From Escherichia phage vB_EcoM_ESCO25, in the sequence record OM386656.1: 64,000 bases of DNA. The stretch is one strand, 5' to 3'. This document shows, piece after piece, positions 1-64,000 of this stretch. How positions within the stretch are numbered: position 1 is the stretch's first letter; every line of letters begins with the position of its first letter. The notes under the pieces are model-generated. The model did no database searches. It saw only the letters and a list, made by a program, of their open reading frames with translations, and was not told where the DNA came from. The position numbers were made by a program, and so were the translations under genes.

Positions 1-994
1 CTAACCACCAATCGCCATCCCTCTCTTCCAAATGACCATCATGTTTCTTAGCAAAATTGATCATATGGTTAGTTGGCTCTAAGTTCTTTTTAATTTGCAA
101 CTTAGGTGGAATAAAAGCCTTAAGATAGCCTTTTGTTGCTGGTTTAGGTGGCAAAATAGGCTCAACGAGTAAACGAAGACGCTCCATTTCTGCATCCAAA
201 AAAGCAAGGTTCTCTTCTGCTTGCTTCATGTTAAAAGCAAACCCACGGTGTTCCTGGCGTGTGATAATGTCTGCTACACGTTGTTCAAGTTCAAATGGAC
301 CTTCCCATTTATCATAATCACCCCATTCTTCCATGAGGTAATTATATACACTTGTGTTGGCTTTGTTATCATAGATACAGTAATAAAGCATATCCGCAGC
401 AAAAGTCTTAAATCGATCTTCTTCTGGAATCTCTTTACGGAAATCTATTTTTACATCCCCGCCTGCCTTTCGAGAAAGTGCTGCCAAGCTATGTCCTGAT
501 TTGCCCTCAATCTTTCGATCTGGGTTTAACACTTTACTCAAAATTAAGGAGTCAATAAGTTTTACCTTGCTTTTACCCCACGTGTTATATTTAACACTGT
601 AATCTAATCCATAAAACAGTTTTGTAGCCAACCAGTCATAGTTGATACCGTTGTGTGCCACAGCCATTTCAACCAAATATTCAGGCTTGTCTTTAAAATA
701 ACCTTCATGATTAATAAAATCTGGGAAATCTTTTAGTTGAAAATGTGTGTAATCTTGCGCCACATATTCTTTAAGAACATATGTATATTTATCATCTGAC
801 TCTTCATAAGGACGACCATCAAAAATGTATTTAGGGCCATCGTGGAAAGCTACTATTTCTCCTGTTTCATGGTTCTCTAAGACAATACAGTGCATTTGAA
901 ATGTGTCTTTGAGACGATAAGGACTAGCTAAATAATCAATAGTATCATTATTCAACAATCCATTTGCTTCAATATCCCATGTAAACTTACTCAC
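1..994 (-). CDS. DNA polymerase, family A (T7 gp5-like), N-terminal 3'-5' exonuclease part; partial, continues beyond window start
   Basis: Minus-strand translation from GTG at 994 (GGAGG upstream) gives VSKFTWDIEANGLL...FHDGPKYIFD...DSLILSKVLNPDRK...GHSLAALSRKAGG, which parallels the T7 DNA polymerase N-terminus (SDIEANALL, FHNGHKYD, DTLVLSRLIH, GSHALEAWG). Not on the ORF track because it runs off the edge. Confidence 0.8.
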   Translation of the reverse strand, partial: MSKFTWDIEANGLLNNDTIDYLASPYRLKDTFQMHCIVLENHETGEIVAFHDGPKYIFDGRPYEESDDKYTYVLKEYVAQDYTHFQLKDFPDFINHEGYFKDKPEYLVEMAVAHNGINYDWLATKLFYGLDYSVKYNTWGKSKVKLIDSLILSKVLNPDRKIEGKSGHSLAALSRKAGGDVKIDFRKEIPEEDRFKTFAADMLYYCIYDNKANTSVYNYLMEEWGDYDKWEGPFELEQRVADIITRQEHRGFAFNMKQAEENLAFLDAEMERLRLLVEPILPPKPATKGYLKAFIPPKLQIKKNLEPTNHMINFAKKHDGHLEERDGDWWL

Positions 995-1788
995 TATTCC
1001 TCCTTTCTAATGTTCTCCAGAACCCACTGAAGTTCTTTTAAACTTAAACTTCTTACTCCCGCAGTTTTACTAGCTTCAGTTTTAAGTAACGGGTAAGCCT
1101 CAATGATACGTGTTTTAAGATCAGAAGTCAAGGCTTTTAAAAAATAGGTAGATGCTTCAGATAAAGAATCTTCTTCTGTTAGCACTTTACCTGCGCTTGC
1201 TCCGGCTCTCCTAACAGCTATGTCGTAGTCTTTGCTGTTACCTAATACGAACAGTCGATTCTCTCCTAAAACAACGGGAGAACGCTTCTGGCTGCGTTTA
1301 ATCCATATTTGGAATACACAAGGAACATCCCAAGGTTCTCCATGAAGAATAAAAGATCCTTTGGGACACTCTTCTTCGTGAAGAAGATGCATATAAGGAT
1401 TTAGTTTGTGTGCAAAAAAGATTTTTTGAAATGTGCGAGGTAAGATAAAACAAATACCACCTTCGTTATCCAGCATTTCAGCACAATGGTTAAAGAACTT
1501 AATGGCAAGACTAGCGTTTTTTCCGAATGGAGGATTACCAACAAAAGCCGTTACACTACCAACAGACTCAACAGATTGAGCTAAAAAATCTGCCTCAATA
1601 CAATCTTCAAACTTAGGGTCAATATCAAAAGAAGTTATGTTTTTAAAACAAGAAGAGAAAGCTCCTTCTCCCGCAGATGGTTCTACGTAGTTAGCTTCCT
1701 CTCCAAAAATTTCTTTGATCTTATCACATAAGAACCCCGCATAAGCGGGGTTAGTGTAATATTGATCAAGTGTGTTCAACTTGCTCAA
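994..1788 (-). CDS. DNA amino-methyltransferase (N6-adenine or N4-cytosine type)
   Basis: 264 aa; motif X-like DQYYTNP, AdoMet motif I VEPSAGEGAF, catalytic motif IV NPPFG. Confidence 0.7.
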   Translation of the reverse strand: MSKLNTLDQYYTNPAYAGFLCDKIKEIFGEEANYVEPSAGEGAFSSCFKNITSFDIDPKFEDCIEADFLAQSVESVGSVTAFVGNPPFGKNASLAIKFFNHCAEMLDNEGGICFILPRTFQKIFFAHKLNPYMHLLHEEECPKGSFILHGEPWDVPCVFQIWIKRSQKRSPVVLGENRLFVLGNSKDYDIAVRRAGASAGKVLTEEDSLSEASTYFLKALTSDLKTRIIEAYPLLKTEASKTAGVRSLSLKELQWVLENIRKEE

Positions 1789-1797
1789 TAGTCCTCC

Positions 1798-2229
1798 TTA
1801 GTTGTTAGCGAACTCAATAGTGAGGTCAACTTTACCATCATCAGAAATAACCATGTTTTTGGTATTTTTAAAGATGATATCTACTTTACCTTCACTTACA
1901 CGACAGAATGCAACACCATCTGCAACTTTATCGATATAATATTTGTAAGAAAGAATACCCACTTTACTACGACCAGCACCTTTTGTGAAAGAAGGGCTTA
2001 CATCGAAACGAAAACCTTTAGAAGAAACAACACGGTAAGAACGTCCAGTTGGAAGATGTTCAATAACAGAGACATTGTTCTCAACAACTTTTACAGCAAA
2101 CTCTTCAGGATGATCCTCAACAATCATGTGTGGGATGGCAAATGCCAACGCTTGTTTGTGTTTAATAACACCAGCACCCAGAGCACCAGCAGCTTTAACT
2201 TTTGCATTCAGATCGATTGTCATACGCAT
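1798..2229 (-). CDS. hypothetical protein
   Basis: 143 aa ORF; consensus promoter and RBS agaggag upstream; function not recognised. Confidence 0.55.
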   Translation of the reverse strand: MRMTIDLNAKVKAAGALGAGVIKHKQALAFAIPHMIVEDHPEEFAVKVVENNVSVIEHLPTGRSYRVVSSKGFRFDVSPSFTKGAGRSKVGILSYKYYIDKVADGVAFCRVSEGKVDIIFKNTKNMVISDDGKVDLTIEFANN

Positions 2230-2262
2230 TTTTACTTCTCCTCTTGTTTGGTTGATGAGACA

Positions 2263-2291
2263 AGTATAAGTCCCTTCCGCAAAGTTGTCAA
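2263..2291 (-). promoter_or_regulatory. sigma70-like promoter (TTGACA-N17-TATACT) for gene 1798..2229
   Basis: Minus-strand reading: TTGACA (2291-2286), 17-nt spacer, TATACT (2268-2263), then RBS and ATG. Confidence 0.6.
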
Positions 2292-2295
2292 CAGG

Positions 2296-2321
2296 TATTT
2301 TTAATAAAAGGGCCGAAGCCC
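2296..2321 (-). terminator. intrinsic terminator after primase-helicase
   Basis: Minus strand: GGGC-TTCG-GCCC hairpin followed by TTTTATT, directly after the stop at 2322. Confidence 0.55.
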
Positions 2322-4100
2322 TTAGTAGTTGCTATCCGTAGGTAAGTTAGCAGGGTTGTTAAAATACTGCTCTTTGTCGTGAAGAGTTGCAGTTCTAATG
2401 TCATAGTAAAACTGCCCTGCTGGACCAGTCTCCGAGAACTCACGGTTTTTTAGGATAAAGCAATGAGTTGTATTACGTTCTACAGGATCTTCAGCAGCCT
2501 TATCTCGTTCCAAAGCCAAGGTAATACCAGCACCTTTAGCCAAGAAACTACTACCCATTGCATCGTCCTCTGTTAAGTGCTCATTGCCACCATTAGCTGA
2601 CTTCTTAACGTGTGAGATGACGATAATAGTTATAGCATACTCTTTCATGATTCGCTTCAACCATGTTGCTAACTCTTCCTGGGCTTGAACATCCATACCA
2701 GAAAGCAAATCAGAATAAGGGTCGATAACAAGAATTGTTACTCCAAAATAGATGATCATCTCCAAAACTTTTTCTTTGATAGACTCCACATCTGCTCCAC
2801 GATCATCACACACGTAAAAACGTGGTGATCCATCTTCTCTTTCGTAAAAATCTAGGATTTTTTCTTTATTCTCTTCCAAGATTTGAAATTTCTCTTCCGG
2901 TGTTTTCCTGTGTAGAGGAATGTGTAGGAAAGAGGATAACAGGTTACGAGAATACTTTTTATAAGTCGCTTCCAAGGACAGAATACCTAGGGTATGTTCT
3001 GGGTGTGCAACAATAATATGTTTGGTGATCTCGTTCACCATCAAAGTTTTACCGATACTGGTCTTTGCCAGGATGACTGTAATCTCTTCCTCTACTAAAC
3101 CACCACCCAACATGTTTGCAGCAACACGCATAAAAGGAGGCAAGGTAATCATCTTGGATTCCAAGCATTCCAATGCAGCTTCATACAAGACATTAGAAGC
3201 ATAAACACCTGCTGGGGTGTATAGACGAGCACTCCAAAAAGCTTTTACGAAATCTTTTGCACGGCCTTCTTCCAGATACTGATTGGCATCCTTAAGATCC
3301 ATCTGCATACGGTAGACTTTGTTACGAGGCAGCACCTTAACAATATTTTCAAATGCCTCGTTACCTGCTTTGTCGTTATCCATGCAAACAATAATCTTCT
3401 TAAATTTTTCAAAGAAAGGATATTGTGCCTGAACTTGTTTATACATACTGGTTTCACCAGTTGTGCCACTTACTACGGCTGGAAGCTCATATTTACTGTC
3501 CAAGTTTTCAGATAGCATTTGATAAGCTGCCAGAGCATCGTGTTCACCACCTGTAATTACAACAGTATGAGAACGATCTGCAAAACGAATTTGTCCAAAA
3601 AGATCTACATCTTTACCTACTTGACCAATAGGTTTACTGAAATCTTTAGGATGAATACGACGCTTAAAACCAACCAATTCTTTACCGATGGTAGTTGGAT
3701 ATAAACAACTTTCTACTACCATCTGATCCCCTTCCTGACGGTATTCATAACGAACACCATAGAAAGATGAAACTTTTTCTTTAATGCCTCGATAACCACG
3801 TGGGTTGGTTGATGTTTCTTGAACAATTTTACGATGAATCTGTTTATTAAATTCCGAACCCACAATCTCCTCCTCTTCTTCTAAAACTTCACCATTTTCT
3901 CGTAACCATTCTACGCTAGGAATAGTGTATTCACACGCAAAGCACTTAGCACCTTTATGCTCTCCATTAGAATCTAATCCATAAACCATCAGGTTATTAC
4001 GAGAGCGATCCTTGCCATTTTTCATGCAGCGCGGACAACCTGTATGTCCTTCCTTGCTAAGATCAACATCAAATCCATATTTAGTTATAATGTGCGACAC
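2322..4100 (-). CDS. bifunctional DNA primase-helicase (T7 gp4-like)
   Basis: 592 aa; N-terminal zinc ribbon CPRC...CFAC; TOPRIM-like VVITGGEHDALAAY and CMDNDKAGNEA; C-terminal helicase Walker A AKTSIGKT and Walker B-like VLVIDPYSD. Confidence 0.85.
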   Translation of the reverse strand: MSHIITKYGFDVDLSKEGHTGCPRCMKNGKDRSRNNLMVYGLDSNGEHKGAKCFACEYTIPSVEWLRENGEVLEEEEEIVGSEFNKQIHRKIVQETSTNPRGYRGIKEKVSSFYGVRYEYRQEGDQMVVESCLYPTTIGKELVGFKRRIHPKDFSKPIGQVGKDVDLFGQIRFADRSHTVVITGGEHDALAAYQMLSENLDSKYELPAVVSGTTGETSMYKQVQAQYPFFEKFKKIIVCMDNDKAGNEAFENIVKVLPRNKVYRMQMDLKDANQYLEEGRAKDFVKAFWSARLYTPAGVYASNVLYEAALECLESKMITLPPFMRVAANMLGGGLVEEEITVILAKTSIGKTLMVNEITKHIIVAHPEHTLGILSLEATYKKYSRNLLSSFLHIPLHRKTPEEKFQILEENKEKILDFYEREDGSPRFYVCDDRGADVESIKEKVLEMIIYFGVTILVIDPYSDLLSGMDVQAQEELATWLKRIMKEYAITIIVISHVKKSANGGNEHLTEDDAMGSSFLAKGAGITLALERDKAAEDPVERNTTHCFILKNREFSETGPAGQFYYDIRTATLHDKEQYFNNPANLPTDSNY

Positions 4101-4112
4101 TTTGTTCTCCTG

Positions 4113-4391
4113 TTAAAATGGTTCGTTAGTCTCCATCATATATTCTGCTTCTAGTTCTTCCATGTGCTTTCTAAATTGGAAAGCAATTTCTGCTACAGTT
4201 ACATTTAAATCTTTTTCAAAAACTTCTGTAGATCCTTCATAAAAACGAATACCGTCAATTAAAAGCCCTCCGTGGTAATCCCAATCGCTTTCACGAGAAA
4301 GTGGATTAGGTTCTTCATAATAGTAATCCACCTCCACGACCAAGGCTTTCCCGTTACGAGTGGTGTATTCAAAATCAAAAGTGTTAATCAT
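4113..4391 (-). CDS. hypothetical protein
   Basis: 92 aa ORF, co-oriented and abutting neighbours. Confidence 0.5.
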   Translation of the reverse strand: MINTFDFEYTTRNGKALVVEVDYYYEEPNPLSRESDWDYHGGLLIDGIRFYEGSTEVFEKDLNVTVAEIAFQFRKHMEELEAEYMMETNEPF

Positions 4392-5335
4392 TATAGCTCC
4401 TCAAATAAAAGTCTACGACGCTCATTCAACACATCAATGTGATAATGAGTCCTGACATACTTAGCTAATGCTAATCCTTTCTCCATGCAAACATCGGGAG
4501 CACTTAATAAGTATTCCGTAATATCTTTCCACTCGGAAGGTGTTTCAGCAAAGAATAACAAATCTTTAAACTCTTGTGTATGATAATTCTCACGAGGAGA
4601 GCAGATTAAAGGTAAACCCTTAGCACCTGCCTCAAGAATTTTAAGATTGCTTTTTGCATTATTAAACACGTTATCGATCAATGGTGCAAGACTGATTTGA
4701 TGACCATCGTAAGATTCCATGTAGTTGGCATATGGTCTTACACCTTCATAAACACAAGTTGGTGCTACATTTTCCCTGATTAAAGACCATTCACGACTAC
4801 TTAAAACTTCAGAATCCCTACGAAAACCACATATTGTAAGATCTTTACCAAAATCGGGCAAGATAGCCAAATCTTGTTTATGTGTTTCACTTCCAGCCCA
4901 GACTAATGGAGTTTTGGAGTAGCGATCACGGGTCAACACAAATTGACCTTCATCGTAAGGAAGTCCATTAGGGATTATGTGCACATTATCATTGTATTGT
5001 GAAAGTTCAACTTGCAAGGCAGGTGTCGTAGTTGTAACAAGATCACTGTGCTCTAAAAACCATTTTAAATGTTCACGAATACCTGATTCAAAAATACCTT
5101 CTAACATGTGTCCTTTTGGAATAACTAAAGAGTCATCCAAATCCATAACCATTTTAAAGCCCAGGTTTTTAAGGGCTAAAAAGCCCTCTTTACCTTTTGT
5201 TGGCACTCCGTTAAAAACGAAAACGTTGTGTTTAGGTTGTGAAGAGAACTGCCTTGAGTAAGGCAGCACTACCCTATGGAAATCGCAGACACTATAATTG
5301 ATTCCGTTACGATTGTCAAGAATTATTTGTCCCAT
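4391..5335 (-). CDS. glycosyltransferase (GT-B-like C-terminal motif)
   Basis: 314 aa; C-terminal NLKILEAGAKGLPLICS resembles the GT4 family E-x7-E/EAG motif; paralog of 5343..6291. Confidence 0.55.
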   Translation of the reverse strand: MGQIILDNRNGINYSVCDFHRVVLPYSRQFSSQPKHNVFVFNGVPTKGKEGFLALKNLGFKMVMDLDDSLVIPKGHMLEGIFESGIREHLKWFLEHSDLVTTTTPALQVELSQYNDNVHIIPNGLPYDEGQFVLTRDRYSKTPLVWAGSETHKQDLAILPDFGKDLTICGFRRDSEVLSSREWSLIRENVAPTCVYEGVRPYANYMESYDGHQISLAPLIDNVFNNAKSNLKILEAGAKGLPLICSPRENYHTQEFKDLLFFAETPSEWKDITEYLLSAPDVCMEKGLALAKYVRTHYHIDVLNERRRLLFEEL

Positions 5336-5342
5336 ACTTCAC

Positions 5343-6291
5343 CTACAAACTTTCAATAACCTGGCGTCGCAATTCGTTTGCATCTGCCAGATTATAATGT
5401 GTTCGAACATGTTCCGCTAAGAACAAGCCGCGATCTTCCCGATAGTTCGGATTTCGAAGAAGCTTAACAATTTCGTAATGCCATTCTGCTTTATTCTCTG
5501 CATAAGCAACAGCGCGAGCATCTACAGGGTTAAAATAAGGTAATACCTTAGAACAAACAATCGGAATACCTTTTGCCCCCAGCTTCAAGGATTTTGAGAT
5601 TACTTTTACAATTATTAAAATCATTATCTACCAAAGGAGCTATAGCAATAGCATGACTTTCGTAAACACTCATGTAATTATCTAAATCTTTTACAGCAGC
5701 TTTATATTTGGCATTTGGTAAATTTCTACGGATCTTAATCCACTCTTGCCCTGTGATACTCTGCGATGCTTCATATCCTGCAATAGTAAGAAGTTCATCA
5801 TCGAAAGTATTAGAGACTAGTCGTAAATCGGGTTCGTGACTAGCACCGCCAGCCCATACAACAGGGGTACCGGATGAACGATCATTTGACAAAGTGAATT
5901 GTCCGCTATCAAAAGGAAGTGCATTTCGGATCACAACAACATTCCTATTTAAGTGACGGATCTTATATGCCAAATATTCCGTAGTCACAATGACCACATC
6001 GGCAAGCTTAACCATAGCTACAATAGCATGAGTGTTTGACTCATATAAACTTGCTAAATAATGTTCTGGATTAAGTTGGTAGAAATCATCTAAATCTACA
6101 ACAATCTTAACACCTTGACGTTTCAGGGACAGAACATATTCTGCCCCTTTAGAATGAATACGGTTAAACACGACAACATCTTTCTTAGGCTGAAAATTAT
6201 TGTTGTTAAATGGTATAACAATACGATGATAATCACAACCACTGTGAGGTTTTGCATCAATTTTCAGTTTAGTCCATTTTTTATTTGACAT
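5343..6291 (-). pseudogene. glycosyltransferase paralog interrupted by a frameshift (two overlapping ORFs 5548..6330 and 5343..5624)
   Basis: N-part ends ...NLKILEAGGKRYSDCLF*; C-part in another frame reads KLGAKGIPIVCSKVLPYFNPVDARAVAYAE...HVRTHYNLADANELRRQVIESL, colinear with the C-terminus of paralog 4391..5335 (...AKYVRTHYHIDVLNERRRLLFEEL). Confidence 0.5.
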
Positions 6292-6964
6292 GTGCCAGTG
6301 CCTCCTCATAAGAAATTCGGATTTTCCCATTTTTAATATCTTCTAAAGACGCTTTATATTCTTCCCAGTTAATGCCAATAGCAGCTTCTTTCTCTTCTTT
6401 TGTCAGATTAGCAAAAGGCATAGGATTGTTTCCAAAAACATCGTCTGGGTGGATATAAGCCATGATACGAAGTGGACAAGGTATTGCCTGAATGCCCTGA
6501 TTCAAACCAGCAGCTTTCAAACGGTGTACCCATTCAGCATCTTCAAAACCATAGCCGTGAGTGTAAGGGCGGAAATAACCCATCTTCTCAACAACGGCAC
6601 GAGAATACATTGCAAATTGACACATTGCAAGTTCCCAGAGAATAACTTCTCCTTTACTCCCAACAACTTTATCTTTGAAATACTCCGGCATACCAAAGAA
6701 ATCCCATCCTCCAGAGACAGCTTGATCTACAAAATATGTTTCCCATCCCTCCATGATTGGGTAGCAATCGTCGTCAAAAATAAACCAATAATCATAACCT
6801 TCTTCATAAAACTGGTGCATAAGTTCATTCCTGGCGTAAGCTACACCTTTACGATCTGGATCGTTGAATACTCGAAAATCTGCATGTGGATCTGTTACAA
6901 GATAGTCTTTAAGTGGACGGACACCTACAGTGATAACACCCACTCCGATTTTAATATTTTCCAT
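6281..6964 (-). CDS. glycosyltransferase, GT-A fold (DDD motif)
   Basis: 227 aa; YWFIFDDDCYP acidic motif typical of GT-A nucleotide-sugar transferases. Confidence 0.5.
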   Translation of the reverse strand: MENIKIGVGVITVGVRPLKDYLVTDPHADFRVFNDPDRKGVAYARNELMHQFYEEGYDYWFIFDDDCYPIMEGWETYFVDQAVSGGWDFFGMPEYFKDKVVGSKGEVILWELAMCQFAMYSRAVVEKMGYFRPYTHGYGFEDAEWVHRLKAAGLNQGIQAIPCPLRIMAYIHPDDVFGNNPMPFANLTKEEKEAAIGINWEEYKASLEDIKNGKIRISYEEALAHVK

Positions 6965-6972
6965 TTTCTCTC

Positions 6973-7536
6973 CTAGATAGTTTTACTGTGATCGTGACAG
7001 TGTAATAAATGATGTATAGACCGTTGAGGATTTGTTTGACCTAATCTGTAAATGTGAAACAGATACATTCCCCGCATCAATCCTAACCTTTTTCCTTTTT
7101 CATGTAAAGTGCGAGAGAAAATTAGGTCGAATTGGATAGATTTTTCTTCGAAAGGAATTTCATTCCACAATGATTTTCTAAAAAGCAAAAAGAAACCTGC
7201 CAGAGGTGTTCCGAAAGGAACTTCTTCAACACTCACTTTATGATATTCTCTTGCAATCTTAGCATATTCTATATGGTTTAGAATATTTGGATCATCGTTA
7301 ATTTGGTTAGAGAAAAGCTGATAACCACTACCTAACCTGTTACAAGTTGCACCTATTACATCAAAAGGCGGGTTTGACATAATAAGCTCTTCAAGCATAG
7401 ATGGTTGATCAGGCAGGAGGAACATTGTATCGGTATCTCTTAAGCACACCCAACTATCATCTGGAAGAACGGCAATAGCTTCATTGATAGCCTTGCCGAT
7501 ATTTCCTGTCAGATAGGGAGTAATATAATAAATCAT
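6973..7536 (-). CDS. hypothetical protein, possible GT-A glycosyltransferase (DTD motif)
   Basis: 187 aa; VCLRDTDTMF DxD-like motif. Confidence 0.4.
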   Translation of the reverse strand: MIYYITPYLTGNIGKAINEAIAVLPDDSWVCLRDTDTMFLLPDQPSMLEELIMSNPPFDVIGATCNRLGSGYQLFSNQINDDPNILNHIEYAKIAREYHKVSVEEVPFGTPLAGFFLLFRKSLWNEIPFEEKSIQFDLIFSRTLHEKGKRLGLMRGMYLFHIYRLGQTNPQRSIHHLLHCHDHSKTI

Positions 7537-7552
7537 TCTCCCCTCCGTTATA

Positions 7553-7744
7553 TTAACTGTCAGCTACAATCCCACGTTTAATCATTTCTTGTTGGATTTG
7601 GATGACACGATCTCGTGCTTCCATATATTCTTTAAAAGATTCTTGGAGATGGTCACGAGCTACATCCCGTAGTTTAATCAGCTTGTCGTTTGTCACTTCT
7701 TGAAGAGAGATCTCGCCAGTTTCATTGGTCCCAAGCGTTTTCAT
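7553..7744 (-). CDS. hypothetical protein
   Basis: 63 aa ORF in operon. Confidence 0.45.
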   Translation of the reverse strand: MKTLGTNETGEISLQEVTNDKLIKLRDVARDHLQESFKEYMEARDRVIQIQQEMIKRGIVADS

Positions 7745-7952
7745 TTACAACCTCCTTAATAGCTACTGCACAGTTCTTACAAATACATTGACCTTTGTTC
7801 TTAGAAATTTCAATGTAAGGTTCATTTTCGTTTTCTCCGCGTCGTGAATCGTATATTACAGTATTGAAGCAGACAACGCAAATGTTTTTAATAACAACAT
7901 ATTTTTGCACTTTTTGTTTAGTGCGAAAATTTACTTCAATGACTTCTCCCAT
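7722..7952 (-). CDS. small Cys-rich protein (zinc-ribbon-like)
   Basis: Track ORF trimmed to internal ATG (MGEVIEV...) that overlaps the upstream stop as TGATG; CVVCFN...CICKNC Cys pairs. Confidence 0.45.
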   Translation of the reverse strand: MGEVIEVNFRTKQKVQKYVVIKNICVVCFNTVIYDSRRGENENEPYIEISKNKGQCICKNCAVAIKEVVNENAWDQ

Positions 7953-8236
7953 CAGTGAATCTCCCCTAAAATGTTGTTTTGAGACATTACTGCGGAGCAT
8001 TCTACAGCATCATGAGTCCTTGCAAAACGCTCCCACAGCACAGCATCTACTTTAAGAACCATACAAGGATAAATACTGTCGTTGATCATATCAATGCTAT
8101 ATTTATCTACATCCTTTTCATCTTCCATAAACAAAGTAGCGTATGCTTCCAAATGTTTACGGGTGTAGTATACGTCCTCTTCGGTAAGACCGACAACCAG
8201 GTAACTTGCTACAACAACAGTATTATCTTCTTGCAT
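7952..8236 (-). CDS. hypothetical protein
   Basis: Track ORF 7952..8299 trimmed to ATG at 8236 (MQEDNTVVV...) with RBS aaggggag. Confidence 0.5.
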   Translation of the reverse strand: MQEDNTVVVASYLVVGLTEEDVYYTRKHLEAYATLFMEDEKDVDKYSIDMINDSIYPCMVLKVDAVLWERFARTHDAVECSAVMSQNNILGEIH

Positions 8237-8237
8237 T

Positions 8238-8759
8238 TTAACTCCCCTTTGGTAGATAGAAACCATGCACTTTATCTCGATAAACAAGACGCATATCACG
8301 CTCCCAGTGTGTCCTTATATTCCGTTTCTTGAAGTATAGAGCACCTTTAGTAACATCTAAAACAGACCGCAATTCAGGAAAATGTTTCTCTAAATAAAGT
8401 AAACGCTCCGCTATTGCTTTTGCTTCCTGCCACTTATCTTTCTCTGTCACGTTAAAAGTTTTCGCATATGAGAATTGCCCTTTCTGGAACAAGACTCCCT
8501 TGACTGTGTTAGGGAAGTAGGCATCATTTCTTCTGTTGATTACCACATTCCCAACGGCATTCATTCCTTTTTTACCCAGACCGCGACCTTCTGCGTAAAT
8601 TGCACAAGCTAATAGAATTTTATCATTATATTGCTTTGTACATTTGTGAACTACTTTAGCGGTTTTTACGTTTGCAGCTTCGGCTTTCGCCACAACAGGT
8701 GTAAATGTAAAAGCAGTTAAGGATAGTAACGCAACTGTTACAAAGTTTTTTATCAGCAA
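8238..8759 (-). CDS. SleB-like cell-wall hydrolase with signal peptide
   Basis: TTG start with GGAGG 6 nt upstream; N-terminal signal peptide LLSLTAFTFTPVVAKA; LACAIYAEGRG...AVGNVVINRR matches the hydrolase_2 (SleB) core. Confidence 0.6.
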   Translation of the reverse strand: MLIKNFVTVALLSLTAFTFTPVVAKAEAANVKTAKVVHKCTKQYNDKILLACAIYAEGRGLGKKGMNAVGNVVINRRNDAYFPNTVKGVLFQKGQFSYAKTFNVTEKDKWQEAKAIAERLLYLEKHFPELRSVLDVTKGALYFKKRNIRTHWERDMRLVYRDKVHGFYLPKGS

Positions 8760-8791
8760 ATTTTGCCTCCTTTTTAAGTTAACGAACTTCT

Positions 8792-8820
8792 AGTATAACA
8801 CGATAGAGGCTTTATTGCAA
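8792..8820 (-). promoter_or_regulatory. sigma70-like promoter (TTGCAA-N17-TATACT) for the SleB-like gene
   Basis: Minus-strand TTGCAA (8820-8815), 17-nt spacer, TATACT (8797-8792). Confidence 0.5.
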
Positions 8821-8841
8821 GAGGGGGACTTCTCCCCCCTC
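8821..8841 (-). terminator. GC-rich stem-loop after terD (possible terminator or processing site)
   Basis: GAGGGGGA-cttc-TCCCCCCTC inverted repeat directly after the terD stop; weak T-tract. Confidence 0.4.
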
Positions 8842-8859
8842 AAAATCATTTGTTAATTA

Positions 8860-9462
8860 TTATGGACATTCATACCATTCTTTTTTACCACCGAAGGCCA
8901 TCACCACATCGCAAATATCCAGACCAGCTTTACCTACACCATATGCTTTCAGCTTCCATTCTCCATCTTCACGAACCAGGGAAGCCACGTGGCAGATTGT
9001 GTTGCCAGCTACTTCAGGAGCCAGGAAGTCAAAATCCAGAATTTCCACATTGCGCTCGGAGTCGAAGATTTTAAGCATACCTTCAGAAGCATGACCAAAA
9101 CGTTTCAGACCTGTATCATCATCAATGGTCAGAACAAAGGCAATCTCTTGTGCATCAGGAGAGATTTTAGCCAGAGTAATATCAATCTGCTCCATGCTGC
9201 CAGTTCCATCACGAACATCGTCACCAGCGAAGGTAGAACGTTCAGGATCAAACTTGTTAGCATAGCAAACCAGATGACGTGCAGACAGCATTTCAGGATT
9301 GCCAGCGGCATTGTGACGACAAACCAGTGCACTTACATCCAGATCCAGTTTAGAATCAGATTTCCAAGAGAATTCCAGACGCAGTTCTTTCAGAGCCGGA
9401 GCAACTTTCTTCAGGGAAATTTTTTCGCTAGAACCTTTTTTCAGGGAAATTTTATCAGTCAT
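8860..9462 (-). CDS. terD: TerD-family stress protein
   Basis: 200 aa; N-terminal KISLKK repeats, then LDLDVSAL, GDDVRDGTG, EIAFVLTIDD and REDGEWKLKAYGVGKAGL matching the TerD/TerE/TerZ fold signature. Confidence 0.8.
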   Translation of the reverse strand: MTDKISLKKGSSEKISLKKVAPALKELRLEFSWKSDSKLDLDVSALVCRHNAAGNPEMLSARHLVCYANKFDPERSTFAGDDVRDGTGSMEQIDITLAKISPDAQEIAFVLTIDDDTGLKRFGHASEGMLKIFDSERNVEILDFDFLAPEVAGNTICHVASLVREDGEWKLKAYGVGKAGLDICDVVMAFGGKKEWYECP

Positions 9463-9477
9463 CTTTTGTCTCCTCTA

Positions 9478-9747
9478 TTATTTAAGTGTAATACCAGTTA
9501 CAGTCAATTCTACTTCCAAAAGCTTAGATGTGTTTTGGATTGATACTAATTGTGCATGATGGTTTAGTTCTACAGCAGAATAATCATTTTCCCCATCATC
9601 TACTTTTAAATAAACAATGATTTCACTAAGGTCTAAACCATTTTCGTCAAATGCATTTTCATAGACGAAAGTATCTCCTACATCCAAATCTTTAATGGTA
9701 AGGCATCGTTTATTTACTTTTTGCTCATCAATTTCGAAGTTTAACAC
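9478..9747 (-). CDS. hypothetical protein, paralog of 10769..11065
   Basis: 89 aa; shares DLDVGDTFVYENAFDENGLD and C-terminal LEVELTVTGITLK with 10769..11065 (DLGIGATFMYYDAYEDAGLD, VEVDLEVTNITLK). Confidence 0.55.
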   Translation of the reverse strand: MLNFEIDEQKVNKRCLTIKDLDVGDTFVYENAFDENGLDLSEIIVYLKVDDGENDYSAVELNHHAQLVSIQNTSKLLEVELTVTGITLK

Positions 9748-9976
9748 TTCTTCCTCCTAATGTTATCTCCGGTTTGTATATACGAAGAATTATAGCATTT
9801 TCATTTTCTTTGTCAACCCATTCTTCATAATCAGGCCATACATGAATCTCTACTCTACTTACAATATCTTCCATTCGCACAGTCCCAATGAAATACTCTT
9901 TGAGACTGCGCATAATGAAAGCTTCTCTCTCGCGCCAATAATTTTCTATGACTTGAGAGGCAAGCTCGTCGATCAT
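9728..9976 (-). CDS. hypothetical protein
   Basis: 82 aa ORF in operon. Confidence 0.5.
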   Translation of the reverse strand: MIDELASQVIENYWREREAFIMRSLKEYFIGTVRMEDIVSRVEIHVWPDYEEWVDKENENAIILRIYKPEITLGGRSVKLRN

Positions 9977-10767
9977 TTTTTAGCACCTACTTTAACAACC
10001 CACTCTCCGAACTCTTCAGATAAGAGTTTGTCATAAAGCTCTGAATCTGTCAAGTCTAAATCTTTAATGCCAATAAAACCAACATTATCATAAGCATTTG
10101 CCAGTTCTTTCAGGAAGCCAAACTTCTCATTACCAACGCCAACCATGAACCAATAAATAGGTTTATTCTTATTCTCTTCAATAAGACGACGAACAGCACT
10201 AGGATCACCATTCTCACCATCCGTCTGGAAGAATACAACACCAGGGGTAACGTCAGCACCTGGTTCAGACACAGCTACAACCTTTTCACGCTCTACAGAT
10301 ACTGTTTCAGTTTTACCAAGCAGACGATTAAAGAAGCCTTTCTTTGGAGCCTCCTCTTGTACCACTTGTTTAGTGGTAATATATTTGGTAACAGTGCCAA
10401 AATACTCATCGTAGATATCTGCCATTACAGGGGCGTAATTTGTTCCACCTCCGATACGAACATTGCGCATACATTTACCAACATAGTCATCGTAAACGTC
10501 TGCTGTTGCTGGAGTAAGCTCTTGGGAACTCGTATTGAAGGCCCACATATCAATTTGTTGATTATCGTCGAACAGCATACCAAAAGGAAGCAGTTTACCT
10601 ACAAAATCACTCACTACCCCACTAGAATATAGACCATGCATACTACCAGAAATATCTAGAGCACATGCTACACGAAGAACAATCTTACCTTCATTCAGGT
10701 TCTTATTCTTTTTCAGAGAGAAAGCAAGGTTTTCTTGACGTTTTTTCAGGCTGATTTTCTCGGACAT
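9973..10767 (-). CDS. von Willebrand factor A (vWA) domain protein, TerY-like, with TerD-like ISLKK N-terminus
   Basis: 264 aa; N-terminal KISLKK...FSLKK, then a MIDAS-type ACALDISGSM (DxSxS), GGGTNYAPVM and VVFFQTDGENG. Confidence 0.7.
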   Translation of the reverse strand: MSEKISLKKRQENLAFSLKKNKNLNEGKIVLRVACALDISGSMHGLYSSGVVSDFVGKLLPFGMLFDDNQQIDMWAFNTSSQELTPATADVYDDYVGKCMRNVRIGGGTNYAPVMADIYDEYFGTVTKYITTKQVVQEEAPKKGFFNRLLGKTETVSVEREKVVAVSEPGADVTPGVVFFQTDGENGDPSAVRRLIEENKNKPIYWFMVGVGNEKFGFLKELANAYDNVGFIGIKDLDLTDSELYDKLLSEEFGEWVVKVGAKK

Positions 10768-10768
10768 A

Positions 10769-11065
10769 TTATTTCTCCTTCTTAAGTGTAATATTGGTAA
10801 CTTCTAAATCTACTTCCACCATATTTGTATCTGGCGGGATGCAATGAGTATAGCCTCGTTGTGCTAGTGATCCATTAATACAGATCGCACTGTTTGTGGA
10901 ATTTTTAATGAACACCAAGTTACGGTAGGTATCCAACCCTGCGTCTTCATAGGCATCATAATACATGAATGTGGCCCCTATGCCAAGATCTTCGAAAGCA
11001 ATAGGTAAATCCTGACACTTTTCTTCTTGAATATTGAATCTAAACACGCATACCTCCTCTACCAA
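10769..11065 (-). CDS. hypothetical protein, paralog of 9478..9747
   Basis: 98 aa; see paralog motifs above. Confidence 0.5.
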   Translation of the reverse strand: MVEEVCVFRFNIQEEKCQDLPIAFEDLGIGATFMYYDAYEDAGLDTYRNLVFIKNSTNSAICINGSLAQRGYTHCIPPDTNMVEVDLEVTNITLKKEK

Positions 11066-11603
11066 TTTTGAAGCCCAAATCGTAAGCTTCTTTAGTGATC
11101 TTTTGCAACTCGCTTATAGGAAGTGTTACAAGAGGATCATCTTCTTCAATTTCCATCTTGTCATCTTCTGTTTCAATGAGAGTATTATGCACTTTATGAT
11201 AAGGGTTGTCAACACGTTTAAACTTATTCTTTTCTGTGCTGAAGAAACAATCTGGATCTTCTTCACCATCACCCCAACCTTGATTAGGATCTCTGTCAGA
11301 TTGTTCTGTAGGGATCTCACCTGTAAAGTACTCTTCCAGCACCATAGCGATGCCGTCCCTTGGATTTGAGGAATGCATCAAATCACAAACCTTACTCCAA
11401 TCCATAGCCCAGTCGAACCGTTCACGAACGCCATTTTCATCCTCTTTTCCAGAGAAAACACAACCATAACTATCATAGTTGCCATACATCTCTTCAATAA
11501 CAACACCGTCCTTCAAAAGAAAGAGGTAGCAAGGTGATCCGTCGAAAGAAGTAGAAAGGGCAGCTTTGCCCGATTCTTTGCACAAAAAGCTAAAACAACC
11601 CAT
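11040..11603 (-). CDS. hypothetical acidic protein
   Basis: 187 aa ORF; Asp/Glu-rich. Confidence 0.5.
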   Translation of the reverse strand: MGCFSFLCKESGKAALSTSFDGSPCYLFLLKDGVVIEEMYGNYDSYGCVFSGKEDENGVRERFDWAMDWSKVCDLMHSSNPRDGIAMVLEEYFTGEIPTEQSDRDPNQGWGDGEEDPDCFFSTEKNKFKRVDNPYHKVHNTLIETEDDKMEIEEDDPLVTLPISELQKITKEAYDLGFKIGRGGMRV

Positions 11604-11806
11604 TACAAACCCTCCTTCAGATTATCAAGAGCTACAGTGGTTTCACAAAATTCTCCATAAGCTTTATGATGTTCCAGAAAAGCTTCGGGTCCACCCCAAT
11701 CATTGTCTTGTGTATTCCAGCCATCAATAAAAGCATCTTCAATGATTGTGATCAGTTCTTGTCGGGTTAACTGGATAATATTAGGGTCGTTATCGTAGTT
11801 AAACAT
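11603..11806 (-). CDS. hypothetical protein
   Basis: 67 aa ORF. Confidence 0.45.
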   Translation of the reverse strand: MFNYDNDPNIIQLTRQELITIIEDAFIDGWNTQDNDWGGPEAFLEHHKAYGEFCETTVALDNLKEGL

Positions 11807-11972
11807 CCTCTTCCTCCTCTAAAATATGGAACCCGTAATTACAATAGTCCTGAAAGGTTTCGTGTGCAAGATCTTCTATATCCTCTTGAGACATATCATC
11901 TTCAATTTCGATATCCACAACCTCATTGCATCCACACCAAGCAGTTTCAATATTCACTCGTAATATTTTCAT
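11799..11972 (-). CDS. hypothetical small protein (57 aa), not on ORF track
   Basis: Manual translation MKILRVNIETAWCGCNEVVDIEIEDDMSQEDIEDLAHETFQDYCNYGFHILEEEDV; start overlaps the upstream stop as TAATG with a GAGGAGG RBS; fills an otherwise unexplained gap. Confidence 0.4.
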   Translation of the reverse strand: MKILRVNIETAWCGCNEVVDIEIEDDMSQEDIEDLAHETFQDYCNYGFHILEEEEDV

Positions 11973-12169
11973 TACTCCTCCTCCTCATTGAAGTCAATAT
12001 CTGCAAGGAGTTCGAATTTACGGAAGTTACGACAACCTTCATAAATATAACAATCACGACAAACTGCTAGAACACTTGGGGGATATATGCCTCCCATCGG
12101 CGCGAATCGTTTTTCGTCATCATAACGGACACCAATGTCCTCATCAATTATATAGATACGGATTCTCAT
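11972..12169 (-). CDS. hypothetical protein (Cys-containing)
   Basis: 65 aa ORF. Confidence 0.45.
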   Translation of the reverse strand: MRIRIYIIDEDIGVRYDDEKRFAPMGGIYPPSVLAVCRDCYIYEGCRNFRKFELLADIDFNEEEE

Positions 12170-13278
12170 TTACCAAGCCCTCGTTTCACAGCAGCTACCA
12201 TCCCGTCTTCCAAAGATTGAACTTCATTAATATAATCAACACGAGCAGCACGGGCTTCCGTATTGATGCGGTTAGTTTCTTCCAACATCTTAACCAAGTT
12301 TTCCTGATCGTGACGCAGAGTTTCAATATCCAACACTTGACGGTTAGCCAGTGCTGCTGCTTCGATCTGATTCTGTGTGGCAAGATCGCTACCCAGTTTA
12401 ATTGCCAGGTTAAATTCATCAAGAACGTTATTCTGCGTCTCTGCTGCTTTCATTTGACGTAAGCTCTCGATATACATTGAGAAGTTAGCAGAGTAAGCAG
12501 GAATAACATTATTTACTATGTTACGCGCAGATCGCATTAAGCTTGCAGAAACTTTTTGCATACCTTGTACACGCGGTCCCATTTGGACACACAGTAGGCG
12601 CAATGCTTTTAAATCTGCAATACGAATCTCCAGAAGATCCAAAGTATCTCGGATCACTTGTCGCTGTTCTACTGCATCTTCTGGAAGAGCAGCCAAAGCT
12701 TGTTCTTCTTTTTCATAGGTTGCTGTTAGAAGCTGCATATCTCGGTTCAAACTTGCAGCATATTGTCCAATAGCTTGATGTAGCTTTTCAAGATATACCA
12801 AGGAATCTTCTTCTTTGCGAATATCCATTTGAAGGTTTTTTACCAACTCTTCAATACGGTTATTAACATTATCAAACTCCCCAAACAGATCTTCTTTCAT
12901 ACCCATAACTTTTTTAATGAGTTTAGTAATACCCTTGCTTTGTTTAATAGAGTTTGGATCAAGTTGTTTTGCCTGTTTAATCAAAGCTGTGAGTCGTTCA
13001 CTCATCTGATCGCCTTGATTACTACGTTGATGTTTTAATACCTCGGCATTCAAGGAACGCAAGGTTGTTCCTGCCTCTGCCCCAATCTCTTCGATCTCCT
13101 GTCGGGTCATAGAAGGCAAAACTGGAACTTCTTGCGGTGCCGCTGGTGCATAAACAGGACTGGCATCTAACACGCTTGGAGCGAATACAGATTTACTTGC
13201 ATCTGTTGTTGCAGCAAATACGCTCATTTCAGGTTTCTTCTGACAGCCAGTAGCTGCTTTTAAAAATGGACTTGTCAT
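12166..13278 (-). CDS. TelA-like toxic-anion-resistance family protein
   Basis: 370 aa, predicted all-helical; N-terminal EIEEIGAEAGTTLRSLNAEVLKHQRSNQGDQMSERLTALIKQAKQLDP parallels the conserved TelA/KlaA N-terminal block. Confidence 0.6.
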   Translation of the reverse strand: MTSPFLKAATGCQKKPEMSVFAATTDASKSVFAPSVLDASPVYAPAAPQEVPVLPSMTRQEIEEIGAEAGTTLRSLNAEVLKHQRSNQGDQMSERLTALIKQAKQLDPNSIKQSKGITKLIKKVMGMKEDLFGEFDNVNNRIEELVKNLQMDIRKEEDSLVYLEKLHQAIGQYAASLNRDMQLLTATYEKEEQALAALPEDAVEQRQVIRDTLDLLEIRIADLKALRLLCVQMGPRVQGMQKVSASLMRSARNIVNNVIPAYSANFSMYIESLRQMKAAETQNNVLDEFNLAIKLGSDLATQNQIEAAALANRQVLDIETLRHDQENLVKMLEETNRINTEARAARVDYINEVQSLEDGMVAAVKRGLGK

Positions 13279-13865
13279 TCTTCATTCTCCTCTTCTGCAT
13301 CTCTTATATATGGTGAAACACCGTACTCTTTAGCTACTTTAACCCAATCGTCCCATTTATACAACCATAATTTTCCTTCGGTCCCTTCTTTATCTGATTT
13401 CAACCACATATTAGGTTGCTTACCTGGGTACATGCGATTAGGTTTACGATTATAACCTCTAACACATCTTGTCGCAAACCTATCTACCAGAACAAGAACA
13501 TATTTATATTCGTGGTTCAACGGCTCTTTGGAAGTGGCTTTAGGATTAGCCCCTAACTCTGCTGCCAGTTTTTGCCAATGAGCACCGTGTCTACTAAACT
13601 TACCCATACAACCATCAATAGCATGAGCAATTTCGTGCTTCATTGTATCCACGATCATATCTCTTGTAGAGTTCTTATGCAAGTGCCAATTTACAACAAC
13701 AATTTTATCTCGGTAGTTGCACCAACCGAAAGAGTTATTCACTTTGTTTCTAACACAAGCTTTATATCCTGCTTCACGTAACATGTTGTAGTAAACAGGA
13801 AAATCTTCTTTTATTTCCTGCATCACTTCCCACCACAAGAGTTGCAAGTCTCTCTCGGTATACAT
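13275..13865 (-). CDS. SprT-like zinc metallopeptidase domain protein
   Basis: 196 aa; HExxH motif MKHEIAHAIDGCMGKFSRHGAHW with an SprT-like N-terminal region. Confidence 0.55.
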   Translation of the reverse strand: MYTERDLQLLWWEVMQEIKEDFPVYYNMLREAGYKACVRNKVNNSFGWCNYRDKIVVVNWHLHKNSTRDMIVDTMKHEIAHAIDGCMGKFSRHGAHWQKLAAELGANPKATSKEPLNHEYKYVLVLVDRFATRCVRGYNRKPNRMYPGKQPNMWLKSDKEGTEGKLWLYKWDDWVKVAKEYGVSPYIRDAEEENEE

Positions 13866-13868
13866 AAC

Positions 13869-14462
13869 TTACACCTTAAAAGTGAAATGCGTGGTCGTGG
13901 TTTCAAAATCAGGACCAGATAAACGTGCACTGAAATCTGAAATATTTGTAATTAAAAAGCTTTTATGCATACCTAACACAGCTACGCTTTCAATATCTTC
14001 TACTAACATTTCAATCATGTTAGAAACATGGCTGAACGTAGAGTTTTGTTTTTTGATGGTGTAGAAAGAAAGATTCCCACCTGCTGTATAAGATACCTCT
14101 TCAAAATCTTTAATGGTATATTGTGTGCCATCAGTAAAGAAAATGGTAGCTTTATTAGTAGCACGTTTCTTGTTTTTTGGTCCTTTTTTACGTTTACTGC
14201 GAGTAGGCAAACCGTTTGGGAACACCATAGCTACAAATTCTTCAGCAGAAACCTCCTTACCGAAATCATAACCATAAGAAACAGCGTCTATAAACTCGTC
14301 ATCTTCATTTTTAAAATAATGGAAATAGGGCCAATTTGAAAGATTATCAAGCATCTTATGCTCGTCCACAGCAGAGAATGTATCCCTCAAAGCGCGTGTG
14401 ATTTGCAAAGCATTAGGCAACCTTTTAACACCTACGATGGAAGTACGAATAGAAATTGTCAT
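13869..14462 (-). CDS. hypothetical protein
   Basis: 197 aa ORF. Confidence 0.5.
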   Translation of the reverse strand: MTISIRTSIVGVKRLPNALQITRALRDTFSAVDEHKMLDNLSNWPYFHYFKNEDDEFIDAVSYGYDFGKEVSAEEFVAMVFPNGLPTRSKRKKGPKNKKRATNKATIFFTDGTQYTIKDFEEVSYTAGGNLSFYTIKKQNSTFSHVSNMIEMLVEDIESVAVLGMHKSFLITNISDFSARLSGPDFETTTTHFTFKV

Positions 14463-14476
14463 TGTTTTTCTCCTTA

Positions 14477-14914
14477 TTAACGTCGCTTGCTACGAGATGA
14501 ACTCTTTTTACTTAAAGGGCTATTGTAAGATTTACGAGTTGTATAGCTACTATTTGTTTTAAAAGTTTGTCTCGGCTTTTCATAAGTTTTTATCTCTTGT
14601 TTAGGCTTACTATAAAAATTAGTTTTCGGTTTAGGTGTATTATAATGCTTATTAATAATCGTTCTGTTATCGTTATAATCCCCACTGCTACGATTACTAC
14701 CGCCACTCATCATATGCCCTAACAACATACCTGTAGCAAACTCACCAACACCGCTACTACTAGAACCGCCACCATTGTTGATAATAGTTGTATCTCCGTC
14801 AGATCCTTGTTGAGCGTATTGTTGAGGAGGTTGTTGGTATTGTGCAGGATTTGTCTCATCCTCGCAAGCTGTTAAAAAGATACAACCAATTAAAATCAGG
14901 GCTAGTTTTTTCAT
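14477..14914 (-). CDS. lipoprotein, low-complexity Q/G/S-rich
   Basis: Start trimmed to MKKLALILIGCIFLTAC (lipobox LTAC); the remainder is Gln/Gly/Ser/Lys-rich. Confidence 0.6.
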   Translation of the reverse strand: MKKLALILIGCIFLTACEDETNPAQYQQPPQQYAQQGSDGDTTIINNGGGSSSSGVGEFATGMLLGHMMSGGSNRSSGDYNDNRTIINKHYNTPKPKTNFYSKPKQEIKTYEKPRQTFKTNSSYTTRKSYNSPLSKKSSSRSKRR

Positions 14915-15101
14915 ATTTGCTTTCCTCGTTTTGGCTATTAATACATCTGTGTTTGAAATCTCCAGAGAAGCAATAAAGTTGCTCTCCATCTCGGTATAAA
15001 CTCACTTTACTGCCGTTGATTACGCTTGTCAATACAAAAATTACAACAAACAACCCTATTGCAAAACAAATATTTTCAAACACAACCAACAAGTATTTCA
15101 T
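14856..15101 (-). CDS. possible small membrane protein
   Basis: 81 aa ORF with hydrophobic N-terminus LLVVFENICFAIGLFVVIFVLTSVI; overlaps the lipoprotein start, so uncertain. Confidence 0.35.
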   Translation of the reverse strand: MKYLLVVFENICFAIGLFVVIFVLTSVINGSKVSLYRDGEQLYCFSGDFKHRCINSQNEESKYEKTSPDFNWLYLFNSLRG

Positions 15102-15448
15102 TTTAAAAATACCTCATCATCAGTTTCATTATCCCAGAAGAACAAGTCCCAACCATTCGGATCATTCCATTTAGCTGCTGGAGAAGTCCATATTTGCTCG
15201 ATATCAATATTCAAAACTTCACCGTTTCGTTTTGAAACAGCTTTAGTTAATTCCCAACGGGATACAGGCTCCACTTCCCCTGAACCACTCCCACAACAAG
15301 CTACCACATTAGGAGGCAAATTAATTGGATCTTTGGTCACGATCATAACGCTTACCCCAGGGTAAACTTTTGAAAGATAATCTAAAACGTAATCCACATC
15401 ACCAGATAAATCCCAAACAAGTTCTTGAATTTCATCAAAATTACTCAT
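15098..15448 (-). CDS. hypothetical protein
   Basis: 116 aa ORF; RBS aggagag. Confidence 0.5.
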   Translation of the reverse strand: MSNFDEIQELVWDLSGDVDYVLDYLSKVYPGVSVMIVTKDPINLPPNVVACCGSGSGEVEPVSRWELTKAVSKRNGEVLNIDIEQIWTSPAAKWNDPNGWDLFFWDNETDDEVFLK

Positions 15449-15454
15449 AAGTCT

Positions 15455-15484
15455 CTCCTATAAAATAGCCTCCCGAAGGAGGCT
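15455..15484 (-). terminator. intrinsic terminator after terC
   Basis: AGCCTCC-cgaa-GGAGGCT hairpin (15467-15484), followed on the minus strand by TATTTTATA. Confidence 0.55.
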
Positions 15485-15490
15485 CATTTA

Positions 15491-16465
15491 TTAAACAGTA
15501 GCTTCTTCTTTTTCAGGGAAGATAAAGCTTGCAATAACACCAAGAGATAATGTGCCTAGAACAATCATCAGACTTACGTTAGGGGAAATATCATGCGGGA
15601 GGAATGACCACTTGGCATGAAGTGTTTCACCGAACGGGTGATACATAAGTTTAGCACCAACAAACACCAGAACCACAGCAACAGCTTTCTCTAAGTGAAC
15701 CAGATATTTCACAGCTACACTTAACACAAAGAAAAGTGCACGTAAACCAAGAACAGCCATCAGCATTGCAGAATAAACTAGCAGAGGTTCTTGTGTCACA
15801 CCGATCACAGCCGGAACTGAATCAAAAGAGAAGACAATATCTGTAAGCTCAATAACAAACACACAAAGAAGAGCAGGAGTTGCATATTTAATACCATTCT
15901 TAATGGTGATGAACTTTTCACCATCCAGTGCATTGTGCACAGGCAGAACTTTACCTACTAAACGAACAGCCCAATGTTTAGAGTAATCAATATCCTCTTC
16001 TTTGTCACCACCTTTGATGATAGCCACGGCAGACCAAGCTACAATCAAACCGAACAACACTTGGACCGACCAATGAAGGTTAAACAAAGCGGTCCCTGCT
16101 GCAACAAAAATACCTCGGAAGACAATGGCTCCTGCAATCCCCCAAAGTAGAATCTTATGTTGGAGATGTGTGCTCTTAATTCCAAAGCTTGCAAAAATTG
16201 CCATGAACACCATTAGGTTATCTACAGAAAGACTCTTTTCCAACACATAGCCACTTAGGAAAAGCGCGGCAAACTCTTTACCATGTTCTACCCAAATGAA
16301 TGCGTAATACCCTAAAGCTAAAGCAATCCAAAAAACAGACCAAAGCAAAGCAGATTTAATTCCAATTTCTTTATTCTCTTTATGACCAAAGAAATCGATA
16401 CCAATAGACAATGCTAAAATACCAACTAAAACAACTACATCAATAATTGGGAAACCGAGTTGCAT
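15491..16465 (-). CDS. terC: TerC-family integral membrane protein
   Basis: 324 aa, multiple transmembrane helices; LSGYVLEKSLSVDNLMVFMAIF and downstream helices match the TerC/Alx signature (LSxDNxxVF). Confidence 0.8.
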   Translation of the reverse strand: MQLGFPIIDVVVLVGILALSIGIDFFGHKENKEIGIKSALLWSVFWIALALGYYAFIWVEHGKEFAALFLSGYVLEKSLSVDNLMVFMAIFASFGIKSTHLQHKILLWGIAGAIVFRGIFVAAGTALFNLHWSVQVLFGLIVAWSAVAIIKGGDKEEDIDYSKHWAVRLVGKVLPVHNALDGEKFITIKNGIKYATPALLCVFVIELTDIVFSFDSVPAVIGVTQEPLLVYSAMLMAVLGLRALFFVLSVAVKYLVHLEKAVAVVLVFVGAKLMYHPFGETLHAKWSFLPHDISPNVSLMIVLGTLSLGVIASFIFPEKEEATV

Positions 16466-16482
16466 TCTTTTCTCCTCTCTTT

Positions 16483-16541
16483 GCGGGGAACTATTCCCCG
16501 CTTCATGTGATATATCTTACTCTTTTTAAGAACTATGTCAA
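16483..16541 (-). promoter_or_regulatory. PeSL-like cassette (promoter plus 5' stem-loop) upstream of terC
   Basis: Minus strand: TTGACA (16541-16536), N16, TAAGAT (16519-16514), atatcacatgaa, hairpin GCGGGGAATAGTTCCCCGC (16501-16483), RBS gagaggag; same architecture as the plus-strand array at 38.3-48.2 kb. Confidence 0.6.
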
Positions 16542-16544
16542 CAC

Positions 16545-16766
16545 TTATTTTGTTGAATGAGAGGAAAAGATTCCTCGTAATACCGCCAAAATAAACGAAA
16601 CACAAACCACGGTCCAGAAGGTTACTGGGACAGTGATATCTGCATGACCCATAACTTCAGCAACATAGTTGTAAGCCAGCAACAGTAACCAAGCTGGAAT
16701 CAAACTAAGCATAAAAGCAATAACAAAAAAGCTTACCACTGCAACAATACCTGCAAAAACACCCAT
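16545..16766 (-). CDS. small membrane protein
   Basis: 73 aa, two or three hydrophobic helices. Confidence 0.5.
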   Translation of the reverse strand: MGVFAGIVAVVSFFVIAFMLSLIPAWLLLLAYNYVAEVMGHADITVPVTFWTVVCVSFILAVLRGIFSSHSTK

Positions 16767-16778
16767 ACTAATCTCCTC

Positions 16779-17252
16779 TTAAAGTTTATAAATAGTCACA
16801 TCGTGACCTGTTTTTACTAAAGTTTCTTCAATCATCACTTGGATGATAGCCCAATTACCTCCGGCATGTCCCGCTCCAATCATAGGTAAACCGATCTTAC
16901 ATTTTTGGTCACGGAGAAGCAAATCATTAGCCATAGCTATTAGTGCATCGTAAAGTGCATCATAGTCCAACTGACGACCTTTAGCATTGTATCCGTAACG
17001 GTATTGCCCGTATAGATTATATACCAAAGGGTCTGATTGTTCGTCTGGCACCCCTAAACTAAAAGAACCTAACTTACTTTGATCACCAGCCATTGTGTCT
17101 AAATCTGCCGCATATGCATAAGGGAATGCTCGTTTAATTTGCGGAGCAATTCCTGCTCCCATATTACACATACAATTGCAACAATGAGCAATAACAGTTA
17201 CTTCACCTGCTTTAGCGGCATCAATAAGATTACCTGTTTTCATTTTAAGCAT
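16779..17252 (-). CDS. macro domain protein (ADP-ribose binding or hydrolysing)
   Basis: Start set at MLKMK with AAGGAG RBS; VIAHCCNCMCNMGAGIAPQIKRAFP and GLPMIGAGHAGG resemble the macro-domain Gly-rich loops. Confidence 0.65.
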   Translation of the reverse strand: MLKMKTGNLIDAAKAGEVTVIAHCCNCMCNMGAGIAPQIKRAFPYAYAADLDTMAGDQSKLGSFSLGVPDEQSDPLVYNLYGQYRYGYNAKGRQLDYDALYDALIAMANDLLLRDQKCKIGLPMIGAGHAGGNWAIIQVMIEETLVKTGHDVTIYKL

Positions 17253-17265
17253 TTTTAGCTCCTTA

Positions 17266-18093
17266 TTACAGAATGTGTTGTTTTGTGTAACGATCCAAGA
17301 ATTCAAAGTTTTCAGCATACTTTGAAATTCGGTTGTAACCTTCTCCCAAACATCCGAAGAAAAGTTGCTCTACATAGTAGTGTGGCAATTGGCTAAGAAT
17401 GATTTTGAAGTCTTCGTGATTTTGGCCCATAAGATACTTAATAGGACGAACAAGACACTGTGCATCACGTTCTTCATTAATCATTTTAACAAACGCTTCT
17501 GGTGTATTGATGTAGTTAAAATTCAGTTTAGCTTCAGTATCTGCTTGATTACCTTCATATTTTGCAAAATACAAGAAGTAAACATCATTTTTAACTTGAT
17601 TTTCATCAAGAATCTCAATCAGTTTGTCTTCATGAGTTCCGGTGATATTTACATCATCAATGAACACAAGCTTCTTATCACCCCAGAATTCTTTGTTGCA
17701 GTAGAATGTATCCCCATCAATAAGTTTCTTACGACTAGCTTTATCCAAGAAACCATAATCGTTGATATAGCTAACTTTACGATGAATAATATCCAGTTCT
17801 GCTGAACGACCTTGATCATATTGTGCTTGCAACATATTAAAGTAATTAATAAAATGATCTGTCATCATTGTTGCAGCATTGTGCACATGGTTATAAGGAG
17901 AAGGGATGATAACAAATTGTTCCCCAATATGTTTCATTGCCACTTGAGCAAAAAACTGAAGTACCAATTCTTTACCCATACGACGCGCAGCTTGGTTACT
18001 ACCAAATTTCAATTTTGAATAGTCTTTGATATCAAAAGTAGCAGTTTCCAGGTCATCAAATTTATTTGCAAAAATTTGAGTTTGATTACGCAT
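17266..18093 (-). CDS. phosphoribosyltransferase-like protein (type I PRTase motif)
   Basis: 275 aa; KKLVFIDDVNITGTHEDKL resembles the PRPP-binding motif (hydrophobic-DD-x-ITTG-T). Confidence 0.45.
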   Translation of the reverse strand: MRNQTQIFANKFDDLETATFDIKDYSKLKFGSNQAARRMGKELVLQFFAQVAMKHIGEQFVIIPSPYNHVHNAATMMTDHFINYFNMLQAQYDQGRSAELDIIHRKVSYINDYGFLDKASRKKLIDGDTFYCNKEFWGDKKLVFIDDVNITGTHEDKLIEILDENQVKNDVYFLYFAKYEGNQADTEAKLNFNYINTPEAFVKMINEERDAQCLVRPIKYLMGQNHEDFKIILSQLPHYYVEQLFFGCLGEGYNRISKYAENFEFLDRYTKQHIL

Positions 18094-18742
18094 TTACAAT
18101 TTCTCCTCTTTTAAGTTTCTCTAGTAAGTCGTTAGGGTTCTTAATATGACAGAAGTTAATCCCTATGTCAACACATTTACCATCAAATTCTTCGCTGTCC
18201 CCAACATGTAAAATCTCTTCAGCCTTCAAAGGAATGCTTGAATATGTGGCGGTCCTAACAAAGAATCTAGGATCTGGTTTACATAACAGATGTTCGTCTG
18301 AAAAATGCATAAATTCAAAACAATTCCAACTGTCGAACATACAAGCACGACGCAAAATATCCCCAGATATAAAATTAGTATTGCTTTTAATACTAAGATC
18401 ATATTTACCAGACAAGTATAGCAAACAAACTGGCAAATCTAAAGCGATATGTGGAGGAAATTTAAGAAACCATTGCTCACACTCAAAACGCATTTGTGCA
18501 GATTCTACAGGGGTTAAACCTATCTTTCTTCCCAACATATTCCATGCATATGCTACACCTTCTGCACACCCATTTAGTGCAGCATTATCCATAATTTCTT
18601 TGGCATCTTTATATGCTTCTTTTGCCGCACGTTCAGACATTCTACCATATGTAGCAATAGTGTGCGTACGTGCATCTGCATAGTTTTGATTGGCAGAAAT
18701 AAGAGTATTCCATACATCAAAAGAAATATGTTTTATTGTCAT
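18086..18742 (-). CDS. HAD-superfamily hydrolase-like protein
   Basis: Start set at MTIKHISFDVWNTL; HAD motif I-like FDVWNTL (second Asp absent, as in dehalogenase-like members), motif III KPDP, motif IV HVGDSEEFD. Confidence 0.5.
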   Translation of the reverse strand: MTIKHISFDVWNTLISANQNYADARTHTIATYGRMSERAAKEAYKDAKEIMDNAALNGCAEGVAYAWNMLGRKIGLTPVESAQMRFECEQWFLKFPPHIALDLPVCLLYLSGKYDLSIKSNTNFISGDILRRACMFDSWNCFEFMHFSDEHLLCKPDPRFFVRTATYSSIPLKAEEILHVGDSEEFDGKCVDIGINFCHIKNPNDLLEKLKRGEIVNA

Positions 18743-18743
18743 A

Positions 18744-19349
18744 CTAGGCCCACCACGCATCAAGATTTAAGTTACTGTCTACCACAACTTGTTCTATGTG
18801 GTAGCCTTTTATCTGTATCCCACTGTTCAAGAGCATATCATATGCTTCATTGAAACGCAACTTATCTTCTGCGGAATATAAGCGAGCATTGTAAAATCGG
18901 TAATCAAGTTCTTCAGCATTAGAAGAAATACGGAAGAAGTTTGTTTCTACTTCAGGATCACTTGCTGAAGTTTTAATGTGAACTTCTCCGTAATTTTCTT
19001 TGCTTAGATCCATGAAAAGAACACAGGCAACATGTTTAAACATTCGTTCCAGTTTGTAACGAACAACATTGAAACCTGCGTTCTCAAGTTTTTCTACACA
19101 TTGCAACATTAACGTAGTGTCGAGATCGCTTTGATACTTTGTTAACATACGATCACGTTGAGACTTTGTATCCCGATGTAAATCAATTGTTGTGCATTTG
19201 GCACCAATGATCTTAGCTGCTTTCATCAACTCTTCAGAACTAACGTTAGATAAAGTAAGATGAAAATGGGCTTTCCACACTTTTTTAGCAGGGACACCAA
19301 AAGATTTATCCCCACTATTCGGCATGTTGACTACTACACTATGTTGCAT
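18744..19349 (-). CDS. hypothetical protein
   Basis: 201 aa ORF. Confidence 0.5.
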   Translation of the reverse strand: MQHSVVVNMPNSGDKSFGVPAKKVWKAHFHLTLSNVSSEELMKAAKIIGAKCTTIDLHRDTKSQRDRMLTKYQSDLDTTLMLQCVEKLENAGFNVVRYKLERMFKHVACVLFMDLSKENYGEVHIKTSASDPEVETNFFRISSNAEELDYRFYNARLYSAEDKLRFNEAYDMLLNSGIQIKGYHIEQVVVDSNLNLDAWWA

Positions 19350-19364
19350 TACTTATCTCCTCAC

Positions 19365-19556
19365 TTAAAATGGAAGTCTTTGAAGTTCATCTCCTCCGAT
19401 ATCAAGTAATTTAGCAACATCTCGATCAGAAAGCAACTCTTTTCTTTGTAAAATATCCACAAGGGTTGCAAGAATGTCCTTAACGTCCCGATCATTGTTC
19501 TTCAAAAGTTCTCCTGCCGTCCCTACCCTATCTCCTACAGCAAAATATGTAACCAT
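19365..19556 (-). CDS. hypothetical small protein
   Basis: Start trimmed to ATG with GGAGG 5 nt upstream (MVTYFAVGD...). Confidence 0.4.
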   Translation of the reverse strand: MVTYFAVGDRVGTAGELLKNNDRDVKDILATLVDILQRKELLSDRDVAKLLDIGGDELQRLPF

Positions 19557-19569
19557 AAAACCTCCTACG

Positions 19570-20040
19570 CTAATCTGATTGCCAACCACTCGCCGTTTTG
19601 GTCCATAATCTTTGATTATCTGACCCTCTGAAAGGTTTTGTGGTTGGATTGTTTATTTCATACTTTCCGTCTACAATAATGTCAACAAGATTTTTAATAT
19701 ACAAAGGCACTTCCTCAAAAGTATATCCTGTATACACCATTATATCTTTGCTTGACCCATAAACGTCTCTAACCTTTTCTATAAGGTTTTTAACATTGTA
19801 AATATTCTGCGGATCTAATGGTTCTCCTCCTAAAATTGTTAAACCTTTTACAAACGGTCTTGACAAATCTTTTAAAACTTGCTCTACATTTTCGTTAGTG
19901 AACGGTTTCCCATAAGAATAAGACCAGGCTTTCTGGTTAAAACAGCCACGACAACCGTGGCTACAACCACTAACCCAGAGGGAGCACCTAACTCCCTCAC
20001 CATTAATAAGATCTACAGGTTCATATCCTGCAAAATTCAA
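19570..20040 (-). CDS. nrdG: anaerobic ribonucleotide reductase activating protein (radical SAM)
   Basis: 156 aa; CSLWVSGCSHGCRGCFN cysteine cluster; overlaps nrdD by 4 nt. Confidence 0.85.
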   Translation of the reverse strand: MNFAGYEPVDLINGEGVRCSLWVSGCSHGCRGCFNQKAWSYSYGKPFTNENVEQVLKDLSRPFVKGLTILGGEPLDPQNIYNVKNLIEKVRDVYGSSKDIMVYTGYTFEEVPLYIKNLVDIIVDGKYEINNPTTKPFRGSDNQRLWTKTASGWQSD

Positions 20041-21851
20041 AGATGTTTCTCCCTTTGCAAAACTTCCTGCATTTTACCTTTGTTATAAGGCCGTGAATTA
20101 GGGGCAGAAAGATACCCTGATACACGTCTAACTACAGAAATAGTTTCTTCTTCATGGTTGCCACAATTAGGACACTCAAACCCTTTAGCCGTTGCCTTAA
20201 ATTCTCCATGAAAACCACACTTAAAGCATTGATCCACGGGCTGATTAATACCAAAATAGTGAATATGTTCATAAGCGTAGTCTACTAAAGTCTCCAAAGC
20301 TTCTAAGTTATTCTTTAAGTTTGGTGTTTCGACATAACTTATGTTACCACCATTGCTAATCTGTGCAAAACCTGCTTCATAATCCCATTTTTCAAAAGGA
20401 TTTGTTACCAACCATACAGGTTGATGAAAAGAATTAGTAAGATAGTCTCTTTCTACCAGACCTGGATATTTTTCATTTAAAGCTGTTGCAAATTTATAGC
20501 ACAAGGATTCTGCTGGAGTTCCATAAAGACTAAATGCCAACTTAGATCGTTCTTTAAACACAGCACACACATCTTTCATATGTTGCAGAATGTTTTTACC
20601 TAGTTCCTTTTTATCTTTTTCCTCTGGATAAAGGATTTCCAAAGCTTCGGCAAGACCTACATAACCAATACTAATAGAAGCATAACCACCTTCAAACAAA
20701 GCACCAATTTCATCGTTGGCATTTAAACGCGCTAAAGCCCCTTCCATGAAAAGAATAGGGTTTTCAGATGCTTTGGTATGTCTGATACGGTTTACACGTA
20801 GCATGTGAGCATCGTAGGCTATCTCCATATGTTTATTAAGAAGATCGGTGAAAGATTCTCCTTTACTTCTCGCTTCCGCAGCAATCAGAGGCAAGTTGAT
20901 AGAAACTACTCCAAGGTTGAATCGTCCATCATATTTTTCTCCTTGTTCGGTGGCATAGTACGACAAAAAGGAACGACAACCCATACTCGTAACGGTACCA
21001 TCTGCTGATCCCGTAACTTCTTTGTTCAAAGGAACAGAAATAAAATCTGGATAAATACGATCAGCACAACATGCCAAAGCTTGTTGCTTAAGGTCGTAGT
21101 TAGGATCACTAGGTTTCATGTTAACACCTTCTTGTAAAAAGAAAATAACTTTAGGGAATACAGGCGTTACATGATCTTTACCTAGACCGTTACTATGCAC
21201 TTTAAGATAGTTAGCTGTGATCATTCTGCCAAAAACAGAGGTATCCAGACCCATACTGATTGTAATAAAAGGAGATTGTCCATTAACACTCATTAAAGTG
21301 TTAACCTGATACAAAAGAGTTTGCATAGCGTCATATACATCTTGTTCGGTCATTTCTAGGGCTTCTTTCCTTGCATAACAACCGTAGCGACGTTTGGTTA
21401 TCTCCATGTTTTTAAGGAAACTGGCTTCAACATAAGGACTAAGACCTTTATCAATGTGCGCACACGTCTGACCTCCATACTGACTGGAGGCAACAGCTTG
21501 GATGATTTGAGTTAGCACTGTAGTAGCTACTCCAATAGATTTTGGTTTTTCTATCTGTGCAGCACCGATCTTAAAACCATTCTCTAACATATCTTGATAA
21601 TTAACAAGACAACAGTTTGTAAGAGGAGAGAGCAGATAATCCAAGTCGTGAATATGTCCAAAACCTTCTGTATGCCATTCTGACAAGTTTTTTGGCAGTA
21701 TCTGTGTCATTGCCATATGTTTGCTTAAAATCCCCGCCAAGAGATCCCTGTGCGTGTTAACAAGGTGGGAAGGTTTGTTTGCATTCTCTCTAGTGTATGT
21801 TTCTGAAGTGCGATCTAAAAAAGAAAAAACATCTTGGTACAAATCTTTCAT
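20037..21851 (-). CDS. nrdD: anaerobic ribonucleoside-triphosphate reductase (class III)
   Basis: 604 aa; C-terminal zinc ribbon CFKCG...CPNCG and glycyl-radical motif RRVSGYL. Confidence 0.9.
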   Translation of the reverse strand: MKDLYQDVFSFLDRTSETYTRENANKPSHLVNTHRDLLAGILSKHMAMTQILPKNLSEWHTEGFGHIHDLDYLLSPLTNCCLVNYQDMLENGFKIGAAQIEKPKSIGVATTVLTQIIQAVASSQYGGQTCAHIDKGLSPYVEASFLKNMEITKRRYGCYARKEALEMTEQDVYDAMQTLLYQVNTLMSVNGQSPFITISMGLDTSVFGRMITANYLKVHSNGLGKDHVTPVFPKVIFFLQEGVNMKPSDPNYDLKQQALACCADRIYPDFISVPLNKEVTGSADGTVTSMGCRSFLSYYATEQGEKYDGRFNLGVVSINLPLIAAEARSKGESFTDLLNKHMEIAYDAHMLRVNRIRHTKASENPILFMEGALARLNANDEIGALFEGGYASISIGYVGLAEALEILYPEEKDKKELGKNILQHMKDVCAVFKERSKLAFSLYGTPAESLCYKFATALNEKYPGLVERDYLTNSFHQPVWLVTNPFEKWDYEAGFAQISNGGNISYVETPNLKNNLEALETLVDYAYEHIHYFGINQPVDQCFKCGFHGEFKATAKGFECPNCGNHEEETISVVRRVSGYLSAPNSRPYNKGKMQEVLQREKHL

Positions 21852-21921
21852 TATTAATCCTTATTTTGTGAGTAGAACTATTATTCTACCTCTTTCAACC
21901 GAAAAAAGCTTTGAGGGAAAT

Positions 21922-21947
21922 CAAAAAAGGCGCAAAGTGCGCCTTTA
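21922..21947 (-). terminator. intrinsic terminator after gene 21955..23370
   Basis: GGCGCA-aag-TGCGCC hairpin; on the minus strand followed by TTTTTTGATTT. Confidence 0.6.
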
Positions 21948-21954
21948 AGTTTTA

Positions 21955-23370
21955 TCATTTGGAGAGGAATTGTCTTCCCATGATCTTACCGTTCTTCACA
22001 GCGGTCCCATCGTGTCCATTGTAATCCCAGGTTCCATCGATATTACGCAAGAAGCTATCACGAACAGTATAGGCTTTACCGTTCTCTACTTTACTTTCTT
22101 CCACAATGATTGCCATAACAAGCTTATTTTCAATTTCGGTAGTAACCGATTCTTTGATACCCTCTGTAACTTCACGATCATATTGGATATAAACTCGCTC
22201 CTCGGTTACTTGCACGTCTACCACATTTTTAAATGTGTAGGTCTGTTGCGTAGTGTAGAGGACACGAACGACACTCTTCTTACCTACCGGAGGCTTCTTA
22301 CGAGGCTTACGGTAACGTGGTTTAGGGTTGTTAGTTGGAAGCCAACCAACAATATCCCGATCATATCCAACATGACCCCAAGTGAAATGCGTAGCCGATC
22401 CACTATCCGTAGTTCCGTCACGAAAGAGAACTTCTACGTGACCACCACAAGGGCGGTGTCCACCATTATTATAGTTGTATTTTGCCGTGCGCGGGAGAAT
22501 GAAGTATTCTTTAATCGCCCACTCTTCCAGATTGTCGATATTCCAAGTGAATACTGTTCCCTTAGCAACATCTGTTTGACCATTGTTGAAGCGAACCTGC
22601 ACGAAATCTTCCGAAGGCATAACACCTGTGTTCGGCAGATATTCAAATGCAGTATCTTCCGCTACAAACTGTTCTTCCTCTTGCTCCTCAATACTTGGCA
22701 CAGGCGCAGCTTCATCGTATTTCGCAGCAAACATATTTTTAAATTCTTGAGCCGTGACTTCTACAAGGCCGCGATCACCAGTAGCAGCAGAGTGTGGGCG
22801 TGGTAAATCCCCAACTTCAATATGCATTGCATCTAAGCCTGCTTGACGATCAAAGAAGATAACCTTGCGGAATTGTTTATCTTTATATTGTGGCAGTTCA
22901 TACATACTTGGATCGATTGTCTTCAAACGTTCAGCATCTTCTGGCTTCCAGAAGCTTTTACCTGTTGCAAATCTAAAGTCTACCAGTAGTTTAACAACAT
23001 CTCCTAATGATAAACTATCTGCATCTACGAAAACGTCTTCGATTCCCAATAACCCTGATTTCTTAAGAATCAAATCTAACATGTAACCTCCTGTGGTTTG
23101 TTCTGCGTCTGGATAACGATCAACACTGGTGCTGGTTACACCGTTTATTTCACCAGTGGAGGCATTGTAGGAAATATATGGGAAGGTCATATCGTTCATT
23201 GCAAAATCACCTGAACAGGTTGGATCATCTTCTCCCTCCCAGCCATACACCTTCACAATACCTTCACACAATTTGTCATACACACCAGCGCGACGTGCTG
23301 CTTCAGCAACTTCCTGTTTACGGGCAAATTTATTAATCATGATTCCTCCTGTTAATTGCCATAGATGCAC
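21955..23370 (-). CDS. hypothetical protein (471 aa)
   Basis: Long ORF, co-oriented; no motif recognised. Confidence 0.55.
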   Translation of the reverse strand: MHLWQLTGGIMINKFARKQEVAEAARRAGVYDKLCEGIVKVYGWEGEDDPTCSGDFAMNDMTFPYISYNASTGEINGVTSTSVDRYPDAEQTTGGYMLDLILKKSGLLGIEDVFVDADSLSLGDVVKLLVDFRFATGKSFWKPEDAERLKTIDPSMYELPQYKDKQFRKVIFFDRQAGLDAMHIEVGDLPRPHSAATGDRGLVEVTAQEFKNMFAAKYDEAAPVPSIEEQEEEQFVAEDTAFEYLPNTGVMPSEDFVQVRFNNGQTDVAKGTVFTWNIDNLEEWAIKEYFILPRTAKYNYNNGGHRPCGGHVEVLFRDGTTDSGSATHFTWGHVGYDRDIVGWLPTNNPKPRYRKPRKKPPVGKKSVVRVLYTTQQTYTFKNVVDVQVTEERVYIQYDREVTEGIKESVTTEIENKLVMAIIVEESKVENGKAYTVRDSFLRNIDGTWDYNGHDGTAVKNGKIMGRQFLSK

Positions 23371-23890
23371 GAGGTTCGGCTATGGCTGTTGCATAAATAT
23401 ATGGATGACCTTGTGGGGACAATCTTGTTCCGAATGACCCTAATTCTAAACCATTCATGTCTTCCACGTCAAGCCCTATTTCTGTTTCTACAATTCTTGT
23501 TTGGACTTTGTAGTAGGTCCAGAAGAAGTATCGCATTTCTTCGGCATACTCTTTCACTTCACCAAAGCTGGGATAGAACTCAATCAACTCCAGCTTCAAG
23601 AAGATGTTGAAGTGAGAATCATCCAACACTTCCTCTGTGCGGTAACATGGTGTCAGGGCCATGTAGGGATGACCAGCGATAAACTCGTAGCCATCCTTTT
23701 CCATTTGCAAGAATGATTGCTCGGCACTGGCAACATAAAACTTCCCATTAGGATGCCCCAAAGGAGCATCTTCTTTGCCAGGTGGCAGTGTGAATGCCAA
23801 AATATCTGCATCCACTAAATAAGGAACATCTAACATTTCAGCAAAGCGTCCATAACTCTGGATGGCTTCGGCAATCACACCTGTGTTCAT
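23333..23890 (-). CDS. hypothetical protein
   Basis: 185 aa ORF. Confidence 0.5.
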   Translation of the reverse strand: MNTGVIAEAIQSYGRFAEMLDVPYLVDADILAFTLPPGKEDAPLGHPNGKFYVASAEQSFLQMEKDGYEFIAGHPYMALTPCYRTEEVLDDSHFNIFLKLELIEFYPSFGEVKEYAEEMRYFFWTYYKVQTRIVETEIGLDVEDMNGLELGSFGTRLSPQGHPYIYATAIAEPRASMAINRRNHD

Positions 23891-24138
23891 GACCTTCCTC
23901 CTGTGCTGAAAGCGCGTTTAGTAATGTTGGACATAATGATTAAATCTTGTAAAGTCATATCTGGGAACTGTTGTTCTAAAACTCCCTCGACAGCCCCTAT
24001 AATATCTGACAATTCAACAAGTTGCATTATTTTGCAATCCTGCTCAACAGCATCAAAAAGTTCTTCTACTTCCTCTTTAATCTTTTCTATGCTGCCATAA
24101 GGTTGTTTCTTAATGTCTGTTATGTGATACCCTGCCAT
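23887..24138 (-). CDS. possible MazG-like nucleotide pyrophosphohydrolase domain protein
   Basis: 83 aa; IKEEVEELFDAV...ELSDIIGAVEGV resembles the MazG E-x2-E / E-x2-D helices; weak. Confidence 0.35.
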   Translation of the reverse strand: MAGYHITDIKKQPYGSIEKIKEEVEELFDAVEQDCKIMQLVELSDIIGAVEGVLEQQFPDMTLQDLIIMSNITKRAFSTGGRS

Positions 24139-25731
24139 TTAACGATCCTCTCTGATTTGATTAATCTTACGAGCAAGGGCAGCTATAAGCTTATCTTCTT
24201 CAGATACAGGAGCCGTGCTCTTACCTAAACGATGCATGTCTAAAATCTCTTGAACAGTTCGGTTCCATTGCAGACATTTAATACAACGTGTATGTGCAAC
24301 ATACAGAAGATTTCGTTCTGATTCTTCAAGACCTACCCACTCACCCTTCTTATCGTAATTAGAAGGGAAGTCATTTGCAACAATAACCTGATCCCATTCC
24401 AAACCTTTTGATTTGTGGGCTGTAGTTAAAGTAACTTTAGCCGTTGGAGAGTTACGGTGCATACGTAAAGTGTATGCAATATTATTAGCTTTACCAGAAA
24501 CAACAATGTTTAAAAGTCGTTTTGCATCAGGATCTGATTCTGCACACTCTACAAATTCTTCCCAAGAAGTGTAAGGTAGAACTGTCTCATGCTTAACTTT
24601 GTCCAAATCACCTCTACGTAAAGCATTAACACTATCAACCATAGAAATGAAATCTTTGGTATCTACGTTAATAATAATCTCTTCTCCGTTAGCGATTCGG
24701 TCCATAGCTTCGAGCAACAGGGTCAAATTCTTACGGAAAATAATGGTGTAAGGTTTACTATAATCTACCACATCAGAATGAAAACTTCCAGTGACAGTAT
24801 CATAACCTTTCCCTACCAGCGGATGCTTCAGAGGTGAGCGATCAGAAAGGATCGCATTAGCAATGTCCGCAACTTTAGGACCAAAGCGAAAACAAGCTGT
24901 CAGAGGCAACTCAACCCCATATGTAGCCGTTTGCTTCATCATGTTCTGGCTTCCACGGAACTGATAAATACTCTGAAACTCATCACCCACAACAACAATA
25001 CGTTTAGCCGATTTAGCATTGCGAAGGATAGACAGGAATGCAGGGTTAACATCCTGGAATTCATCTCCAAAAATAATATCGTATCCTAAATCTTCTTTAC
25101 TCAATTCAAAGAGTTTCACATAGGTGTCATGAGTCATAATGGTTTCTGATTTAGGATCAATACGCTCACGCCAAAGTTGCTTCGCATATTTAACAACTTC
25201 GTTAATAAGTTTTTGTTCGTTGATGTTCTTACGTTTAAGATCTGACATATGCACTTTAGGAAAATGTTTATGTCCAATATGTTCATCGTCAGAAAACTCG
25301 TATTTAGCTAAAGTTTGTTTTACCATTAACCCGATCATTGCACGAGTCAGTAGCACTTTACCATTCTTATCAATCAAGTTCTGAATCTTGAATTTTTTGG
25401 CAATCTCACTACCAGTTCCAGCTACGTTAACATATTGACCTTCTGGACGAGACAATTTGTGTCGAAGGTTTTGTGGAAGACGCTGGTAACAGATTGAATG
25501 TAGCGTTCGGCACATAACATTAGGCGGCATTTTACGTCGAGCTTCCTCTGCCATACTTTTGTTAAACGCCAAGTATAGAATACTATCATTTGTGCCATTA
25601 GCCAACATATACAGCGTTGACGTTTTACCTGATCCAGATTTAGCTTGAATTGTAACGAAACGATTTTCTTGATACCCACTTTCAATAGCGTATTGTTCGT
25701 CGGTAGGTGTAAAACTCAATTGTGTAGACAC
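24139..25731 (-). CDS. UvrD/Rep-like superfamily 1 DNA helicase
   Basis: 530 aa; Walker A AKSGSGKTS, DEFQD box (IIFGDEFQDVNPAF), C-terminal VAHTRC. Confidence 0.7.
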   Translation of the reverse strand: MSTQLSFTPTDEQYAIESGYQENRFVTIQAKSGSGKTSTLYMLANGTNDSILYLAFNKSMAEEARRKMPPNVMCRTLHSICYQRLPQNLRHKLSRPEGQYVNVAGTGSEIAKKFKIQNLIDKNGKVLLTRAMIGLMVKQTLAKYEFSDDEHIGHKHFPKVHMSDLKRKNINEQKLINEVVKYAKQLWRERIDPKSETIMTHDTYVKLFELSKEDLGYDIIFGDEFQDVNPAFLSILRNAKSAKRIVVVGDEFQSIYQFRGSQNMMKQTATYGVELPLTACFRFGPKVADIANAILSDRSPLKHPLVGKGYDTVTGSFHSDVVDYSKPYTIIFRKNLTLLLEAMDRIANGEEIIINVDTKDFISMVDSVNALRRGDLDKVKHETVLPYTSWEEFVECAESDPDAKRLLNIVVSGKANNIAYTLRMHRNSPTAKVTLTTAHKSKGLEWDQVIVANDFPSNYDKKGEWVGLEESERNLLYVAHTRCIKCLQWNRTVQEILDMHRLGKSTAPVSEEDKLIAALARKINQIREDR

Positions 25732-25745
25732 GTGTTTCTCCTCTC

Positions 25746-26255
25746 TTAATAAAAACTCTTGACAATCCTCATCATTTCCTTAGCTCTGCTGGCATAAGGT
25801 TCTTTTAGATTAGGTGGCAAATGTGCATTAATGTATCCCATTTGTTTTTCCCATGTCCACTTATCTTTAAATCTTGGCATGGTATCTCCTGCTAAACTGT
25901 TTTCTTTTCGTGTTTGAATAATCCAATTACATGGAAAATGCACACCACCTTTACGGAAGGGAATATAATGTCCCAATGTGAATGCCTTATTGTTCTTTAA
26001 ACGTCCAGCTAAATTAAGATTAACAATAAGACTACGAAACACATAGTATTGATAAAGATTGTCAACAGTATATACAGAGTAGTATGCTCTAAGTGCATTA
26101 TCTCTACTAAGATTACCAACATCCAAACTGCACCAGTTTAAATTACTTGGATCATAGTTGTGATTATCAATCCATTCTTCTCTTTCCTCAAATTCTGCAT
26201 TAACAGCAGATTGCCCTGCTGTAGATACAAAAAGAGAATTTGCATCAAAGAACAT
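25746..26255 (-). CDS. hypothetical protein, possible HNH-like nuclease
   Basis: 169 aa; GHYIPFRKGGVHFPCNW is HNH-like (His...GG...N); weak. Confidence 0.35.
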   Translation of the reverse strand: MFFDANSLFVSTAGQSAVNAEFEEREEWIDNHNYDPSNLNWCSLDVGNLSRDNALRAYYSVYTVDNLYQYYVFRSLIVNLNLAGRLKNNKAFTLGHYIPFRKGGVHFPCNWIIQTRKENSLAGDTMPRFKDKWTWEKQMGYINAHLPPNLKEPYASRAKEMMRIVKSFY

Positions 26256-26265
26256 ACTCCCTCCT

Positions 26266-26676
26266 TTAGTTTACATCGTTTAGAGCATTACCAATCTTTA
26301 AGATAATAACATCGTTAAGGGCTTCTTCTCCATTAAGGCCAGAGAAAGCAGGAGTAACGAAAGTTACCATATAATAATGGTCTTCTTGTAGGATTGCGAT
26401 AACGCCGTCTAGTTTAACATCTCCTGTGAAACGAAAAACTTTCAACTTTTGTTCTAAAGGAAGATCTCCTTCAACATTTAAAACCATATCTCCAACACCA
26501 AACTTTTCTGCCCCGATGTAGATGTAAGCTTGGTCCTCTTTTTTATGATAATACAGTGTTGCTTGTTTGTCTTGTAGTGTTGTGATACCAAACACATCTA
26601 CATCAATAATATTTTTCAAAAATTCTCCTCCCAAATCCAATAATTGTCTACATAAGTAGGATGCCTTTTGTCCCAC
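26266..26676 (-). CDS. hypothetical protein
   Basis: 136 aa; 61-nt overlap with the upstream gene; an alternative TTG start overlapping the upstream TGA (TTTTGA) is possible. Confidence 0.45.
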   Translation of the reverse strand: MGQKASYLCRQLLDLGGEFLKNIIDVDVFGITTLQDKQATLYYHKKEDQAYIYIGAEKFGVGDMVLNVEGDLPLEQKLKVFRFTGDVKLDGVIAILQEDHYYMVTFVTPAFSGLNGEEALNDVIILKIGNALNDVN

Positions 26677-26984
26677 TCTTTTCTAGCCCAAGCCACGGCT
26701 GCTATCAATACATCTCCATGACAAGGTTGAGGGGAGCAGAAGCAAACTAAATCTTTCCCTTCTAGCTCTAATAAATCTTCAAGAGTGATCTTACCACAAC
26801 GAATTTGCTCCCACAACCACTCTTTATACCTTTGTATAGTTGATCCTCGTGGTTCATCATCTTTTAACTTAAAAGGGTTTGCAAACTTGGAGGCTTTTAG
26901 TCCCATGTGTGGCATTGCTCTACCAATATAAACAGCACCTTCTGGGATTGTTTTGCCTAAATGGTAAAAGTTTAATACCTTCAT
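26616..26984 (-). CDS. conserved Cys/His-motif protein (DUF4326-like)
   Basis: 122 aa; LVCFCSPQPCHGDVL motif. Confidence 0.4.
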   Translation of the reverse strand: MKVLNFYHLGKTIPEGAVYIGRAMPHMGLKASKFANPFKLKDDEPRGSTIQRYKEWLWEQIRCGKITLEDLLELEGKDLVCFCSPQPCHGDVLIAAVAWARKEWDKRHPTYVDNYWIWEENF

Positions 26985-26985
26985 A

Positions 26986-27348
26986 TTAACCTAAACACAT
27001 ACGTGCGATCAGACCTTGAATTAGTTTATCTGCTTCTTCTCGATCATAGTCGGTATCTTCTATACCACCATCTTCGTCACGATAAACTTTACCTTCCAGG
27101 TACCCAGCATCGATCAAACCAATAATCAAATCGAACTGCCAACAAGAATTACCGAAAGGACGTTTTCCACTGAAACTGTCTTCTTCTTCCCAAAGTGTAG
27201 AGAGCAGTCGTCTGAAATATTCACGCACAGTAACAGTGCCAAGATCATCGTCTTCAAAAACAACATCTAAAGCATCTGGTTCAGCTTTATCTACAACAGG
27301 CACATAACGTTGACCATTAATAACAACATCTACAATCGTTTCTCTCAT
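26986..27348 (-). CDS. hypothetical protein
   Basis: 120 aa ORF. Confidence 0.5.
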   Translation of the reverse strand: MRETIVDVVINGQRYVPVVDKAEPDALDVVFEDDDLGTVTVREYFRRLLSTLWEEEDSFSGKRPFGNSCWQFDLIIGLIDAGYLEGKVYRDEDGGIEDTDYDREEADKLIQGLIARMCLG

Positions 27349-27707
27349 TTTTCCTCCTTCTTGTATTCTAAGAACATGTCAACTTCATAAGCTGCCCGTT
27401 CATTAAATTTACTAGGATCTACTAAAATAAAAAGTTGTTTATTTATATCTTGAAACTCTTTTACTACAATGTAAAGGTGTTTCTTACAAGAGAAGCCTGT
27501 TGCTTGATAAGCATCGCCCCAATCATCCACACCTTTTAATGTTTCTACATACTTACATTTTATTTTATCTTTACCGTCTTGGTAAAGTGCTTCACCTCCG
27601 AACCATGTGAAGAATTTAGTGCGATCTGCCCCAACCTTAAAGCCGTCACGAGCAAAAACACCAGTAGAGGCTAATAACAGCAAGGCAAACAGCACTTTTC
27701 TCATCAC
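27345..27707 (-). CDS. secreted protein (signal peptide)
   Basis: MMRKVLFALLLLASTGVFA signal peptide. Confidence 0.55.
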   Translation of the reverse strand: MMRKVLFALLLLASTGVFARDGFKVGADRTKFFTWFGGEALYQDGKDKIKCKYVETLKGVDDWGDAYQATGFSCKKHLYIVVKEFQDINKQLFILVDPSKFNERAAYEVDMFLEYKKEEK

Positions 27708-28015
27708 ATCTCCTCGTCGGACTTCAAGGCTTTAGAGAATACTACATTAAACATTTCACCGCAACCATTATTAACATAATACATGATGTAATTATCATCT
27801 TCGTCTACAGGCGCACGATACTCCAATTCATAACTATACAGATTAGAATTACTTGTGCAACCTTGTGGATACCAAAAGTAAAGTTCACCACAAGATTCTA
27901 CCCATTTAAGACCAGTCCGATCTTCAAACACCAATGTAGAAGGGTTTTCTGAATCTTTCACAGCTTCTTCATACTGTTGATGTACCATAACTGCTAATGA
28001 TAATGTACTCATCAC
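27704..28015 (-). CDS. hypothetical protein
   Basis: 103 aa ORF. Confidence 0.5.
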   Translation of the reverse strand: MMSTLSLAVMVHQQYEEAVKDSENPSTLVFEDRTGLKWVESCGELYFWYPQGCTSNSNLYSYELEYRAPVDEDDNYIMYYVNNGCGEMFNVVFSKALKSDEEM

Positions 28016-28185
28016 GCCTCCAAATAGTGTTTACAAATGACAAAACGCCATGTTTGTTTATAATAGTCTCTTTTTTCAAGAGCCTCTTTGTAAGAGGGTA
28101 TACGTTGCGACAGAAGCATCCATTCACAATCTGCACCCATTCTTCCATAAAGCGCGTAACGGATGTTACTTTGTTTATCTCCCAT
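28009..28185 (-). CDS. hypothetical small protein (58 aa), not on ORF track
   Basis: Manual translation MGDKQSNIRYALYGRMGADCEWMLLSQRIPSYKEALEKRDYYKQTWRFVICKHYLEA; RBS aaggagg; ATGA overlap with the next gene. Confidence 0.4.
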
Positions 28186-28228
28186 AAATGCCTCCTTAAT
28201 CTTGTTTACAAGTATACCCTCTAATTAG

Positions 28229-28426
28229 TTACACTTTTTCCCAAGTACCAAAAGCACAGGAAGGGTAGATTCCAACTTGAGGGTTTCCGTTATCATCTTT
28301 GAAAGTAAAACTGTTGTTGTCTTTATCAAGAACTGTAGAATAAATCTTACCAACAGTAACGCAGTTGGAAGCTTGACCCAGTTCAGTAAGAGTAAGACAT
28401 TTCATTTTCTGTTTCTTTGTAGCCAT
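28229..28426 (-). CDS. hypothetical protein
   Basis: 65 aa ORF directly downstream of promoter 28457..28486; RBS aggagac. Confidence 0.5.
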   Translation of the reverse strand: MATKKQKMKCLTLTELGQASNCVTVGKIYSTVLDKDNNSFTFKDDNGNPQVGIYPSCAFGTWEKV

Positions 28427-28456
28427 TTATAAAGTCTCCTTAGTAAGTGAATCTTT

Positions 28457-28499
28457 ATTCTACACAAAGAGCTTTGCACATGTCAAGTAACTCTTTGTG
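28457..28499 (-). promoter_or_regulatory. sigma70-like promoter (TTGACA-N18-TAGAAT) flanked by a 9-bp inverted repeat
   Basis: Minus strand: TTGACA (28486-28481), TAGAAT (28462-28457); inverted repeat CACAAAGAG (28463-71) / CTCTTTGTG (28491-99) brackets the -35. Confidence 0.55.
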
Positions 28500-28508
28500 A
28501 GATTAATC

Positions 28509-28775
28509 TTAATGATTGATGTTGATGACGATCTTAGTTTCAACCTTAGCCCAACAGGAATCTGCTTCATTAAAACGACTATTTGCAATGTATTCTCCTG
28601 CACGAGAACCTGTTAAGCAAACTGCACCTGTATCTGTAGCTAAGTAGTAGTCCCGTTCTTGTTCATTTACTTCTGAGTTGTAGTAATAGAAAACAGACAT
28701 AGGTTCAATTTCAGATAAACGGTATAACTTTGGAACAGGGGATTTCTCGATAAACTCAACAGAAGTTTTACTCAT
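28509..28775 (-). CDS. hypothetical protein
   Basis: 88 aa ORF. Confidence 0.5.
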   Translation of the reverse strand: MSKTSVEFIEKSPVPKLYRLSEIEPMSVFYYYNSEVNEQERDYYLATDTGAVCLTGSRAGEYIANSRFNEADSCWAKVETKIVININH

Positions 28776-28969
28776 TTGTTTTCTCCTAGATCTAAACTAA
28801 TTAAGAAGTCACGAAGGATGATCATTTGTTCTGTAGACAATGATAATACACCTTCTCCATAAATATCACCAGACCATTCAGCAGTTAGATCTAGTGTACC
28901 AGTACCAGGAAACCAATCAATAGTGATCTGATTACCATTAGAGTCAGGTAGTATTTCACTGACTAACAT
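28772..28969 (-). CDS. hypothetical protein
   Basis: Start trimmed to ATG with RBS aggagag (MLVSEIL...). Confidence 0.45.
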   Translation of the reverse strand: MLVSEILPDSNGNQITIDWFPGTGTLDLTAEWSGDIYGEGVLSLSTEQMIILRDFLISLDLGENK

Positions 28970-29138
28970 AACACACTCTCCTATTATTGTTCTTGATCTT
29001 ACGATCATCTACCGATAAGAACAAGTACTTAAATCTCTGTTCTTCGAACATCTAACGATAGAGATTAATCTATTACATAATCTATACTCGCTATCGCTCG
29101 ACCCTTCGGGGTTAGGGTAGCATATTTTTTGAAAAAAG

Positions 29139-29462
29139 TCAACACTTATTTTTGGTAAGTAGATAAATCAATTGTTCACCTGCTTCTGGTGCATATAGTG
29201 CTTTAGTATCGAAGTCAAAGAAGTGAGTGACTCCTGTTACTTTGGATGCCTGAATAGATAATCGTGCAAGCTTAAGCAGATTATCCATTTCTGCAATCTT
29301 TGCACGAAACACTGCACGTGTAGCGTCAAAAGCTGCATGTGGCATGTATTTACGATTTAGACTACTACGTTTAAATTTACGATAATCTGCAATGATCTTG
29401 TTACGTTCTTTGTTCAAGTGCTTTACCAGTGCAGTGTATACATGTGGTTCTTTGTTAGCCAT
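29139..29462 (-). CDS. hypothetical protein
   Basis: Start trimmed to MANKEPHVYT with RBS gaggag. Confidence 0.5.
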   Translation of the reverse strand: MANKEPHVYTALVKHLNKERNKIIADYRKFKRSSLNRKYMPHAAFDATRAVFRAKIAEMDNLLKLARLSIQASKVTGVTHFFDFDTKALYAPEAGEQLIYLLTKNKC

Positions 29463-29667
29463 TGTTAATCTCCTCTTCATATGTTGGTAGTGCATGGTAT
29501 GCGATCACAGGTGCCAAGTCAAAATAAAAATGACCATTGATAACAGCTATCGTGCCATTGCGTGTTTTGTTAACTTCACAGAATCCCTTCTTGCCGTTTG
29601 CCATGATTACAAGCCACTCTCCGATAGGAACATCCTCGGTACCAGATACTTTAATCCATCCACTCAC
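29455..29667 (-). CDS. hypothetical protein
   Basis: 70 aa ORF. Confidence 0.5.
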   Translation of the reverse strand: MSGWIKVSGTEDVPIGEWLVIMANGKKGFCEVNKTRNGTIAVINGHFYFDLAPVIAYHALPTYEEEINNG

Positions 29668-29921
29668 TTTACTTCCCCTTTGTAATCGGACACTATACCA
29701 GGTCTTACTTTTGCCTTAAGATGTTTCAACTCTACCATAGGAGTTGCCACTTGTATAGGGCTAACTTCAACCTTGTAGATAGTATATTCATAAGTCGCAT
29801 ATTTACCGATGGAATGCAAATACTTAATTGCGTGTTCAGGGGAATCTGCTTCAACATACCCTAAATCTTTCGTAGTACGACCTTCGGTATCGCCTTCAGT
29901 GGTTACGTGATAAAGTGTCAT
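29664..29921 (-). CDS. hypothetical protein
   Basis: 85 aa ORF. Confidence 0.5.
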   Translation of the reverse strand: MTLYHVTTEGDTEGRTTKDLGYVEADSPEHAIKYLHSIGKYATYEYTIYKVEVSPIQVATPMVELKHLKAKVRPGIVSDYKGEVK

Positions 29922-30241
29922 AAAACCTCCTTCTGGTTGGCTGCTTCAATCATAACGTTAAGAGTCTCCATACCGCTTTCAACTGCTTGAGCAATCTCTT
30001 GGAACACTGTTTTCTTAAAGATGTATAAAGATCCTGCCTGTAAGCGTTGCACACAGCATAAGAGGGTTTGGTGATCCATAACAAAGTCTCCATAAGCACA
30101 ATCAATTTTCCCTGTGATTGGGTTGTCTCGTGAGCGAGGATCGTATTCTAATGTGATATGCGTTACACCAGGTAAAGTAACAAACTGACAACGGATGTTG
30201 ACACGTGGTGCAATTGACACGCTAAACAAACTGTTTGACAT
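29918..30241 (-). CDS. hypothetical protein
   Basis: 107 aa ORF; RBS ggagg. Confidence 0.5.
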   Translation of the reverse strand: MSNSLFSVSIAPRVNIRCQFVTLPGVTHITLEYDPRSRDNPITGKIDCAYGDFVMDHQTLLCCVQRLQAGSLYIFKKTVFQEIAQAVESGMETLNVMIEAANQKEVL

Positions 30242-30388
30242 TTAAACCTCCTCGTAGTAAGGCAAAGCTTTGATCAGCTGTTCTGAAGTGCCATTCTCTG
30301 TCCATGTAACCCCGTTGTCAAGAGAAACATACCCTTTCTTATCGATAAATTTACGGAGACAACCAGTGAACTTGTTTTTGTAGATCAT
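30242..30388 (-). CDS. hypothetical small protein (48 aa), not on ORF track
   Basis: Manual translation MIYKNKFTGCLRKFIDKKGYVSLDNGVTWTENGTSEQLIKALPYYEEV; ATGA overlap with the upstream stop. Confidence 0.4.
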   Translation of the reverse strand: MIYKNKFTGCLRKFIDKKGYVSLDNGVTWTENGTSEQLIKALPYYEEV

Positions 30389-30819
30389 TTCTTCTTTCCT
30401 TTCTTTAATTTGTTGTGACCTTTACCCTTATAAAGCTTGTGATTACGAGCAGATGGGTTATTTTGGTTCTCCAGTCGGCTAACAGGTGTATTCCAAAGAT
30501 TTCCTGCTACAAAAGATGCTGCCACAAGTTCTTCCAGGTATACAAAATCCAAAGCAGGTATCTTTGTTTCCCTCATCTTGCGTTCTACATTAGACAACAC
30601 GCCTTCTTCCTTACTGTCTTCTTTTTCAATTACAGACCAACCCTCTTCCTGCCAAGCTTCCCCTCTGAACCAAGTTTCCATGTTATAACCTTGTTCGTCG
30701 AGAATAACACCATCTCGCATCTCAAACCATTCACCACCGCAAAAATAACTGTGCTCAACACGTCTACCTTCCTTCATTGCTTCTTTAGCTTCGGTCCAAG
30801 TCAGTTTGATGTTTTGCAT
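30385..30819 (-). CDS. hypothetical protein (first gene of minus-strand block)
   Basis: 144 aa; RBS agaggag; Lys-rich C-terminus. Confidence 0.5.
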   Translation of the reverse strand: MQNIKLTWTEAKEAMKEGRRVEHSYFCGGEWFEMRDGVILDEQGYNMETWFRGEAWQEEGWSVIEKEDSKEEGVLSNVERKMRETKIPALDFVYLEELVAASFVAGNLWNTPVSRLENQNNPSARNHKLYKGKGHNKLKKGKKK

Positions 30820-30849
30820 TTGTTTTCTCCTCTTGTTTTGTATGAGTTG

Positions 30850-30877
30850 ATCTTAACAGGACTAAAAAGCATGTCAA
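30850..30877 (-). promoter_or_regulatory. sigma70-like promoter (TTGACA-N16-TAAGAT) driving the minus-strand block
   Basis: Minus strand: TTGACA (30877-30872), TAAGAT (30855-30850). Confidence 0.5.
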
Positions 30878-30880
30878 TAC

Positions 30881-30908
30881 TTGATCTGAAATTATTTTCA
30901 GGTATCAT
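30881..30908 (+). promoter_or_regulatory. candidate divergent promoter (TTGATC-N16-TATCAT) for the plus-strand block
   Basis: TTGATC at 30881-86, TATCAT around 30903-08; gene 30934 follows with RBS agagagg. Confidence 0.4.
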
Positions 30909-30933
30909 ATATGAACATTAACAAGAGAGGTAG

Positions 30934-31227
30934 ATGATGAACATTACTTTAGCAACTAAGAATATTTCTGAGACAATTAACGGTTTTGGTGTCATTGTAG
31001 CCTTACACGGTAACAACGAGAAATGGTTGGCTTCTTTTGAAGAGGATCGTCAGCACAACATTATTTTAGATGCTCCTATAAAAGTTATGCATATCGTTGG
31101 TGAAAGCAAAGTGCTCACTTCCTCCCGTTCAAAAGAACAAATTACAAATGAATTAGTAAAACTGCTTGACAATGTTCTTAACATGTTTGATAATGCACCC
31201 ATCGATACAAAACGTGTCTTAATGTGA
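30934..31227 (+). CDS. hypothetical protein
   Basis: 97 aa ORF. Confidence 0.5.
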   Translation: MMNITLATKNISETINGFGVIVALHGNNEKWLASFEEDRQHNIILDAPIKVMHIVGESKVLTSSRSKEQITNELVKLLDNVLNMFDNAPIDTKRVLM

Positions 31228-31239
31228 GAGGAGAACCAA

Positions 31240-31527
31240 ATGTATTATTCACAAAATGAAGTAGCAAACATTAAACTGGCAGTTGGCGATCTTATTGTGT
31301 CACCTAACTACCATTGGGATAACACAGACTTGGTTGAAGTAGTAACTCATGTTGGGTTTGAGGGTGTTGTGCTCTACACCCTGGGTGGAGGTGTTGTTGG
31401 GGAAATGGAACGTTATACAACGACCAAGAAACTGGTAAGTTCTTATCGTATGTTCTTGCATCAAGGCTCAGAAGAGTATGCAACCTTCTTGTTGAAATTG
31501 GACGCAGATCGGGAGAAGGCACGATGA
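31240..31527 (+). CDS. hypothetical protein
   Basis: 95 aa ORF; RBS gagaggag. Confidence 0.5.
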   Translation: MYYSQNEVANIKLAVGDLIVSPNYHWDNTDLVEVVTHVGFEGVVLYTLGGGVVGEMERYTTTKKLVSSYRMFLHQGSEEYATFLLKLDADREKAR

Positions 31528-31880
31528 AAATTGTACACGATGAAATTCAAATAGAAGAAAGTGACCTGATGGATTTGGATGCAGCTTTGGGGAAGGTAAT
31601 CTATGCAGGAATTAAAGCCTTCCGTGAGAAGGCAAACAATAGCACGTTTGTCATGATCCCCACTAAACTGATGCGTGTTTTGTATCCAAATAGAAGTGCG
31701 CCGTATACAGATGAAGAAGAGGAGACAGGTAGAAGAGAGTGGTTAAATATTTTAGAAAAGATGGAGAATGCTTTTATTGATAGTGGTAATCCAGAAATCG
31801 TGTATGCTGAAGATCAAAGGAAGGCACGGTTAGAGGGCCGTCTTTTATTCGCTAGTTATTTTGATAATCTTTGGAGCTAA
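31524..31880 (+). CDS. hypothetical protein
   Basis: 118 aa ORF; ATGA overlap. Confidence 0.5.
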   Translation: MKIVHDEIQIEESDLMDLDAALGKVIYAGIKAFREKANNSTFVMIPTKLMRVLYPNRSAPYTDEEEETGRREWLNILEKMENAFIDSGNPEIVYAEDQRKARLEGRLLFASYFDNLWS

Positions 31881-31882
31881 AT

Positions 31883-32059
31883 ATGTCTGAATTCTTCACA
31901 ATGGCTTTCTTAGGGATCTATCTGATTATTAGTGCTGTTGGCTTAATCATGTCTCTAATAGAGGAAATGGGAATTAAGTGGAATTGTGCATTCGGTATAG
32001 CTCTTATGCTCACTCCGGTTTGGATCTACATCTGCAAAGCAGTTGAACTCATTGGTTAA
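31883..32059 (+). CDS. small membrane protein
   Basis: Start trimmed to MSEFFTMAFLGIYLIISAVGLIM...; two hydrophobic helices. Confidence 0.45.
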   Translation: MSEFFTMAFLGIYLIISAVGLIMSLIEEMGIKWNCAFGIALMLTPVWIYICKAVELIG

Positions 32060-32069
32060 TGGAGGTAAT

Positions 32070-32408
32070 ATGTTTAGTAAAGAAATGAGAGAGGTGATCG
32101 CTACTCTGGTAGTAGATCATGGTGTTGAAGTTGAGCGTCACGTTTGGAAAGATGAGCCTCCTTTCTTTGATTTGGCATCACGGGCTAAAAGTCACATGTA
32201 TCTCCTTGAAGATGATAAGGATTTTATTCTGCGTATGCGTTATGATCGAGAGTTTAGAATTCCTCTTGACACAGATCCTGGTGATGTAGTATTGTGGTTG
32301 GCAGAGCATTTCGCATTTAACGCTCTACATGGAAGAAGTTTTGGTAATGAACGTTGGGATACCATTTGTCGTAAACATAATATTGAACCAGAATACGGGA
32401 GTATGTAA
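32070..32408 (+). CDS. hypothetical protein
   Basis: Start trimmed to MFSKEM with RBS ggaggt. Confidence 0.5.
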   Translation: MFSKEMREVIATLVVDHGVEVERHVWKDEPPFFDLASRAKSHMYLLEDDKDFILRMRYDREFRIPLDTDPGDVVLWLAEHFAFNALHGRSFGNERWDTICRKHNIEPEYGSM

Positions 32409-32659
32409 TGTTAAGTATCAAACCTAAAATGATTACTGAAGATCAAAAAGATTACATTTATAAATGTGGTCGGGTGTGGAAAGAATACACTAAAGGTAAT
32501 GAAGTTATTGTAGTTACGGAACATGCTATTTCTTTATCAGATCTTTTTGGTGATTATTTGCAAGTCATTAAAATTGGTATTGACAGAGGTTTGGTGCAGG
32601 TGTTAACATTATCCCAAGTTGAAGCAGAACACTTAGACAAAATCATTGTCGAGTTCTAA
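32408..32659 (+). CDS. hypothetical protein
   Basis: 83 aa ORF. Confidence 0.5.
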   Translation: MLSIKPKMITEDQKDYIYKCGRVWKEYTKGNEVIVVTEHAISLSDLFGDYLQVIKIGIDRGLVQVLTLSQVEAEHLDKIIVEF

Positions 32660-32672
32660 GAGGAGAAAGAAT

Positions 32673-32837
32673 ATGATCTCTTTAGAATCAATAGCTTTTA
32701 AGAAGGGGTATACCGCAGGGTTCAAGTTTGGTATGTTTAATAAAGTAAATCCATATTGTCCAATGACACACAAAAAGGAATTCGAAGAATGGGAAGATGG
32801 ATTTTCTAAAGGCTATCAGGCAAAAGGTTGGTTGTAA
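32673..32837 (+). CDS. hypothetical small protein
   Basis: Start trimmed to MISLES with RBS gaggagaa. Confidence 0.45.
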   Translation: MISLESIAFKKGYTAGFKFGMFNKVNPYCPMTHKKEFEEWEDGFSKGYQAKGWL

Positions 32838-32846
32838 GGAGAGAAT

Positions 32847-33011
32847 ATGATTTTAAACTTCATCATCAACTTGTGTTTGACATTGGGGTTACTCTGTGCA
32901 ATAGTATCCCCTTTGGTTGGTGAATATTGTTCTGAACTGGCGATGTTTATAGTTCTTGGTGCGGCTATTGCTAATATGTTTGTCGCTGCGATTTGTATGT
33001 TGTGGGAATAG
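32847..33011 (+). CDS. small hydrophobic membrane peptide (54 aa), not on ORF track
   Basis: Manual translation MILNFIINLCLTLGLLCAIVSPLVGEYCSELAMFIVLGAAIANMFVAAICMLWE; RBS aaggagag. Confidence 0.45.
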   Translation: MILNFIINLCLTLGLLCAIVSPLVGEYCSELAMFIVLGAAIANMFVAAICMLWE

Positions 33012-33022
33012 GAGGGAAGTTT

Positions 33023-33379
33023 ATGAAAAAACTAATCTTAGCCACATTGCTGGCTACCGTAAGCTTCACCACTTACGCTCAAAAATTTGTAGCAGTTAAA
33101 ACAGATATTGGTAAAGATGTTGTGATCACAGGCAACAAGTTTTACTATACACCTGGGAATGGTGTTCTAGAAGAGTGTAAAGATGTTGAGGCATATACGG
33201 GAAAAGAAGATAACACGGAACGTCCTTTTTATTCGATTATAGCTACTTGCAAAAATGAAATAGTAGCTATTAAACAATACAAAGATGCCCCTGGAGGAGA
33301 ATACTTATTAGTCAAGAATATTAAGAGTGAAAAAACTGCAAAGTTTACAGTAATTATTTTAAAAGGAGAAACGTTCTAA
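33023..33379 (+). CDS. secreted or periplasmic protein (signal peptide)
   Basis: MKKLILATLLATVSFTTYAQ signal peptide; RBS ggaggga. Confidence 0.55.
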   Translation: MKKLILATLLATVSFTTYAQKFVAVKTDIGKDVVITGNKFYYTPGNGVLEECKDVEAYTGKEDNTERPFYSIIATCKNEIVAIKQYKDAPGGEYLLVKNIKSEKTAKFTVIILKGETF

Positions 33380-34518
33380 TGAAATACACTATTTTTGGAG
33401 ATGTAGCTGTTGTAAATAAGGAATATGGCGTTGAAGCTAATAAACTTCCTGCTGGAGTTTGGGTTGTCAACTGCGATCCGCACGGTAACTACTCTTTAGT
33501 GCGTGGTGAAAGTTTCTCTCTTCCGAACACTCTTTATGGGGAAACTAAAGATCGCGCCGCACATGTTATTAAAACATTTGCTCGTCGTAGTAAAGAAGGT
33601 AAAAATACTGGGGTGTTACTGACAGGGACAAAAGGCAGTGGTAAGACGATGTTAGCTAAACTAATTAGCATGTCTCTAATGTCCACAGAAGGTTTAGGTA
33701 TTCCAACCATTTTGGTTACACAGCCTTACACAGATGCTGGCTTCTTAGAATTTATGAGTAAAATTACAGATCGGGCTGTTGTTTTATTTGACGAATTTGA
33801 TAAAGTGTACGCTAAGAAAGAAGATCAGGAAGCACTGTTGACCTTGTTGGATGGAACAGGAAGTGGGAATAAACTTTACATCCTCACTAAAAATAGTGGT
33901 TATATCTCGGAATATTTTGTAAACCGTCCTAGTCGTATCTACTACAGTTTCAATTACGATAAACTGTCTAGTGAAACTATGTTAGATTACTTGGATAAGA
34001 ACTTGGTAAATAAAAAGCACGTAGATAACTTCCAACGTTTATGGGATGTTAGCACAGAGTTGTCTTTCGATGTTATTCAAGGCATTGTAGAAGAATTGAA
34101 TTTCTATCCAAAAATGACTTTTAAAGAATGTCTTGAAATGATGGGTATTTCTTTAGGGAACGATGCTAAATGGAATGTGGCTTCTATCGTAGCTAATGGC
34201 AAAACCTTGAAGGTGAATTGGATCAATAACTGGCACGACTTCACCCCTACTAAGTTTTTGTCGGGTGCTTGTTCCCTGAACATCTATCTACAAAGTTTGA
34301 AAGATGATGAAGTGGAAGCAATGGAAACCAACAGTTATGTTATCCTGGATGAAGATGGTGATCCACATATTGATCTATGTGCAACGGCTGATGGTCTAAC
34401 TTGTGATCTGATTGAAGGTGGTAAGATTCTGGTTATGAGCACTACACCAGGAAACACTTTGCGAGTGGTGCTGGAGCCTGTAACACAACGTTCCACTACA
34501 CTTGGTAGCGTGTTCTAA
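33379..34518 (+). CDS. AAA+ ATPase
   Basis: 379 aa; Walker A LLTGTKGSGKTMLAK, Walker B VVLFDEFDK. Confidence 0.7.
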   Translation: MKYTIFGDVAVVNKEYGVEANKLPAGVWVVNCDPHGNYSLVRGESFSLPNTLYGETKDRAAHVIKTFARRSKEGKNTGVLLTGTKGSGKTMLAKLISMSLMSTEGLGIPTILVTQPYTDAGFLEFMSKITDRAVVLFDEFDKVYAKKEDQEALLTLLDGTGSGNKLYILTKNSGYISEYFVNRPSRIYYSFNYDKLSSETMLDYLDKNLVNKKHVDNFQRLWDVSTELSFDVIQGIVEELNFYPKMTFKECLEMMGISLGNDAKWNVASIVANGKTLKVNWINNWHDFTPTKFLSGACSLNIYLQSLKDDEVEAMETNSYVILDEDGDPHIDLCATADGLTCDLIEGGKILVMSTTPGNTLRVVLEPVTQRSTTLGSVF

Positions 34519-34523
34519 TAAAG

Positions 34524-34546
34524 ATGCCCCGCAAGGGGCATTTGTT
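34524..34546 (+). terminator. intrinsic terminator after the AAA ATPase gene
   Basis: ATGCCCC-gcaa-GGGGCAT hairpin followed by TTGTTAT. Confidence 0.55.
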
Positions 34547-34606
34547 ATGGAGGGATTTTAGTTATTCTTTTGTTGTAGGCTCGCACTAATAGCTAAAGGG
34601 GGAGGT

Positions 34607-36067
34607 GTGCCAAAAATAGTCACTTGGGAACAATATAAAACAGATATAAAACAAGCTTATCAAGGTAAGTCTTGGACTGTTGTAGATTATATTGAGCCGT
34701 GGAACGGCAATAAAACTAAACTTAGATGCATCTGTGCTCTGCATGGAGAATGGAAAACAACAAGCATAAATACCGCTAAACTAGGGAGGGGTTGTCCAGA
34801 ATGCGGTAGGGAGATTATAAGTAAAGCAGTATCTATAAACAAATCAAAAACCTGGGAGCAATATAAAGAAGAAGTGCAAACCACTTACAATCAGGCAGGT
34901 AAGTTTTGGACTGTTACAGGATGGCACGGAGAATGGAAAGGATGGAATACTAAACTGGTTTGTTGTTGTGCTTTACATGGGGAGTGGAGGTCTACTTCTA
35001 TATCTTCTGCGAAAAACGGGAGTGGATGCAGGAAGTGTATGGGAGAAGCAAACAGAGAAAGAACATCGATTGCATGGGAGAAACATAAAGAAGAAGTAGA
35101 AGAAGCTTATAAAGAAAAACCCTGGATTGTTAGAGGCTATGTGGAACCGTGGAACGGTTCCCGCACTAAGTTGATTTGTGAGTGTAAGGTTCATGGTCAA
35201 TGGTGCACTACCACTGTAAACAGTGCTAAACAAGGGACTGGATGCTACAGTTGTCAAAGAGAAATGACGAAACAAAGGAATACAATGGAGGATAAACAAC
35301 ATGTTGAAGATTTTATAAAAGCTTGTCCTGATAATGTAGAGCGTAAATATTATCGTAGCGATAGAGTAGATAGATTAGGTCGTCAGGTTTACTGGATTGT
35401 AGAATGTCCTATATGTGCAGAGGATGATTATTGTAAAGAAGGCTTATGCGATAATAAATTTGAGATGAAGATGAGTCATTTGAAAAGGGGTGGCCTTCCT
35501 TGCCGTTGTTCTAAATATTATCATTACACTCCTGAACAATGGGCCTACCGTATGACCAAAGCTTGCCAGGAACGAGGGGATCAATTTATAGGATTCATTG
35601 ATAAGGTAAGCAATAACAGCAAGTTTAAATATCTATGTAGGGAGCATGGAGAGCAAACGATCACACCTACCGATTATCTCAATGGGAAAGGTTGTCCAGG
35701 CTGTAAGAACAGAAATATGCAAGAATTTTACATCAATATTATTCTTGATGAGTACGGAGAAGACACGGGAGCTTACAAGTTGGGGATTGCAAAGGACAGT
35801 GATATCAGGATCAAAGGGCAGAATGCAAACAACAATTACTCTATGCGCCGTATAGCATTGTTCGATCTGCCGTCCTACCAAGCTTGCAGGGCGTTAGAGA
35901 GTAAGCTAAAGTCTAAGACTGATCAGATTCTACCGTCTATTGGCTGTGTAGAACGCTTGCACATGAAAGATGGTCATAGTGAAACCTTCCTGCGCGAGGA
36001 TTTGGCTATCGTCTTAAGTGCTATCAACCAAGCAGGTGGAATAATGAGAGAGGAGGAAACATGTTAG
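34607..36067 (+). CDS. Cys-rich tandem-repeat protein with C-terminal GIY-YIG/T5orf172-like region
   Basis: 486 aa; three ~70-aa repeats (W-E-Q-Y-K ... TKL-C-C-ALHGEW ... AK-G-GC-x-C) plus a fourth degenerate Cys module; C-terminal EFYINIIL...AYKLGIAKD...RRIALFDL resembles a GIY-YIG-like motif. GTG start. Confidence 0.5.
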   Translation: MPKIVTWEQYKTDIKQAYQGKSWTVVDYIEPWNGNKTKLRCICALHGEWKTTSINTAKLGRGCPECGREIISKAVSINKSKTWEQYKEEVQTTYNQAGKFWTVTGWHGEWKGWNTKLVCCCALHGEWRSTSISSAKNGSGCRKCMGEANRERTSIAWEKHKEEVEEAYKEKPWIVRGYVEPWNGSRTKLICECKVHGQWCTTTVNSAKQGTGCYSCQREMTKQRNTMEDKQHVEDFIKACPDNVERKYYRSDRVDRLGRQVYWIVECPICAEDDYCKEGLCDNKFEMKMSHLKRGGLPCRCSKYYHYTPEQWAYRMTKACQERGDQFIGFIDKVSNNSKFKYLCREHGEQTITPTDYLNGKGCPGCKNRNMQEFYINIILDEYGEDTGAYKLGIAKDSDIRIKGQNANNNYSMRRIALFDLPSYQACRALESKLKSKTDQILPSIGCVERLHMKDGHSETFLREDLAIVLSAINQAGGIMREEETC

Positions 36068-36426
36068 TTGACGTTCAAATTATGCGCAACGAAAGAATGG
36101 ACTTCTTTGAAGCAGTAGAGAAACATCTGATCAGATGGGACTATGAATTTGTTCCTGCTGGATGTGGACCAGTAGAGCATTTAGCGGAAGACGACGATGT
36201 ATACATGATCATTCGTCAAGTGTACCAGACAGACCAGTGTGAAGAAACTCCCGAACTGATTTTGTTTGAGTGTAAAGATCTTGCAAAATATTTTGACTAT
36301 GGCGGAAAAGAGGGTCATAATCTCTCCAGATACAATAAACGTCTACTTATCTTAGACTACATGCGGAACAACAAACACAAACTCATCGACGCAGACGCAG
36401 TTTATGGCTACTGGTGGATGGACTAA
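36061..36426 (+). CDS. hypothetical protein
   Basis: 121 aa ORF. Confidence 0.5.
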   Translation: MLVDVQIMRNERMDFFEAVEKHLIRWDYEFVPAGCGPVEHLAEDDDVYMIIRQVYQTDQCEETPELILFECKDLAKYFDYGGKEGHNLSRYNKRLLILDYMRNNKHKLIDADAVYGYWWMD

Positions 36427-36439
36427 CAAAGGAGAAACT

Positions 36440-36619
36440 ATGGCACGTTTAGCAGATCATGAAATCTTTAAACCTATTCTGAACCACTATGATGAACTTA
36501 AAGCAGTGTTGGATTGTTATAGAGAGGATGAAGAACGTTTGGAAGTCAATCTTAAGATAGTTCTGATGAAAGCTTTTCAAGACGGGCAAGCTAAAGTTTT
36601 AGAAGGCATGAAAAAATGA
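36440..36619 (+). CDS. hypothetical small protein
   Basis: Start trimmed to MARLADH with RBS aaaggagaa. Confidence 0.45.
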   Translation: MARLADHEIFKPILNHYDELKAVLDCYREDEERLEVNLKIVLMKAFQDGQAKVLEGMKK

Positions 36620-37158
36620 GAATAACTGATGAATATGTATTCTTCTTTTCACATAAAGATGTGTTTAGTAATTGGTATATTGCACCCTTTACAGAAACTG
36701 AACCAGGTTACAATGAGACTTTCTGTTGTGTTGAGCAATATATGATGTGGCGTAAGGCTTTGCTGTTCAAGGATCATGCGATTGCAGCAGCTATCCTTGA
36801 TCACTCAACTATACGTGACAACGAGAGGAAACAAGCATACTACAAACGTATGGGTCGAGCGGTATCTGGTTTTAATAATGATATGTGGGAAGAGAACCGT
36901 GAGCGTATTGTTATGCGAGGCTTATGCTTGAAATATGTACAGAATCCAGATTTGTATGCAGACTTACACCTTTACCAATACAAAACGTTTGTTGAAGCAA
37001 GTCCTTACGATAAGGTTTACGGTATTGGAATGGGAATGTATGAACCAGGGGTGCTAAACCCTGCTACCTGGAAAGGGCAGAATCTTTTAGGAAAATATCA
37101 TAATAAACTGATCGAAATACTTTTCCCAGACAAAATACCGCAAAGACGATATTTGTGA
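36616..37158 (+). CDS. NADAR (YbiA-like) domain protein
   Basis: 180 aa; FFFSHKDVFSNWY, CVEQYMMWRKALLF, RERIVMRGLCLKYVQNPDL and VEASPYDKVYGIGMG match the NADAR/DUF1768 signature. Confidence 0.7.
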   Translation: MRITDEYVFFFSHKDVFSNWYIAPFTETEPGYNETFCCVEQYMMWRKALLFKDHAIAAAILDHSTIRDNERKQAYYKRMGRAVSGFNNDMWEENRERIVMRGLCLKYVQNPDLYADLHLYQYKTFVEASPYDKVYGIGMGMYEPGVLNPATWKGQNLLGKYHNKLIEILFPDKIPQRRYL

Positions 37159-37213
37159 TATTTTAACTTTTTTCATTTTTAGAACAAAGGTGTCACTTTG
37201 TAGCACAGAAATA

Positions 37214-37249
37214 AGGCTCCTACAGCACCGTAGAGAGCCTGTTATTTTG
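37214..37249 (+). terminator. intrinsic terminator after the NADAR gene
   Basis: Nested hairpin AGGCTC-[CTAC-agcacc-GTAG]-a-GAGCCT followed by GTTATTTTG. Confidence 0.55.
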
Positions 37250-37400
37250 TCCTATACAAACCCTTGTCTTTTTCAGTTTGCATCACTAGGATTCGATCTG
37301 AGTGGGTTCCTGAAGGTTTACCAATAAGATTAAAGGTTATATCAAATTCCCACTATCTTTTATCTCAAAAATCCCTCAAATTATTTAAACTTTTTAAGAA

Positions 37401-37578
37401 TTTACAAAAGTGAAAGTTGAAAACCAAAATTTAAAGTTTAGGAAAATTATCTTAAAATATTAGATACAAAACAAAACTCAAAAGTCAAGGAAAATTTTAA
37501 AAATTTTGCGCGCCCACAGTATTTAAAGTTTTTTTGCTTTTACAAAAATGAAAGTACAAAAGCAAAATTTAAAGTTTA
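37401..37578. repeat. two ~40-bp AT-rich direct repeats (37401-37440 and 37539-37578)
   Basis: TTTACAAAAGTGAAAGTTGAAAACCAAAATTTAAAGTTTA versus TTTACAAAAATGAAAGTACAAAAGCAAAATTTAAAGTTTA, about 34/40 identical. Confidence 0.6.
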
Positions 37579-37600
37579 CAAAAATTTTTATGCAGGTGAA

Positions 37601-37707
37601 AATGAGAAGAGTTCTCATATGGAAATGCAAATGATAATGATTCGCATTTAAGTTTATAAATGAGATTGATTCTTATTTAATAAGGTAAATGACAATCATT
37701 CTCATTT
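37601..37707. promoter_or_regulatory. array of four ~20-bp AT-rich palindromes at ~29-bp spacing (operator or Fur-box-like)
   Basis: AATGAGAAgagTTCTCAT (37601), AATGATAATGATTCGCATT (37629, contains GATAATGAT), AATGAGATTGATTCTTATT (37658), AATGACAATCATTCTCATT (37687). Confidence 0.45.
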
Positions 37708-37966
37708 AGAGAATGACGCGCAGGGGCGGTGTTTGTCTCGCGCTCCCGTGTCCCCTCGCCATGTAATAAGAATAACAGATCCAGCCAGGAAAGCAAGCGA
37801 TTATTTTATCTTTACATTTCTTTACAAATATATAGCACCCAGCCTACCGGCGATCAACCTTCCAACCAGTGCCCCCTGGTATGTTAGCCCCGCCTTTACG
37901 CCGTGGGGTGGCGCTTCCTCTTCTGTATGTAAAACAGTATAAGCCCGATCCCTGGGCTTGTCAAGA

Positions 37967-38233
37967 TTATTTTTTGTTTTCTTGCCAGGATAGGACACCT
38001 AACCAAAAATACATATCGCCCCGCGCCCCTGGTGGTATCTTGCTTTCCCCGCCGCCACTGCAAGCCCATAGATAACCATTTGCGAACGTATCAAAATGAT
38101 CTATCTCTTCCACCTTATGATCGCCCAGGTTGAGAACGGTTTCAACCTTTAAGCCCGTTGCGCTTGCTACCTGGTGCACCGTGCCGCCTTGCCAGCCCAA
38201 TGAGTGCATAAGGTGTAATGTAGTATTTGTCAT
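37967..38233 (-). CDS. possible hypothetical protein in an otherwise non-coding GC-rich island
   Basis: 88 aa ORF with weak RBS (aaggg); no recognisable promoter; low confidence. Confidence 0.3.
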   Translation of the reverse strand: MTNTTLHLMHSLGWQGGTVHQVASATGLKVETVLNLGDHKVEEIDHFDTFANGYLWACSGGGESKIPPGARGDMYFWLGVLSWQENKK

Positions 38234-38419
38234 GATATCGCCCTTTCTTTGTTGTGCGCCCTGGTTGGCGCGGTAGAAAGATAATAGCCCTTTTCTTTAT
38301 ATATAGCAAGCAAAAAGAAAATAAAAAAGATTGAAAAATGGTTGACGTTAACCAGGCGGCGGCGTAGTATTCATCTTGTAGGGCGGCAATGGTGCCGCTC
38401 ACTATTTGGAGTTAAGATC

Positions 38420-38617
38420 ATGGCAACATTGCACATTGTGGCGAAAGCTGGACAAATCAACGTAGTGGTAAACGGTTTTACTGAGTTCAGTCACCCCCAG
38501 GATGATCATGAAACGGTTTTATCTTTCATTGATTCCCTGTTAGAAATGGGAGTCATTACAGAAGACCAGCACGCTACAAAATGCAAGCGCGTTAATCAAA
38601 TCGCAGGAATAGAATAA
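38420..38617 (+). CDS. hypothetical small protein (cassette gene)
   Basis: Start set at ATG after cassette hairpin (MATLHIVAKAG...); the track ORF began upstream of the promoter. Confidence 0.5.
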   Translation: MATLHIVAKAGQINVVVNGFTEFSHPQDDHETVLSFIDSLLEMGVITEDQHATKCKRVNQIAGIE

Positions 38618-38707
38618 AAACTATTGACAACAAACAACAACCTGATAAGATGTATCACATAGGGCGGGAAGTGGTTTCCCGCTCGTAACAGAAGAGAGAT
38701 TATCATC

Positions 38708-38980
38708 ATGGCATCATATAGCGCAACAATGATCGTAGCTGGCACAACTGGTAAACCTATGAGCGGTGGCGGATCTTTCGCTAATATCAATATTGACGGG
38801 CGTTTATCCCTGGACGCAGCGATCGCTATTGCACGGGAAACATTTAAGAAAGAATGTAATTTCAACAAGCAAGATTATCTCGGTTTCGCTATTGAAAAAA
38901 CCGCGCGCTTTGTTGATTATAAAAGCCCGAAAATGGTTGATACTACACTAAAAGCGCAAGATGTAGCGTTTTTGCTTTAA
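38708..38980 (+). CDS. hypothetical small protein (cassette gene)
   Basis: 90 aa ORF after cassette; RBS agagag. Confidence 0.5.
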   Translation: MASYSATMIVAGTTGKPMSGGGSFANINIDGRLSLDAAIAIARETFKKECNFNKQDYLGFAIEKTARFVDYKSPKMVDTTLKAQDVAFLL

Positions 38981-39056
38981 GGCTTGACATTAACGAATAA
39001 TTTGTTAATATGTTACATAAAGCGGGAATAGTTCCCGCTATTTGTAAGGTGGTAGA

Positions 39057-39314
39057 ATGTTTTACATCAAATTAAAAGGTCACGTGATCGCGTTCAAAGA
39101 TAACGCTTTTTACAGATTAGCAAAATATGCGTTAATACATCCCCACTATGTTTATATAAGGAGGCGTGATGAAATAAATATCTTTGATCAAACAACATGC
39201 GAGAACATCGAGATCCGCAAGGTTGGCGTACGTGATTATCGTACATCTTTCTACCCTTGCAAGGATTCAGCAAGTCTTTTTAAAGTATGCCAATTGTTGA
39301 AAAAAGGTGGTTAA
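39057..39314 (+). CDS. hypothetical small protein (cassette gene)
   Basis: 85 aa ORF after cassette. Confidence 0.5.
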   Translation: MFYIKLKGHVIAFKDNAFYRLAKYALIHPHYVYIRRRDEINIFDQTTCENIEIRKVGVRDYRTSFYPCKDSASLFKVCQLLKKGG

Positions 39315-39873
39315 TATGGGCCGCGAATATGTGATCCAGTCTTGGGTAAAACATGAAGCAGATGATCCGCGCATCATTCCCGATCATCTTATCGATGAAT
39401 CCACGGGATATAGCGGTGAGCAAATAGGTAACAGATTAGCACGTAGTAACGGCAACGTAAAAGCGCGTTATGTGCGCCCTGGTTGGCTGGCAAATGGTAA
39501 CGCTGATTTATCCAGTGCGGAAGATGCGAGCGACGGCGCGAAAGATAATCCTTTGTACAAAGTTGATCCGGCTTTTCGTGTCCTGGATGAATACCCCAGC
39601 AAGATAGCGGCGCTCGATCAGGCCCTGGAAAGTAAGCGCATCACCTGGACCGCTTACAACATGGCAAAAAACGTACTTGATGGTAAATTGATTCAAGCTG
39701 AAAGAAAATTAGCCAAAATTGCAGCCATAGCCCAGGAGGAAGACGAGGAGACAACGGAAGAGGAAGAGTACGAAGAGATCCCGCCGTTGTTGTGTGTTGA
39801 TGCTTTTCCTGATTATCAGCCGACAGAGGAAGAAAAAAGGATCGCACTAGAAAACTTTGAAAATAGTCTTTGA
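39307..39873 (+). CDS. hypothetical protein, acidic C-terminus
   Basis: 188 aa ORF; EEDEETTEEEEYEE tail. Confidence 0.5.
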   Translation: MVNMGREYVIQSWVKHEADDPRIIPDHLIDESTGYSGEQIGNRLARSNGNVKARYVRPGWLANGNADLSSAEDASDGAKDNPLYKVDPAFRVLDEYPSKIAALDQALESKRITWTAYNMAKNVLDGKLIQAERKLAKIAAIAQEEDEETTEEEEYEEIPPLLCVDAFPDYQPTEEEKRIALENFENSL

Positions 39874-39955
39874 CATATCGCCGCCACTGGCATAATATTT
39901 ACCACGTAGGGCGGCAATGGTGCCGCTCATAGTGAAATTATGCAAGAGGCTTACA

Positions 39956-40051
39956 ATGATTAATAAAGAAAATAGCTTGACGGTTGGAACGATTAACGCT
40001 ATCATTCTAGCCGTTCCATTTTGGATTGTAGTAGCGGCTATTATTTTCTAA
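39956..40051 (+). CDS. hydrophobic micro-ORF (31 aa), not on ORF track
   Basis: MINKENSLTVGTINAIILAVPFWIVVAAIIF, downstream of cassette 39870..39927. Confidence 0.35.
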   Translation: MINKENSLTVGTINAIILAVPFWIVVAAIIF

Positions 40052-40141
40052 AAATATTCTTGACAACGTTTTTTAATCTGATAAGATGTATCACATAGGG
40101 CGGCGGAATACTTCCCCGCCAAAACAAAAAAGGGTAACACA

Positions 40142-40504
40142 ATGAGCAAGCAAATCAATACTATCATGTTAAACCTGGTATCCTTCCGCGATGATATGAA
40201 AAATTTACCACGTGAAACGGTTGATATTCATGTTTCAGCTTATCGCGCCCTTATTGACATGTTACCGCTAAAACGTGATCAACATGCCGCTAACATGATG
40301 CTTAATGCTATGCTTAAAAAGATGATTCAAACGGATCTCATCCTGGCGTATGAGTATCAAGGGCGCTTATATGCTACTTACAACAAGGCGGTACCTGGTC
40401 TGGGAAGTACCGAAGAGTTGCACGGCTTAAACCTGGATCAGAACACTTGGGATAGTATGCGCCGCGTTATGGTATGGGCCGAAAGCGGTAAAATTTACGA
40501 ATAA
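40142..40504 (+). CDS. hypothetical protein (cassette gene)
   Basis: 120 aa ORF after cassette. Confidence 0.5.
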   Translation: MSKQINTIMLNLVSFRDDMKNLPRETVDIHVSAYRALIDMLPLKRDQHAANMMLNAMLKKMIQTDLILAYEYQGRLYATYNKAVPGLGSTEELHGLNLDQNTWDSMRRVMVWAESGKIYE

Positions 40505-40586
40505 AACGGTTGACACTGTTTAAAATTCTGGTATAGTTTATCACGTAGGGCGGCAATGGTGCCGCCAACAATAAAAGGTTAACATC

Positions 40587-40766
40587 ATGACTATCATTGC
40601 AAAAACTGAGATTATAGGTTTAGATTCGATCCTCCTGGCTTATGAGGAAACTTTAAAAATGTATGTAGTGACCTATGGTGATTATGTGCGTGAATACGAA
40701 TACATTGATCTTGCTTTCGAATGTTACATTCGCCAGGTCAATAAAGCCTATAACGATTATCGTTAA
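40587..40766 (+). CDS. hypothetical small protein (59 aa), not on ORF track
   Basis: MTIIAKTEIIGLDSILLAYEETLKMYVVTYGDYVREYEYIDLAFECYIRQVNKAYNDYR after cassette 40510..40566. Confidence 0.45.
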   Translation: MTIIAKTEIIGLDSILLAYEETLKMYVVTYGDYVREYEYIDLAFECYIRQVNKAYNDYR

Positions 40767-40863
40767 AAGTTTTAGTCTTATACTATTGACAATGAGTGAT
40801 AGTATAAGCATAATAACTTTTATCGGGAATACTTCCCACTAACCAAAAAAAGAGAGTAATATC

Positions 40864-41229
40864 ATGGCTATTAATATCAATGTTTCCTCTTATGCTACCC
40901 TGGCTGACACGGCTAAAATTGAATTATCCAGCATTGAGGCGGTGCATATTAGCGCCCGTCGTTGGTTTCAACAGTCCTACGGTAACACATATTTTTCTTT
41001 AATGGTTGACGTTGAGATCGGCGGTAAACTGATCGAGGTGGTTAACGTTCCGTTTCAATATGGTTATGGTGATCATTTTGATACCGTCGCCCTGGAAGAA
41101 TTTAGCAAGGTTATTAATATGGAAGGTAAAGAGTTTTCACGCGGCGCGTATCTTTCCCGTTTTTGCCGTGACAATGGGATCACTGTATACAGTCATGCAA
41201 GCGATGTTAAACGTAAAAAAGATTTATAA
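40864..41229 (+). CDS. hypothetical protein (cassette gene)
   Basis: 121 aa ORF after cassette. Confidence 0.5.
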   Translation: MAININVSSYATLADTAKIELSSIEAVHISARRWFQQSYGNTYFSLMVDVEIGGKLIEVVNVPFQYGYGDHFDTVALEEFSKVINMEGKEFSRGAYLSRFCRDNGITVYSHASDVKRKKDL

Positions 41230-41321
41230 AAAGCATTGACAGCACGAATAAAAAGAGTAAACTGTATTACATCAAGGCGGCGGAATGGTCCACCGCCTAA
41301 CAAAGAGAAGAGGAAAACATC

Positions 41322-41489
41322 ATGATCACTTTCGCTACCCGTGAAGCCGCTCGCAACGTTGCCCGTAAAGTTAACGCCGCCAACCTGGGCGCTACGCTTA
41401 AAGCCCCTGTAAAAGATGAATCAGGAAAATGGATCTTCCCTGGTCTGCGTCATGCTGACAAGTTAGGTACTTTAAGCCTTAAAAAATAA
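41322..41489 (+). CDS. hypothetical small basic protein (55 aa), not on ORF track
   Basis: MITFATREAARNVARKVNAANLGATLKAPVKDESGKWIFPGLRHADKLGTLSLKK; shares the first 15 coding nt and RBS context with the next gene. Confidence 0.45.
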   Translation: MITFATREAARNVARKVNAANLGATLKAPVKDESGKWIFPGLRHADKLGTLSLKK

Positions 41490-41563
41490 TCGTTGACTTT
41501 TCGTTATAGCGCCTTATAATGGGCGCTATAGAGAAGAGAAACCACTACTAACAAGGAAACATC

Positions 41564-41785
41564 ATGATCACTTTCGCTATTGTCGCCGTTGTCGCTGGTC
41601 AGGTTTACATAAACGATACATTCACCACAGAAGACAAGGCCGCAGGAGACATAACCGCCGTTTACAATGAGTGCAAGGCAGTAGAAAGGATGTTAGCGCC
41701 TTGTATGCTAATGAGTGAACGCCAGGACGGGATAACAGTATTTACTAACATTGAAACAGGGTACCAAATGGTAGTAACAAAATAA
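41564..41785 (+). CDS. hypothetical small protein (cassette gene)
   Basis: 73 aa ORF; starts MITFA, identical 5' junction to the previous gene. Confidence 0.5.
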   Translation: MITFAIVAVVAGQVYINDTFTTEDKAAGDITAVYNECKAVERMLAPCMLMSERQDGITVFTNIETGYQMVVTK

Positions 41786-41864
41786 AGCTTGACACGGATT
41801 TAATTTTTAGTAAACTGTTACACGTAGGGCGGGAATAGTTCCCGCTCAAAAAGAGAGAAAGACC

Positions 41865-42218
41865 ATGAAAGCACAAAATGCAATTAAAGAGTACATCCTT
41901 GCCGCTATCGATTTTAATGATTACGGTATTACAACCGAAAAAGAGAAGATCGCGGAATTGATGCGCCGTTTTAATTCCGAGTACTGGTACCCTGATAACC
42001 AATCACGTTTTAATTATAGTATTGTTAAAGCACTTGCATCATGGTTACAAGGCTTGCCATCAGATATCAATATCGCTTTCGAATATTGGGAAATTGATCG
42101 CCTGTTAACATCCTGGGGATACATTAAAGAGAATAGCAGCGATGATAAAATCCAACGAGAAAGGGAAAATTATTGGCTTTATATTGCAGGCGTGATCCTT
42201 GCTTGCTCTTATGAATGA
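41865..42218 (+). CDS. hypothetical protein (cassette gene)
   Basis: 117 aa ORF. Confidence 0.5.
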   Translation: MKAQNAIKEYILAAIDFNDYGITTEKEKIAELMRRFNSEYWYPDNQSRFNYSIVKALASWLQGLPSDINIAFEYWEIDRLLTSWGYIKENSSDDKIQRERENYWLYIAGVILACSYE

Positions 42219-42297
42219 TAAACCTTGACAATTTTACAAAACAGTTTAAATTAACAATATAGCGGCAATGGTGCCGCTCATATGAAGAGGAAACAAA

Positions 42298-42444
42298 ATG
42301 AATACATCTAATCGCGCAGAAAAAATTCAATCTTCCAAGATCCGCAAGGCCTGGAACGAGGAAGTGATCCGCAAAGGCGACAAGCGCAATAAAACAAAGC
42401 GTGGGAAGAGTGACAAATATAATTGGATGGATTTAGAGGATTAA
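42298..42444 (+). CDS. hypothetical small basic protein (48 aa), not on ORF track
   Basis: MNTSNRAEKIQSSKIRKAWNEEVIRKGDKRNKTKRGKSDKYNWMDLED; followed by a terminator. Confidence 0.4.
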   Translation: MNTSNRAEKIQSSKIRKAWNEEVIRKGDKRNKTKRGKSDKYNWMDLED

Positions 42445-42452
42445 CATAACAA

Positions 42453-42479
42453 GGGGCGCACCAAGCGCCCTTTCTTTTT
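42453..42479 (+). terminator. intrinsic terminator (copy 1 of a repeated terminator)
   Basis: GGGGCGCACCAAGCGCCC followed by TTTCTTTTT; identical to the copy at 48656. Confidence 0.65.
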
Positions 42480-42500
42480 ACATGTAGAGGATAAACAAAG

Positions 42501-42686
42501 ATGACTTTAAGCGAGCTTAAAACAGCCTACAACGCAACGTTAAAAATAGCCGTGCGTTACCGTGACGAATACGGTTTTATTGCGCAGGGCGTGATCCTGG
42601 GCTTTTCTGACGATGGTTTGATCTATGTTGATGCACATCACAATAAGGTTAAACCTGAAAACGTCATTAGCATAAAATATCTTTAA
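42501..42686 (+). CDS. hypothetical small protein
   Basis: 61 aa ORF; RBS agagga. Confidence 0.45.
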   Translation: MTLSELKTAYNATLKIAVRYRDEYGFIAQGVILGFSDDGLIYVDAHHNKVKPENVISIKYL

Positions 42687-42770
42687 AAGTGGTTGACACC
42701 ATAACCGGACCTGTTAAACTGTATTACATCAGGCGGGGAATAGTTCCCACCATACAAAAAGGTAAATATT

Positions 42771-42977
42771 ATGATCACCGCAAAACAAGAAAAAATCATT
42801 ATCGACGTTGCAGCCGTTGCTGCTATTGCTATTATTGGATCTTATTATGACACCGCGCGTCCTTCCTCCTTGCATGAGGTCGCCGCCGTTGCATCAGTTG
42901 GCGTACTGTTTTACGTTGGTAAACGCTATTTATCACCAATGATTAACAAGCTGACACCGTGGAAAAATAAAGGTTGA
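42771..42977 (+). CDS. small membrane protein (cassette gene)
   Basis: 68 aa; hydrophobic IIIDVAAVAAIAIIGSYY. Confidence 0.5.
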   Translation: MITAKQEKIIIDVAAVAAIAIIGSYYDTARPSSLHEVAAVASVGVLFYVGKRYLSPMINKLTPWKNKG

Positions 42978-43048
42978 TCCTGTTTTATATTGTGTTATAG
43001 TTATCGTGTAGGGCGGCAATGGTGCCGCGCCCTTTTGAGGATGCAATC

Positions 43049-43333
43049 ATGAGTAAAGCTAACACCGTGCTAATGTTTTCCCTGATTAATGATTCCGCTT
43101 ACTTGTCCAACATGACGCAGGAGGGTAACACATTAACGGCAACATTCACCAATAAGCTTGACCGGGTGATCATCGTCTCACTGAAAACAGTTAGTAAAGG
43201 CTTTTACTCGTTAGCTTATCATTGGATCACCGATACCGATGAGACAAGCCAGGACTATAGCACCCCTTTCCCTGAATCAATGGCACGGGAGGTCATCGCC
43301 GCCGTTGTAAATGATGGTTTGTTTACTGCATAA
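43049..43333 (+). CDS. hypothetical protein (cassette gene)
   Basis: Start trimmed to MSKANTVLMF. Confidence 0.5.
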   Translation: MSKANTVLMFSLINDSAYLSNMTQEGNTLTATFTNKLDRVIIVSLKTVSKGFYSLAYHWITDTDETSQDYSTPFPESMAREVIAAVVNDGLFTA

Positions 43334-43431
43334 AATAATTTAGAAAAAGGCTTGCAATCATTTTGAGATAGTGTATATTTAATTCATAGGGCGGCGGGAA
43401 TAGTTCCCAAAGCAAACGAGAGGATTACACG

Positions 43432-43551
43432 ATGAGCAAGTACACAGTAGAATACACGGTAGAGAATCCGGCAGTATCCGAAGGTAAAAAGATGACATTT
43501 GCCATCAGTATAATCGCTTTCGTTGTCACTATCTTATCAATCATCTTATAA
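43432..43551 (+). CDS. hydrophobic micro-ORF (39 aa), not on ORF track
   Basis: MSKYTVEYTVENPAVSEGKKMTFAISIIAFVVTILSIIL after cassette 43352..43408. Confidence 0.4.
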   Translation: MSKYTVEYTVENPAVSEGKKMTFAISIIAFVVTILSIIL

Positions 43552-43561
43552 GGTGCACACC

Positions 43562-43723
43562 ATGAAAACAACAGATATTATCAAAGAGATCGCCCTTGCC
43601 GCTGACGTTGAGATCGAGGAAGTGATCGCGCTCAATCTTACAGAAAACGATCTGCGCAACTATGAAGCGGAAAGCGTGAAAGCAAGTGGCGCGGTCCTGG
43701 CATATAATCCGGCTAACAAATAG
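43562..43723 (+). CDS. hypothetical small protein
   Basis: Start trimmed to MKTTDIIKEI. Confidence 0.45.
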   Translation: MKTTDIIKEIALAADVEIEEVIALNLTENDLRNYEAESVKASGAVLAYNPANK

Positions 43724-43803
43724 TTTGACAAGCTGAATCAACCTGATAAGATGTATCACATAGGGGCGACAAGCGCCCCGCCTAACAGAAGAGAGAAAAA
43801 ATC

Positions 43804-44082
43804 ATGACCATCGTTAAATTAACAACCGAAGAAATGAAAACAATGTTAACCACTAATTTACAAAATTGGAAAATTGGTGTTGACGTTGAAACAGTGTGCA
43901 AGTTGAACGACAAACTAACACCGGACGACATTGAAACGATCATCCGTGCAGATTTCTATGATGCTTTATACGATGATTCCACAGTCCTTGAAACGATGTT
44001 GGATAACGCTTGGATCAATCCCGATTTGGCGGCTTATGGTCATCTTGCCTTTGAAGCCATCCATAATGTTTATAATCGTTAA
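43804..44082 (+). CDS. hypothetical protein (cassette gene)
   Basis: 92 aa ORF. Confidence 0.5.
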   Translation: MTIVKLTTEEMKTMLTTNLQNWKIGVDVETVCKLNDKLTPDDIETIIRADFYDALYDDSTVLETMLDNAWINPDLAAYGHLAFEAIHNVYNR

Positions 44083-44092
44083 GGGGGATAAC

Positions 44093-44203
44093 ATGAATCC
44101 GAAAGATATGCAAGCATGGAAAGGGTACGACGATCTAAGCGCCTTGCGCAATAAGTCAAGCCGTAACCTTAGACGGTTGGAAGCAAAGAAAAAGAAAAAA
44201 TAG
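44093..44203 (+). CDS. hypothetical small basic protein (36 aa)
   Basis: MNPKDMQAWKGYDDLSALRNKSSRNLRRLEAKKKKK; RBS aaggggga. Confidence 0.4.
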   Translation: MNPKDMQAWKGYDDLSALRNKSSRNLRRLEAKKKKK

Positions 44204-44281
44204 TTTGACAAGTCCGCCTAGTCTGATAATATGTATCTTGTAGGGCGGCAATGGTGCCGCTCACAAGAAGAGAGAAAAATC

Positions 44282-44566
44282 ATGAAAATCACAAAAAGCC
44301 TGACTAATTATGCAGCACGTCGCGGATTATGTTTAACCGTTGAAAACTTAGGGAAAGAAGACTTTTTGTGTTTTTGGGAGCTTGAAAATGATTGCGAGTG
44401 GATGTTTTCTTATTCTATCTGCGAAGATCAAAACGGTTGTTTGTTAACCTGGCGCGGTAATATCTATTTACCGGAAGAAATTAAAGAAGAGTTACCAGGT
44501 ACGATCATGACAGAGAGACAGCTTAAGGAAGTGATCAATTTTGTAGGGCAAAACATTAAAAAATAA
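44282..44566 (+). CDS. hypothetical protein (cassette gene)
   Basis: Start trimmed to MKITKSLTNY. Confidence 0.5.
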   Translation: MKITKSLTNYAARRGLCLTVENLGKEDFLCFWELENDCEWMFSYSICEDQNGCLLTWRGNIYLPEEIKEELPGTIMTERQLKEVINFVGQNIKK

Positions 44567-44651
44567 TTTGACAGTAGGCAAACAACGTAGTAAAGTTTAT
44601 TACATAGGGCGGCGGAATGGTCCACCGCTCACAACAGAAGAGAAACAAATC

Positions 44652-44822
44652 ATGATCCCGACTATGTTTTATGTATCGCGCAAAGGTCATAATATTTTTT
44701 GGTCTGAAGATTTAAATGAAGCCATGACGTTTGCCCGTGATCGTGTCGCTATCGGTGGCGTTAACATCACCGTAACCGATGAAAACGGCATTGAATACTA
44801 TAACGGCAACGATGAAGAGTAA
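44652..44822 (+). CDS. hypothetical small protein (cassette gene)
   Basis: Start trimmed to MIPTMFYVSRKG. Confidence 0.5.
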   Translation: MIPTMFYVSRKGHNIFWSEDLNEAMTFARDRVAIGGVNITVTDENGIEYYNGNDEE

Positions 44823-44866
44823 TCAACAAGGCGGGATTAATCCCGCCTGTATTAAAGGGTAATATA

Positions 44867-45013
44867 ATGAAAACTTTCAACGCAACAGCCTCGACAATTG
44901 GTTATATTATTACAGTGCAAGCCGTGGATCTGGTAGCAGCAACAAACAAGATTAAAAGAATGATCCCGATAGGCAGTGAATTTTCCGTTTGGGAAGTAAA
45001 AAATAAATCTTGA
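44867..45013 (+). CDS. hypothetical small protein (48 aa), not on ORF track
   Basis: MKTFNATASTIGYIITVQAVDLVAATNKIKRMIPIGSEFSVWEVKNKS; preceded by hairpin GGCGGGATTAATCCCGCC. Confidence 0.4.
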   Translation: MKTFNATASTIGYIITVQAVDLVAATNKIKRMIPIGSEFSVWEVKNKS

Positions 45014-45089
45014 CGATAATTTGTTATCTGATAGAATGTATTTCGTAGGGCGGGGCAATAAGGCAACGCCCATTAATGAGGGTAGAATC

Positions 45090-45194
45090 ATGTTAGAGAA
45101 AATTTTCACGGTTGTAGTAGTTGGCCTGGCGTTATCGGTTGGAGTGGTTGCAACTATGGCTAACATGATCCTATCTTCCCACGGTATCGGTTAA
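45090..45194 (+). CDS. hydrophobic micro-ORF (34 aa), not on ORF track
   Basis: MLEKIFTVVVVGLALSVGVVATMANMILSSHGIG after cassette 45010..45070. Confidence 0.4.
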   Translation: MLEKIFTVVVVGLALSVGVVATMANMILSSHGIG

Positions 45195-45195
45195 G

Positions 45196-45420
45196 GTGAA
45201 ACAAATGATCACGAACAAAACAGGCAAAACGGAATTTTTACGCGGCTTACAAGTTGGTAAGCCTGAGATCTGGCATTGCACGAAGTCCGCGCATAATGAA
45301 ATGAAAGATTTCACCGCTACTTTACAACGTGTTAAAATATCTATCACACAGAAAAAAGCCTTGTTGGTAGTAGAAAACGAGATCCCGCAAACTATTATTA
45401 TTGTCGAGCGTACAGCATGA
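45196..45420 (+). CDS. hypothetical small protein
   Basis: 74 aa ORF (GTG start; ATG at 45205 is an alternative). Confidence 0.45.
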   Translation: MKQMITNKTGKTEFLRGLQVGKPEIWHCTKSAHNEMKDFTATLQRVKISITQKKALLVVENEIPQTIIIVERTA

Positions 45421-45803
45421 AAACAGAAATCATTAACGAAATCATCAACGGCTATAAAGAAGCCTTTATTTTTGCTGAATCAGCAAGGGATCATGAAGGT
45501 AATTTTATTGATAACTTAGACGATTATGATTTTTCTCCTAGCGCGGACGAACGGATCGCCCAGGATGTAACAGCCTTTATTAATGCTAATCTTGCCGCTA
45601 TCTCTGAGGCAATGAGCGACGGCGCAACAGCCAACCAGATCGGGAATGATTTACATTTTACCCGTAACAGTCACGGCGTAGGCTTTTGGGATCGCCCTGA
45701 AATATACACCACTAACACGGCGAACCGCCTAACCAATGCAGCTAAGTTTATGCCGAACGTGTCGGCTTACATTGGTGAAGATAATTTGATTTATATTGAA
45801 TAA
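45417..45803 (+). CDS. hypothetical protein
   Basis: 128 aa ORF; ATGA overlap. Confidence 0.5.
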   Translation: MKTEIINEIINGYKEAFIFAESARDHEGNFIDNLDDYDFSPSADERIAQDVTAFINANLAAISEAMSDGATANQIGNDLHFTRNSHGVGFWDRPEIYTTNTANRLTNAAKFMPNVSAYIGEDNLIYIE

Positions 45804-45884
45804 AAAGTATTGACACAGATCGCCAGTGTGCTAATATTTACCACGTAGGGCGGCAATGGTGCCGCCGATAATGAGGAAAGTAAA

Positions 45885-46184
45885 ATGGAAACTATCGCTA
45901 TTGTTACCGTAGAAAAACTGGTTGTTGGTGATGTATTCGCGTTAATGGTGCCTAACAGCAGCAAACTGGGTGCTTATGAAGTAATGGATCATAAAAATGA
46001 ATCATTTGGCGACGGTTGCACAATGGCGGTAAAATCTTTAAAGGATGGAATCATCCGCCAGGCTAACTGGCACAAAGGGAATCAAGTCGGTTTAATATCA
46101 GCTAATTTCTTGCCAGAAGAGCAAACGTTAGACCAACTATCAGGCGGTAAGACGTTAGCCGAACTACTGGAAACAGCGATCTAA
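45885..46184 (+). CDS. hypothetical protein (cassette gene)
   Basis: 99 aa ORF. Confidence 0.5.
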   Translation: METIAIVTVEKLVVGDVFALMVPNSSKLGAYEVMDHKNESFGDGCTMAVKSLKDGIIRQANWHKGNQVGLISANFLPEEQTLDQLSGGKTLAELLETAI

Positions 46185-46228
46185 TCAACAAAGGGGCGGC
46201 AACGCCCCACATCAGAAAGGAAAAGATT

Positions 46229-46465
46229 ATGAGTATTGCAACAGTATTAAACGCCGTTAAAACCGCTGAATCATCCGGCTTGCATGTTGAGCTTATAGAT
46301 CAACCAGGTGGCGATCTCCTTGTCCAGGTTTACCCGCCGAAAGTAGGGGATGATTATTATTGGGCTTATTCTGATACGTTCGAACAAGTAGACACGAAAG
46401 CGATCACGGCTTTTATTTTAAAAGCTATTGAAGAAAATAACTTTCATCATAACATCAATCAATAA
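46229..46465 (+). CDS. hypothetical protein
   Basis: 78 aa ORF after hairpin GGGGCGGCAACGCCCC. Confidence 0.5.
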   Translation: MSIATVLNAVKTAESSGLHVELIDQPGGDLLVQVYPPKVGDDYYWAYSDTFEQVDTKAITAFILKAIEENNFHHNINQ

Positions 46466-46519
46466 ACCATAAGCGGGGCGGTAACGCCCCATTAAACGCA
46501 ATAGGAAGAGGATAGGCGC

Positions 46520-46804
46520 ATGAAAAAGATGATCGCAGTAGTTGCCCTGGTTGTTGGTATTAACGCGCCTGTAATGGCGAAAGAGTTGCCAGAATCCATC
46601 ACGTTAACCGATATTAACGCAGTGAACCGGATCGGCGTTAATTATCGCCTATACCTTGCCGCTAAAACTTTCCAGGACGGCACAACAGAGTACTACGGAT
46701 TCGAGGGTGTCCGGTGCGGTGAGCTTGCACGCGACCTTAAGGAAGATCCAGACCTTGAGGCCATACCGATGACCGTAAACGGTAAAGCCCAGGTAAACCG
46801 CTAA
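46520..46804 (+). CDS. secreted protein (signal peptide)
   Basis: MKKMIAVVALVVGINAPVMA signal peptide. Confidence 0.55.
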   Translation: MKKMIAVVALVVGINAPVMAKELPESITLTDINAVNRIGVNYRLYLAAKTFQDGTTEYYGFEGVRCGELARDLKEDPDLEAIPMTVNGKAQVNR

Positions 46805-46806
46805 CC

Positions 46807-46941
46807 ATGAGAAAGGTAATCATCACAATGGGGATCGTAGTAGCAACGCTGGCGCTTATCCCCTTCATGGTTGAATATGTGCTGATTAATGTTGTCCTGG
46901 TAGTCAGTGACCTATTGGAAACGGTTGGCACCTGGTTTTAA
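46807..46941 (+). CDS. hydrophobic micro-ORF (44 aa), not on ORF track
   Basis: MRKVIITMGIVVATLALIPFMVEYVLINVVLVVSDLLETVGTWF. Confidence 0.4.
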   Translation: MRKVIITMGIVVATLALIPFMVEYVLINVVLVVSDLLETVGTWF

Positions 46942-46953
46942 GGAGTAATAAAA

Positions 46954-47145
46954 ATGAATGCAGAACAAGTTAGAAAGGTATTAGCAGCGTTGCGGTATCA
47001 CAACCATAGCAAGGTAAAAAATGATCCTGATTATGTGGATTCAAGCCTGGAAGAAGACACATTGCAAGCTATAAGCCATATGCAAGAATTGTTTAAGCGT
47101 ATGACAGAGAAGAACAGATCTGATTATATAGGTGACGAGATCTAA
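46954..47145 (+). CDS. hypothetical small protein
   Basis: 63 aa ORF; RBS aaggag. Confidence 0.5.
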   Translation: MNAEQVRKVLAALRYHNHSKVKNDPDYVDSSLEEDTLQAISHMQELFKRMTEKNRSDYIGDEI

Positions 47146-47154
47146 TCTTTACAA

Positions 47155-47186
47155 AAACAGGGCTTGCTTTTGTCCTGTTTTTTGTT
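47155..47186 (+). terminator. intrinsic terminator
   Basis: AACAGG-gcttgcttttgt-CCTGTT followed by TTTTTG. Confidence 0.5.
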
Positions 47187-47399
47187 ATGCTTATTGAACG
47201 GGCGGCACTTGGGAGCAGGGGAAGATAATCACCGGAAGACCCCGCTATATATTGATAGCTAATACCTATCAAACAACAAAACATCAAAGAGATAAACTAT
47301 CAAATCTTTACAATCCCACCTATTGACACCGGATCACGCTTACATTATTATTTATCACGTAGGGCGGGAATGTTTCCCACCTGATTTAGGAGTCATATC

Positions 47400-47633
47400 A
47401 TGATCGAACAAATTAAAAGCACTACACCAAATGTTAACGGTAATGTTTCTCACTTTATCAGGGATAATGAAAGAGGTACACCGTACGCCGCCGTAACCGT
47501 TCAACCTAACGGGGATTATTGGTTTACCGTGTACGGATCTTACTCTTTTGGACGTTCGGCACATGATAAGATCTTGCAAGTGGTTAAGCCTACTGGGAAG
47601 AATATCACAGCAGAAAAATTTTATAAAAAATAA
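47400..47633 (+). CDS. hypothetical protein (cassette gene)
   Basis: 77 aa ORF; RBS aggag. Confidence 0.5.
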   Translation: MIEQIKSTTPNVNGNVSHFIRDNERGTPYAAVTVQPNGDYWFTVYGSYSFGRSAHDKILQVVKPTGKNITAEKFYKK

Positions 47634-47711
47634 CTTGCTTTATAGCTCCTGTTAACTTATAGTTATTGCGTAGGGCGAGCAATACAGCAAGCCCACAAAG
47701 AGGAAAATAAA

Positions 47712-48080
47712 ATGAGCAAATCAGCAATTAAAGCACTTGAAAAAGCACAAGAAGTGATCGCAACGTCAACCACTGGCGCAAAGGTTAATCTCGTTGGTTA
47801 TCTGACAGATGAAACTATCCGTAAAAATTGGCGTAATGCTGATTTACTGGCTTGCTTATTGATTAATAGTGTCGCTAATGCTTTCCAGTGTGAAACAGCC
47901 GAGAGCCTGGAGGAAAACTTGTTTGATAATATGGATCAAGCCATTGAAACCTATATACAATCAAACCTGGATAGCTGGAACAGTAAAACATGGCCCGACA
48001 ATTTACGCGATACAACTGATCAACTGATCCGCCTTGCCCTGATGGTTGAACGCGATAACGTTCACAACCGCACAAAGTAA
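47712..48080 (+). CDS. hypothetical protein (cassette gene)
   Basis: 122 aa ORF. Confidence 0.5.
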   Translation: MSKSAIKALEKAQEVIATSTTGAKVNLVGYLTDETIRKNWRNADLLACLLINSVANAFQCETAESLEENLFDNMDQAIETYIQSNLDSWNSKTWPDNLRDTTDQLIRLALMVERDNVHNRTK

Positions 48081-48090
48081 GATTATACAA

Positions 48091-48112
48091 GGGGCGCACT
48101 AAGCGCCCTTTA
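48091..48112 (+). terminator. stem-loop/terminator, near-copy of the 42453 element
   Basis: GGGGCGCACTAAGCGCCC followed by TTTAACG (weak T-tract). Confidence 0.45.
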
Positions 48113-48220
48113 ACGTAAAGAAATGTAAATAATGCGCTATCCCCTATTGACAGGGGATCGGCGTTATATTATATTTAACTCACTGGCAGCAAACAACGAA
48201 ACGAAACAAAGGACAACATC

Positions 48221-48640
48221 ATGAACATTAAATCAAATAATCCAGCTTACTCCTTCGATAACGCTTTTTGTCACGGTAGCGCCGCCAAAGGCTTCGAAAT
48301 CGATGGTAAATTGGTTATCGTGAACGTTGACGGGGAAGAGGTTGCAGTGTATCCGGTAAACGATGTTAAAAGCCGTTTACAATGCCGCATGGATGTTACC
48401 GCATATCAGCTTGATCCGGTCCGTGTAGTTGCCCTGGTATTAGAGGAAGAGATCAAAGCAATGCATCACAGTAATAAGTTTATTGGTGACGCGCAGGATA
48501 ATATGAACGTTTGCCGCCATAAAGTTAACGAAGCATTGAAAGAATACGGTTTTAAGGATCTGATGATCAAACGTGATGAAAAATTCCGCTTTCGTAATGA
48601 CCTGGCAAACCGGATCTACTCAATCTATGAAGCTTTATAA
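48221..48640 (+). CDS. hypothetical protein (last cassette gene)
   Basis: 139 aa ORF. Confidence 0.5.
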   Translation: MNIKSNNPAYSFDNAFCHGSAAKGFEIDGKLVIVNVDGEEVAVYPVNDVKSRLQCRMDVTAYQLDPVRVVALVLEEEIKAMHHSNKFIGDAQDNMNVCRHKVNEALKEYGFKDLMIKRDEKFRFRNDLANRIYSIYEAL

Positions 48641-48655
48641 TCAACAACAAAACAA

Positions 48656-48682
48656 GGGGCGCACCAAGCGCCCTTTCTTTTT
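48656..48682 (+). terminator. intrinsic terminator (copy 2 of the repeated terminator)
   Basis: GGGGCGCACCAAGCGCCC followed by TTTCTTTTT. Confidence 0.65.
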
Positions 48683-48888
48683 GCCCGAACAATGTTGATA
48701 GCTTTCGCCTATGAAAAACCGACACAGAACAAAACTGAATAAATCGCGGTATCGAGCTAATCAACCAGCAAACGAATAACCATACCTCCCAGGGTTACAG
48801 GCTGTTAGAGAGCTATTTAGAGCGGTTAAAATCGATCAACAACCAACAACAAACCATCAAAAACACCCTTTTACCTCCTTTCTAGTGC

Positions 48889-48906
48889 AATGATAACCAT
48901 TATCAT
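48889..48906. promoter_or_regulatory. Fur-box-like palindrome
   Basis: AATGATAACCATTATCAT, close to the Fur consensus core AATGATAATCATTATC. Confidence 0.4.
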
Positions 48907-50102
48907 CTACCCATGATTATCTATGCAATATAAGCGCATAATTATAATGTTGATAATAGTTCGCAACAACTAACCAACAAACAACATAAAACAATAAGCA
49001 AACTAATCATAATCAAAGGAATAATAGCAAGATGATTGATAACGACAAACAATCAAACCATGATGAATACTAAGCAAAATAACGATAACACGACAAAACA
49101 ACCAACTAACGAACAATAACAAACGAAACCATTAAAATAATAACTATTAGCAAAATAGTGCCTGAATGAAATCATTACAAAACGAATCATTCACAGAGTC
49201 ATCATTAGCACGCTATGCCGGACACATAGCGAGCTAATAATAAGCCAACTACACCCCAACAATCATAACCATCGGTGATGGTTATTTCTTGTTACTGCGT
49301 AGCTTGCAATAATTGCAAGCGTAATGACGCTTACACTTATTGCGCTGGCTTATTATTAGCATTATATGTAATTACCAAGATCATAACATTAGCGCAATAA
49401 CAATAATCATTGTAATAATTATGTAAGGAAATAATTAACATGGCAATAATTATGGGGGCGAAATGTTACCGCCACAGGCGGGAATGTTGAGCAAGTTCTC
49501 TTAAACGTAAATAAAATCAGAAAATTCTTGATTTATTTTAGTTTTTATGTTAATAAACGTTTAAATAATAATCATTCTCATATAAATAATAGTCCGTCTG
49601 TCATGAGCGGCATTAGTTGACATTGTTCCGTCATATGATGAAGTTGCCAAGCCATTGATAAATAAGTGTTTGTGTGATTTATAATCAGGTGGCCCACCTT
49701 GTCGCTATGTTGGCATGAGCCTTGCATAAGTCATTGAATACGAATGATAATTATTCTCATTCGCATGATATTTGGGAATTGTCGCTGCGTGGACCTGACG
49801 GCCCGAAAATTCGCGTTAAGCACTTCTTACGTATGCGCCATGATTTTTGCCATATCATATTGATTCTATTAGATATTCTTGCCATGATTGCCATGAAACA
49901 GGGTGTCCCGAAATAATCTCTCCCCGTAGATATTTTGGGTTACTTTTTATACAAGAGCGGGGTGTCAAAAATAATCGGTATATATGGGATAATTGATAGG
50001 AATCCCCTATGATAATTCGATTGTAATTCCCTAAGATTGATCGTATGATGTTGGTGATTGATGATTGCCATGAAAGATGGCTAACGATGAGAGGAGATTG
50101 TC

Positions 50103-50447
50103 ATGCAAGAGAGTAAAAATGTTCCGTTGAGTAGTTTACGTCTAATGAAGTTTTACAAAGCTTGGCTTGCTGGTGAGGTAGAAGGTCACACAACGAGTGG
50201 TTTGTGCATATGTTTGATTAAGTATGTAGAGGGAACATACCCTGATGAACTGTTACCTCGTCTACAACAAGAGATGAAATCACAGTTTATTGGTGCAGGA
50301 TTGGATTACAATTTCCCGTTTAATGAAGGTGGTTATGAGGAATACACCTTTGAACATAAAAAACATATTTGCCATAAAAACAAACATCGTATACAATGGG
50401 TGCTAGATAGAATTCAAGATTATGAAGGAGAGAAAGATGACAAATAG
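50103..50447 (+). CDS. paralog family A member 1 (GLC...WV-D-R small protein)
   Basis: 114 aa; FYKAWL...TSGLCICL...GLDYNFPF...RIQWVLDR; RBS gagaggag. Confidence 0.55.
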   Translation: MQESKNVPLSSLRLMKFYKAWLAGEVEGHTTSGLCICLIKYVEGTYPDELLPRLQQEMKSQFIGAGLDYNFPFNEGGYEEYTFEHKKHICHKNKHRIQWVLDRIQDYEGEKDDK

Positions 50448-50805
50448 TATTCCGTTGAGCAGTGCAACATTGCTTCGCTTCTATAAAGCATGGATTGCCA
50501 ACTATCCTGCAATGAATCGCACAACGAGTGGCTTATGTGGTTGTCTGGTAGATTATGTAGATGATTTTGTTGGTGATACACCTAGAGAAGAAGATAGAAA
50601 ATGGCGTGATCATTTGTTGGACCGTTTGAAATATGAAATGAGGAAACAATTTACATGTGCAGGGCTGGACTACAATCTTCCGTTCAATGTGGATTGCATG
50701 GATTACCTTTCAGAGTGTATAAACTTGGCGTGTCATACCAACACGTTACGTCTTCAGTGGGTGAAAGATCGGATTGAAGATGCAAATAATGCTTGCATTG
50801 AATAA
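50437..50805 (+). CDS. paralog family A member 2
   Basis: Start trimmed to MTNSIPLSS; FYKAWI...TSGLCGCL...GLDYNLPF...RLQWVKDR. Confidence 0.55.
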   Translation: MTNSIPLSSATLLRFYKAWIANYPAMNRTTSGLCGCLVDYVDDFVGDTPREEDRKWRDHLLDRLKYEMRKQFTCAGLDYNLPFNVDCMDYLSECINLACHTNTLRLQWVKDRIEDANNACIE

Positions 50806-50854
50806 AGATGTTTGTATAATGGATGACATAACAGATAGCCAATGAGGAGGTGAA

Positions 50855-51064
50855 ATGAAGAATTTGAAAACTGTCGCAATGTTCTTGACTGATCCTACAC
50901 GTGTGCAAGCACTGGCTAAAGCCAGCCGTGTAGCTGTAGAATTCCAAAACTTTAAGCCGTCCGTTGTGACAGGCAGTGAAACGTGTGTTATCGATTTCAT
51001 TAACGAATACTTCCGAGGGAATCCGGTTGGTCGTTACTTTATTAAGGGTCTGAAGGATGCATAA
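50855..51064 (+). CDS. hypothetical protein
   Basis: 69 aa ORF; RBS gaggagg. Confidence 0.5.
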   Translation: MKNLKTVAMFLTDPTRVQALAKASRVAVEFQNFKPSVVTGSETCVIDFINEYFRGNPVGRYFIKGLKDA

Positions 51065-51065
51065 C

Positions 51066-51287
51066 ATGAAACGCATGAAAATTCGTATTGAGAATGATGG
51101 TGGTTATAAAGGATTGGCACATGCAAAATTTCCACTTGTGTTGGAAGCTACTGTGGAATACAGTGGGCTTGCTCATGTGCGATTCTCGAAGATGATGGAA
51201 GTGCAGGAATGGTTTTGGGACGAGATAGATGCACGAGAAGGGGAAGATTATGTTTTCTTTCCTCACGAATATGAAATTGTCTATTAA
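51066..51287 (+). CDS. hypothetical protein, paralog of 56151..56372
   Basis: WFWDEIDAREGEDYVFFPHEYEIV versus WEWFEEDVWEGCDYVFFSDEVKVL. Confidence 0.5.
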   Translation: MKRMKIRIENDGGYKGLAHAKFPLVLEATVEYSGLAHVRFSKMMEVQEWFWDEIDAREGEDYVFFPHEYEIVY

Positions 51288-51299
51288 GGGTTGTGTGCA

Positions 51300-51539
51300 A
51301 TGATCACACCACAACAGAATGAAGCAGCAATGGATCTTCTCGATAGTTTGTATTTCGATAATTGGTACTCTGAATGTGAATGGATGAATATGCAAACTCT
51401 GAAAGAGAAGACAGAAGCGTTGATTACAGCAGATCAATTTCTTGCAGAGACGGAAAGAATGAATTATGATATGGCATCTCGCGCACGACGCGTTTCCATT
51501 TTCAATAAAATGTTAGCATTATGGGGAGGTAGAAAATGA
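51300..51539 (+). CDS. hypothetical protein
   Basis: ORF 51291..51539 with probable ATG at 51300. Confidence 0.45.
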   Translation: MITPQQNEAAMDLLDSLYFDNWYSECEWMNMQTLKEKTEALITADQFLAETERMNYDMASRARRVSIFNKMLALWGGRK

Positions 51540-51997
51540 GACAATTCACTATACTGGCAGCTTATGTGCAATGTGTTCACGATTATGTTAGTGCTCATAC
51601 AGGTTTGCTGGAAGTTACCAGTAAAATTGAAGGTAATATGGGTACTGTCTGTGTGCAACATACTTTATCCAATGTGCCGTTTAAAGTGTTCACTGTTGTA
51701 GCTGCCGATTACAATCGTGTAGATGTGCGTTTCTTGGATCATAATTTTCGTAACGCACTAGATAATATTGAAGATTATCTTCCCGTGAAACCTTTGTCAT
51801 TTCCACCAAGTCGTGCAAATAATGTAGTGACAAATCTTAATGAAAGAAATGTGGCTATGCACAAAAAAGTCCGTCAATTGAAAATGCTGATGGAAATGCA
51901 AGAAGAGATTGAAAAAGAGCTAAAAGAAGATTTTGGTATGCTTCCAAAAGACGCTTTGAAATGGTATGATGAACTAGGAGGAGAGAGCAATGTTTAA
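51536..51997 (+). CDS. hypothetical protein
   Basis: 153 aa ORF; ATGA overlap. Confidence 0.5.
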   Translation: MRQFTILAAYVQCVHDYVSAHTGLLEVTSKIEGNMGTVCVQHTLSNVPFKVFTVVAADYNRVDVRFLDHNFRNALDNIEDYLPVKPLSFPPSRANNVVTNLNERNVAMHKKVRQLKMLMEMQEEIEKELKEDFGMLPKDALKWYDELGGESNV

Positions 51998-52448
51998 AGA
52001 AGGTCATGTCTACCGTTTCCAGGATGAGGATTATATGCGACTATATTCTACCTTTGATAACAGTATTGCGGCTATCATTGGAGAGAATTTTTTCGAGGTG
52101 TTGAGCACTGATGCAAATGGTAATATCTTGTCAATGGTTGTAATAGGTATGAGAGATGGTATTATCACTGCTGGTGATGGGGATCGTTACATAATCAATT
52201 CTGCTCATATAGATTATTTTGTTGACGGCGGTGTTCGTGGTGGTCGTGGAAAACCCCAAGAAGAACCTGTTGATACAACAAAAGAAGAGTGGTATGTTGT
52301 AATGACTGGTGACACCTGTATTTCTGGATCTCAAAATTATGAAGAAGCTTTGAAAGAAGCAGCGGAGCATAAAATGGCTAATCCTACAGAAGAGGTTGAA
52401 GTTTATAAACGTTTGGTTGTTGCTACCATCGGCGTATCTTTTGTTTAA
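51990..52448 (+). CDS. MFK-family paralog 1
   Basis: 152 aa; N-terminal MFKEGHVYRFQDEDY shared with the next two genes. Confidence 0.5.
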   Translation: MFKEGHVYRFQDEDYMRLYSTFDNSIAAIIGENFFEVLSTDANGNILSMVVIGMRDGIITAGDGDRYIINSAHIDYFVDGGVRGGRGKPQEEPVDTTKEEWYVVMTGDTCISGSQNYEEALKEAAEHKMANPTEEVEVYKRLVVATIGVSFV

Positions 52449-52460
52449 AAGGAGAATGTT

Positions 52461-53246
52461 ATGTTTAAAGTAGGTTTTGTTTACAACTTCAAATCGGAAG
52501 ATACCAAAAACAATTTTGGTAAAGCTAGTATTCGTAATGCCTTTTTTGTAGGTTGCATCCAAGATAGTAAATTTAAAGTTTTGGATGTTGATTTTCTTGG
52601 TTCTGTATCCAAGGTGAAGGTATTAGACACAAATAAAATCATCGAAGGTGGTTCTGGGCTTTTCCCTGAAGGTTATAAGCTTGTAAGTTGTATGGATTAT
52701 ACTCGTTTTGAAGAACATACCCCTGAAGATTATGAAGATTCTCCTACAGGAGGCTGTGTCTTTGTAGAAGGTGGTGTCTATAAGTTTGCAAGTGAACAAG
52801 ATCGTAAGCTTTTCGCCAATTATATTGACGGAGGACAAACGACAAACAATGTAAACCGAAAAATTTCCGATCTTATTGGTGATGATCCTTTCGTGATCAC
52901 AAAGATGGTTGGACAAGATGTAACAGCAATCCGTAGGCTTGTATGTAATACAAATCATGTAGCAGGTGAAGGTTGGTTCAAGGAAGCTTGTGCGCTGCTA
53001 ATCAAAAGCGATAACCCTTATTTTAAAAATATTAAAGATGTTGTTGAGCCTAAACAAGAGGAATCCGCAGCGAATTTTAAACACTATGCTATTGTTAAAG
53101 GTATGAATGTCCAACTGGTGTCACATTCTTACGAAGAGATCGCCACAGAAGCAAAAAAGATGAAAGAAGAATACCCAATTTCTACTGTTGAGATCTATGA
53201 GCGTATTGGTGTTGTTAGTATTGAGCCTACTGCGGTAATAAAATAA
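52461..53246 (+). CDS. MFK-family paralog 2 (internally duplicated)
   Basis: 261 aa; MFKVGFVYNFKSEDTKNNF and an internal second copy VFVEGGVYKFASEQDRKLF. Confidence 0.5.
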   Translation: MFKVGFVYNFKSEDTKNNFGKASIRNAFFVGCIQDSKFKVLDVDFLGSVSKVKVLDTNKIIEGGSGLFPEGYKLVSCMDYTRFEEHTPEDYEDSPTGGCVFVEGGVYKFASEQDRKLFANYIDGGQTTNNVNRKISDLIGDDPFVITKMVGQDVTAIRRLVCNTNHVAGEGWFKEACALLIKSDNPYFKNIKDVVEPKQEESAANFKHYAIVKGMNVQLVSHSYEEIATEAKKMKEEYPISTVEIYERIGVVSIEPTAVIK

Positions 53247-53255
53247 GGAGCTATT

Positions 53256-53693
53256 ATGTTCAAAGCTAATGCTGTTTACTGTTTCAAAAGCAAAGCTGCA
53301 TGTGAAGCTTTCTCTACAATCTCTGATGAAAATTTCAAAATGGCAGCTTTGATTGAAGGGTCTTGTTTCCGCGTCGAAGATGTTAGTGAATCAGGATCTG
53401 TTTGCTCGTTGACTTTATTGGACAGCGGAGATATTATTGAAGCTGGACAGTATCCGTTCAGAAGTTGGGAGATATTGTTAGCTCGCGGAGAGCGTAACTT
53501 TTTTATGTGCGTGTCTGCGGGGGAAGTTGTGAAAGAAACTAAGGATGTTTCTGTTTACAATTCTGAATTTATAAGTTATAGTGAGTATCAACATCTGGAA
53601 GGCATTGTTGGTCACTTGTTATCTCTGATTGACATTGAATGTGACTTGCCTGAATCATTGAAAGAAGAGTTGAAAGCATTAGATCTGCTGTAA
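53256..53693 (+). CDS. MFK-family paralog 3
   Basis: 145 aa; MFKANAVYCFKSKAACEAF. Confidence 0.5.
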   Translation: MFKANAVYCFKSKAACEAFSTISDENFKMAALIEGSCFRVEDVSESGSVCSLTLLDSGDIIEAGQYPFRSWEILLARGERNFFMCVSAGEVVKETKDVSVYNSEFISYSEYQHLEGIVGHLLSLIDIECDLPESLKEELKALDLL

Positions 53694-53720
53694 TGTTCCG
53701 CACAACGAAAGGAGAATAAA

Positions 53721-54020
53721 ATGAATCTGACCGAACAGTTACGCCGTATTGCAAAAGAAGCTTCCTTCAACTTCCCTGTTGAAGAAGTGATCGAGACATG
53801 TTTTGCTGAAGCACGAGCGGGAAACTCTTCAAGAAATTTCACGCCATCTGATTTTGGTCTGGATAATTCCCCTACCCACCCAGGGGAGATCTACAATCAG
53901 GTGAAGTGGATGGATGAAGCAGTAGCAATTCTTCGTGAGCGTGGGCTTATTGTTTATAAAGAAATGGATCTGAACGGGGCATACGAGTGGATCACTATTG
54001 ATTGGTCGGAGGTGAAATAA
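53721..54020 (+). CDS. hypothetical protein
   Basis: 99 aa ORF; RBS aaggagaa. Confidence 0.5.
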   Translation: MNLTEQLRRIAKEASFNFPVEEVIETCFAEARAGNSSRNFTPSDFGLDNSPTHPGEIYNQVKWMDEAVAILRERGLIVYKEMDLNGAYEWITIDWSEVK

Positions 54021-54229
54021 TGGTTACTATCACATTGACAGTTACACAAGAGCAAGCAGAAGAATTACGTGATGCAGTGGCATACATGGGACGCTCTTAT
54101 TATATGCCTTATAAATCACAAGATGTTTTTGCTACAGCCATTGAGAAAGCTTTAAACAAATATCGAGAAACTCATGCCGTTCCTAAAGTATCAGCAGAAG
54201 AGTTTGGCACTTGGCACGAAGTTAACTAA
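54020..54229 (+). CDS. hypothetical small protein
   Basis: Start trimmed to MVTITLTV with RBS ggaggtg. Confidence 0.45.
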   Translation: MVTITLTVTQEQAEELRDAVAYMGRSYYMPYKSQDVFATAIEKALNKYRETHAVPKVSAEEFGTWHEVN

Positions 54230-54239
54230 GGAGGTATCG

Positions 54240-54473
54240 ATGAAAGGTAACAAGATGAAAGTTAATCAGGTACCGAGTGCATACACTTTGTGGCTTGCGC
54301 GAGCGTTACACCAGACGATCAAAAATCCTAAGAAGCCAATGAAGAGTGGGAAGAAGTTTATGTCTAAGGGCAAAACAACCTTTGGCTTCACTCGTATGTC
54401 TGTTAAGATGAAAAGGCTGGGGTATAAGCCAAACTACGCTCGTTACCCTTCTGAATACAACTGGTTTGACTAA
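54240..54473 (+). CDS. hypothetical small basic protein
   Basis: Start trimmed to MKGNKMKV with RBS aaggagg. Confidence 0.45.
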   Translation: MKGNKMKVNQVPSAYTLWLARALHQTIKNPKKPMKSGKKFMSKGKTTFGFTRMSVKMKRLGYKPNYARYPSEYNWFD

Positions 54474-54488
54474 AAAGGAGAACAAAAC

Positions 54489-54707
54489 ATGAAAACATCT
54501 ATTCGCGTGAAACATGATCCGAACAGCAGTTACCCATACGTGTATGTTGAACGTCATGAAGGGGACTATTACACCATAAAACGTAAAGTCCCAACTGATA
54601 CAGGGTTTAACTTTGATGTTATTGCGCTGGATGATCAAGGTGTTGATAATCTGGTGAATGCATTACTCGCATTGAAGGAAGTACGATATGAAAATCAGAC
54701 TAATTGA
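54489..54707 (+). CDS. hypothetical protein
   Basis: 72 aa ORF; RBS aaggaga. Confidence 0.5.
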   Translation: MKTSIRVKHDPNSSYPYVYVERHEGDYYTIKRKVPTDTGFNFDVIALDDQGVDNLVNALLALKEVRYENQTN

Positions 54708-54879
54708 AAAGGGTGATACCATCTTCGAAACCCGTAAAGGTGAAATCACAGAGGTTCCAGAAGAAAGATCAACAATTCTTGTCGATGGTGTTTTGAAATA
54801 TTGCTGTAGTGTCTATAAATCTTACGAGAAGGATCAGTATGGCGATCCAGAAATCTGGTTTGTAGGTGATGTGTATTAA
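54688..54879 (+). CDS. hypothetical small protein
   Basis: 63 aa ORF. Confidence 0.45.
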   Translation: MKIRLIEKGDTIFETRKGEITEVPEERSTILVDGVLKYCCSVYKSYEKDQYGDPEIWFVGDVY

Positions 54880-54888
54880 GGGGGTAAA

Positions 54889-55248
54889 ATGAGCGGAGAA
54901 TTTCGTAAAGTAAAAGATATCTCCCTCTTTGAGGGAGACGTTGTTCGGATCAATGGGAGATTGTTAAAATTTCACCAGTTGATGTATCCAAGTACATCTC
55001 GTAATGTGATGGTGATCTTCCAGGACGCTTTTGCTGCAAGCGATTACACTCCGTATTCAGCAGAAACTGAAGTATATTTTGAAGGATATGTTGATCGACC
55101 ACTTGCAAAAGAGATGTGGGACAAGTATCATATAAACATTACAGATTCACAGGGTGTCTTCTGGAACTACCCTAGTGAAGGTAAGATGGCTTTCGATTCT
55201 TGTGATCGTTTAGCCGAAGAGATTGCCGAATGGCGTGATACTCACTAA
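54889..55248 (+). CDS. hypothetical protein
   Basis: 119 aa ORF. Confidence 0.5.
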   Translation: MSGEFRKVKDISLFEGDVVRINGRLLKFHQLMYPSTSRNVMVIFQDAFAASDYTPYSAETEVYFEGYVDRPLAKEMWDKYHINITDSQGVFWNYPSEGKMAFDSCDRLAEEIAEWRDTH

Positions 55249-55263
55249 AACAGGAGAAAGATT

Positions 55264-55440
55264 ATGGCTACTTTTCAACAATTGAAAGATGTTTCACGTT
55301 TAGTAAGAAAAATCCGAGAAGCAGACGCTGCTGTGCGGAATGCATTAACGCCAGCAGAGCGTGAAGATCTTGAAGAGGAGGTGAAAACAGCCGAGAATGC
55401 TTTTGCTGTGTATCTTTCGACACTGCATACAGGAGGTTAA
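55264..55440 (+). CDS. hypothetical small protein (58 aa), not on ORF track
   Basis: MATFQQLKDVSRLVRKIREADAAVRNALTPAEREDLEEEVKTAENAFAVYLSTLHTGG; RBS caggaga. Confidence 0.4.
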   Translation: MATFQQLKDVSRLVRKIREADAAVRNALTPAEREDLEEEVKTAENAFAVYLSTLHTGG

Positions 55441-55755
55441 ATGTCAGAGGAACTTAAAGAATTTTATCAGGCATATCATAACTGGCTATTAGCTGGTGCT
55501 CCAGATAATAATCCTTTCTGGCATGATAAAGGATTATGTAGTTGCCTCTATCTTTGGTCTGGTGGTTATGATGACCTAAATTATGAAATGCAAATGCAAT
55601 TTCGAGAAGCAGGATTGTCTGAAGAATACCCGTTTGATGACGGAGACTGGTTTAAATATGATTTTGCACAAAGAAACGGGCTATTGCATTTGAATGCTGC
55701 CCGTATAAAATGGGTAAAAGATCATGCTACACAGGAGGATGTGCAATGCCAATAG
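55441..55755 (+). CDS. paralog family A member 3
   Basis: 104 aa; FYQAYHNWL...KGLCSCL...AGLSEEYPF...RIKWVKDH. Confidence 0.55.
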   Translation: MSEELKEFYQAYHNWLLAGAPDNNPFWHDKGLCSCLYLWSGGYDDLNYEMQMQFREAGLSEEYPFDDGDWFKYDFAQRNGLLHLNAARIKWVKDHATQEDVQCQ

Positions 55756-55946
55756 TGTTTAGTTTCTTGGTAATTGTTATGGTTGTTCTTTTCGCGGCAT
55801 GGCTTTGGGATTTTGACCCAGGAGCAGCGCAGCAAAGAGCTACAGACTGGAAAGAACAATGTATTGTGCTCAAACATGAACGAAATGCGGAGAAATTTCT
55901 TGACCTGGAGTGTGATCGCCTTGTAAGATACAAGCAAGACAAATAA
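55746..55946 (+). CDS. small membrane protein
   Basis: Start trimmed to MPIVFSFLVIVMVVLFAAWLW; RBS caggagga. Confidence 0.45.
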   Translation: MPIVFSFLVIVMVVLFAAWLWDFDPGAAQQRATDWKEQCIVLKHERNAEKFLDLECDRLVRYKQDK

Positions 55947-55960
55947 CCTTGAGGTGCAAA

Positions 55961-56149
55961 ATGGTAATTGAGATTAAACTTGAGTATGCTGGCGCTGTTG
56001 CTCTGATCGCACAAATGCTTGGAGCAAAGATTGAAGAAGTGTATATCAACGCTTGGAGCGTAGAGATTGATGTTCCTATGGACAACATTGCTAATCGCTT
56101 GCTGGTGGCAGAGTGTGAACGCACCAACATAATCTACAAAGGAGCATAA
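55961..56149 (+). CDS. hypothetical small protein
   Basis: Start trimmed to MVIEIKLEY. Confidence 0.45.
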   Translation: MVIEIKLEYAGAVALIAQMLGAKIEEVYINAWSVEIDVPMDNIANRLLVAECERTNIIYKGA

Positions 56150-56150
56150 T

Positions 56151-56372
56151 ATGAAAATTAGAGTTTGTGATGTATTGGGTTATGTTGGTTTTGAGAATGT
56201 TCAGATTCCTTTTGTTGTTGAAGCACATCTTGTTAGTGAGGATATGACAACATTCTTTGTTACGATAGAAGAAATGTCCAAAGTCGAGGGATGGGAGTGG
56301 TTTGAAGAAGATGTTTGGGAAGGTTGTGATTACGTATTCTTCTCTGACGAAGTGAAGGTTCTTGCGGAGTAG
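56151..56372 (+). CDS. hypothetical protein, paralog of 51066..51287
   Basis: 73 aa; see paralog motif above. Confidence 0.5.
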   Translation: MKIRVCDVLGYVGFENVQIPFVVEAHLVSEDMTTFFVTIEEMSKVEGWEWFEEDVWEGCDYVFFSDEVKVLAE

Positions 56373-56374
56373 GC

Positions 56375-56581
56375 ATGTCTTGTTTTACGAAAGCAGTGTC
56401 CATATGTAAGAAACAGTATGAAAGTGATTACGGAATATTTAATATTCCTGCGGATCATACAGAGTATTGTTCATGCGGTGGCAGAATGAAGAAAACAGTG
56501 ATTTATGCGGATAATGGAGATGAACTTGTTCCGGTTATTGTTTGCAAAGCTTGTCATTCTGTTAAAACATTAAAAGCGTAA
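56375..56581 (+). CDS. small Cys-containing protein
   Basis: 68 aa; CSCGG...CKAC. Confidence 0.45.
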   Translation: MSCFTKAVSICKKQYESDYGIFNIPADHTEYCSCGGRMKKTVIYADNGDELVPVIVCKACHSVKTLKA

Positions 56582-56676
56582 GGAGTCGGGACACCCGACG
56601 ATTGGAGCTAAAAATTTTGCGTACAACCCTTTCCGCCCAACAGGGGCGCGTCGGGTAAATAAAGAGGAGAGTTTAT

Positions 56677-57075
56677 ATGAAAAAGATCATTGTAGGTTTA
56701 TTGCTACTCGTTGCATCACTTGGAACAGCAAATGCGTCTCAAGTTTATGAGTGTGTGTCAGATGTGGTTGTTAAAAATCTGAAAGGTGAAGTGATTTCTG
56801 GTCCTAAGAAAATGGCTTCTGTTGTCATTAATAAAGATAACTCCTTTATCCTTAAAAATTCAGGTGGTGCTTTGATGAGTGGCATTCTGCAATACACAGG
56901 AGAAAAAAGTAAAGATGGTAGTGCTATGTACGGTTCACAACAATTTATTGGCACTACTGAAGTAGTAATGATGCGCACAGAGTATCGAGACACTTTGGCT
57001 TGGTTTGCATTTCTAAAAAATGATAAAACAATAACGAATGTTCTTACTCTAGAAGCTGATTGTACGCAACGATAA
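56677..57075 (+). CDS. secreted protein (signal peptide)
   Basis: MKKIIVGLLLLVASLGTANA signal peptide; RBS agaggaga. Confidence 0.55.
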   Translation: MKKIIVGLLLLVASLGTANASQVYECVSDVVVKNLKGEVISGPKKMASVVINKDNSFILKNSGGALMSGILQYTGEKSKDGSAMYGSQQFIGTTEVVMMRTEYRDTLAWFAFLKNDKTITNVLTLEADCTQR

Positions 57076-57084
57076 GGGGGATTT

Positions 57085-57531
57085 ATGACTAAAATGAGAC
57101 ATTACGCTGTAAACTGCAACGATGTTTGGCGTTTGTGTCCTGATGATCCGACAGAAGGCACATTTGTAAGATATGAGGATTATAAAGAGTTATCGGATGC
57201 TGTAGTCGCATTGTTAACAGATATCCGTTCACGTTATCCAGGACAAGATTTCACTTGCCCTCACATCAAACTTCTTGCCCTTCTGGTAGAAGGTGAGAAA
57301 GAAGTGGAAGATGGCTTCAAGCGTGTAGAGTATCAAGGTGAAACTTTAGAGGTTCCTGAATTTGTTAATTATATTGCAACAGATTCGAGTGGCGAGCGTT
57401 ATGGCTACAGCCATAAGCCAGAGATTCCTGATTGGATTCCCGCTTGGAGATATTCCGTTAGTACCGGAGACTATATCTTCCTTGGTGTAGGTAGTAGTAA
57501 GGATTGGCGTTTCTCTTTGACAGAGGTTTAA
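57085..57531 (+). CDS. hypothetical protein
   Basis: 148 aa ORF; RBS aaggggga. Confidence 0.5.
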   Translation: MTKMRHYAVNCNDVWRLCPDDPTEGTFVRYEDYKELSDAVVALLTDIRSRYPGQDFTCPHIKLLALLVEGEKEVEDGFKRVEYQGETLEVPEFVNYIATDSSGERYGYSHKPEIPDWIPAWRYSVSTGDYIFLGVGSSKDWRFSLTEV

Positions 57532-57535
57532 TAAT

Positions 57536-57799
57536 ATGAAAGAGACATTGCCAGCAGCATACCGTTTGAATGATGAACGTATTTGGGAGTGGACCGACGT
57601 TTCTTGTTTTTACCCTGAAATAGTTCAATATTGGCGAGCAAAAGGGTGTGTTGTAGTTATCAACCCTTGTGGACCAGTGGATGAAGATTGCTTGTATCTC
57701 GATGGAAAGTGGCACAGTTATTGTCGCTGGCCTTTTGAGTGGATGTGTAAAGAAGATCTCCCAGAGGGTTGGGAGTATCCAAAAGCAAATAGGAGATAA
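57536..57799 (+). CDS. hypothetical protein
   Basis: 87 aa ORF. Confidence 0.5.
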   Translation: MKETLPAAYRLNDERIWEWTDVSCFYPEIVQYWRAKGCVVVINPCGPVDEDCLYLDGKWHSYCRWPFEWMCKEDLPEGWEYPKANRR

Positions 57800-57800
57800 T

Positions 57801-58163
57801 ATGTCTAAAGATTTTGTTGAAGTGTTTGTCAAAGATGAAGAAACTGGTTTAGGCACGGGTTTCATTTGTGAAGAAACTTTTAAACGTGAACAAGAAAAAG
57901 CTATCCTTATGCGAAACTATGATCATGCATTAGAACAATGGAAAAATGCAGAACAAAAATGCAAAAACCTTTATGCAGAAAATAGAAAACTACAAGATCA
58001 AATGGAGTTGTTAGCTATCAGTTTACGATCTCTCATTTTGGCTGTAGAAGACGGTTTTAAAAATCCAGATGGTTTTCCTGTGAGCGATATTGAACATGAT
58101 TTGTATCTTGCTCGTGGTGCTTACTTTTATGTTAAACAGAAGTCTGTAGAAGGAGAGAAGTGA
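57801..58163 (+). CDS. hypothetical protein
   Basis: Start trimmed to MSKDFVEVFV with RBS ataggaga. Confidence 0.5.
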   Translation: MSKDFVEVFVKDEETGLGTGFICEETFKREQEKAILMRNYDHALEQWKNAEQKCKNLYAENRKLQDQMELLAISLRSLILAVEDGFKNPDGFPVSDIEHDLYLARGAYFYVKQKSVEGEK

Positions 58164-58360
58164 TGGAAGAAAAACTGGAACGTATTATCGAGTTAGCCAT
58201 GTCTATTGGCTACGACGATTGTTTTCTCCAAACTATTGGAGAAACACAGAACGATTACGACTCTTGGGTGAAAGAGTTGGAAGAACTCAAAACTTCCTTG
58301 ATTGCTGACTTTGCTGAAGCCGAGGATAAAGCAGATCGTTACAACTATCTGTGTCGATAA
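58160..58360 (+). CDS. hypothetical small protein
   Basis: 66 aa ORF; ATGA overlap. Confidence 0.45.
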   Translation: MMEEKLERIIELAMSIGYDDCFLQTIGETQNDYDSWVKELEELKTSLIADFAEAEDKADRYNYLCR

Positions 58361-58422
58361 GCCTTGACATTTATTTTATGTATGGTATACATACATTATC
58401 AACGTGAGCAAGGTGGTGTAAT

Positions 58423-58695
58423 ATGAATAAAGATCGGTTTCTTTCTTTAGTCGCGGAAGCTCCTTTTGATGTTCTTGGGGTGAGATTATGGAAAGACAGA
58501 AACTATGGGTTAGATGTTCAAACATATTCTCTTTGGTTGGTTGGGGAGCACAGCTTAGATGAAAGCTTGTGCATGGGTAGGGATTCTCGTTCCCTTTGTT
58601 TAAAGTTCAGAAGCTTAGAACGCGCAAACAAAGAGCAAGAAAAACTAACGAGGTGGCTAAATGAAAACAAGCACAGGGTTGATGGAGTTTTATAA
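58423..58695 (+). CDS. hypothetical protein
   Basis: 90 aa ORF; candidate promoter TTGACA at 58374 upstream. Confidence 0.5.
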   Translation: MNKDRFLSLVAEAPFDVLGVRLWKDRNYGLDVQTYSLWLVGEHSLDESLCMGRDSRSLCLKFRSLERANKEQEKLTRWLNENKHRVDGVL

Positions 58696-58987
58696 AATTT
58701 ATCTAGCATGGATTGATGTTGGTGCTCCTGATGGTAAACCTTTTCGGCGGGATTGTGGTTTGTGTGCCAACTTGTTCGATTATGTGCACAGAGGTAATTA
58801 CAACCCCATTATAACAACCTTGTCAGATGAAATGCACGCACAGTTTTACCATAAAGGGTTGAATCAAGGACTCCCTTTCAATGAGAACTACGATGCATAT
58901 GTCTTAGAGTCAGATGCAGATGCCTGTCACCTGAACGTGGACAGAATTAATTGGGTAAGAGATCGTATTGCAGAGGAGGATGAATAA
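58661..58987 (+). CDS. paralog family A member 4
   Basis: 108 aa; FYKIYLAWI...CGLCANL...KGLNQGLPF...RINWVRDR. Confidence 0.55.
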   Translation: MKTSTGLMEFYKIYLAWIDVGAPDGKPFRRDCGLCANLFDYVHRGNYNPIITTLSDEMHAQFYHKGLNQGLPFNENYDAYVLESDADACHLNVDRINWVRDRIAEEDE

Positions 58988-59214
58988 TGTCGGATTATAA
59001 CTGGTATGAACTTGAAGCTGTTTGTCAGTTTTATGATTCAATAGTTCTACGTGATCCAATCTGTCAAGAATTGAGTCGCCGTGCAAGTGCATTGGCAATC
59101 CGTGTTAAAATAAATGGTTGGAACCCAGACTTGGAAAAAGAGTTGGAATTTCTCTTAGAAACAACACGTGTCTTCCACAAAGTGTTCCCTGAATGGTTCG
59201 AGATGGAAGAATGA
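58987..59214 (+). CDS. hypothetical protein
   Basis: 75 aa ORF. Confidence 0.5.
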   Translation: MSDYNWYELEAVCQFYDSIVLRDPICQELSRRASALAIRVKINGWNPDLEKELEFLLETTRVFHKVFPEWFEMEE

Positions 59215-59432
59215 TCATGTGGATTGTACGTCTTAAATATGATGGCCCTGATCCTTGGGTGCATAACGTTTGCGGTTGTGATTCCGAAGAAGCAGCACAT
59301 AAAGCAGGAAGAGCAGCAAGTGCCTTCTATAATGACAAACCTTTTTGTTTAGAAATGGCAGGTGTGGTTTGTATGAGCATGTTCGAATACTACTCTTATG
59401 AAATCAAAGAACACCAAGGGGAATGGAAATAA
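59211..59432 (+). CDS. hypothetical small Cys-containing protein
   Basis: Start trimmed to MIMWIVRLKY. Confidence 0.4.
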   Translation: MIMWIVRLKYDGPDPWVHNVCGCDSEEAAHKAGRAASAFYNDKPFCLEMAGVVCMSMFEYYSYEIKEHQGEWK

Positions 59433-59494
59433 ATCGTTGACAGAAGGATCTGTCTTTGTCATAATCATCTCATCGAAACAAAGAGGAGAAAATC

Positions 59495-60049
59495 ATGAAA
59501 AAGTTTATTTGCACCCGTTCCACTAACAGTGATATCCTTGTAGGTAAGGTTATCAAAGGAGAACTCTTCCATGCAAACGGTAAGAAATATATTCTGCTGA
59601 AAGATTCTTTCAACGGGGAATATCCGCGCTGCACTTTCTTCAATTACAACACTCCATTTGCTTTAGAAGGAGATGCTTGGGACTGGGCTGAACTTCATCC
59701 TTTCTGTGAAGATGGACAGACAGAAGAGCAGGAAGAATCTACGGGAAGTTTACGTGATAAACTGCGTAATAAAGCACTGCAAGCAAATTCCCATTTTACT
59801 GAAATGGTAGACGCCGTTCTATTAGAGATTGAAGATTGTGCGGAACAAGGGAAGTTTGAAAAATACTTTGAACCTTCCAGTTTTGGTTTGTGCAATAACC
59901 CTTCTTCTTATGAACAGATAAGTGAACAGAAAAGAGGGGCAAATGTTGTAGCTACAATGCTACGTGCAAAAGGTTTGGATGTAACATTGGCAACCGCAGA
60001 GCACAGTATTTTTGGGATTATCAAACACATCATTATTAGTTGGAACTAA
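59495..60049 (+). CDS. hypothetical protein
   Basis: 184 aa ORF; candidate promoter (ttgaca at 59447) and RBS agaggaga upstream. Confidence 0.5.
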   Translation: MKKFICTRSTNSDILVGKVIKGELFHANGKKYILLKDSFNGEYPRCTFFNYNTPFALEGDAWDWAELHPFCEDGQTEEQEESTGSLRDKLRNKALQANSHFTEMVDAVLLEIEDCAEQGKFEKYFEPSSFGLCNNPSSYEQISEQKRGANVVATMLRAKGLDVTLATAEHSIFGIIKHIIISWN

Positions 60050-60060
60050 AGGAGATAGAT

Positions 60061-60360
60061 ATGCAAGTTGAAGACCTGATCAAAATTTTGAATAAAGCAA
60101 AAGAAAAAGGTGCTATCAAGGACTGGAAACGTGAAACAAGTGAAGACCTATCTCACTGTTGCCGAGAATTTTACATCGAAGGTATTGCTGACGATCATTA
60201 TATTATCGAATGGTATATCAACTTAATGACTCTTAAGCACGGTTCGTTTGAGGTTTGGTTTGATGACATTGATGTAAATGGTTTTCATCCTGGCTATAAA
60301 ATCGCTATGCAGTTATCTTATCGTAGAGAAGTTGTAGCACATTTGGGTTTACATAACTAA
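60061..60360 (+). CDS. hypothetical protein
   Basis: Start trimmed to MQVEDLIKIL with RBS aaggaga. Confidence 0.5.
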   Translation: MQVEDLIKILNKAKEKGAIKDWKRETSEDLSHCCREFYIEGIADDHYIIEWYINLMTLKHGSFEVWFDDIDVNGFHPGYKIAMQLSYRREVVAHLGLHN

Positions 60361-60370
60361 GGAGAAAAGA

Positions 60371-60694
60371 ATGCAAGCAGTTGTTAACGAAGCTATTATG
60401 AACTTATCCTTTTTGTTAGCTGGTTTAGGAGGTGTTCTCATAGGTTTGGCTCTTATCTGGTGTATTCGTCGATTAATCGGGTACCGACAAAAAGGTGTTT
60501 CATGTTTTGTATCTTACAATTTTACAACTGCTTACAGCAATGAGGTTGGATCTGGCAATGCTCAAGCATTTTTACCAACATATCCTCCTACGGTGGAAGA
60601 TATTCGAAACTTGGAAGTAGAACTTATGGGACTAAGTGATAACTATACATCTCTAGTTATTCAAAATATTTTTCGACTAAAACAGGAGGCGTGA
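60371..60694 (+). CDS. membrane-anchored protein
   Basis: 107 aa; N-terminal helix LSFLLAGLGGVLIGLALIWCI. Confidence 0.5.
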   Translation: MQAVVNEAIMNLSFLLAGLGGVLIGLALIWCIRRLIGYRQKGVSCFVSYNFTTAYSNEVGSGNAQAFLPTYPPTVEDIRNLEVELMGLSDNYTSLVIQNIFRLKQEA

Positions 60695-60907
60695 ATGAAG
60701 GTACATTACCCTCATCCCTTTGATCCTAAAAACAAAGCCGTAATTCTTCGTCAGTGGCAACGGGTTTGTCGTACTAAATGTCCAATCAATAGCCCACACA
60801 ATGTAGACAAGGACTATCTTGGGACATTTGTTGAATACACTTACATAGACAAAAACAAGCGTAAACAACATGTCGAGGAATACTGCTTAAGAGTAGAATG
60901 GCTGTAA
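60695..60907 (+). CDS. hypothetical small protein
   Basis: 70 aa ORF. Confidence 0.45.
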   Translation: MKVHYPHPFDPKNKAVILRQWQRVCRTKCPINSPHNVDKDYLGTFVEYTYIDKNKRKQHVEEYCLRVEWL

Positions 60908-60977
60908 ATAATAAATACCTTGACAAGTGTTTATTCGTTTTGTAAAGTGAGGATACAGCAATGGTTTAGGAGTGGTT

Positions 60978-61649
60978 ATGAAAAAGTTTGTTGTTTACAG
61001 TCGTCTTTCTAAACAGAAAAAAGGTGAGGCACAATATGGTATGGAGAGCCAAGAGAATGATATCCGTTACTTCTTAGACTCTGTGCCTGATGCGGAAGTT
61101 ATTGGTCAATTTTCTGAATACTATTCGGGTAAGGGCGATTGGAAGCAACGTAAGGAACTGGTTAAAGCGGTTGAAATGTGTAAAGCTACCGGAGCAACTT
61201 TATTGGTAGCTAAAGTTGACCGCTTGGGTCGTAACAACGCCTCCGTAGCAACTCTTCTAGAAATGATTGATGTTAAGATAGCCATCATGCCAGACGCAGA
61301 TAAAATGGTTATACAGCTTCTGTCTGTTCTGGCTGAACAAGAAGTTAGAGGTATTGCTGATCGTATTAAAAAGGGTCTTGCTGTAGCAAAAAGCAAAGGT
61401 GTTTTATTAGGCAGTGCTAATCCTAAAACTGCCGCTGCACGTAGAAAAGGAAAAATGGAATACAATTCTGTTAAAGCAGACGCTTTTGCAGAGACATTTC
61501 GTGAACGCTTGGAGATCCTTAGAGATTTAAATACACCTTACAAAACTATTGCTGAAAAATTCAATAGTAAGAAAATAGCAACAGCACGTGGTGGTAAATG
61601 GGATGCTAAAACTGTTTCTCGTTTGTGTGCCAGACTGAACATTAAATAG
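60978..61649 (+). CDS. small serine recombinase (resolvase/invertase family)
   Basis: Start trimmed to MKKFVVYSRLSKQKKGEAQYGMESQ (catalytic-Ser region), LLVAKVDRLGRN, C-terminal HTH-like region; own promoter (ttgacaagtg...) at about 60921. Confidence 0.65.
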   Translation: MKKFVVYSRLSKQKKGEAQYGMESQENDIRYFLDSVPDAEVIGQFSEYYSGKGDWKQRKELVKAVEMCKATGATLLVAKVDRLGRNNASVATLLEMIDVKIAIMPDADKMVIQLLSVLAEQEVRGIADRIKKGLAVAKSKGVLLGSANPKTAAARRKGKMEYNSVKADAFAETFRERLEILRDLNTPYKTIAEKFNSKKIATARGGKWDAKTVSRLCARLNIK

Positions 61650-61657
61650 GAGAGGAT

Positions 61658-62068
61658 ATGAAACAAGAAAATGAATCTGTAGATCACTTAATCATGCTGT
61701 CAGCCCTTTTTGCCGGATGGGAGGTATTTTTTGAAAATTTGTTCAATTCTGCTACAGATGGTTCTGATTTTATGCGCCAATTTAAACGACGAACTGTTGA
61801 GGACTATACTTTCTATTCAGGTCGGATTGAAAAAGGTTACGAAGATATAGATACAATACTTACAATTAAAGTTTTAGATGTGATGTTTAGTGTTATAGAT
61901 GCTATCGATGAAAGTCTTCCGATTTTAGAAGATTGCAATACGAAAGCTTATGTTTACAAAATAGCCCGTGCTTATGTGTCTGCAAACAGTTGTCTTCTTT
62001 CCACCCAAATTGCGGTGAACAATCTTGCCAACTTGTTCGATGAAGGAGAAACTTTTTATGACAATTGA
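61658..62068 (+). CDS. hypothetical protein
   Basis: 136 aa ORF; RBS aggagagga. Confidence 0.5.
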   Translation: MKQENESVDHLIMLSALFAGWEVFFENLFNSATDGSDFMRQFKRRTVEDYTFYSGRIEKGYEDIDTILTIKVLDVMFSVIDAIDESLPILEDCNTKAYVYKIARAYVSANSCLLSTQIAVNNLANLFDEGETFYDN

Positions 62069-62423
62069 TTTGAAGTGTAAGAGGATTCTTTTAGATTTCT
62101 ATAATAATTGGTTAGAACACCTCCGTCTCTTTCCACGAGAAAGTGGTTACGCTGATGTTGGCTTATGCCGAGGTCTACGTATGTATATAAGTGATGAATT
62201 TCGAGCCGATCATTCTTTAGCATATTCTGTTTATGGTATGCAATTAGCCAGTTTTGAAAATGCTGGTTTAGATACAACTTTCCCGTTTAACACAGCAAAA
62301 TCTTTTGAGCAAGAGTGTAAGGAAAAACGTTGCATGTTTAATGAAAAACGTGTACAGTGGGTTAAGGATCGAGTTAAACAACTGGAACAAGAGTTGGATT
62401 TCTTCTATGATGAGGCAGAATAA
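62058..62423 (+). CDS. paralog family A member 5
   Basis: Start trimmed to MTIDLKCKRILLDFYNNWL; ...VGLCRGL...AGLDTTFPF...RVQWVKDR. Confidence 0.55.
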   Translation: MTIDLKCKRILLDFYNNWLEHLRLFPRESGYADVGLCRGLRMYISDEFRADHSLAYSVYGMQLASFENAGLDTTFPFNTAKSFEQECKEKRCMFNEKRVQWVKDRVKQLEQELDFFYDEAE

Positions 62424-62695
62424 TGGATAGACAAACCTTAAAAACAATGGCAGATGCCACTAATTCCCCGTACTTTGAAAAAGTAAGTAAATTGGTAGCT
62501 CAAGCCGCAGAGGAAGGATATTATAACATAAACATCCACAACCCAAGTCTTATACTAGAAATGCCAAGTGATAAGAAGATACAAGAGAGTATCTGTGAAG
62601 GTATTGTTAGTTACTGGCGCGAGCGTGGGTGTGGTGCAAACATGGCTTTAGACAGTGCAAACATTGTAAGATATATAAATATTTCTTGGGGGTGA
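62423..62695 (+). CDS. hypothetical protein
   Basis: 90 aa ORF. Confidence 0.5.
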   Translation: MDRQTLKTMADATNSPYFEKVSKLVAQAAEEGYYNINIHNPSLILEMPSDKKIQESICEGIVSYWRERGCGANMALDSANIVRYINISWG

Positions 62696-62700
62696 TTTTT

Positions 62701-63312
62701 ATGATCCAATGCACTCATATCCAAATTACTTGGAGAGATGAACTTTACCATTTAGGACAATTTACTGTAGGGGAAACATACCCTGTCATTAAACATAATC
62801 CTAACATCGCAAACTTTGACAGGATGGTTCTTGTTGAGGACGATCTAGGTCAAACTTATTCTTTAGATCTAAAATATCCGTTTTCTTACGGCTACGATTG
62901 GATCGTTACTTTTGAAGACGTGGAGGAAAATAAAGCAATGAACGAAAAAAATTCTTGGTATTATCGTTGTGAACTGCCGCCAGTAGGTGAAAAGGTTATC
63001 TTTGTTCCTGATTTGGAAAGATATTCTTGGGACAGTTCTTATTCTGTTCCTAAAGAAGGCACCGAAGTTGAAGTTATTGCACATCGCACAACTTCGCATG
63101 GTAACGATGTAGCAGTTGTTTTCTGGGATGATGAAGGCGCTGCTTGTGCAGGTGGCTTTGTTGCAGGTAATTTTGAACCCCTGCCAGATCCTTTGAAGGA
63201 GGCAATTTTAGGCGTAGCTTCTTTTGGACTCTCTTACACATCTGCACAAGAGATCGTAGAAGGTATTTTAAACGGTACCGTTCCAAACGAAATTTTTAAA
63301 CAGATTAAATAA
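62701..63312 (+). CDS. hypothetical protein
   Basis: Start trimmed to MIQCTHIQITW. Confidence 0.5.
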   Translation: MIQCTHIQITWRDELYHLGQFTVGETYPVIKHNPNIANFDRMVLVEDDLGQTYSLDLKYPFSYGYDWIVTFEDVEENKAMNEKNSWYYRCELPPVGEKVIFVPDLERYSWDSSYSVPKEGTEVEVIAHRTTSHGNDVAVVFWDDEGAACAGGFVAGNFEPLPDPLKEAILGVASFGLSYTSAQEIVEGILNGTVPNEIFKQIK

Positions 63313-63363
63313 TAGTTGCACCCCGTTCTGCGGGGTGTTATTGTATACGTAAAGGAGGCGCTA

Positions 63364-63702
63364 ATGTATTACACTGAAGACTACATATTGTATAACTTTT
63401 TTAAAGGCTGGTTGGAATGGGCGGAAAAAGCTCCTGTTGGAGATTGTGTTTTTCCTTGGGACTCTCGTCAAGGTTTGTGTCGTTGTTTGGAAGACTGGCT
63501 TATAACCACAAGCTACAATTCAGAGACTAAGAAATCTACATCAAAGAGACTAAAAATGTTATTTGAAGAAGATGGTTTAGATCCGATTTATCCTTTCGGT
63601 GCTGAAAGCTTCCACAATGGTCTTTTTCTTGGCACTCAACATTATGACAAAGATCGCGTAGATTGGGTAAAAGAAAAGGTAGCACAATATGAATGGGGCT
63701 AA
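63364..63702 (+). CDS. paralog family A member 6
   Basis: Start trimmed to MYYTEDYILYNFFKGWL (RBS aaggagg); ...QGLCRCL...DGLDPIYPF...RVDWVKEK. Confidence 0.55.
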   Translation: MYYTEDYILYNFFKGWLEWAEKAPVGDCVFPWDSRQGLCRCLEDWLITTSYNSETKKSTSKRLKMLFEEDGLDPIYPFGAESFHNGLFLGTQHYDKDRVDWVKEKVAQYEWG

Positions 63703-63892
63703 GATTTATCATCGTTGGTTAGAAAGTTATATTAAGAAATGTGAACTTGGTGTTCCAGGCTATACTTACGACACGGACGAGATTCTTGATGAAATGGAAG
63801 TTTGGTTTAAAGAGCCTCGTGAACTATTGGAAAACATTCTAATGGCTTGGAATGGTACGGCACAAAGCATCGGAGGAGGTAGAAATGAGTAA
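63689..63892 (+). CDS. hypothetical small protein
   Basis: 67 aa ORF. Confidence 0.45.
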   Translation: MNGAKIYHRWLESYIKKCELGVPGYTYDTDEILDEMEVWFKEPRELLENILMAWNGTAQSIGGGRNE

Positions 63893-64000
63893 GAAATTGT
63901 TTAATATTCGTGAGAATCGTGATGGATCGTTCTCTGTAGTCAATGAGTTTAACGTTTCGGTTGGGACTTTTATTACTAAACGTCAAGCAGAACAAGTAAG
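63885..64000 (+). CDS. hypothetical protein, partial (runs off window end)
   Basis: ATG at 63885 after RBS ggaggagg; MSKKLFNIRENRDGSFSVVNEFNVSVGTFITKRQAEQV... Confidence 0.4.
   Translation, partial: MSKKLFNIRENRDGSFSVVNEFNVSVGTFITKRQAEQV

What the first reader, a model, noticed from the sequence alone, without database searches (positions are those of the whole stretch)
37601..37707. Four periodic AT-rich palindromes with a Fur-box-like core in the intergenic region ahead of the cassette array
Sites at 37601, 37629, 37658 and 37687 share AATGA-N9/10-TCATT symmetry at about 29-bp spacing; one contains GATAATGAT, the core of the enterobacterial Fur box. Related single sites occur at 48889-48906 (AATGATAACCATTATCAT, a near-consensus match), 49560-49580 and 49741-49765. 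They may be binding sites for host Fur (iron-responsive control, or titration of Fur) or for a phage regulator, or iteron-like replication elements.
Basis: partly seen in the sequence, partly recalled or inferred. Interest (0 to 1): 0.55.

Follow-up and report, generated by a model that had tools for sequence, protein, structure and literature searches.

The report
Host Fur-box array in coliphage DNA
Four evenly spaced palindromes in a non-coding stretch of this virulent E. coli phage score as well as the bacterium's best binding sites for its iron-sensing repressor Fur, and the same sites recur in the phage's terminal repeat and in phage T5's unexplained injection-stop region, so several phage families appear to recruit this host protein.

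Summary
Window 37600-37707 holds four 21-bp palindromes (consensus AAATGAGAATnATTCTCATTT) at exactly 29-bp pitch, where chance expects 0.02 matches.

A weight matrix from 15 footprinted or gel-shifted E. coli Fur sites scores the four sites at 17.0, 24.6, 20.7 and 23.6 bits. The proven E. coli sites score 18.0-28.5 leave-one-out. Shuffles of the AT-rich spacer give 0.007 such sites. Four more sites (16.9-29.0 bits) lie at 48889-49761, and two of these sit inside the inferred 328-bp terminal repeat.

Half-sites drift independently, as in a dimer-protein site and not a hairpin. No phage Fur homologue or shared regulator was found.

The array is kept in 17 of 18 related loci, at a fixed distance from a conserved GC-rich element. 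T5's annotated palindromes E, G and I are the same motif, and lambda carries one 34 bp from its right end.

Fur binding is strongly inferred (about 0.8) but untested. What it does for the phage (iron-dependent barrier, architectural factor or Fur sink) is open. I judge this a new variant of a known kind, of moderately high interest.

The parts
37601..37619 (.). Fur-type 9-1-9 site 1 (AATGAGAAGAGTTCTCATA), the weakest of the array
   Evidence: 17.0 bits with the E. coli Fur matrix; member of the 29-bp repeat family D1
37630..37648 (.). Fur-type site 2 (AATGATAATGATTCGCATT). It carries an overlapping weaker site 6 bp upstream (37624-37642, 12.4 bits), giving a classical F-F-x-R hexamer layout
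   Evidence: 24.6 bits. The identical 19-mer is present in a T5-like phage (L002 2509) and in tuntematon
37659..37677 (.). Fur-type site 3 (AATGAGATTGATTCTTATT)
   Evidence: 20.7 bits. The homologous site in tuntematon is AATGAGAATGATTATCATT, 28.8 bits
37688..37706 (.). Fur-type site 4 (AATGACAATCATTCTCATT), the proximal site
   Evidence: 23.6 bits. A site is kept at -184 to -197 from the conserved GC-rich block in 17 of 18 loci of two subfamilies
37377..37586 (+). AT-rich 138-bp direct repeat pair (72-nt copies at 37377-37448 and 37515-37586, 82% identical) flanking the array. It holds weak sigma70-like hexamer pairs (TTTACA-18-CAAAAT)
   Evidence: Other genera have different repeats at the same place
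37715..37935 (.). Conserved GC-rich non-coding element next to the array. It has invariant blocks CCGGCGAT, ACCTT and TAGCCCCGCCTTT.CGCCGTGGGGTGGCG, and a tandem TCTTTACA motif
   Evidence: Alignment of 18 loci from Stephanstirmvirinae and Vequintavirinae. No Rfam hit, no tRNA, no compensatory pairs found
37936..37964 (-). Leftward sigma70-like promoter (TTGACA-17-TATACT, 11 of 12) overlapping a hairpin that follows the stop of the leftward gene
   Evidence: Equivalent hexamers are seen by eye in CR9 and Mydo
37967..38233 (-). Lone leftward 88-aa gene of unknown function (phrog_19316)
   Evidence: Annotated in tuntematon, phiWec179, phi92 and JLBYU50. Not found near the sites in CR9, Mydo, PVP-SE1-like or T5-like loci
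48889..48907 (.). Fur-type site AATGATAACCATTATCATC in the second long non-coding region
   Evidence: 23.5 bits
49136..49154 (.). Weaker Fur-type site AATAATAACTATTAGCAAA
   Evidence: 16.9 bits
49490..49817 (.). Inferred 328-bp direct terminal repeat (the physical genome ends)
   Evidence: The Schickermooser record starts at window 49490. Its authors report a 328-bp terminal repeat (PMC6563267). The WPEC6 record ends at window 49817. BME3 has an annotated 342-bp DTR covering the homologous DNA
49564..49582 (.). Fur-type site AATAATAATCATTCTCATA inside the DTR, 18 of 19 identical to the E. coli ryhB operator
   Evidence: 23.7 bits. The REC record starts on its first base
49743..49761 (.). Fur-type site AATGATAATTATTCTCATT inside the DTR, identical to the E. 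coli gpmA operator except at the centre base
   Evidence: 29.0 bits, equal to the best E. coli site. The ESCO5 record starts on its first base

Best explanation
The four palindromes are operators for the host's ferric uptake regulator, Fur. Each is a single-dimer 9-1-9 site.

Because they do not overlap and sit 29 bp apart, iron-loaded Fur could occupy all four at once and coat about 110 bp. Fur is known to extend along DNA from strong sites.

The array lies in a roughly 1.1-kb non-coding hub:
- Upstream, the rightward operon ends with a NADAR gene at 37158.
- Next come AT-rich direct repeats, then the Fur array, then a conserved GC-rich element.
- Beyond these are a leftward promoter and small gene, followed by the rightward small-gene array.

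My preferred reading is that Fur occupancy forms an iron-dependent nucleoprotein block at this junction. The block would gate transcription (or other DNA traffic) passing between the GC-rich element or leftward unit and the AT-rich repeats or upstream operon. It would be relieved when iron is scarce and Fur leaves the DNA.

The same motif in the terminal repeat and elsewhere makes this phage carry about 8 strong Fur sites per unit genome (10 per virion DNA).

Shown:
- sequence, spacing and statistics;
- equivalence to proven Fur operators;
- conservation across phage families;
- half-site behaviour typical of a protein site.

Inferred:
- that Fur binds, about 0.8;
- that the sites are kept by selection for Fur binding, about 0.7;
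- that the effect is a local iron-dependent gate, about 0.35.
For: Fur matrix. It was built from 15 footprinted or gel-shifted E. coli K-12 sites, using coordinates from Chen et al. 2007 Table 4 and sequences.
- Array sites score 17.0, 24.6, 20.7 and 23.6 bits. The other window sites score 16.9-29.0. Proven sites score 18.0-28.5 leave-one-out. The next best hit in 64 kb is 13.5.
- Shuffles give 0.007 expected against 4 seen in the spacer, and 0.38 against 7 in the window.
- The matrix is specific: in 33 kb of E. coli DNA, every hit of 15 bits or more lies in a Fur cluster or footprint listed by Chen et al. 2007. Held-out footprinted operators (fepB 16.1, tonB 9.1, fur 6.5) score below the phage sites.

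Protein site, not hairpin.
- Palindromes collected without reference to Fur give a frequency matrix correlating r = 0.92 with the E. coli matrix.
- In 54 distinct phage sites, departures from consensus are asymmetric 116 times and symmetric 18 times. Of the 18, 17 are a G preferred at position -4. The E. coli sites show the same pattern, 39 asymmetric against 1 symmetric.

No phage-encoded binder found.
- No Fur homologue in these phage groups.
- No genes shared with the T5 terminal region.

Conservation and context.
- One to four sites of at least 16 bits are kept in 17 of 18 loci, with the proximal site at a fixed distance from the GC-rich block. The 29-bp register recurs in Vequintavirinae.
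- Site number is kept but spacing changes in phiWec179 and phi92.
- Promoter-like hexamer pairs are enriched in 37000-38800, 13 against 4.6 +/- 2.0.
Against: - No binding data exist.
- None of the four sites overlaps a convincing or conserved sigma70 -35/-10 pair, which is how Fur usually represses (my reading). A classical operator role is therefore not shown.
- E. coli high-affinity operators are usually clusters of sites overlapping at 6-bp steps. Here only site 2 has such a partner.
- The phage sites prefer G where E. coli sites prefer T at position -4 (0.55 against 0.23). This could mean a slightly different binder.
- The other locations of the motif (terminal repeat, lambda cos, T5 first-step-transfer boundary) point to DNA-end or packaging biology more than to transcription.
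- Transcript ends and starts in this region are unknown.
Confidence: 0.35

Rival explanations
1. Fur binds, but as an architectural host factor for DNA transactions rather than for transcription. The sites would mark or organise special non-coding DNA, as IHF does at lambda cos. Candidates are genome ends, packaging or cutting sites, DNA-entry pausing, end protection, or an origin-like hub.
For: - Two of the strongest sites lie inside the 328-bp terminal repeat, 74 and 56 bp from its boundaries. The homologous pair lies in the annotated DTR of BME3.
- Lambda has the gel-shifted nohA-type Fur site at 48450-48468, 34 bp from its right cohesive end.
- In T5 the motif is palindromes E, G and I (22.0, 28.8, 23.3 bits). 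These sit beside DnaA boxes and just left of the 7.9% nick, at the first-step-transfer boundary.
- The array here is 12.1 kb, about 8% of the genome, from the right terminal-repeat boundary.
- The proximal site keeps a fixed distance to a conserved non-coding element.
- No conserved promoter overlaps the sites.
Against: - Fur has no established architectural role in packaging, injection or replication (my knowledge).
- Nothing shows that region 37.6 kb is a site of cutting, pausing or initiation.
- No DnaA boxes are present here, unlike T5.
- A cytoplasmic protein bound to DNA that has already entered cannot by itself stop further entry.
- The 8% match may be coincidence.
Confidence: 0.25
2. 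Fur sink. The sites exist to soak up Fur as phage DNA replicates. This would derepress the host Fur regulon (iron uptake, RyhB, the Mn-dependent reductase NrdHIEF, Suf) to the phage's benefit. Position in the genome would be secondary.
For: - About 8 high-affinity sites per unit genome, 10 per virion DNA, times hundreds of replicating copies, approaches the Fur pool. That pool is about 5,000-10,000 molecules per cell (from memory, Zheng et al. 1999).
- The Fur titration assay shows that multicopy Fur boxes do derepress Fur targets.
- The sites are discrete, non-overlapping single-dimer sites, spaced so that all can be filled at once. They lie outside promoters.
- Number and strength are conserved while spacing drifts (23-40 bp in phi92 and phiWec179).
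- Clusters of such sites are common in viral contigs: 42 of 119 loci have 3 or more.
Against: - Lambda and some Vequintavirinae carry a single site, too few to titrate.
- The fixed position relative to the GC-rich element and placement in the terminal repeat are not needed for a sink.
- Any benefit within a short lytic cycle is unproven.
- Derepressing receptors such as FhuA would be harmful to progeny of T5-like phages.
Confidence: 0.15
3. The palindromes bind a phage-encoded dimeric protein (a regulator, or a terminase or nicking component) and only resemble Fur boxes.
For: - The phage sites show a systematic G at position -4 (GAGAAT/ATTCTC).
- Two GenBank records start exactly on the first base of the two terminal-repeat sites, as if something cuts or nicks there.
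- A small gene with a helix-turn-helix-like stretch (by eye only; no Pfam hit) lies 260 bp away.
Against: - The same motif occurs in Demerecviridae, Stephanstirmvirinae, Vequintavirinae and lambdoid phages. The first three share no detectable protein near the sites. None encodes a Fur homologue.
- Sites are identical or nearly identical to host operators proven to bind Fur.
- G at -4 also occurs in proven sites (oppA, fecI, fecA).
- The terminal-repeat boundaries themselves are not at the palindromes.
Confidence: 0.12
4. Structural DNA or RNA hairpins (terminators, cruciforms, RNase sites) or replication iterons, with the likeness to Fur boxes incidental.
For: - The strand folds better than shuffles (z = -5.1).
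- A weak leftward hairpin with a U-rich tail overlaps site 4.
- AT-rich direct repeats lie next door.
Against: - There are no pairing-preserving double changes apart from the preferred G/C at +/-4.
- Stems are AT-rich with a loop of at most 3 nt and no proper U tract.
- The sites are dyads at 29-bp pitch (2.76 helical turns), not directional iterons.
- No DnaA boxes are present.
- The good fold score is a trivial consequence of palindromy.
Confidence: 0.05

Closest known systems
E. coli Fur operators (Fur boxes), single-dimer 9-1-9 model of Chen et al. 2007; e.g. gpmA, ryhB, yoeA, oppA, fecI
   Same: - Same 19-bp dyad AATGAtAATnATTaTCATT.
- Same informative positions: G at -6, A at -5/-3/-2, T at -7/-1.
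- Same tolerance at -4 and at the centre.
- Scores are equal to the best host sites. Site 49743 equals gpmA apart from the centre base, and site 49564 equals ryhB apart from one base.
   Different: - They sit in a virulent phage, not at iron-regulated host promoters.
- They are discrete sites at 29-bp pitch, not clusters overlapping by 6 bp.
- They do not overlap a recognisable promoter.
- G is preferred over T at -4.
- Binding is untested.
Phage T5 injection-stop region (Repeat Region 3 of the left terminal repeat): palindromes E, G, I and direct repeat C copies (Wang et al. 2005 annotation; Davison 2020 preprint 10.1101/866236)
   Same: - blastn matches at 81-87% identity over 55-59 bp, with a shared stretch GAAATGCAAATGATAATGATTCGCATTTAA.
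- T5 palindromes E, G and I score 22.0, 28.8 and 23.3 bits.
- Sites are arrayed at about 29-35 bp in non-coding DNA next to other direct repeats.
   Different: - In T5 they lie inside the 10-kb terminal repeat at the first-step-transfer boundary, next to 7-8 DnaA boxes and a LexA-box-like palindrome. None of these is present here.
- Their function in T5 is unknown. The preprint suggests restriction-like cleavage sites and does not mention Fur.
Fur site at the cos region of lambda and the Qin/DLP12 prophages (upstream of nohA/nohB)
   Same: It is a strong Fur box in phage non-coding DNA close to a physical genome end. The nohA copy was gel-shifted by Fur, and the identical 19-mer is at lambda 48450-48468.
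   Different: - A single site in a temperate phage.
- 34 bp from the cohesive end rather than in a direct terminal repeat or an internal array.
- No function assigned in the library I could search.
Host transcription-factor boxes in lytic phages, e.g. CtrA boxes in alphaproteobacterial phages (PMC9437464)
   Same: Conserved binding sites for a host global regulator, carried by phages that do not encode the regulator.
   Different: - A different regulator and host signal (cell cycle rather than iron).
- CtrA boxes are described as controlling phage promoters. No such promoter link is shown here.

Membership tests
Fur box (E. coli Fur operator) | Sequence scores within the range of experimentally proven Fur sites under a Fur weight matrix, and above composition-matched chance | tested here: met
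   Sites score 17.0-29.0 bits against 18.0-28.5 leave-one-out for 15 proven sites. Shuffles give 0.007 expected against 4 observed
Fur box (E. coli Fur operator) | 9-1-9 / 7-1-7 dyad with independent half-sites for a dimer | tested here: met
   Consensus AATGAGAATnATTCTCATT. Matrix correlation with E. coli sites r = 0.92. There are 116 asymmetric against 18 symmetric deviations
Fur box (E. coli Fur operator) | Clusters of overlapping sites at 6-bp (or 3-bp) register, typical of E. coli high-affinity operators | tested here: not met
   Only site 2 has a partner 6 bp away (12.4 bits). The others are isolated and 29 bp apart. Single 7-1-7 sites can still bind with high affinity according to Chen et al.
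Fur box (E. coli Fur operator) | Overlap with the -35/-10 of the regulated promoter | tested here: not met
   No conserved sigma70 hexamer pair overlaps the four sites. Inter-site spacers are not conserved
Fur box (E. coli Fur operator) | Metal-dependent binding by Fur in vitro or in vivo, and iron- or fur-dependent expression | not testable with these tools
   Needs gel shift or footprint, a Fur titration assay, ChIP and expression assays
Replication iterons | Directional direct repeats at helical pitch, next to an AT-rich unwinding element, DnaA boxes and a cognate initiator gene | tested here: not met
   The sites are palindromes at 29 bp (2.76 turns). There are no DnaA boxes in the non-coding regions, and no initiator gene was identified nearby. 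Adjacent AT-rich direct repeats do exist
Operators of a phage-encoded repressor | Dyad sites co-inherited with a cognate DNA-binding gene and restricted to related phages | tested here: not met
   The motif is shared by unrelated phage families that have no shared gene near the sites. The neighbouring 88-aa gene is absent from CR9, Mydo, PVP-SE1-like and T5-like loci
T5 injection-stop-signal repeat region | Sequence homology to T5 palindromes and direct repeat C | tested here: met
T5 injection-stop-signal repeat region | Location inside a long terminal repeat at the first-step-transfer boundary, with paired DnaA boxes | tested here: not met
   The array lies 11.8 kb from a 328-bp DTR (12.1 kb from its far, right-hand boundary), with no DnaA boxes. 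Two-step DNA transfer is not known for this phage group
Intrinsic terminator / structural hairpin | GC-rich stem followed by a U tract, with pairing kept by compensatory change | tested here: not met
   Stems are AT-rich. Only one weak leftward candidate overlaps site 4. No compensatory changes were found
CRP or Zur sites (other AAATG...CATTT dyads) | CRP: TGTGA-N6-TCACA. Zur: GAAATGTTATAnTATAACATTTC (both recalled from memory) | tested here: not met
   By direct reading, the phage core is TGAGA-N5-TCTCA, one base shorter than CRP. The inner five bases AGAAT differ from Zur's TTATA. No matrix test was run

The most novel reading that the evidence does not exclude
Fur is a hijacked host factor for phage DNA ends and DNA delivery.
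- Strong Fur boxes sit within about 35-75 bp of the physical ends of lambda and of phAPEC8/phi92-like phages, and at the 7.9% first-step-transfer boundary of T5.
- The internal array studied here lies 8% from the right end of its genome, bounding a block of small early genes.
- The array could therefore be the myophage counterpart of the T5 injection-stop or first-step region. In that case Fur (together with DnaA and LexA-type sites in T5) would help pause, anchor or protect incoming DNA.
- If so, the 50-year-old T5 injection-stop problem becomes testable in fur mutants.
Probability: 0.1. Interest if true: 0.85.

Novelty: new variant of a known kind. Interest (0 to 1): 0.62.

Why it matters
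Fur boxes are textbook elements of bacterial iron regulation. They are not known as conserved features of virulent phage genomes.

Here they appear as strong, conserved sites in at least three unrelated enterobacterial phage lineages. They always lie in non-coding DNA with special roles:
- the terminal repeat;
- the region next to a conserved non-coding element;
- T5's injection-stop region;
- lambda cos.

If Fur really binds, three consequences follow:
1. Phage development, DNA handling or host iron physiology during infection would be coupled to iron status. That matters for phage therapy in iron-limited host tissues.
2. The unexplained palindromes of the T5 injection-stop signal acquire a concrete candidate ligand.
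3. Replicating phage DNA may act as a natural Fur titrator.

All three can be tested with standard genetics.

Tried and rejected
- Rfam (E up to 1) on 30-55 kb and ARAGORN on the window found nothing.
- DnaA-box and LexA-box searches in the window found nothing in the non-coding regions.
- Pfam and PHROG scans of six neighbouring ORFs found only a NADAR domain. The 88-aa leftward gene has no known domain. It is not co-conserved with the sites, so I rejected it as the binder.
- tblastn of E. coli Fur against 50,697 phage records found no homologue in Phapecoctavirus, Justusliebigvirus, Vequintavirinae or T5-like phages.
- tblastx of T5 1-12000 and two T5-like loci against the window matched only the palindromes.
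- A first IMG/VR scan with a 14-mer from the GC-rich element was too unspecific: only 5 of about 120 loci were true. It was repeated with a 23-base pattern.
- RNAalifold on the GC-rich element, both strands, gave only invariant helices and 0 compensatory pairs, so I make no RNA-gene claim.
- I first suspected that the terminal-repeat boundaries coincide with the Fur sites, because the REC and ESCO5 records start on them. I rejected this: the Schickermooser start, the WPEC6 end and the published 328-bp repeat put the boundaries at 49490 and 49817.
- Literature searches for Fur boxes in T5 or other lytic phages, or at cos, found no prior description in the open-access library. Subscription papers are not covered.
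- The supplement of Chen et al. with the 24 site sequences is not held. I therefore rebuilt the matrix from genome coordinates, using 15 of the sites.

Full report
**Identity of the window.** A 3-kb query around the finding is 99.7% identical to Escherichia phage vB_EcoM_REC. It is 95-99% identical to dozens of Phapecoctavirus (phAPEC8-like, Stephanstirmvirinae) virulent myophages.

**Observation.** The sequence at 37600-37707 contains four 21-bp palindromes with starts exactly 29 bp apart. Their consensus is AAATGAGAATnATTCTCATTT. Allowing 3 mismatches, the 64-kb window has six matches: the four plus 49563-49583 and 49742-49762. Chance expects 0.02.

The array lies in a 570-bp AT-rich gap. 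Upstream is a rightward NADAR-domain gene (36616-37158). Downstream the order is a GC-rich stretch, a lone leftward 88-aa gene (37967-38233), and only then the rightward small genes from 38342. 'Ahead of the cassette array' is therefore only loosely right.

**The Fur test.**
- Chen et al. 2007 (PMC2189734) describe the single-dimer Fur site as a 19-bp 9-1-9 dyad. They give genome coordinates of footprinted or gel-shifted sites.
- I fetched those stretches from NC_000913.3 and read the 19-mers at the published coordinates. From 15 experimentally supported sites I built a symmetrised matrix. Its consensus is AATGATAATnATTATCATT.
- Leave-one-out scores of the E. coli sites are 18.0-28.5 bits (mean 21.9).
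- The four array sites score 17.0, 24.6, 20.7 and 23.6 bits.
- Four more sites in the second long non-coding region score 23.5 (48889), 16.9 (49136), 23.7 (49564) and 29.0 (49743).
- The next best hit anywhere in the window is 13.5.
- Dinucleotide-preserving shuffles of the 572-bp spacer give 0.007 sites of at least 16.9 bits, against 4 seen. Shuffles of the whole window give 0.38, against 7.
- The matrix is specific. In 33 kb of E. coli DNA, every hit of 15 bits or more lies in a Fur cluster or footprint listed by Chen et al. 2007. Held-out footprinted operators (fepB 16.1, tonB 9.1, fur 6.5) score below the phage sites.
- Site 49743 is the gpmA operator with a different centre base. Site 49564 is the ryhB operator with one flank change. 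The phage half-site GAGAAT/ATTCTC occurs in the proven oppA, fecI, gpmA, ryhB and fhuA sites.

**Protein site or hairpin, host or phage protein.**
- Across 54 distinct phage sites of at least 17 bits, the two halves depart from consensus independently. There are 116 asymmetric positions and 18 symmetric ones, and 17 of the 18 are simply a preferred G at -4. The E. coli sites show the same pattern, 39 against 1. That is the behaviour of a dimer-binding site, not of a base-paired stem. The good folding z-score (-5.1) is a trivial result of palindromy.
- Palindromes collected without any reference to Fur give a frequency matrix that correlates r = 0.92 with the E. coli Fur matrix.
- No Fur homologue is encoded by these phage groups.
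- The adjacent 88-aa gene is missing from several lineages that keep the sites.
- T5-like phages, which carry the same sites, share no gene with this window.

**Conservation.**
- blastn of the spacer finds the palindrome block in Phapecoctavirus, in Justusliebigvirus (phi92), in Vequintavirinae (phages of Cronobacter, Proteus, Klebsiella, Salmonella and Erwinia) and in T5-like Demerecviridae.
- I anchored 18 loci on an invariant GC-rich block. Of these, 17 have a strong Fur-type site 184-197 bp from the anchor. Many have further sites in 29-bp register, at -191/-220/-249.
- phiWec179 and phi92 keep 3-5 strong sites but with spacings from 17 to 51 bp. Number and strength are therefore better conserved than the pitch. 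At 2.76 helical turns, the pitch puts successive dimers on different faces of the helix.

**T5 link.**
- In a T5-like phage and in T5 itself the matches fall in the inner part of the left terminal repeat.
- T5's annotated palindromes E, G and I (direct repeat C copies 1, 3 and 4) score 22.0, 28.8 and 23.3 bits. They lie just left of the 'major nick 1, 7.9%' feature.
- This is Repeat Region 3, the candidate injection-stop signal. Davison's comparative preprint describes it as conserved but unexplained. The preprint discusses DnaA boxes and possible cleavage at the palindromes, and never mentions Fur.

**Terminal repeat and lambda.**
- The Schickermooser record starts at window 49490. Its authors report a 328-bp terminal repeat. 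The WPEC6 record ends at window 49817. The repeat is therefore 49490-49817, and it contains the 23.7- and 29.0-bit sites.
- The phi92-like phage BME3 has an annotated 342-bp repeat holding the homologous pair, at 29.0 and 20.5 bits.
- Chen et al. list strong Fur sites upstream of the prophage genes nohA and nohB. The nohA site sits 35 bp from the cohesive-end sequence. The identical 19-mer is at lambda 48450-48468, 34 bp from the right end.
- Strong Fur boxes close to physical DNA ends thus occur in two unrelated phage types.

**Surroundings of the array.**
- On one side are genus-specific AT-rich direct repeats. Here they form a 138-bp repeat pair at 37377-37586.
- On the other side is a conserved GC-rich element of about 220 bp, followed by a conserved leftward promoter-like site overlapping a hairpin.
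- The element is not coding, because its indels are not multiples of three. It has no Rfam match and no compensatory pairs under RNAalifold. It remains unexplained.
- No conserved promoter overlaps the Fur sites, so a classical promoter-occlusion role is not shown.

**Mechanism.** I consider Fur binding about 0.8 likely, and selection for Fur binding about 0.7 likely. For the consequence I rank the options as follows:
- an iron-dependent nucleoprotein barrier or gate at this junction (0.35);
- an architectural role in DNA-end or DNA-delivery biology (0.25);
- a Fur sink (0.15);
- a phage protein with Fur-like specificity (0.12);
- hairpins or iterons (0.05).

**Comparison with what is known, and novelty.** The element type is known. 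The novel aspects are its conserved deployment in virulent phages, its discrete phased arrangement, and its association with the terminal repeat and with T5's injection-stop region. Searches of the open-access library found no prior description. Subscription literature could not be searched.

**Caveats.**
- My matrix uses 15 of the 24 published sites, and I chose registers with a seed. All registers agree with the published coordinates to within 0-3 bp.
- Only 64 kb of the genome was scanned.
- The terminal-repeat coordinates are inferred from record ends plus published lengths.
- The Fur copy number, the CRP and Zur consensus sequences and the lambda cos anatomy are from memory.

Noticed in passing
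window 37715-37935: A conserved GC-rich non-coding element lies next to the array. It is shared by Stephanstirmvirinae and Vequintavirinae. It has invariant blocks (CCGGCGAT, ACCTT, and TAGCCCCGCCTTT.CGCCGTGGGGTGGCG), a hairpin of variable sequence, and a tandem TCTTTACA motif at 11-bp pitch. There is no ORF, no Rfam hit and no compensatory pairs, so its function is unknown.
   Followed up: partly
window 49490-49817: This is the inferred 328-bp direct terminal repeat, meaning the physical genome ends lie inside this window. The inference rests on the Schickermooser record start, the WPEC6 record end and the published repeat length.
   Followed up: partly
window 49564 and 49743: The GenBank records of REC and ESCO5 begin exactly on the first base of the two Fur-type 19-mers inside the terminal repeat, which are not the repeat boundaries. 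This could reflect site-specific nicks or cuts beside the palindromes, or an assembly artefact.
   Followed up: partly
L156 (T5 AY587007) 9330-9349; L002 about 2655-2675: T5 'palindrome D', TACTGTATAAATATACAGTA, is a near-perfect LexA-box-like CTGT-N8-ACAG dyad. It sits between the DnaA boxes and an isolated perfect Fur-type site. The T5 injection-stop region thus looks like a cluster of host DNA-binding-protein sites.
   Followed up: no
L155 (lambda NC_001416) 48450-48468: Lambda carries the nohA-type Fur site GATGATAATCATTATCACT 34 bp from its right cohesive end. It scores 18.7 bits with nohA left out of the matrix.
   Followed up: partly
IMG/VR loci L157-L275, e.g. L227 1810-1888: More than 120 viral contigs hold an exact AATGAGAATnATTCTCATT. 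My rough estimate is that chance would give single digits. Of 119 loci, 42 have 3 or more strong Fur-type sites. L227 has three perfect copies at 30-bp pitch. Some of these contigs may be host or prophage DNA.
   Followed up: partly
window 37377-37586: The 138-bp AT-rich direct repeat contains TTTACAAAAGTGAAA. This resembles the TTTAAAAAGTGAAATG linker between Fur-type sites in T5-like phages. Other genera have different repeats at the same position.
   Followed up: partly
window 48700-49130: This non-coding stretch has an odd A/C-rich, G-poor strand composition (for example AACAACCAACAACAAACCATCAAAAAC) between the last small gene and the terminal repeat.
   Followed up: no
window 36616-37158: The gene upstream of the array is annotated 'GTP cyclohydrolase II' in several GenBank records, but it matches only the NADAR domain (PF08719, E = 3e-35).
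   Followed up: partly
window 37601-49817: The array lies 12.1 kb, about 8% of a 150-kb genome, from the right terminal-repeat boundary. It bounds a block of about 30 small rightward genes. The T5 Fur-type palindromes lie at 7.9% of that genome.
   Followed up: no

What the first reader, a model, noticed from the sequence alone, without database searches (positions are those of the whole stretch)
38340..48680. Array of about 22 promoter plus 5' stem-loop cassettes driving about 33 small genes, resembling T4-type PeSL elements
Nearly every small plus-strand gene in this 10-kb block is preceded by the same 60-bp unit: a sigma70-like -35 (TTGACA), 16-17 nt spacer, -10 (TAAGAT/TAATAT/TATAGT), a conserved (t)atcAC(a/g)TAGG, then a GC-rich hairpin (most often GGCGGCAATGGTGCCGCC or GCGGGAATAGTTCCCGC), then RBS and ATG. 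This matches the promoter-early-stem-loop (PeSL) cassettes described for hyperplastic regions of T4-type phages, which are thought to mediate modular gene shuffling and to stabilise early transcripts. Here they occur in a genome whose replication module is T7-like, not T4-like. Two adjacent genes (41322 and 41564) share an identical 24-bp RBS-to-start junction (aacatcATGATCACTTTCGCTA), a likely recombination footprint. Some cassettes place the -10 inside the hairpin loop (41493) or the -35 inside an inverted repeat (48147), hinting at structure-dependent regulation.
Basis: partly seen in the sequence, partly recalled or inferred. Interest (0 to 1): 0.75.

Follow-up and report, generated by a model that had tools for sequence, protein, structure and literature searches.

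The report
Promoter-plus-hairpin cassettes that shuffle phage genes
A 10-kb block of a phAPEC8-type coliphage holds 22 near-identical units (strong host-type promoter, then a GC hairpin at the predicted start of the transcript), each driving one to a few tiny genes of unknown function. Related phages show that recombination between these units has repeatedly added, deleted and reordered the genes.

Summary
Window 38342-48220 holds 22 co-directional sigma70-like promoters in front of 33 small ORFs. Twenty are followed by a GC hairpin that starts 9-13 nt after the -10. The genome is a Phapecoctavirus (Stephanstirmvirinae), 99.6% identical to phage vB_EcoM_REC.

- **Selection.** The -35, the -10 and the stems evolve 2-6 times slower than silent sites. 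Pairing is 96%, against 66% when the arms are permuted. Orthologous sites often carry a different hairpin at the same position.
- **Not terminators by sequence.** None of the hairpins has a U tract, whereas three canonical terminators lie in the same block.
- **Class-specific.** Other strong promoters of the phage lack the hairpin.
- **Recombination.** Four indels against close relatives are exact chimeric cassettes, with crossovers inside the conserved core.

The PeSL comparison is right for the shuffling role. The architecture differs: T4-type PeSL stem-loops lie upstream of or within the promoter and terminate transcription, whereas here the hairpin is transcribed as the 5' end.

My best reading is an early promoter with a 5'-terminal stabiliser or insulator hairpin, which also serves as a recombination module. 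The RNA function is inferred, not shown.

This is a new variant of a known kind, of moderate interest.

The parts
38342..38419 (+). Cassette 1: TTGACG-17-TAGTAT, hairpin GGGCGGCA-atgg-TGCCGCTC, leader and SD
38624..38707 (+). Cassette 2: TTGACA-16-TAAGAT (TGn), hairpin GGGCGGGAAG-tgg-TTTCCCGCTC
38984..39056 (+). Cassette 3: TTGACA-16-TAATAT, hairpin AGCGGGAA-tag-TTCCCGCT
39870..39955 (+). Cassette 4: TTGACA-17-TAATAT, hairpin GGGCGGCA-atgg-TGCCGCTC
40060..40141 (+). Cassette 5: TTGACA-16-TAAGAT, hairpin GGCGGCGGA-atac-TTCCCCGCC
40510..40586 (+). Cassette 6: TTGACA-16-TATAGT, hairpin GGCGGCA-atgg-TGCCGCC
40786..40863 (+). Cassette 7: TTGACA-17-CATAAT, weak hairpin GGGAA-tac-TTCCC (-5.5 kcal/mol)
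41236..41321 (+). Cassette 8: TTGACA-16-TAAACT, hairpin AGGCGGCGGA-atgg-TCCACCGCCT. It is a chimera of the two cassettes that flank a 3-gene insert in REC, with the crossover in GTAAACTGTATTACAT
41493..41563 (+). Cassette 9: TTGACT-16-TATAAT with the -10 inside the loop of ATAGCGCC/GGCGCTAT (RB49-PeSL-like layout) and no post-promoter hairpin. 51 bp are 96% identical in Klebsiella phage 05F01
41789..41864 (+). Cassette 10: TTGACA-16-TAAACT, hairpin GGGCGGGAA-tag-TTCCCGCTC
42225..42297 (+). Cassette 11: TTGACA-16-TAAATT, hairpin AGCGGCA-atgg-TGCCGCT
42451..42483 (+). Canonical intrinsic terminator AAGGGGCGCACCAAGCGCCCTTT + CTTTTT, ending the first transcription unit of the array
42693..42770 (+). 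Cassette 12: TTGACA-16-TAAACT, hairpin GGCGGGGA-atag-TTCCCACC
42974..43048 (+). Cassette 13: TTGATC-16-TATAGT (the -35 overlaps the end of the upstream gene), hairpin GCGGCA-atgg-TGCCGC
43352..43431 (+). Cassette 14: TTGCAA-16-TATATT, TAGGGCGGC then hairpin GGGAA-tag-TTCCC
43725..43803 (+). Cassette 15: TTGACA-16-TAAGAT, hairpin GGGGCG-acaag-CGCCCC. The cassette plus its gene (361 bp) are absent from Schickermooser
44205..44281 (+). Cassette 16: TTGACA-16-TAATAT, hairpin GGGCGGCA-atgg-TGCCGCTC
44568..44651 (+). Cassette 17: TTGACA-17-TAAAGT, hairpin GGGCGGCGGA-atgg-TCCACCGCTC
44829..44848 (+). Promoter-less GC hairpin (half cassette) before gene 44867. The orthologue of that gene has a full promoter plus hairpin in Vequintavirus DrSchubert
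45010..45089 (+). Cassette 18: TTGACG-16-TAGAAT, hairpin GGGCG..GC/GC..CGCCC. It is a chimera relative to two Schickermooser cassettes, with the crossover in TAGGGCGG
45810..45884 (+). Cassette 19: TTGACA-16-TAATAT, hairpin GGCGGCA-atgg-TGCCGCC. It is a chimera relative to two SKA64 cassettes, with the crossover in CGTAGGGCGGCAATGGTGCCG
46193..46208 (+). Promoter-less GC hairpin GGGGCGGCAACGCCCC between genes
46474..46491 (+). Promoter-less GC hairpin CGGGGCGGTAACGCCCCA between genes
47153..47192 (+). Canonical intrinsic terminator (AAAAACAGGGC...GTCCTGTTTTT), ending the second unit
47323..47399 (+). Cassette 20: TTGACA-17-TATTAT, hairpin GGGCGGGAA-tgt-TTCCCACCT. SKA64 has a single chimera of cassettes 20 and 21 and lacks gene 47400-47633
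47635..47711 (+). Cassette 21: TTGCTT-17-TATAGT, hairpin GGGCG..GC/GC..AGCCC
48147..48220 (+). Cassette 22: TTGACA-17-TATATT with the -35 inside the inverted repeat CCCCT/AGGGG. It has no post-promoter hairpin
48654..48686 (+). Canonical intrinsic terminator whose stem-loop is identical to the one at 42451. It marks the end of the array
16466..16541 (-). The only full cassette outside the block: TTGACA-16-TAAGAT atatcacatgaa GCGGGGAA-tag-TTCCCCGC, in front of ORF 16465-15491 (annotated as an integral membrane protein in REC)
38256..38309 (-). Divergent promoter-like site TTGCTA-17-TATTAT followed by hairpin GCGCC-aaccag-GGCGC, in front of the 88-aa minus-strand gene 38233-37967

Best explanation
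Each unit is a self-contained expression module for an accessory, probably early, gene. It consists of:
- an A-rich tract;
- a near-consensus sigma70 promoter, read by unmodified host RNA polymerase;
- a start at a conserved pyrimidine-purine step;
- three unpaired nucleotides (R-U-A);
- a 6-10-bp GC hairpin at the extreme 5' end of the transcript;
- an unstructured purine-rich leader with a Shine-Dalgarno sequence.

The hairpin acts as RNA. The most likely role is a 5'-terminal stem-loop that shields the triphosphate end from RppH and from 5'-end-dependent RNase E, as in ompA and papA. It would also insulate the ribosome-binding site from whatever lies upstream in read-through transcripts. 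It is not a terminator.

Because about 22 copies share 9-21-nt identical cores (-10/discriminator, TAGGGCGG, hairpin), homologous recombination between copies deletes, inserts, swaps and reorders the genes. Each gene keeps a complete promoter, leader and RBS afterwards. The same recombination homogenises the cores.

Shown: the anatomy, the constraint on structure and the recombination. Inferred: the start site, early timing and the stabiliser role.
For: **Anatomy.**
- 20 of 22 leaders fold into a hairpin that begins 0-5 nt from the predicted start. 15 of 20 have z of -2.4 or lower against dinucleotide shuffles. The SD stays unpaired in all but two leaders, 43008 and 47358, where a small second helix overlaps it.
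- The hairpin starts 9-13 nt after the -10 in 18 of 21 copies. The purine of the Y-R step sits a fixed 2 nt before GGG, even where its distance to the -10 varies.

**Constraint on structure.**
- 96% of stem positions pair, against 66 +/- 4% when 3' arms are permuted among copies (maximum 83% in 2000 permutations). G:T oppositions outnumber A:C by 11 to 4, which fits pairing in the sense RNA.
- Substitution rates against five relatives are: -35 0.8%, -10 2.7% and stems 2.5%, against codon position 3 5.1%, spacer 5.0%, loops 5.9% and other intergenic 5.5%. Fisher p is 1e-6 for the stems.
- At orthologous sites the hairpin is often replaced by a different hairpin of equal stability (8 of 9 cases).

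**Not a terminator by sequence.** No cassette hairpin passes the terminator scan on the + strand. Three canonical terminators do, in the same block.

**Class-specific.** In the 150 kb of REC scanned, the hairpin cassettes occur only in this block plus one other site. Many other strong promoters run straight into an SD.

**Recombination.**
- There are four exact chimeric cassettes.
- 57 of 91 breakpoints lie in cassettes that cover 17% of the block.
- Gene order is scrambled between genera, while one cassette stays 96% identical.

**Background.** RNase E depends on the 5' end, and a base-paired 5' end protects the RNA (PMC3997798 and references 92-95 therein).
Against: - No transcript 5' ends, half-lives or expression timing exist for this phage group in the literature I could search. 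The start site is inferred from its distance to the -10.
- With 3-5 unpaired nucleotides, the hairpin is at the edge of the range for protection. From memory, Emory et al. 1992 reported protection at 2-4 nt.
- The 5' arm (TAGGGCGG) and the loop start (AAU) are more uniform among copies than pairing alone requires. That could mean a sequence-specific ligand rather than gene conversion.
- The RB49 PeSL stem-loop terminated transcription in a reporter assay, so the lack of a U tract does not fully exclude attenuation.
- About five of the 13 indels are not cassette-associated.
- The breakpoint statistic pools non-independent relatives. Cassettes also fill most of the intergenic space, so any gene-wise replacement would tend to break there.
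Confidence: 0.6

Rival explanations
1. True PeSL-type function. The stem-loop is an attenuator or terminator that stops read-through from the upstream cassette, so each gene is expressed mainly from its own promoter. Its place in the 5' leader is incidental.
For: - PeSL stem-loops of RB49 reduced downstream lacZ as much as rrnB T1 (PMC2839356).
- 22 tandem strong promoters would otherwise pile up read-through transcription.
- Promoter-less hairpins lie between some genes.
Against: - A terminator placed after the promoter would also stop the cassette's own transcript.
- No hairpin has a U tract, and the tails are A/G-rich.
- The phage uses canonical terminators at 42451, 47153 and 48654 where units end.
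- All described PeSLs place the stem-loop upstream of or within the promoter.
Confidence: 0.13
2. The conserved RUAGGGCGG-hairpin is a recognition site for a protein, phage or host. It could act as RNA: a tag that marks early messages for selective protection, shut-off or antitermination. It could instead act as DNA: an operator at +4 to +25 that switches the whole promoter class off together.
For: - The 5' arm and the first loop bases are more uniform among paralogous copies than pairing needs.
- The hairpin is restricted to one promoter class.
- The position overlaps the classical operator position.
Against: - Stems covary and whole hairpins are swapped for different sequences at orthologous sites.
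- Loops evolve at the neutral rate between orthologues (5.9%).
- Variants such as GGGGCG-acaag-CGCCCC lack the GGCGG register.
- G:T pairs break DNA symmetry.
- No array protein checked has a recognisable DNA- or RNA-binding domain.
- Rfam has no match.
Confidence: 0.15
3. The hairpin has no expression function. It persists only as part of a recombination-prone, self-propagating repeat, kept uniform by gene conversion. Alternatively, it is a DNA-level hot spot such as a cruciform.
For: - Three of the four mapped crossovers fall in TAGGGCGG or the hairpin core.
- Hairpin types move between orthologous sites.
- PeSL mini-circles provide a precedent (PMC2839356).
Against: - Pairing is maintained through sequence change (96% against 66%). 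Stems evolve at half the neutral rate. Homology alone would not require either.
- The position relative to the -10 is fixed.
- One crossover lies outside the hairpin, in the -10/discriminator. That points to general homologous recombination rather than a site-specific event.
Confidence: 0.08

Closest known systems
PeSL (promoter-early stem-loop) cassettes of T4-type phages RB49/phi1, PST/T4 and nt-1/KVP40 (Arbiol et al. 2010, PMC2839356; Comeau et al. 2014, PMC4122927)
   Same: - Repeated intergenic units of about 60-100 bp with an A/T-rich tract, a near-consensus sigma70 promoter, a GC stem-loop, an SD and a start codon.
- Concentrated in a hyperplastic block of small ORFan genes.
- Indels between close relatives bounded by the units, with chimeric units at the junctions.
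- Degraded half-units present.
   Different: - Order of the parts. PeSL stem-loops lie just upstream of the promoter, between the -35 and -10, or over the -10, and act as terminators. Here the hairpin follows the -10 and is predicted to be the 5' end of the cassette's own mRNA, with no U tract.
- No sequence homology.
- The host genome is a Stephanstirmvirinae myovirus, not a T4-like phage.
- Mini-circles were not tested.
5'-terminal stem-loop mRNA stabilisers of E. coli (ompA and papA 5' UTRs; Emory, Bouvet and Belasco 1992; reviewed in PMC3997798)
   Same: - A hairpin within a few nucleotides of the 5' end.
- Structure matters, not sequence.
- It is followed by an accessible ribosome-binding site.
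   Different: - Those are single cellular genes with measured half-lives.
- Here it is a 20-copy phage promoter class, with the start site and the stabilising effect only inferred.
- The 5' arm is unusually uniform.
Host-takeover or early-gene arrays of large virulent phages (T4 early regions, T5 pre-early region, SPO1 host-takeover module). This comparison is from general knowledge.
   Same: Many small genes of unknown function, each or nearly each behind a strong host-type promoter and a strong RBS, clustered in one region of the genome.
   Different: A shared transcribed 5' hairpin as part of the promoter unit is not, to my knowledge, a described feature of those arrays.
Intrinsic (Rho-independent) terminators
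   Same: GC-rich stem of 6-10 bp with a 3-5-nt loop.
   Different: No U tract. The element lies downstream of a promoter and upstream of the gene. Canonical terminators of a different sequence family occur in the same block.

Membership tests
PeSL (T4-type promoter-early stem-loop cassette) | Near-consensus sigma70-type promoter in a repeated intergenic unit | tested here: met
   17 of 22 units have an exact TTGACA, with a 16-17-nt spacer and a TAnnnT -10. Nearly all + strand sites scoring at least 10/12 are cassettes. Promoter activity itself is not testable here.
PeSL (T4-type promoter-early stem-loop cassette) | [quoted passage not shown] | tested here: met
   The alignment consensus is AAAAAnnnTTGACA. 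This partly reflects the upstream stop codon.
PeSL (T4-type promoter-early stem-loop cassette) | Stem-loop placed upstream of, within (between -35 and -10) or overlapping the promoter | tested here: not met
   In 20 of 22 units the hairpin starts 9-13 nt downstream of the -10. Only 41493 (-10 in the loop) and 48147 (-35 in the loop) resemble PeSL layouts. PeSL positions are taken from PMC2839356 and PMC4122927.
PeSL (T4-type promoter-early stem-loop cassette) | Stem-loop works as a transcription terminator or attenuator | tested here: inconclusive
   No cassette hairpin meets the stem-plus-T-run criterion on the + strand.
PeSL (T4-type promoter-early stem-loop cassette) | SD and start codon at the 3' end of the unit | tested here: met
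   A purine-rich leader with an SD lies 20-28 nt after the hairpin, followed by ATG.
PeSL (T4-type promoter-early stem-loop cassette) | Concentrated in hyperplastic regions next to ORFans | tested here: met
   Coverage by relatives falls from 100% to 25% while matching parts stay 87-97% identical. 20 of 20 proteins have unknown function, and 10 of 10 have no Pfam domain. Genome-wide, cassettes are confined to this block plus one site.
PeSL (T4-type promoter-early stem-loop cassette) | Indels between close relatives bounded by the units, leaving chimeric units | tested here: met
   Four clean chimeras at c41236, c45010, c45810 and c47323/c47635. Breakpoints are enriched in cassettes, 57 of 91 against 17%.
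PeSL (T4-type promoter-early stem-loop cassette) | Formation of excised mini-circles | not testable with these tools
   Needs inverse PCR on infected cells or virion DNA.
PeSL (T4-type promoter-early stem-loop cassette) | Occurs in T4-like myoviruses | tested here: not met
   The closest records are Phapecoctavirus, Stephanstirmvirinae.
5'-terminal stem-loop mRNA stabiliser (ompA/papA type) | Hairpin no more than a few (2-4) unpaired nucleotides from the 5' end | tested here: inconclusive
   3-5 unpaired nucleotides if transcription starts 7-8 nt after the -10. The conserved R sits exactly 2 nt before GGG. The start is not mapped.
5'-terminal stem-loop mRNA stabiliser (ompA/papA type) | Structure rather than sequence is what is conserved | tested here: met
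   Covariation of 96% against 66%. Whole-hairpin swaps keep the stability. Stems evolve slower than loops.
5'-terminal stem-loop mRNA stabiliser (ompA/papA type) | Lengthens mRNA half-life in an RNase E/RppH-dependent way | not testable with these tools
   Needs rifampicin-chase measurements.
Intrinsic terminator | GC stem-loop followed immediately by a U tract | tested here: not met
   Tails after the hairpins are A/G-rich. None is listed by the scan on the + strand.
Any curated RNA family (Rfam 15) | Match to a covariance model | tested here: not met
   Only one sub-threshold chance hit (RF03142, 18.8 bits against a gathering score of 37.8) in 37500-49500.

The most novel reading that the evidence does not exclude
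The uniform 5' end R-U-A-GGGCGG-hairpin could be a molecular tag read by a phage or host factor. The tag would set this class of about 22 early messages apart from host mRNA and from the phage's other sigma70 transcripts. It could exempt them from a phage-induced mRNA purge, or allow their collective shut-off at the early-to-middle switch. The same cassette would be the unit of a mini-circle-type gene-mobility system shared across Stephanstirmvirinae and Vequintavirinae.
Probability: 0.12. Interest if true: 0.75.

Novelty: new variant of a known kind. Interest (0 to 1): 0.5.

Why it matters
**Generality of the principle.** Repeated regulatory cassettes that both express accessory genes and serve as the recombination substrate that shuffles them had been described only for T4-like phages. 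This finding shows the principle in an unrelated lineage of large coliphages (phAPEC8/phi92-like, extending to rV5-like). It arose independently and has a different internal order. That suggests a general solution for keeping a fast-turnover accessory gene pool expressible.

**A testable leader.** The reversed order, promoter then hairpin, gives a natural library of about 20 strong E. coli promoters with a standard structured 5' leader. This allows a clean test of 5'-hairpin effects on mRNA life and translation, and may be useful as expression parts.

**Annotation.** These hairpins should not be labelled terminators. Gene content in this block should be expected to vary cassette by cassette.

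Tried and rejected
- **RNAalifold on a MAFFT alignment.** On the 21 cassettes it returned no structure, because the 3' arms fall out of register. I replaced it with a loop-anchored pair count and a permutation control.
- **Column-wise pair comparison between orthologues.** It gave 23 'broken' pairs. Inspection showed these are mostly whole-hairpin replacements with a shifted register, so the count is invalid.
- **Covariance model.** I did not build one, for the same alignment reason.
- **Rfam.** It found nothing.
- **Composite-pattern scan of IMG/VR.** It returned 63 loci. About 35 of them are one unrelated conserved promoter without a hairpin in 40-48-kb contigs, and roughly 40 chance hits are expected for a pattern of this size. 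Only the multi-copy hits in ~150-kb contigs count.
- **A second window pattern.** It was badly designed and is uninformative.
- **First breakpoint run.** It pooled several loci from one file and was redone.
- **Literature searches.** Searches for promoter or transcript mapping in phAPEC8, phi92 and rV5 phages found only generic promoter lists for rV5 and no 5'-end data.
- **RNase III processing sites.** Considered and rejected. The stems of 6-10 bp are too short.
- **N4-type hairpin promoters.** Considered and rejected. Clear sigma70 hexamers are present.
- **Antisense terminators.** Considered and rejected. No T run follows on the minus strand, apart from one marginal call at 42278.

Full report
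**What the window is.** The 10.3-kb region is 99.6% identical over its full length to Escherichia phages vB_EcoM_REC and ESCO37, and 95-97% identical to tuntematon, Mt1B1_P17 and others. All are ~150-kb myoviruses of the genus Phapecoctavirus, subfamily Stephanstirmvirinae (the phAPEC8/phi92 group). Nearly every gene in the region is annotated 'hypothetical' in those records, and the few named products are unreliable transfers. I checked 20 array proteins, and all fall in PHROG families of unknown function. The ten largest proteins tested (nine from the array plus the 88-aa divergent gene) have no Pfam domain. The block lies between two AT-rich non-coding regions, 37160-37960 and 48680-50100.

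**Observation check.** Parsing the sequence gives 33 plus-strand ORFs and 22 intergenic units. Each unit starts right at, or overlapping, the stop codon of the preceding gene. It has a -35 (TTGACA exact in 17 of 22), a spacer of 16 nt (15 units) or 17 nt (7 units), often a TGn extended -10, and a TAnnnT -10.

- The consensus scan puts almost all sites scoring at least 10/12 on the + strand at these positions, with only two on the - strand.
- A strict search for a promoter followed by a perfect GC hairpin gives 15 + strand hits in the block. It expects 1.4 for the whole window on both strands.
- TAGGGCGG occurs 13 times, all on the + strand and all within 38379-47367, where shuffles expect 0.51.
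- The smaller claims hold. There is a 23-nt identical RBS-to-start junction at genes 41322 and 41564. The -10 lies in a hairpin loop at 41493. The -35 lies in an inverted repeat at 48147.
- Two corrections apply. Only 20 of 22 units have the post-promoter hairpin, and one more full copy lies at 16541 on the minus strand.

**Anatomy.** The alignment consensus is AAAAAnnnTTGACA-N16-TAAnAT-nTATCACrTAGGGCGGnAATrGT....

- The hairpin begins 9-13 nt after the -10 in 18 of 21 copies.
- A pyrimidine-purine step lies 7-8 nt after the -10. Its purine is always exactly 2 nt before the GGG of the stem, even in the four units whose discriminator is one base shorter. This fits a start at that purine and a transcript that begins R-U-A followed by the hairpin. 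The start site is an inference.
- All 20 leaders fold with the hairpin at the extreme 5' end. Energies run from -5.5 to -15.8 kcal/mol, and 15 of 20 have z of -2.4 or lower against dinucleotide shuffles. The purine-rich stretch carrying the Shine-Dalgarno sequence stays unpaired in all but two leaders (43008 and 47358), where a small second helix overlaps it.
- Rfam has no matching family.

**Is the hairpin under selection, and at what level?**

- Among the paralogous copies, stems differ (GGCGGCA/TGCCGCC, GCGGGAA/TTCCCGC, GGGGCG/CGCCCC and others) yet 96% of positions pair. Permuting the 3' arms among copies gives 66 +/- 4%, with a maximum of 83% in 2000 permutations. G:T oppositions outnumber A:C by 11 to 4, as expected if pairing matters in the sense-strand RNA.
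- Between orthologous cassettes of five close relatives, substitution rates are 0.8% for the -35, 2.7% for the -10 and 2.5% for the stems. They are 5.1% at codon position 3, 5.0% in spacers, 5.9% in loops and 5.5% in other intergenic DNA. Fisher p is 6e-9, 4e-3 and 1e-6 respectively.
- A column-wise count of pair changes between orthologues was misleading. At many orthologous sites the whole hairpin has been exchanged for another member of the family. In 8 of 9 such cases a hairpin of -11 to -17 kcal/mol sits at the same place.
That is clearly not the case. In Klebsiella phage 05F01, 51 bp of cassette 41493 are 96% identical. The shared array proteins there are 30-63% identical, and their order is scrambled.

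**Not a terminator by sequence.** The tails after the hairpins are A/G-rich. None passes the stem-plus-T-run scan on the + strand. Three canonical terminators do (42451, 47153, 48654), and they divide the array into three units.

**The hairpin marks one promoter class.** I scanned 150 kb of REC on both strands. The cassette type occurs only in this block (about 22 copies) and once elsewhere (REC 122221, equal to window 16541). Many other strong promoter-like sites directly upstream of genes run straight into an SD without a hairpin.

**Shuffling.** Against five close relatives I counted 13 indel events. Four are exact cassette-to-cassette recombinants.

1. Window cassette 41236 is identical to the cassette left of a three-gene, 875-bp insert in REC up to GTAAACTGTATTACAT. 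From that segment onward it is identical to the cassette right of the insert.
2. Cassette 45010 is a chimera of two Schickermooser cassettes that flank an extra 214 bp, with the crossover in TAGGGCGG.
3. Cassette 45810 is a chimera of two SKA64 cassettes that flank an extra gene, with the crossover in the 21-nt CGTAGGGCGGCAATGGTGCCG.
4. SKA64 carries a single chimera of window cassettes 47323 and 47635 and lacks gene 47400-47633, with the crossover in CGTAGGGCG.

- Three or four further events have one boundary in a cassette. About five are unrelated to cassettes.
- Over nine relatives, 57 of 91 internal homology breakpoints lie in cassettes, which cover 17% of the block. The events are not independent, and cassettes fill most of the intergenic space, so I treat this figure as supportive only.
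- Crossovers fall wherever a 9-21-nt identical core is shared. That points to ordinary homologous recombination rather than a site-specific enzyme.
- Gene order within the array is permuted in Eryne and scrambled in 05F01.
- For one gene (44867), the orthologue has a promoter plus hairpin in DrSchubert, a promoter only in an IMG/VR contig, and a hairpin only in the window. Half cassettes therefore exist here, as described for PeSLs.

**Distribution.** The same architecture is present in Justusliebigvirus (muut, alia), in Vequintavirus DrSchubert (Bas50), and partly in Klebsiella phage 05F01. A composite-pattern scan of IMG/VR finds multi-copy, hairpin-bearing matches only in ~150-kb contigs of this group. 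Most single hits are an unrelated promoter.

**Comparison with PeSLs.** The PeSL papers describe an AT-rich tract, a sigma70-like promoter, a stem-loop, an SD and a start codon, clustered in hyperplastic regions. They report recombination between units and excised mini-circles.

- The PeSL stem-loop lies between the -35 and -10 or over the -10 in RB49/phi1. It lies just upstream of the promoter in PST and nt-1. It terminates transcription in a reporter assay (PMC2839356, PMC4122927).
- The elements here share the composition, the genomic setting and the recombination role.
- They fail the positional feature in 20 of 22 units, show no terminator signature, have no sequence homology, and occur outside the T4-like phages.
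- I therefore call them an analogous, independently arisen variant rather than members of the family.
- I found no earlier description for this phage group. The rV5 paper lists 33 sigma70 promoters and 20 terminators without noting such a unit (PMC3606486). My search covers open-access text only.

**Mechanism.** The shown steps are the anatomy, the structural constraint, the class specificity and the recombinants. The inferred steps are as follows.

- Host RNA polymerase starts at the conserved purine.
- The nascent 5' hairpin leaves about three unpaired nucleotides. This hinders RppH and 5'-end-dependent RNase E attack (the principle is reviewed in PMC3997798; the 2-4-nt rule is from my memory of Emory et al. 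1992).
- The hairpin also isolates the open SD from upstream sequence in read-through transcripts.
- Early timing is inferred from the near-consensus host-type promoters.

The rivals are an attenuator, a binding site for a regulator, and a purely recombinational repeat. They are weighed in their own sections of this report. None is excluded.

**Verdict.** This is a real and statistically overwhelming feature. It is a new variant of a known kind, of moderate interest.

Noticed in passing
window 16466-16541 (-): A single full cassette (TTGACA-16-TAAGAT, hairpin GCGGGGAA-tag-TTCCCCGC) sits far from the array, in front of a 324-aa ORF. REC annotates that ORF as an integral membrane protein, within the replication and nucleotide-metabolism region.
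   Followed up: partly
window 38256-38309 (-) and gene 37967-38233 (-): A divergent weaker promoter-like site with its own, unrelated 5' hairpin (GCGCC-aaccag-GGCGC) precedes an 88-aa minus-strand gene. That gene is conserved across the group, falls in a PHROG of unknown function and has no Pfam domain.
   Followed up: partly
window 37598-37713 and 48886-49770: Both non-coding flanks of the array carry clusters of words resembling the E. coli Fur box (at least 13/19 matches to GATAATGATAATCATTATC). There are 4 on the left and about 10 on the right. The whole window has 43, against 17.5 expected. The left cluster lies largely within a 29-bp tandem repeat of 2.9 copies. This could be iron-responsive control, iterons or coincidence in AT-rich DNA.
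   Followed up: partly
window 42451-42473, 48654-48676, 48088-48110: The terminator stem-loop AAGGGGCGCACCAAGCGCCCTTT is repeated identically twice, and a one-base loop variant occurs a third time. This is a second repeated regulatory element in the block.
   Followed up: no
window 44829-44848, 46193-46208, 46474-46491: GC hairpins without a promoter lie between genes, two of them preceded by TCAACAA(A). They look like half cassettes. They score as terminator-like only on the minus strand.
   Followed up: partly
window gene starts 38420-48221: 16 of 33 genes are preceded by ATC directly before the ATG, and seven begin ATGATC (M-I). The sequence uniformity of the cassette therefore runs into the first codons.
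   Followed up: no
window 40945-41229: Part of gene 40864-41229 matches jumbo coliphages TH47 and SP27 at about 81% nucleotide identity. Individual array genes are therefore shared with very distant phage groups.
   Followed up: no
window 50105-50805: Two adjacent ORFs just right of the non-coding region look like tandem paralogues by eye. They share stretches such as ttccgttgag...cttggcttgc and gg(a/g)ctacaat.
   Followed up: no
L013, L015-L019 and about 30 other IMG/VR loci: A family of 40-48-kb viral contigs, mostly from one metagenome, shares one conserved promoter, TTGACA-N17-TATAAT/TATACT...TTAGGGCGGAACTTACAAG, with no hairpin. It is unrelated to the cassette and matched the search pattern by coincidence.
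   Followed up: partly
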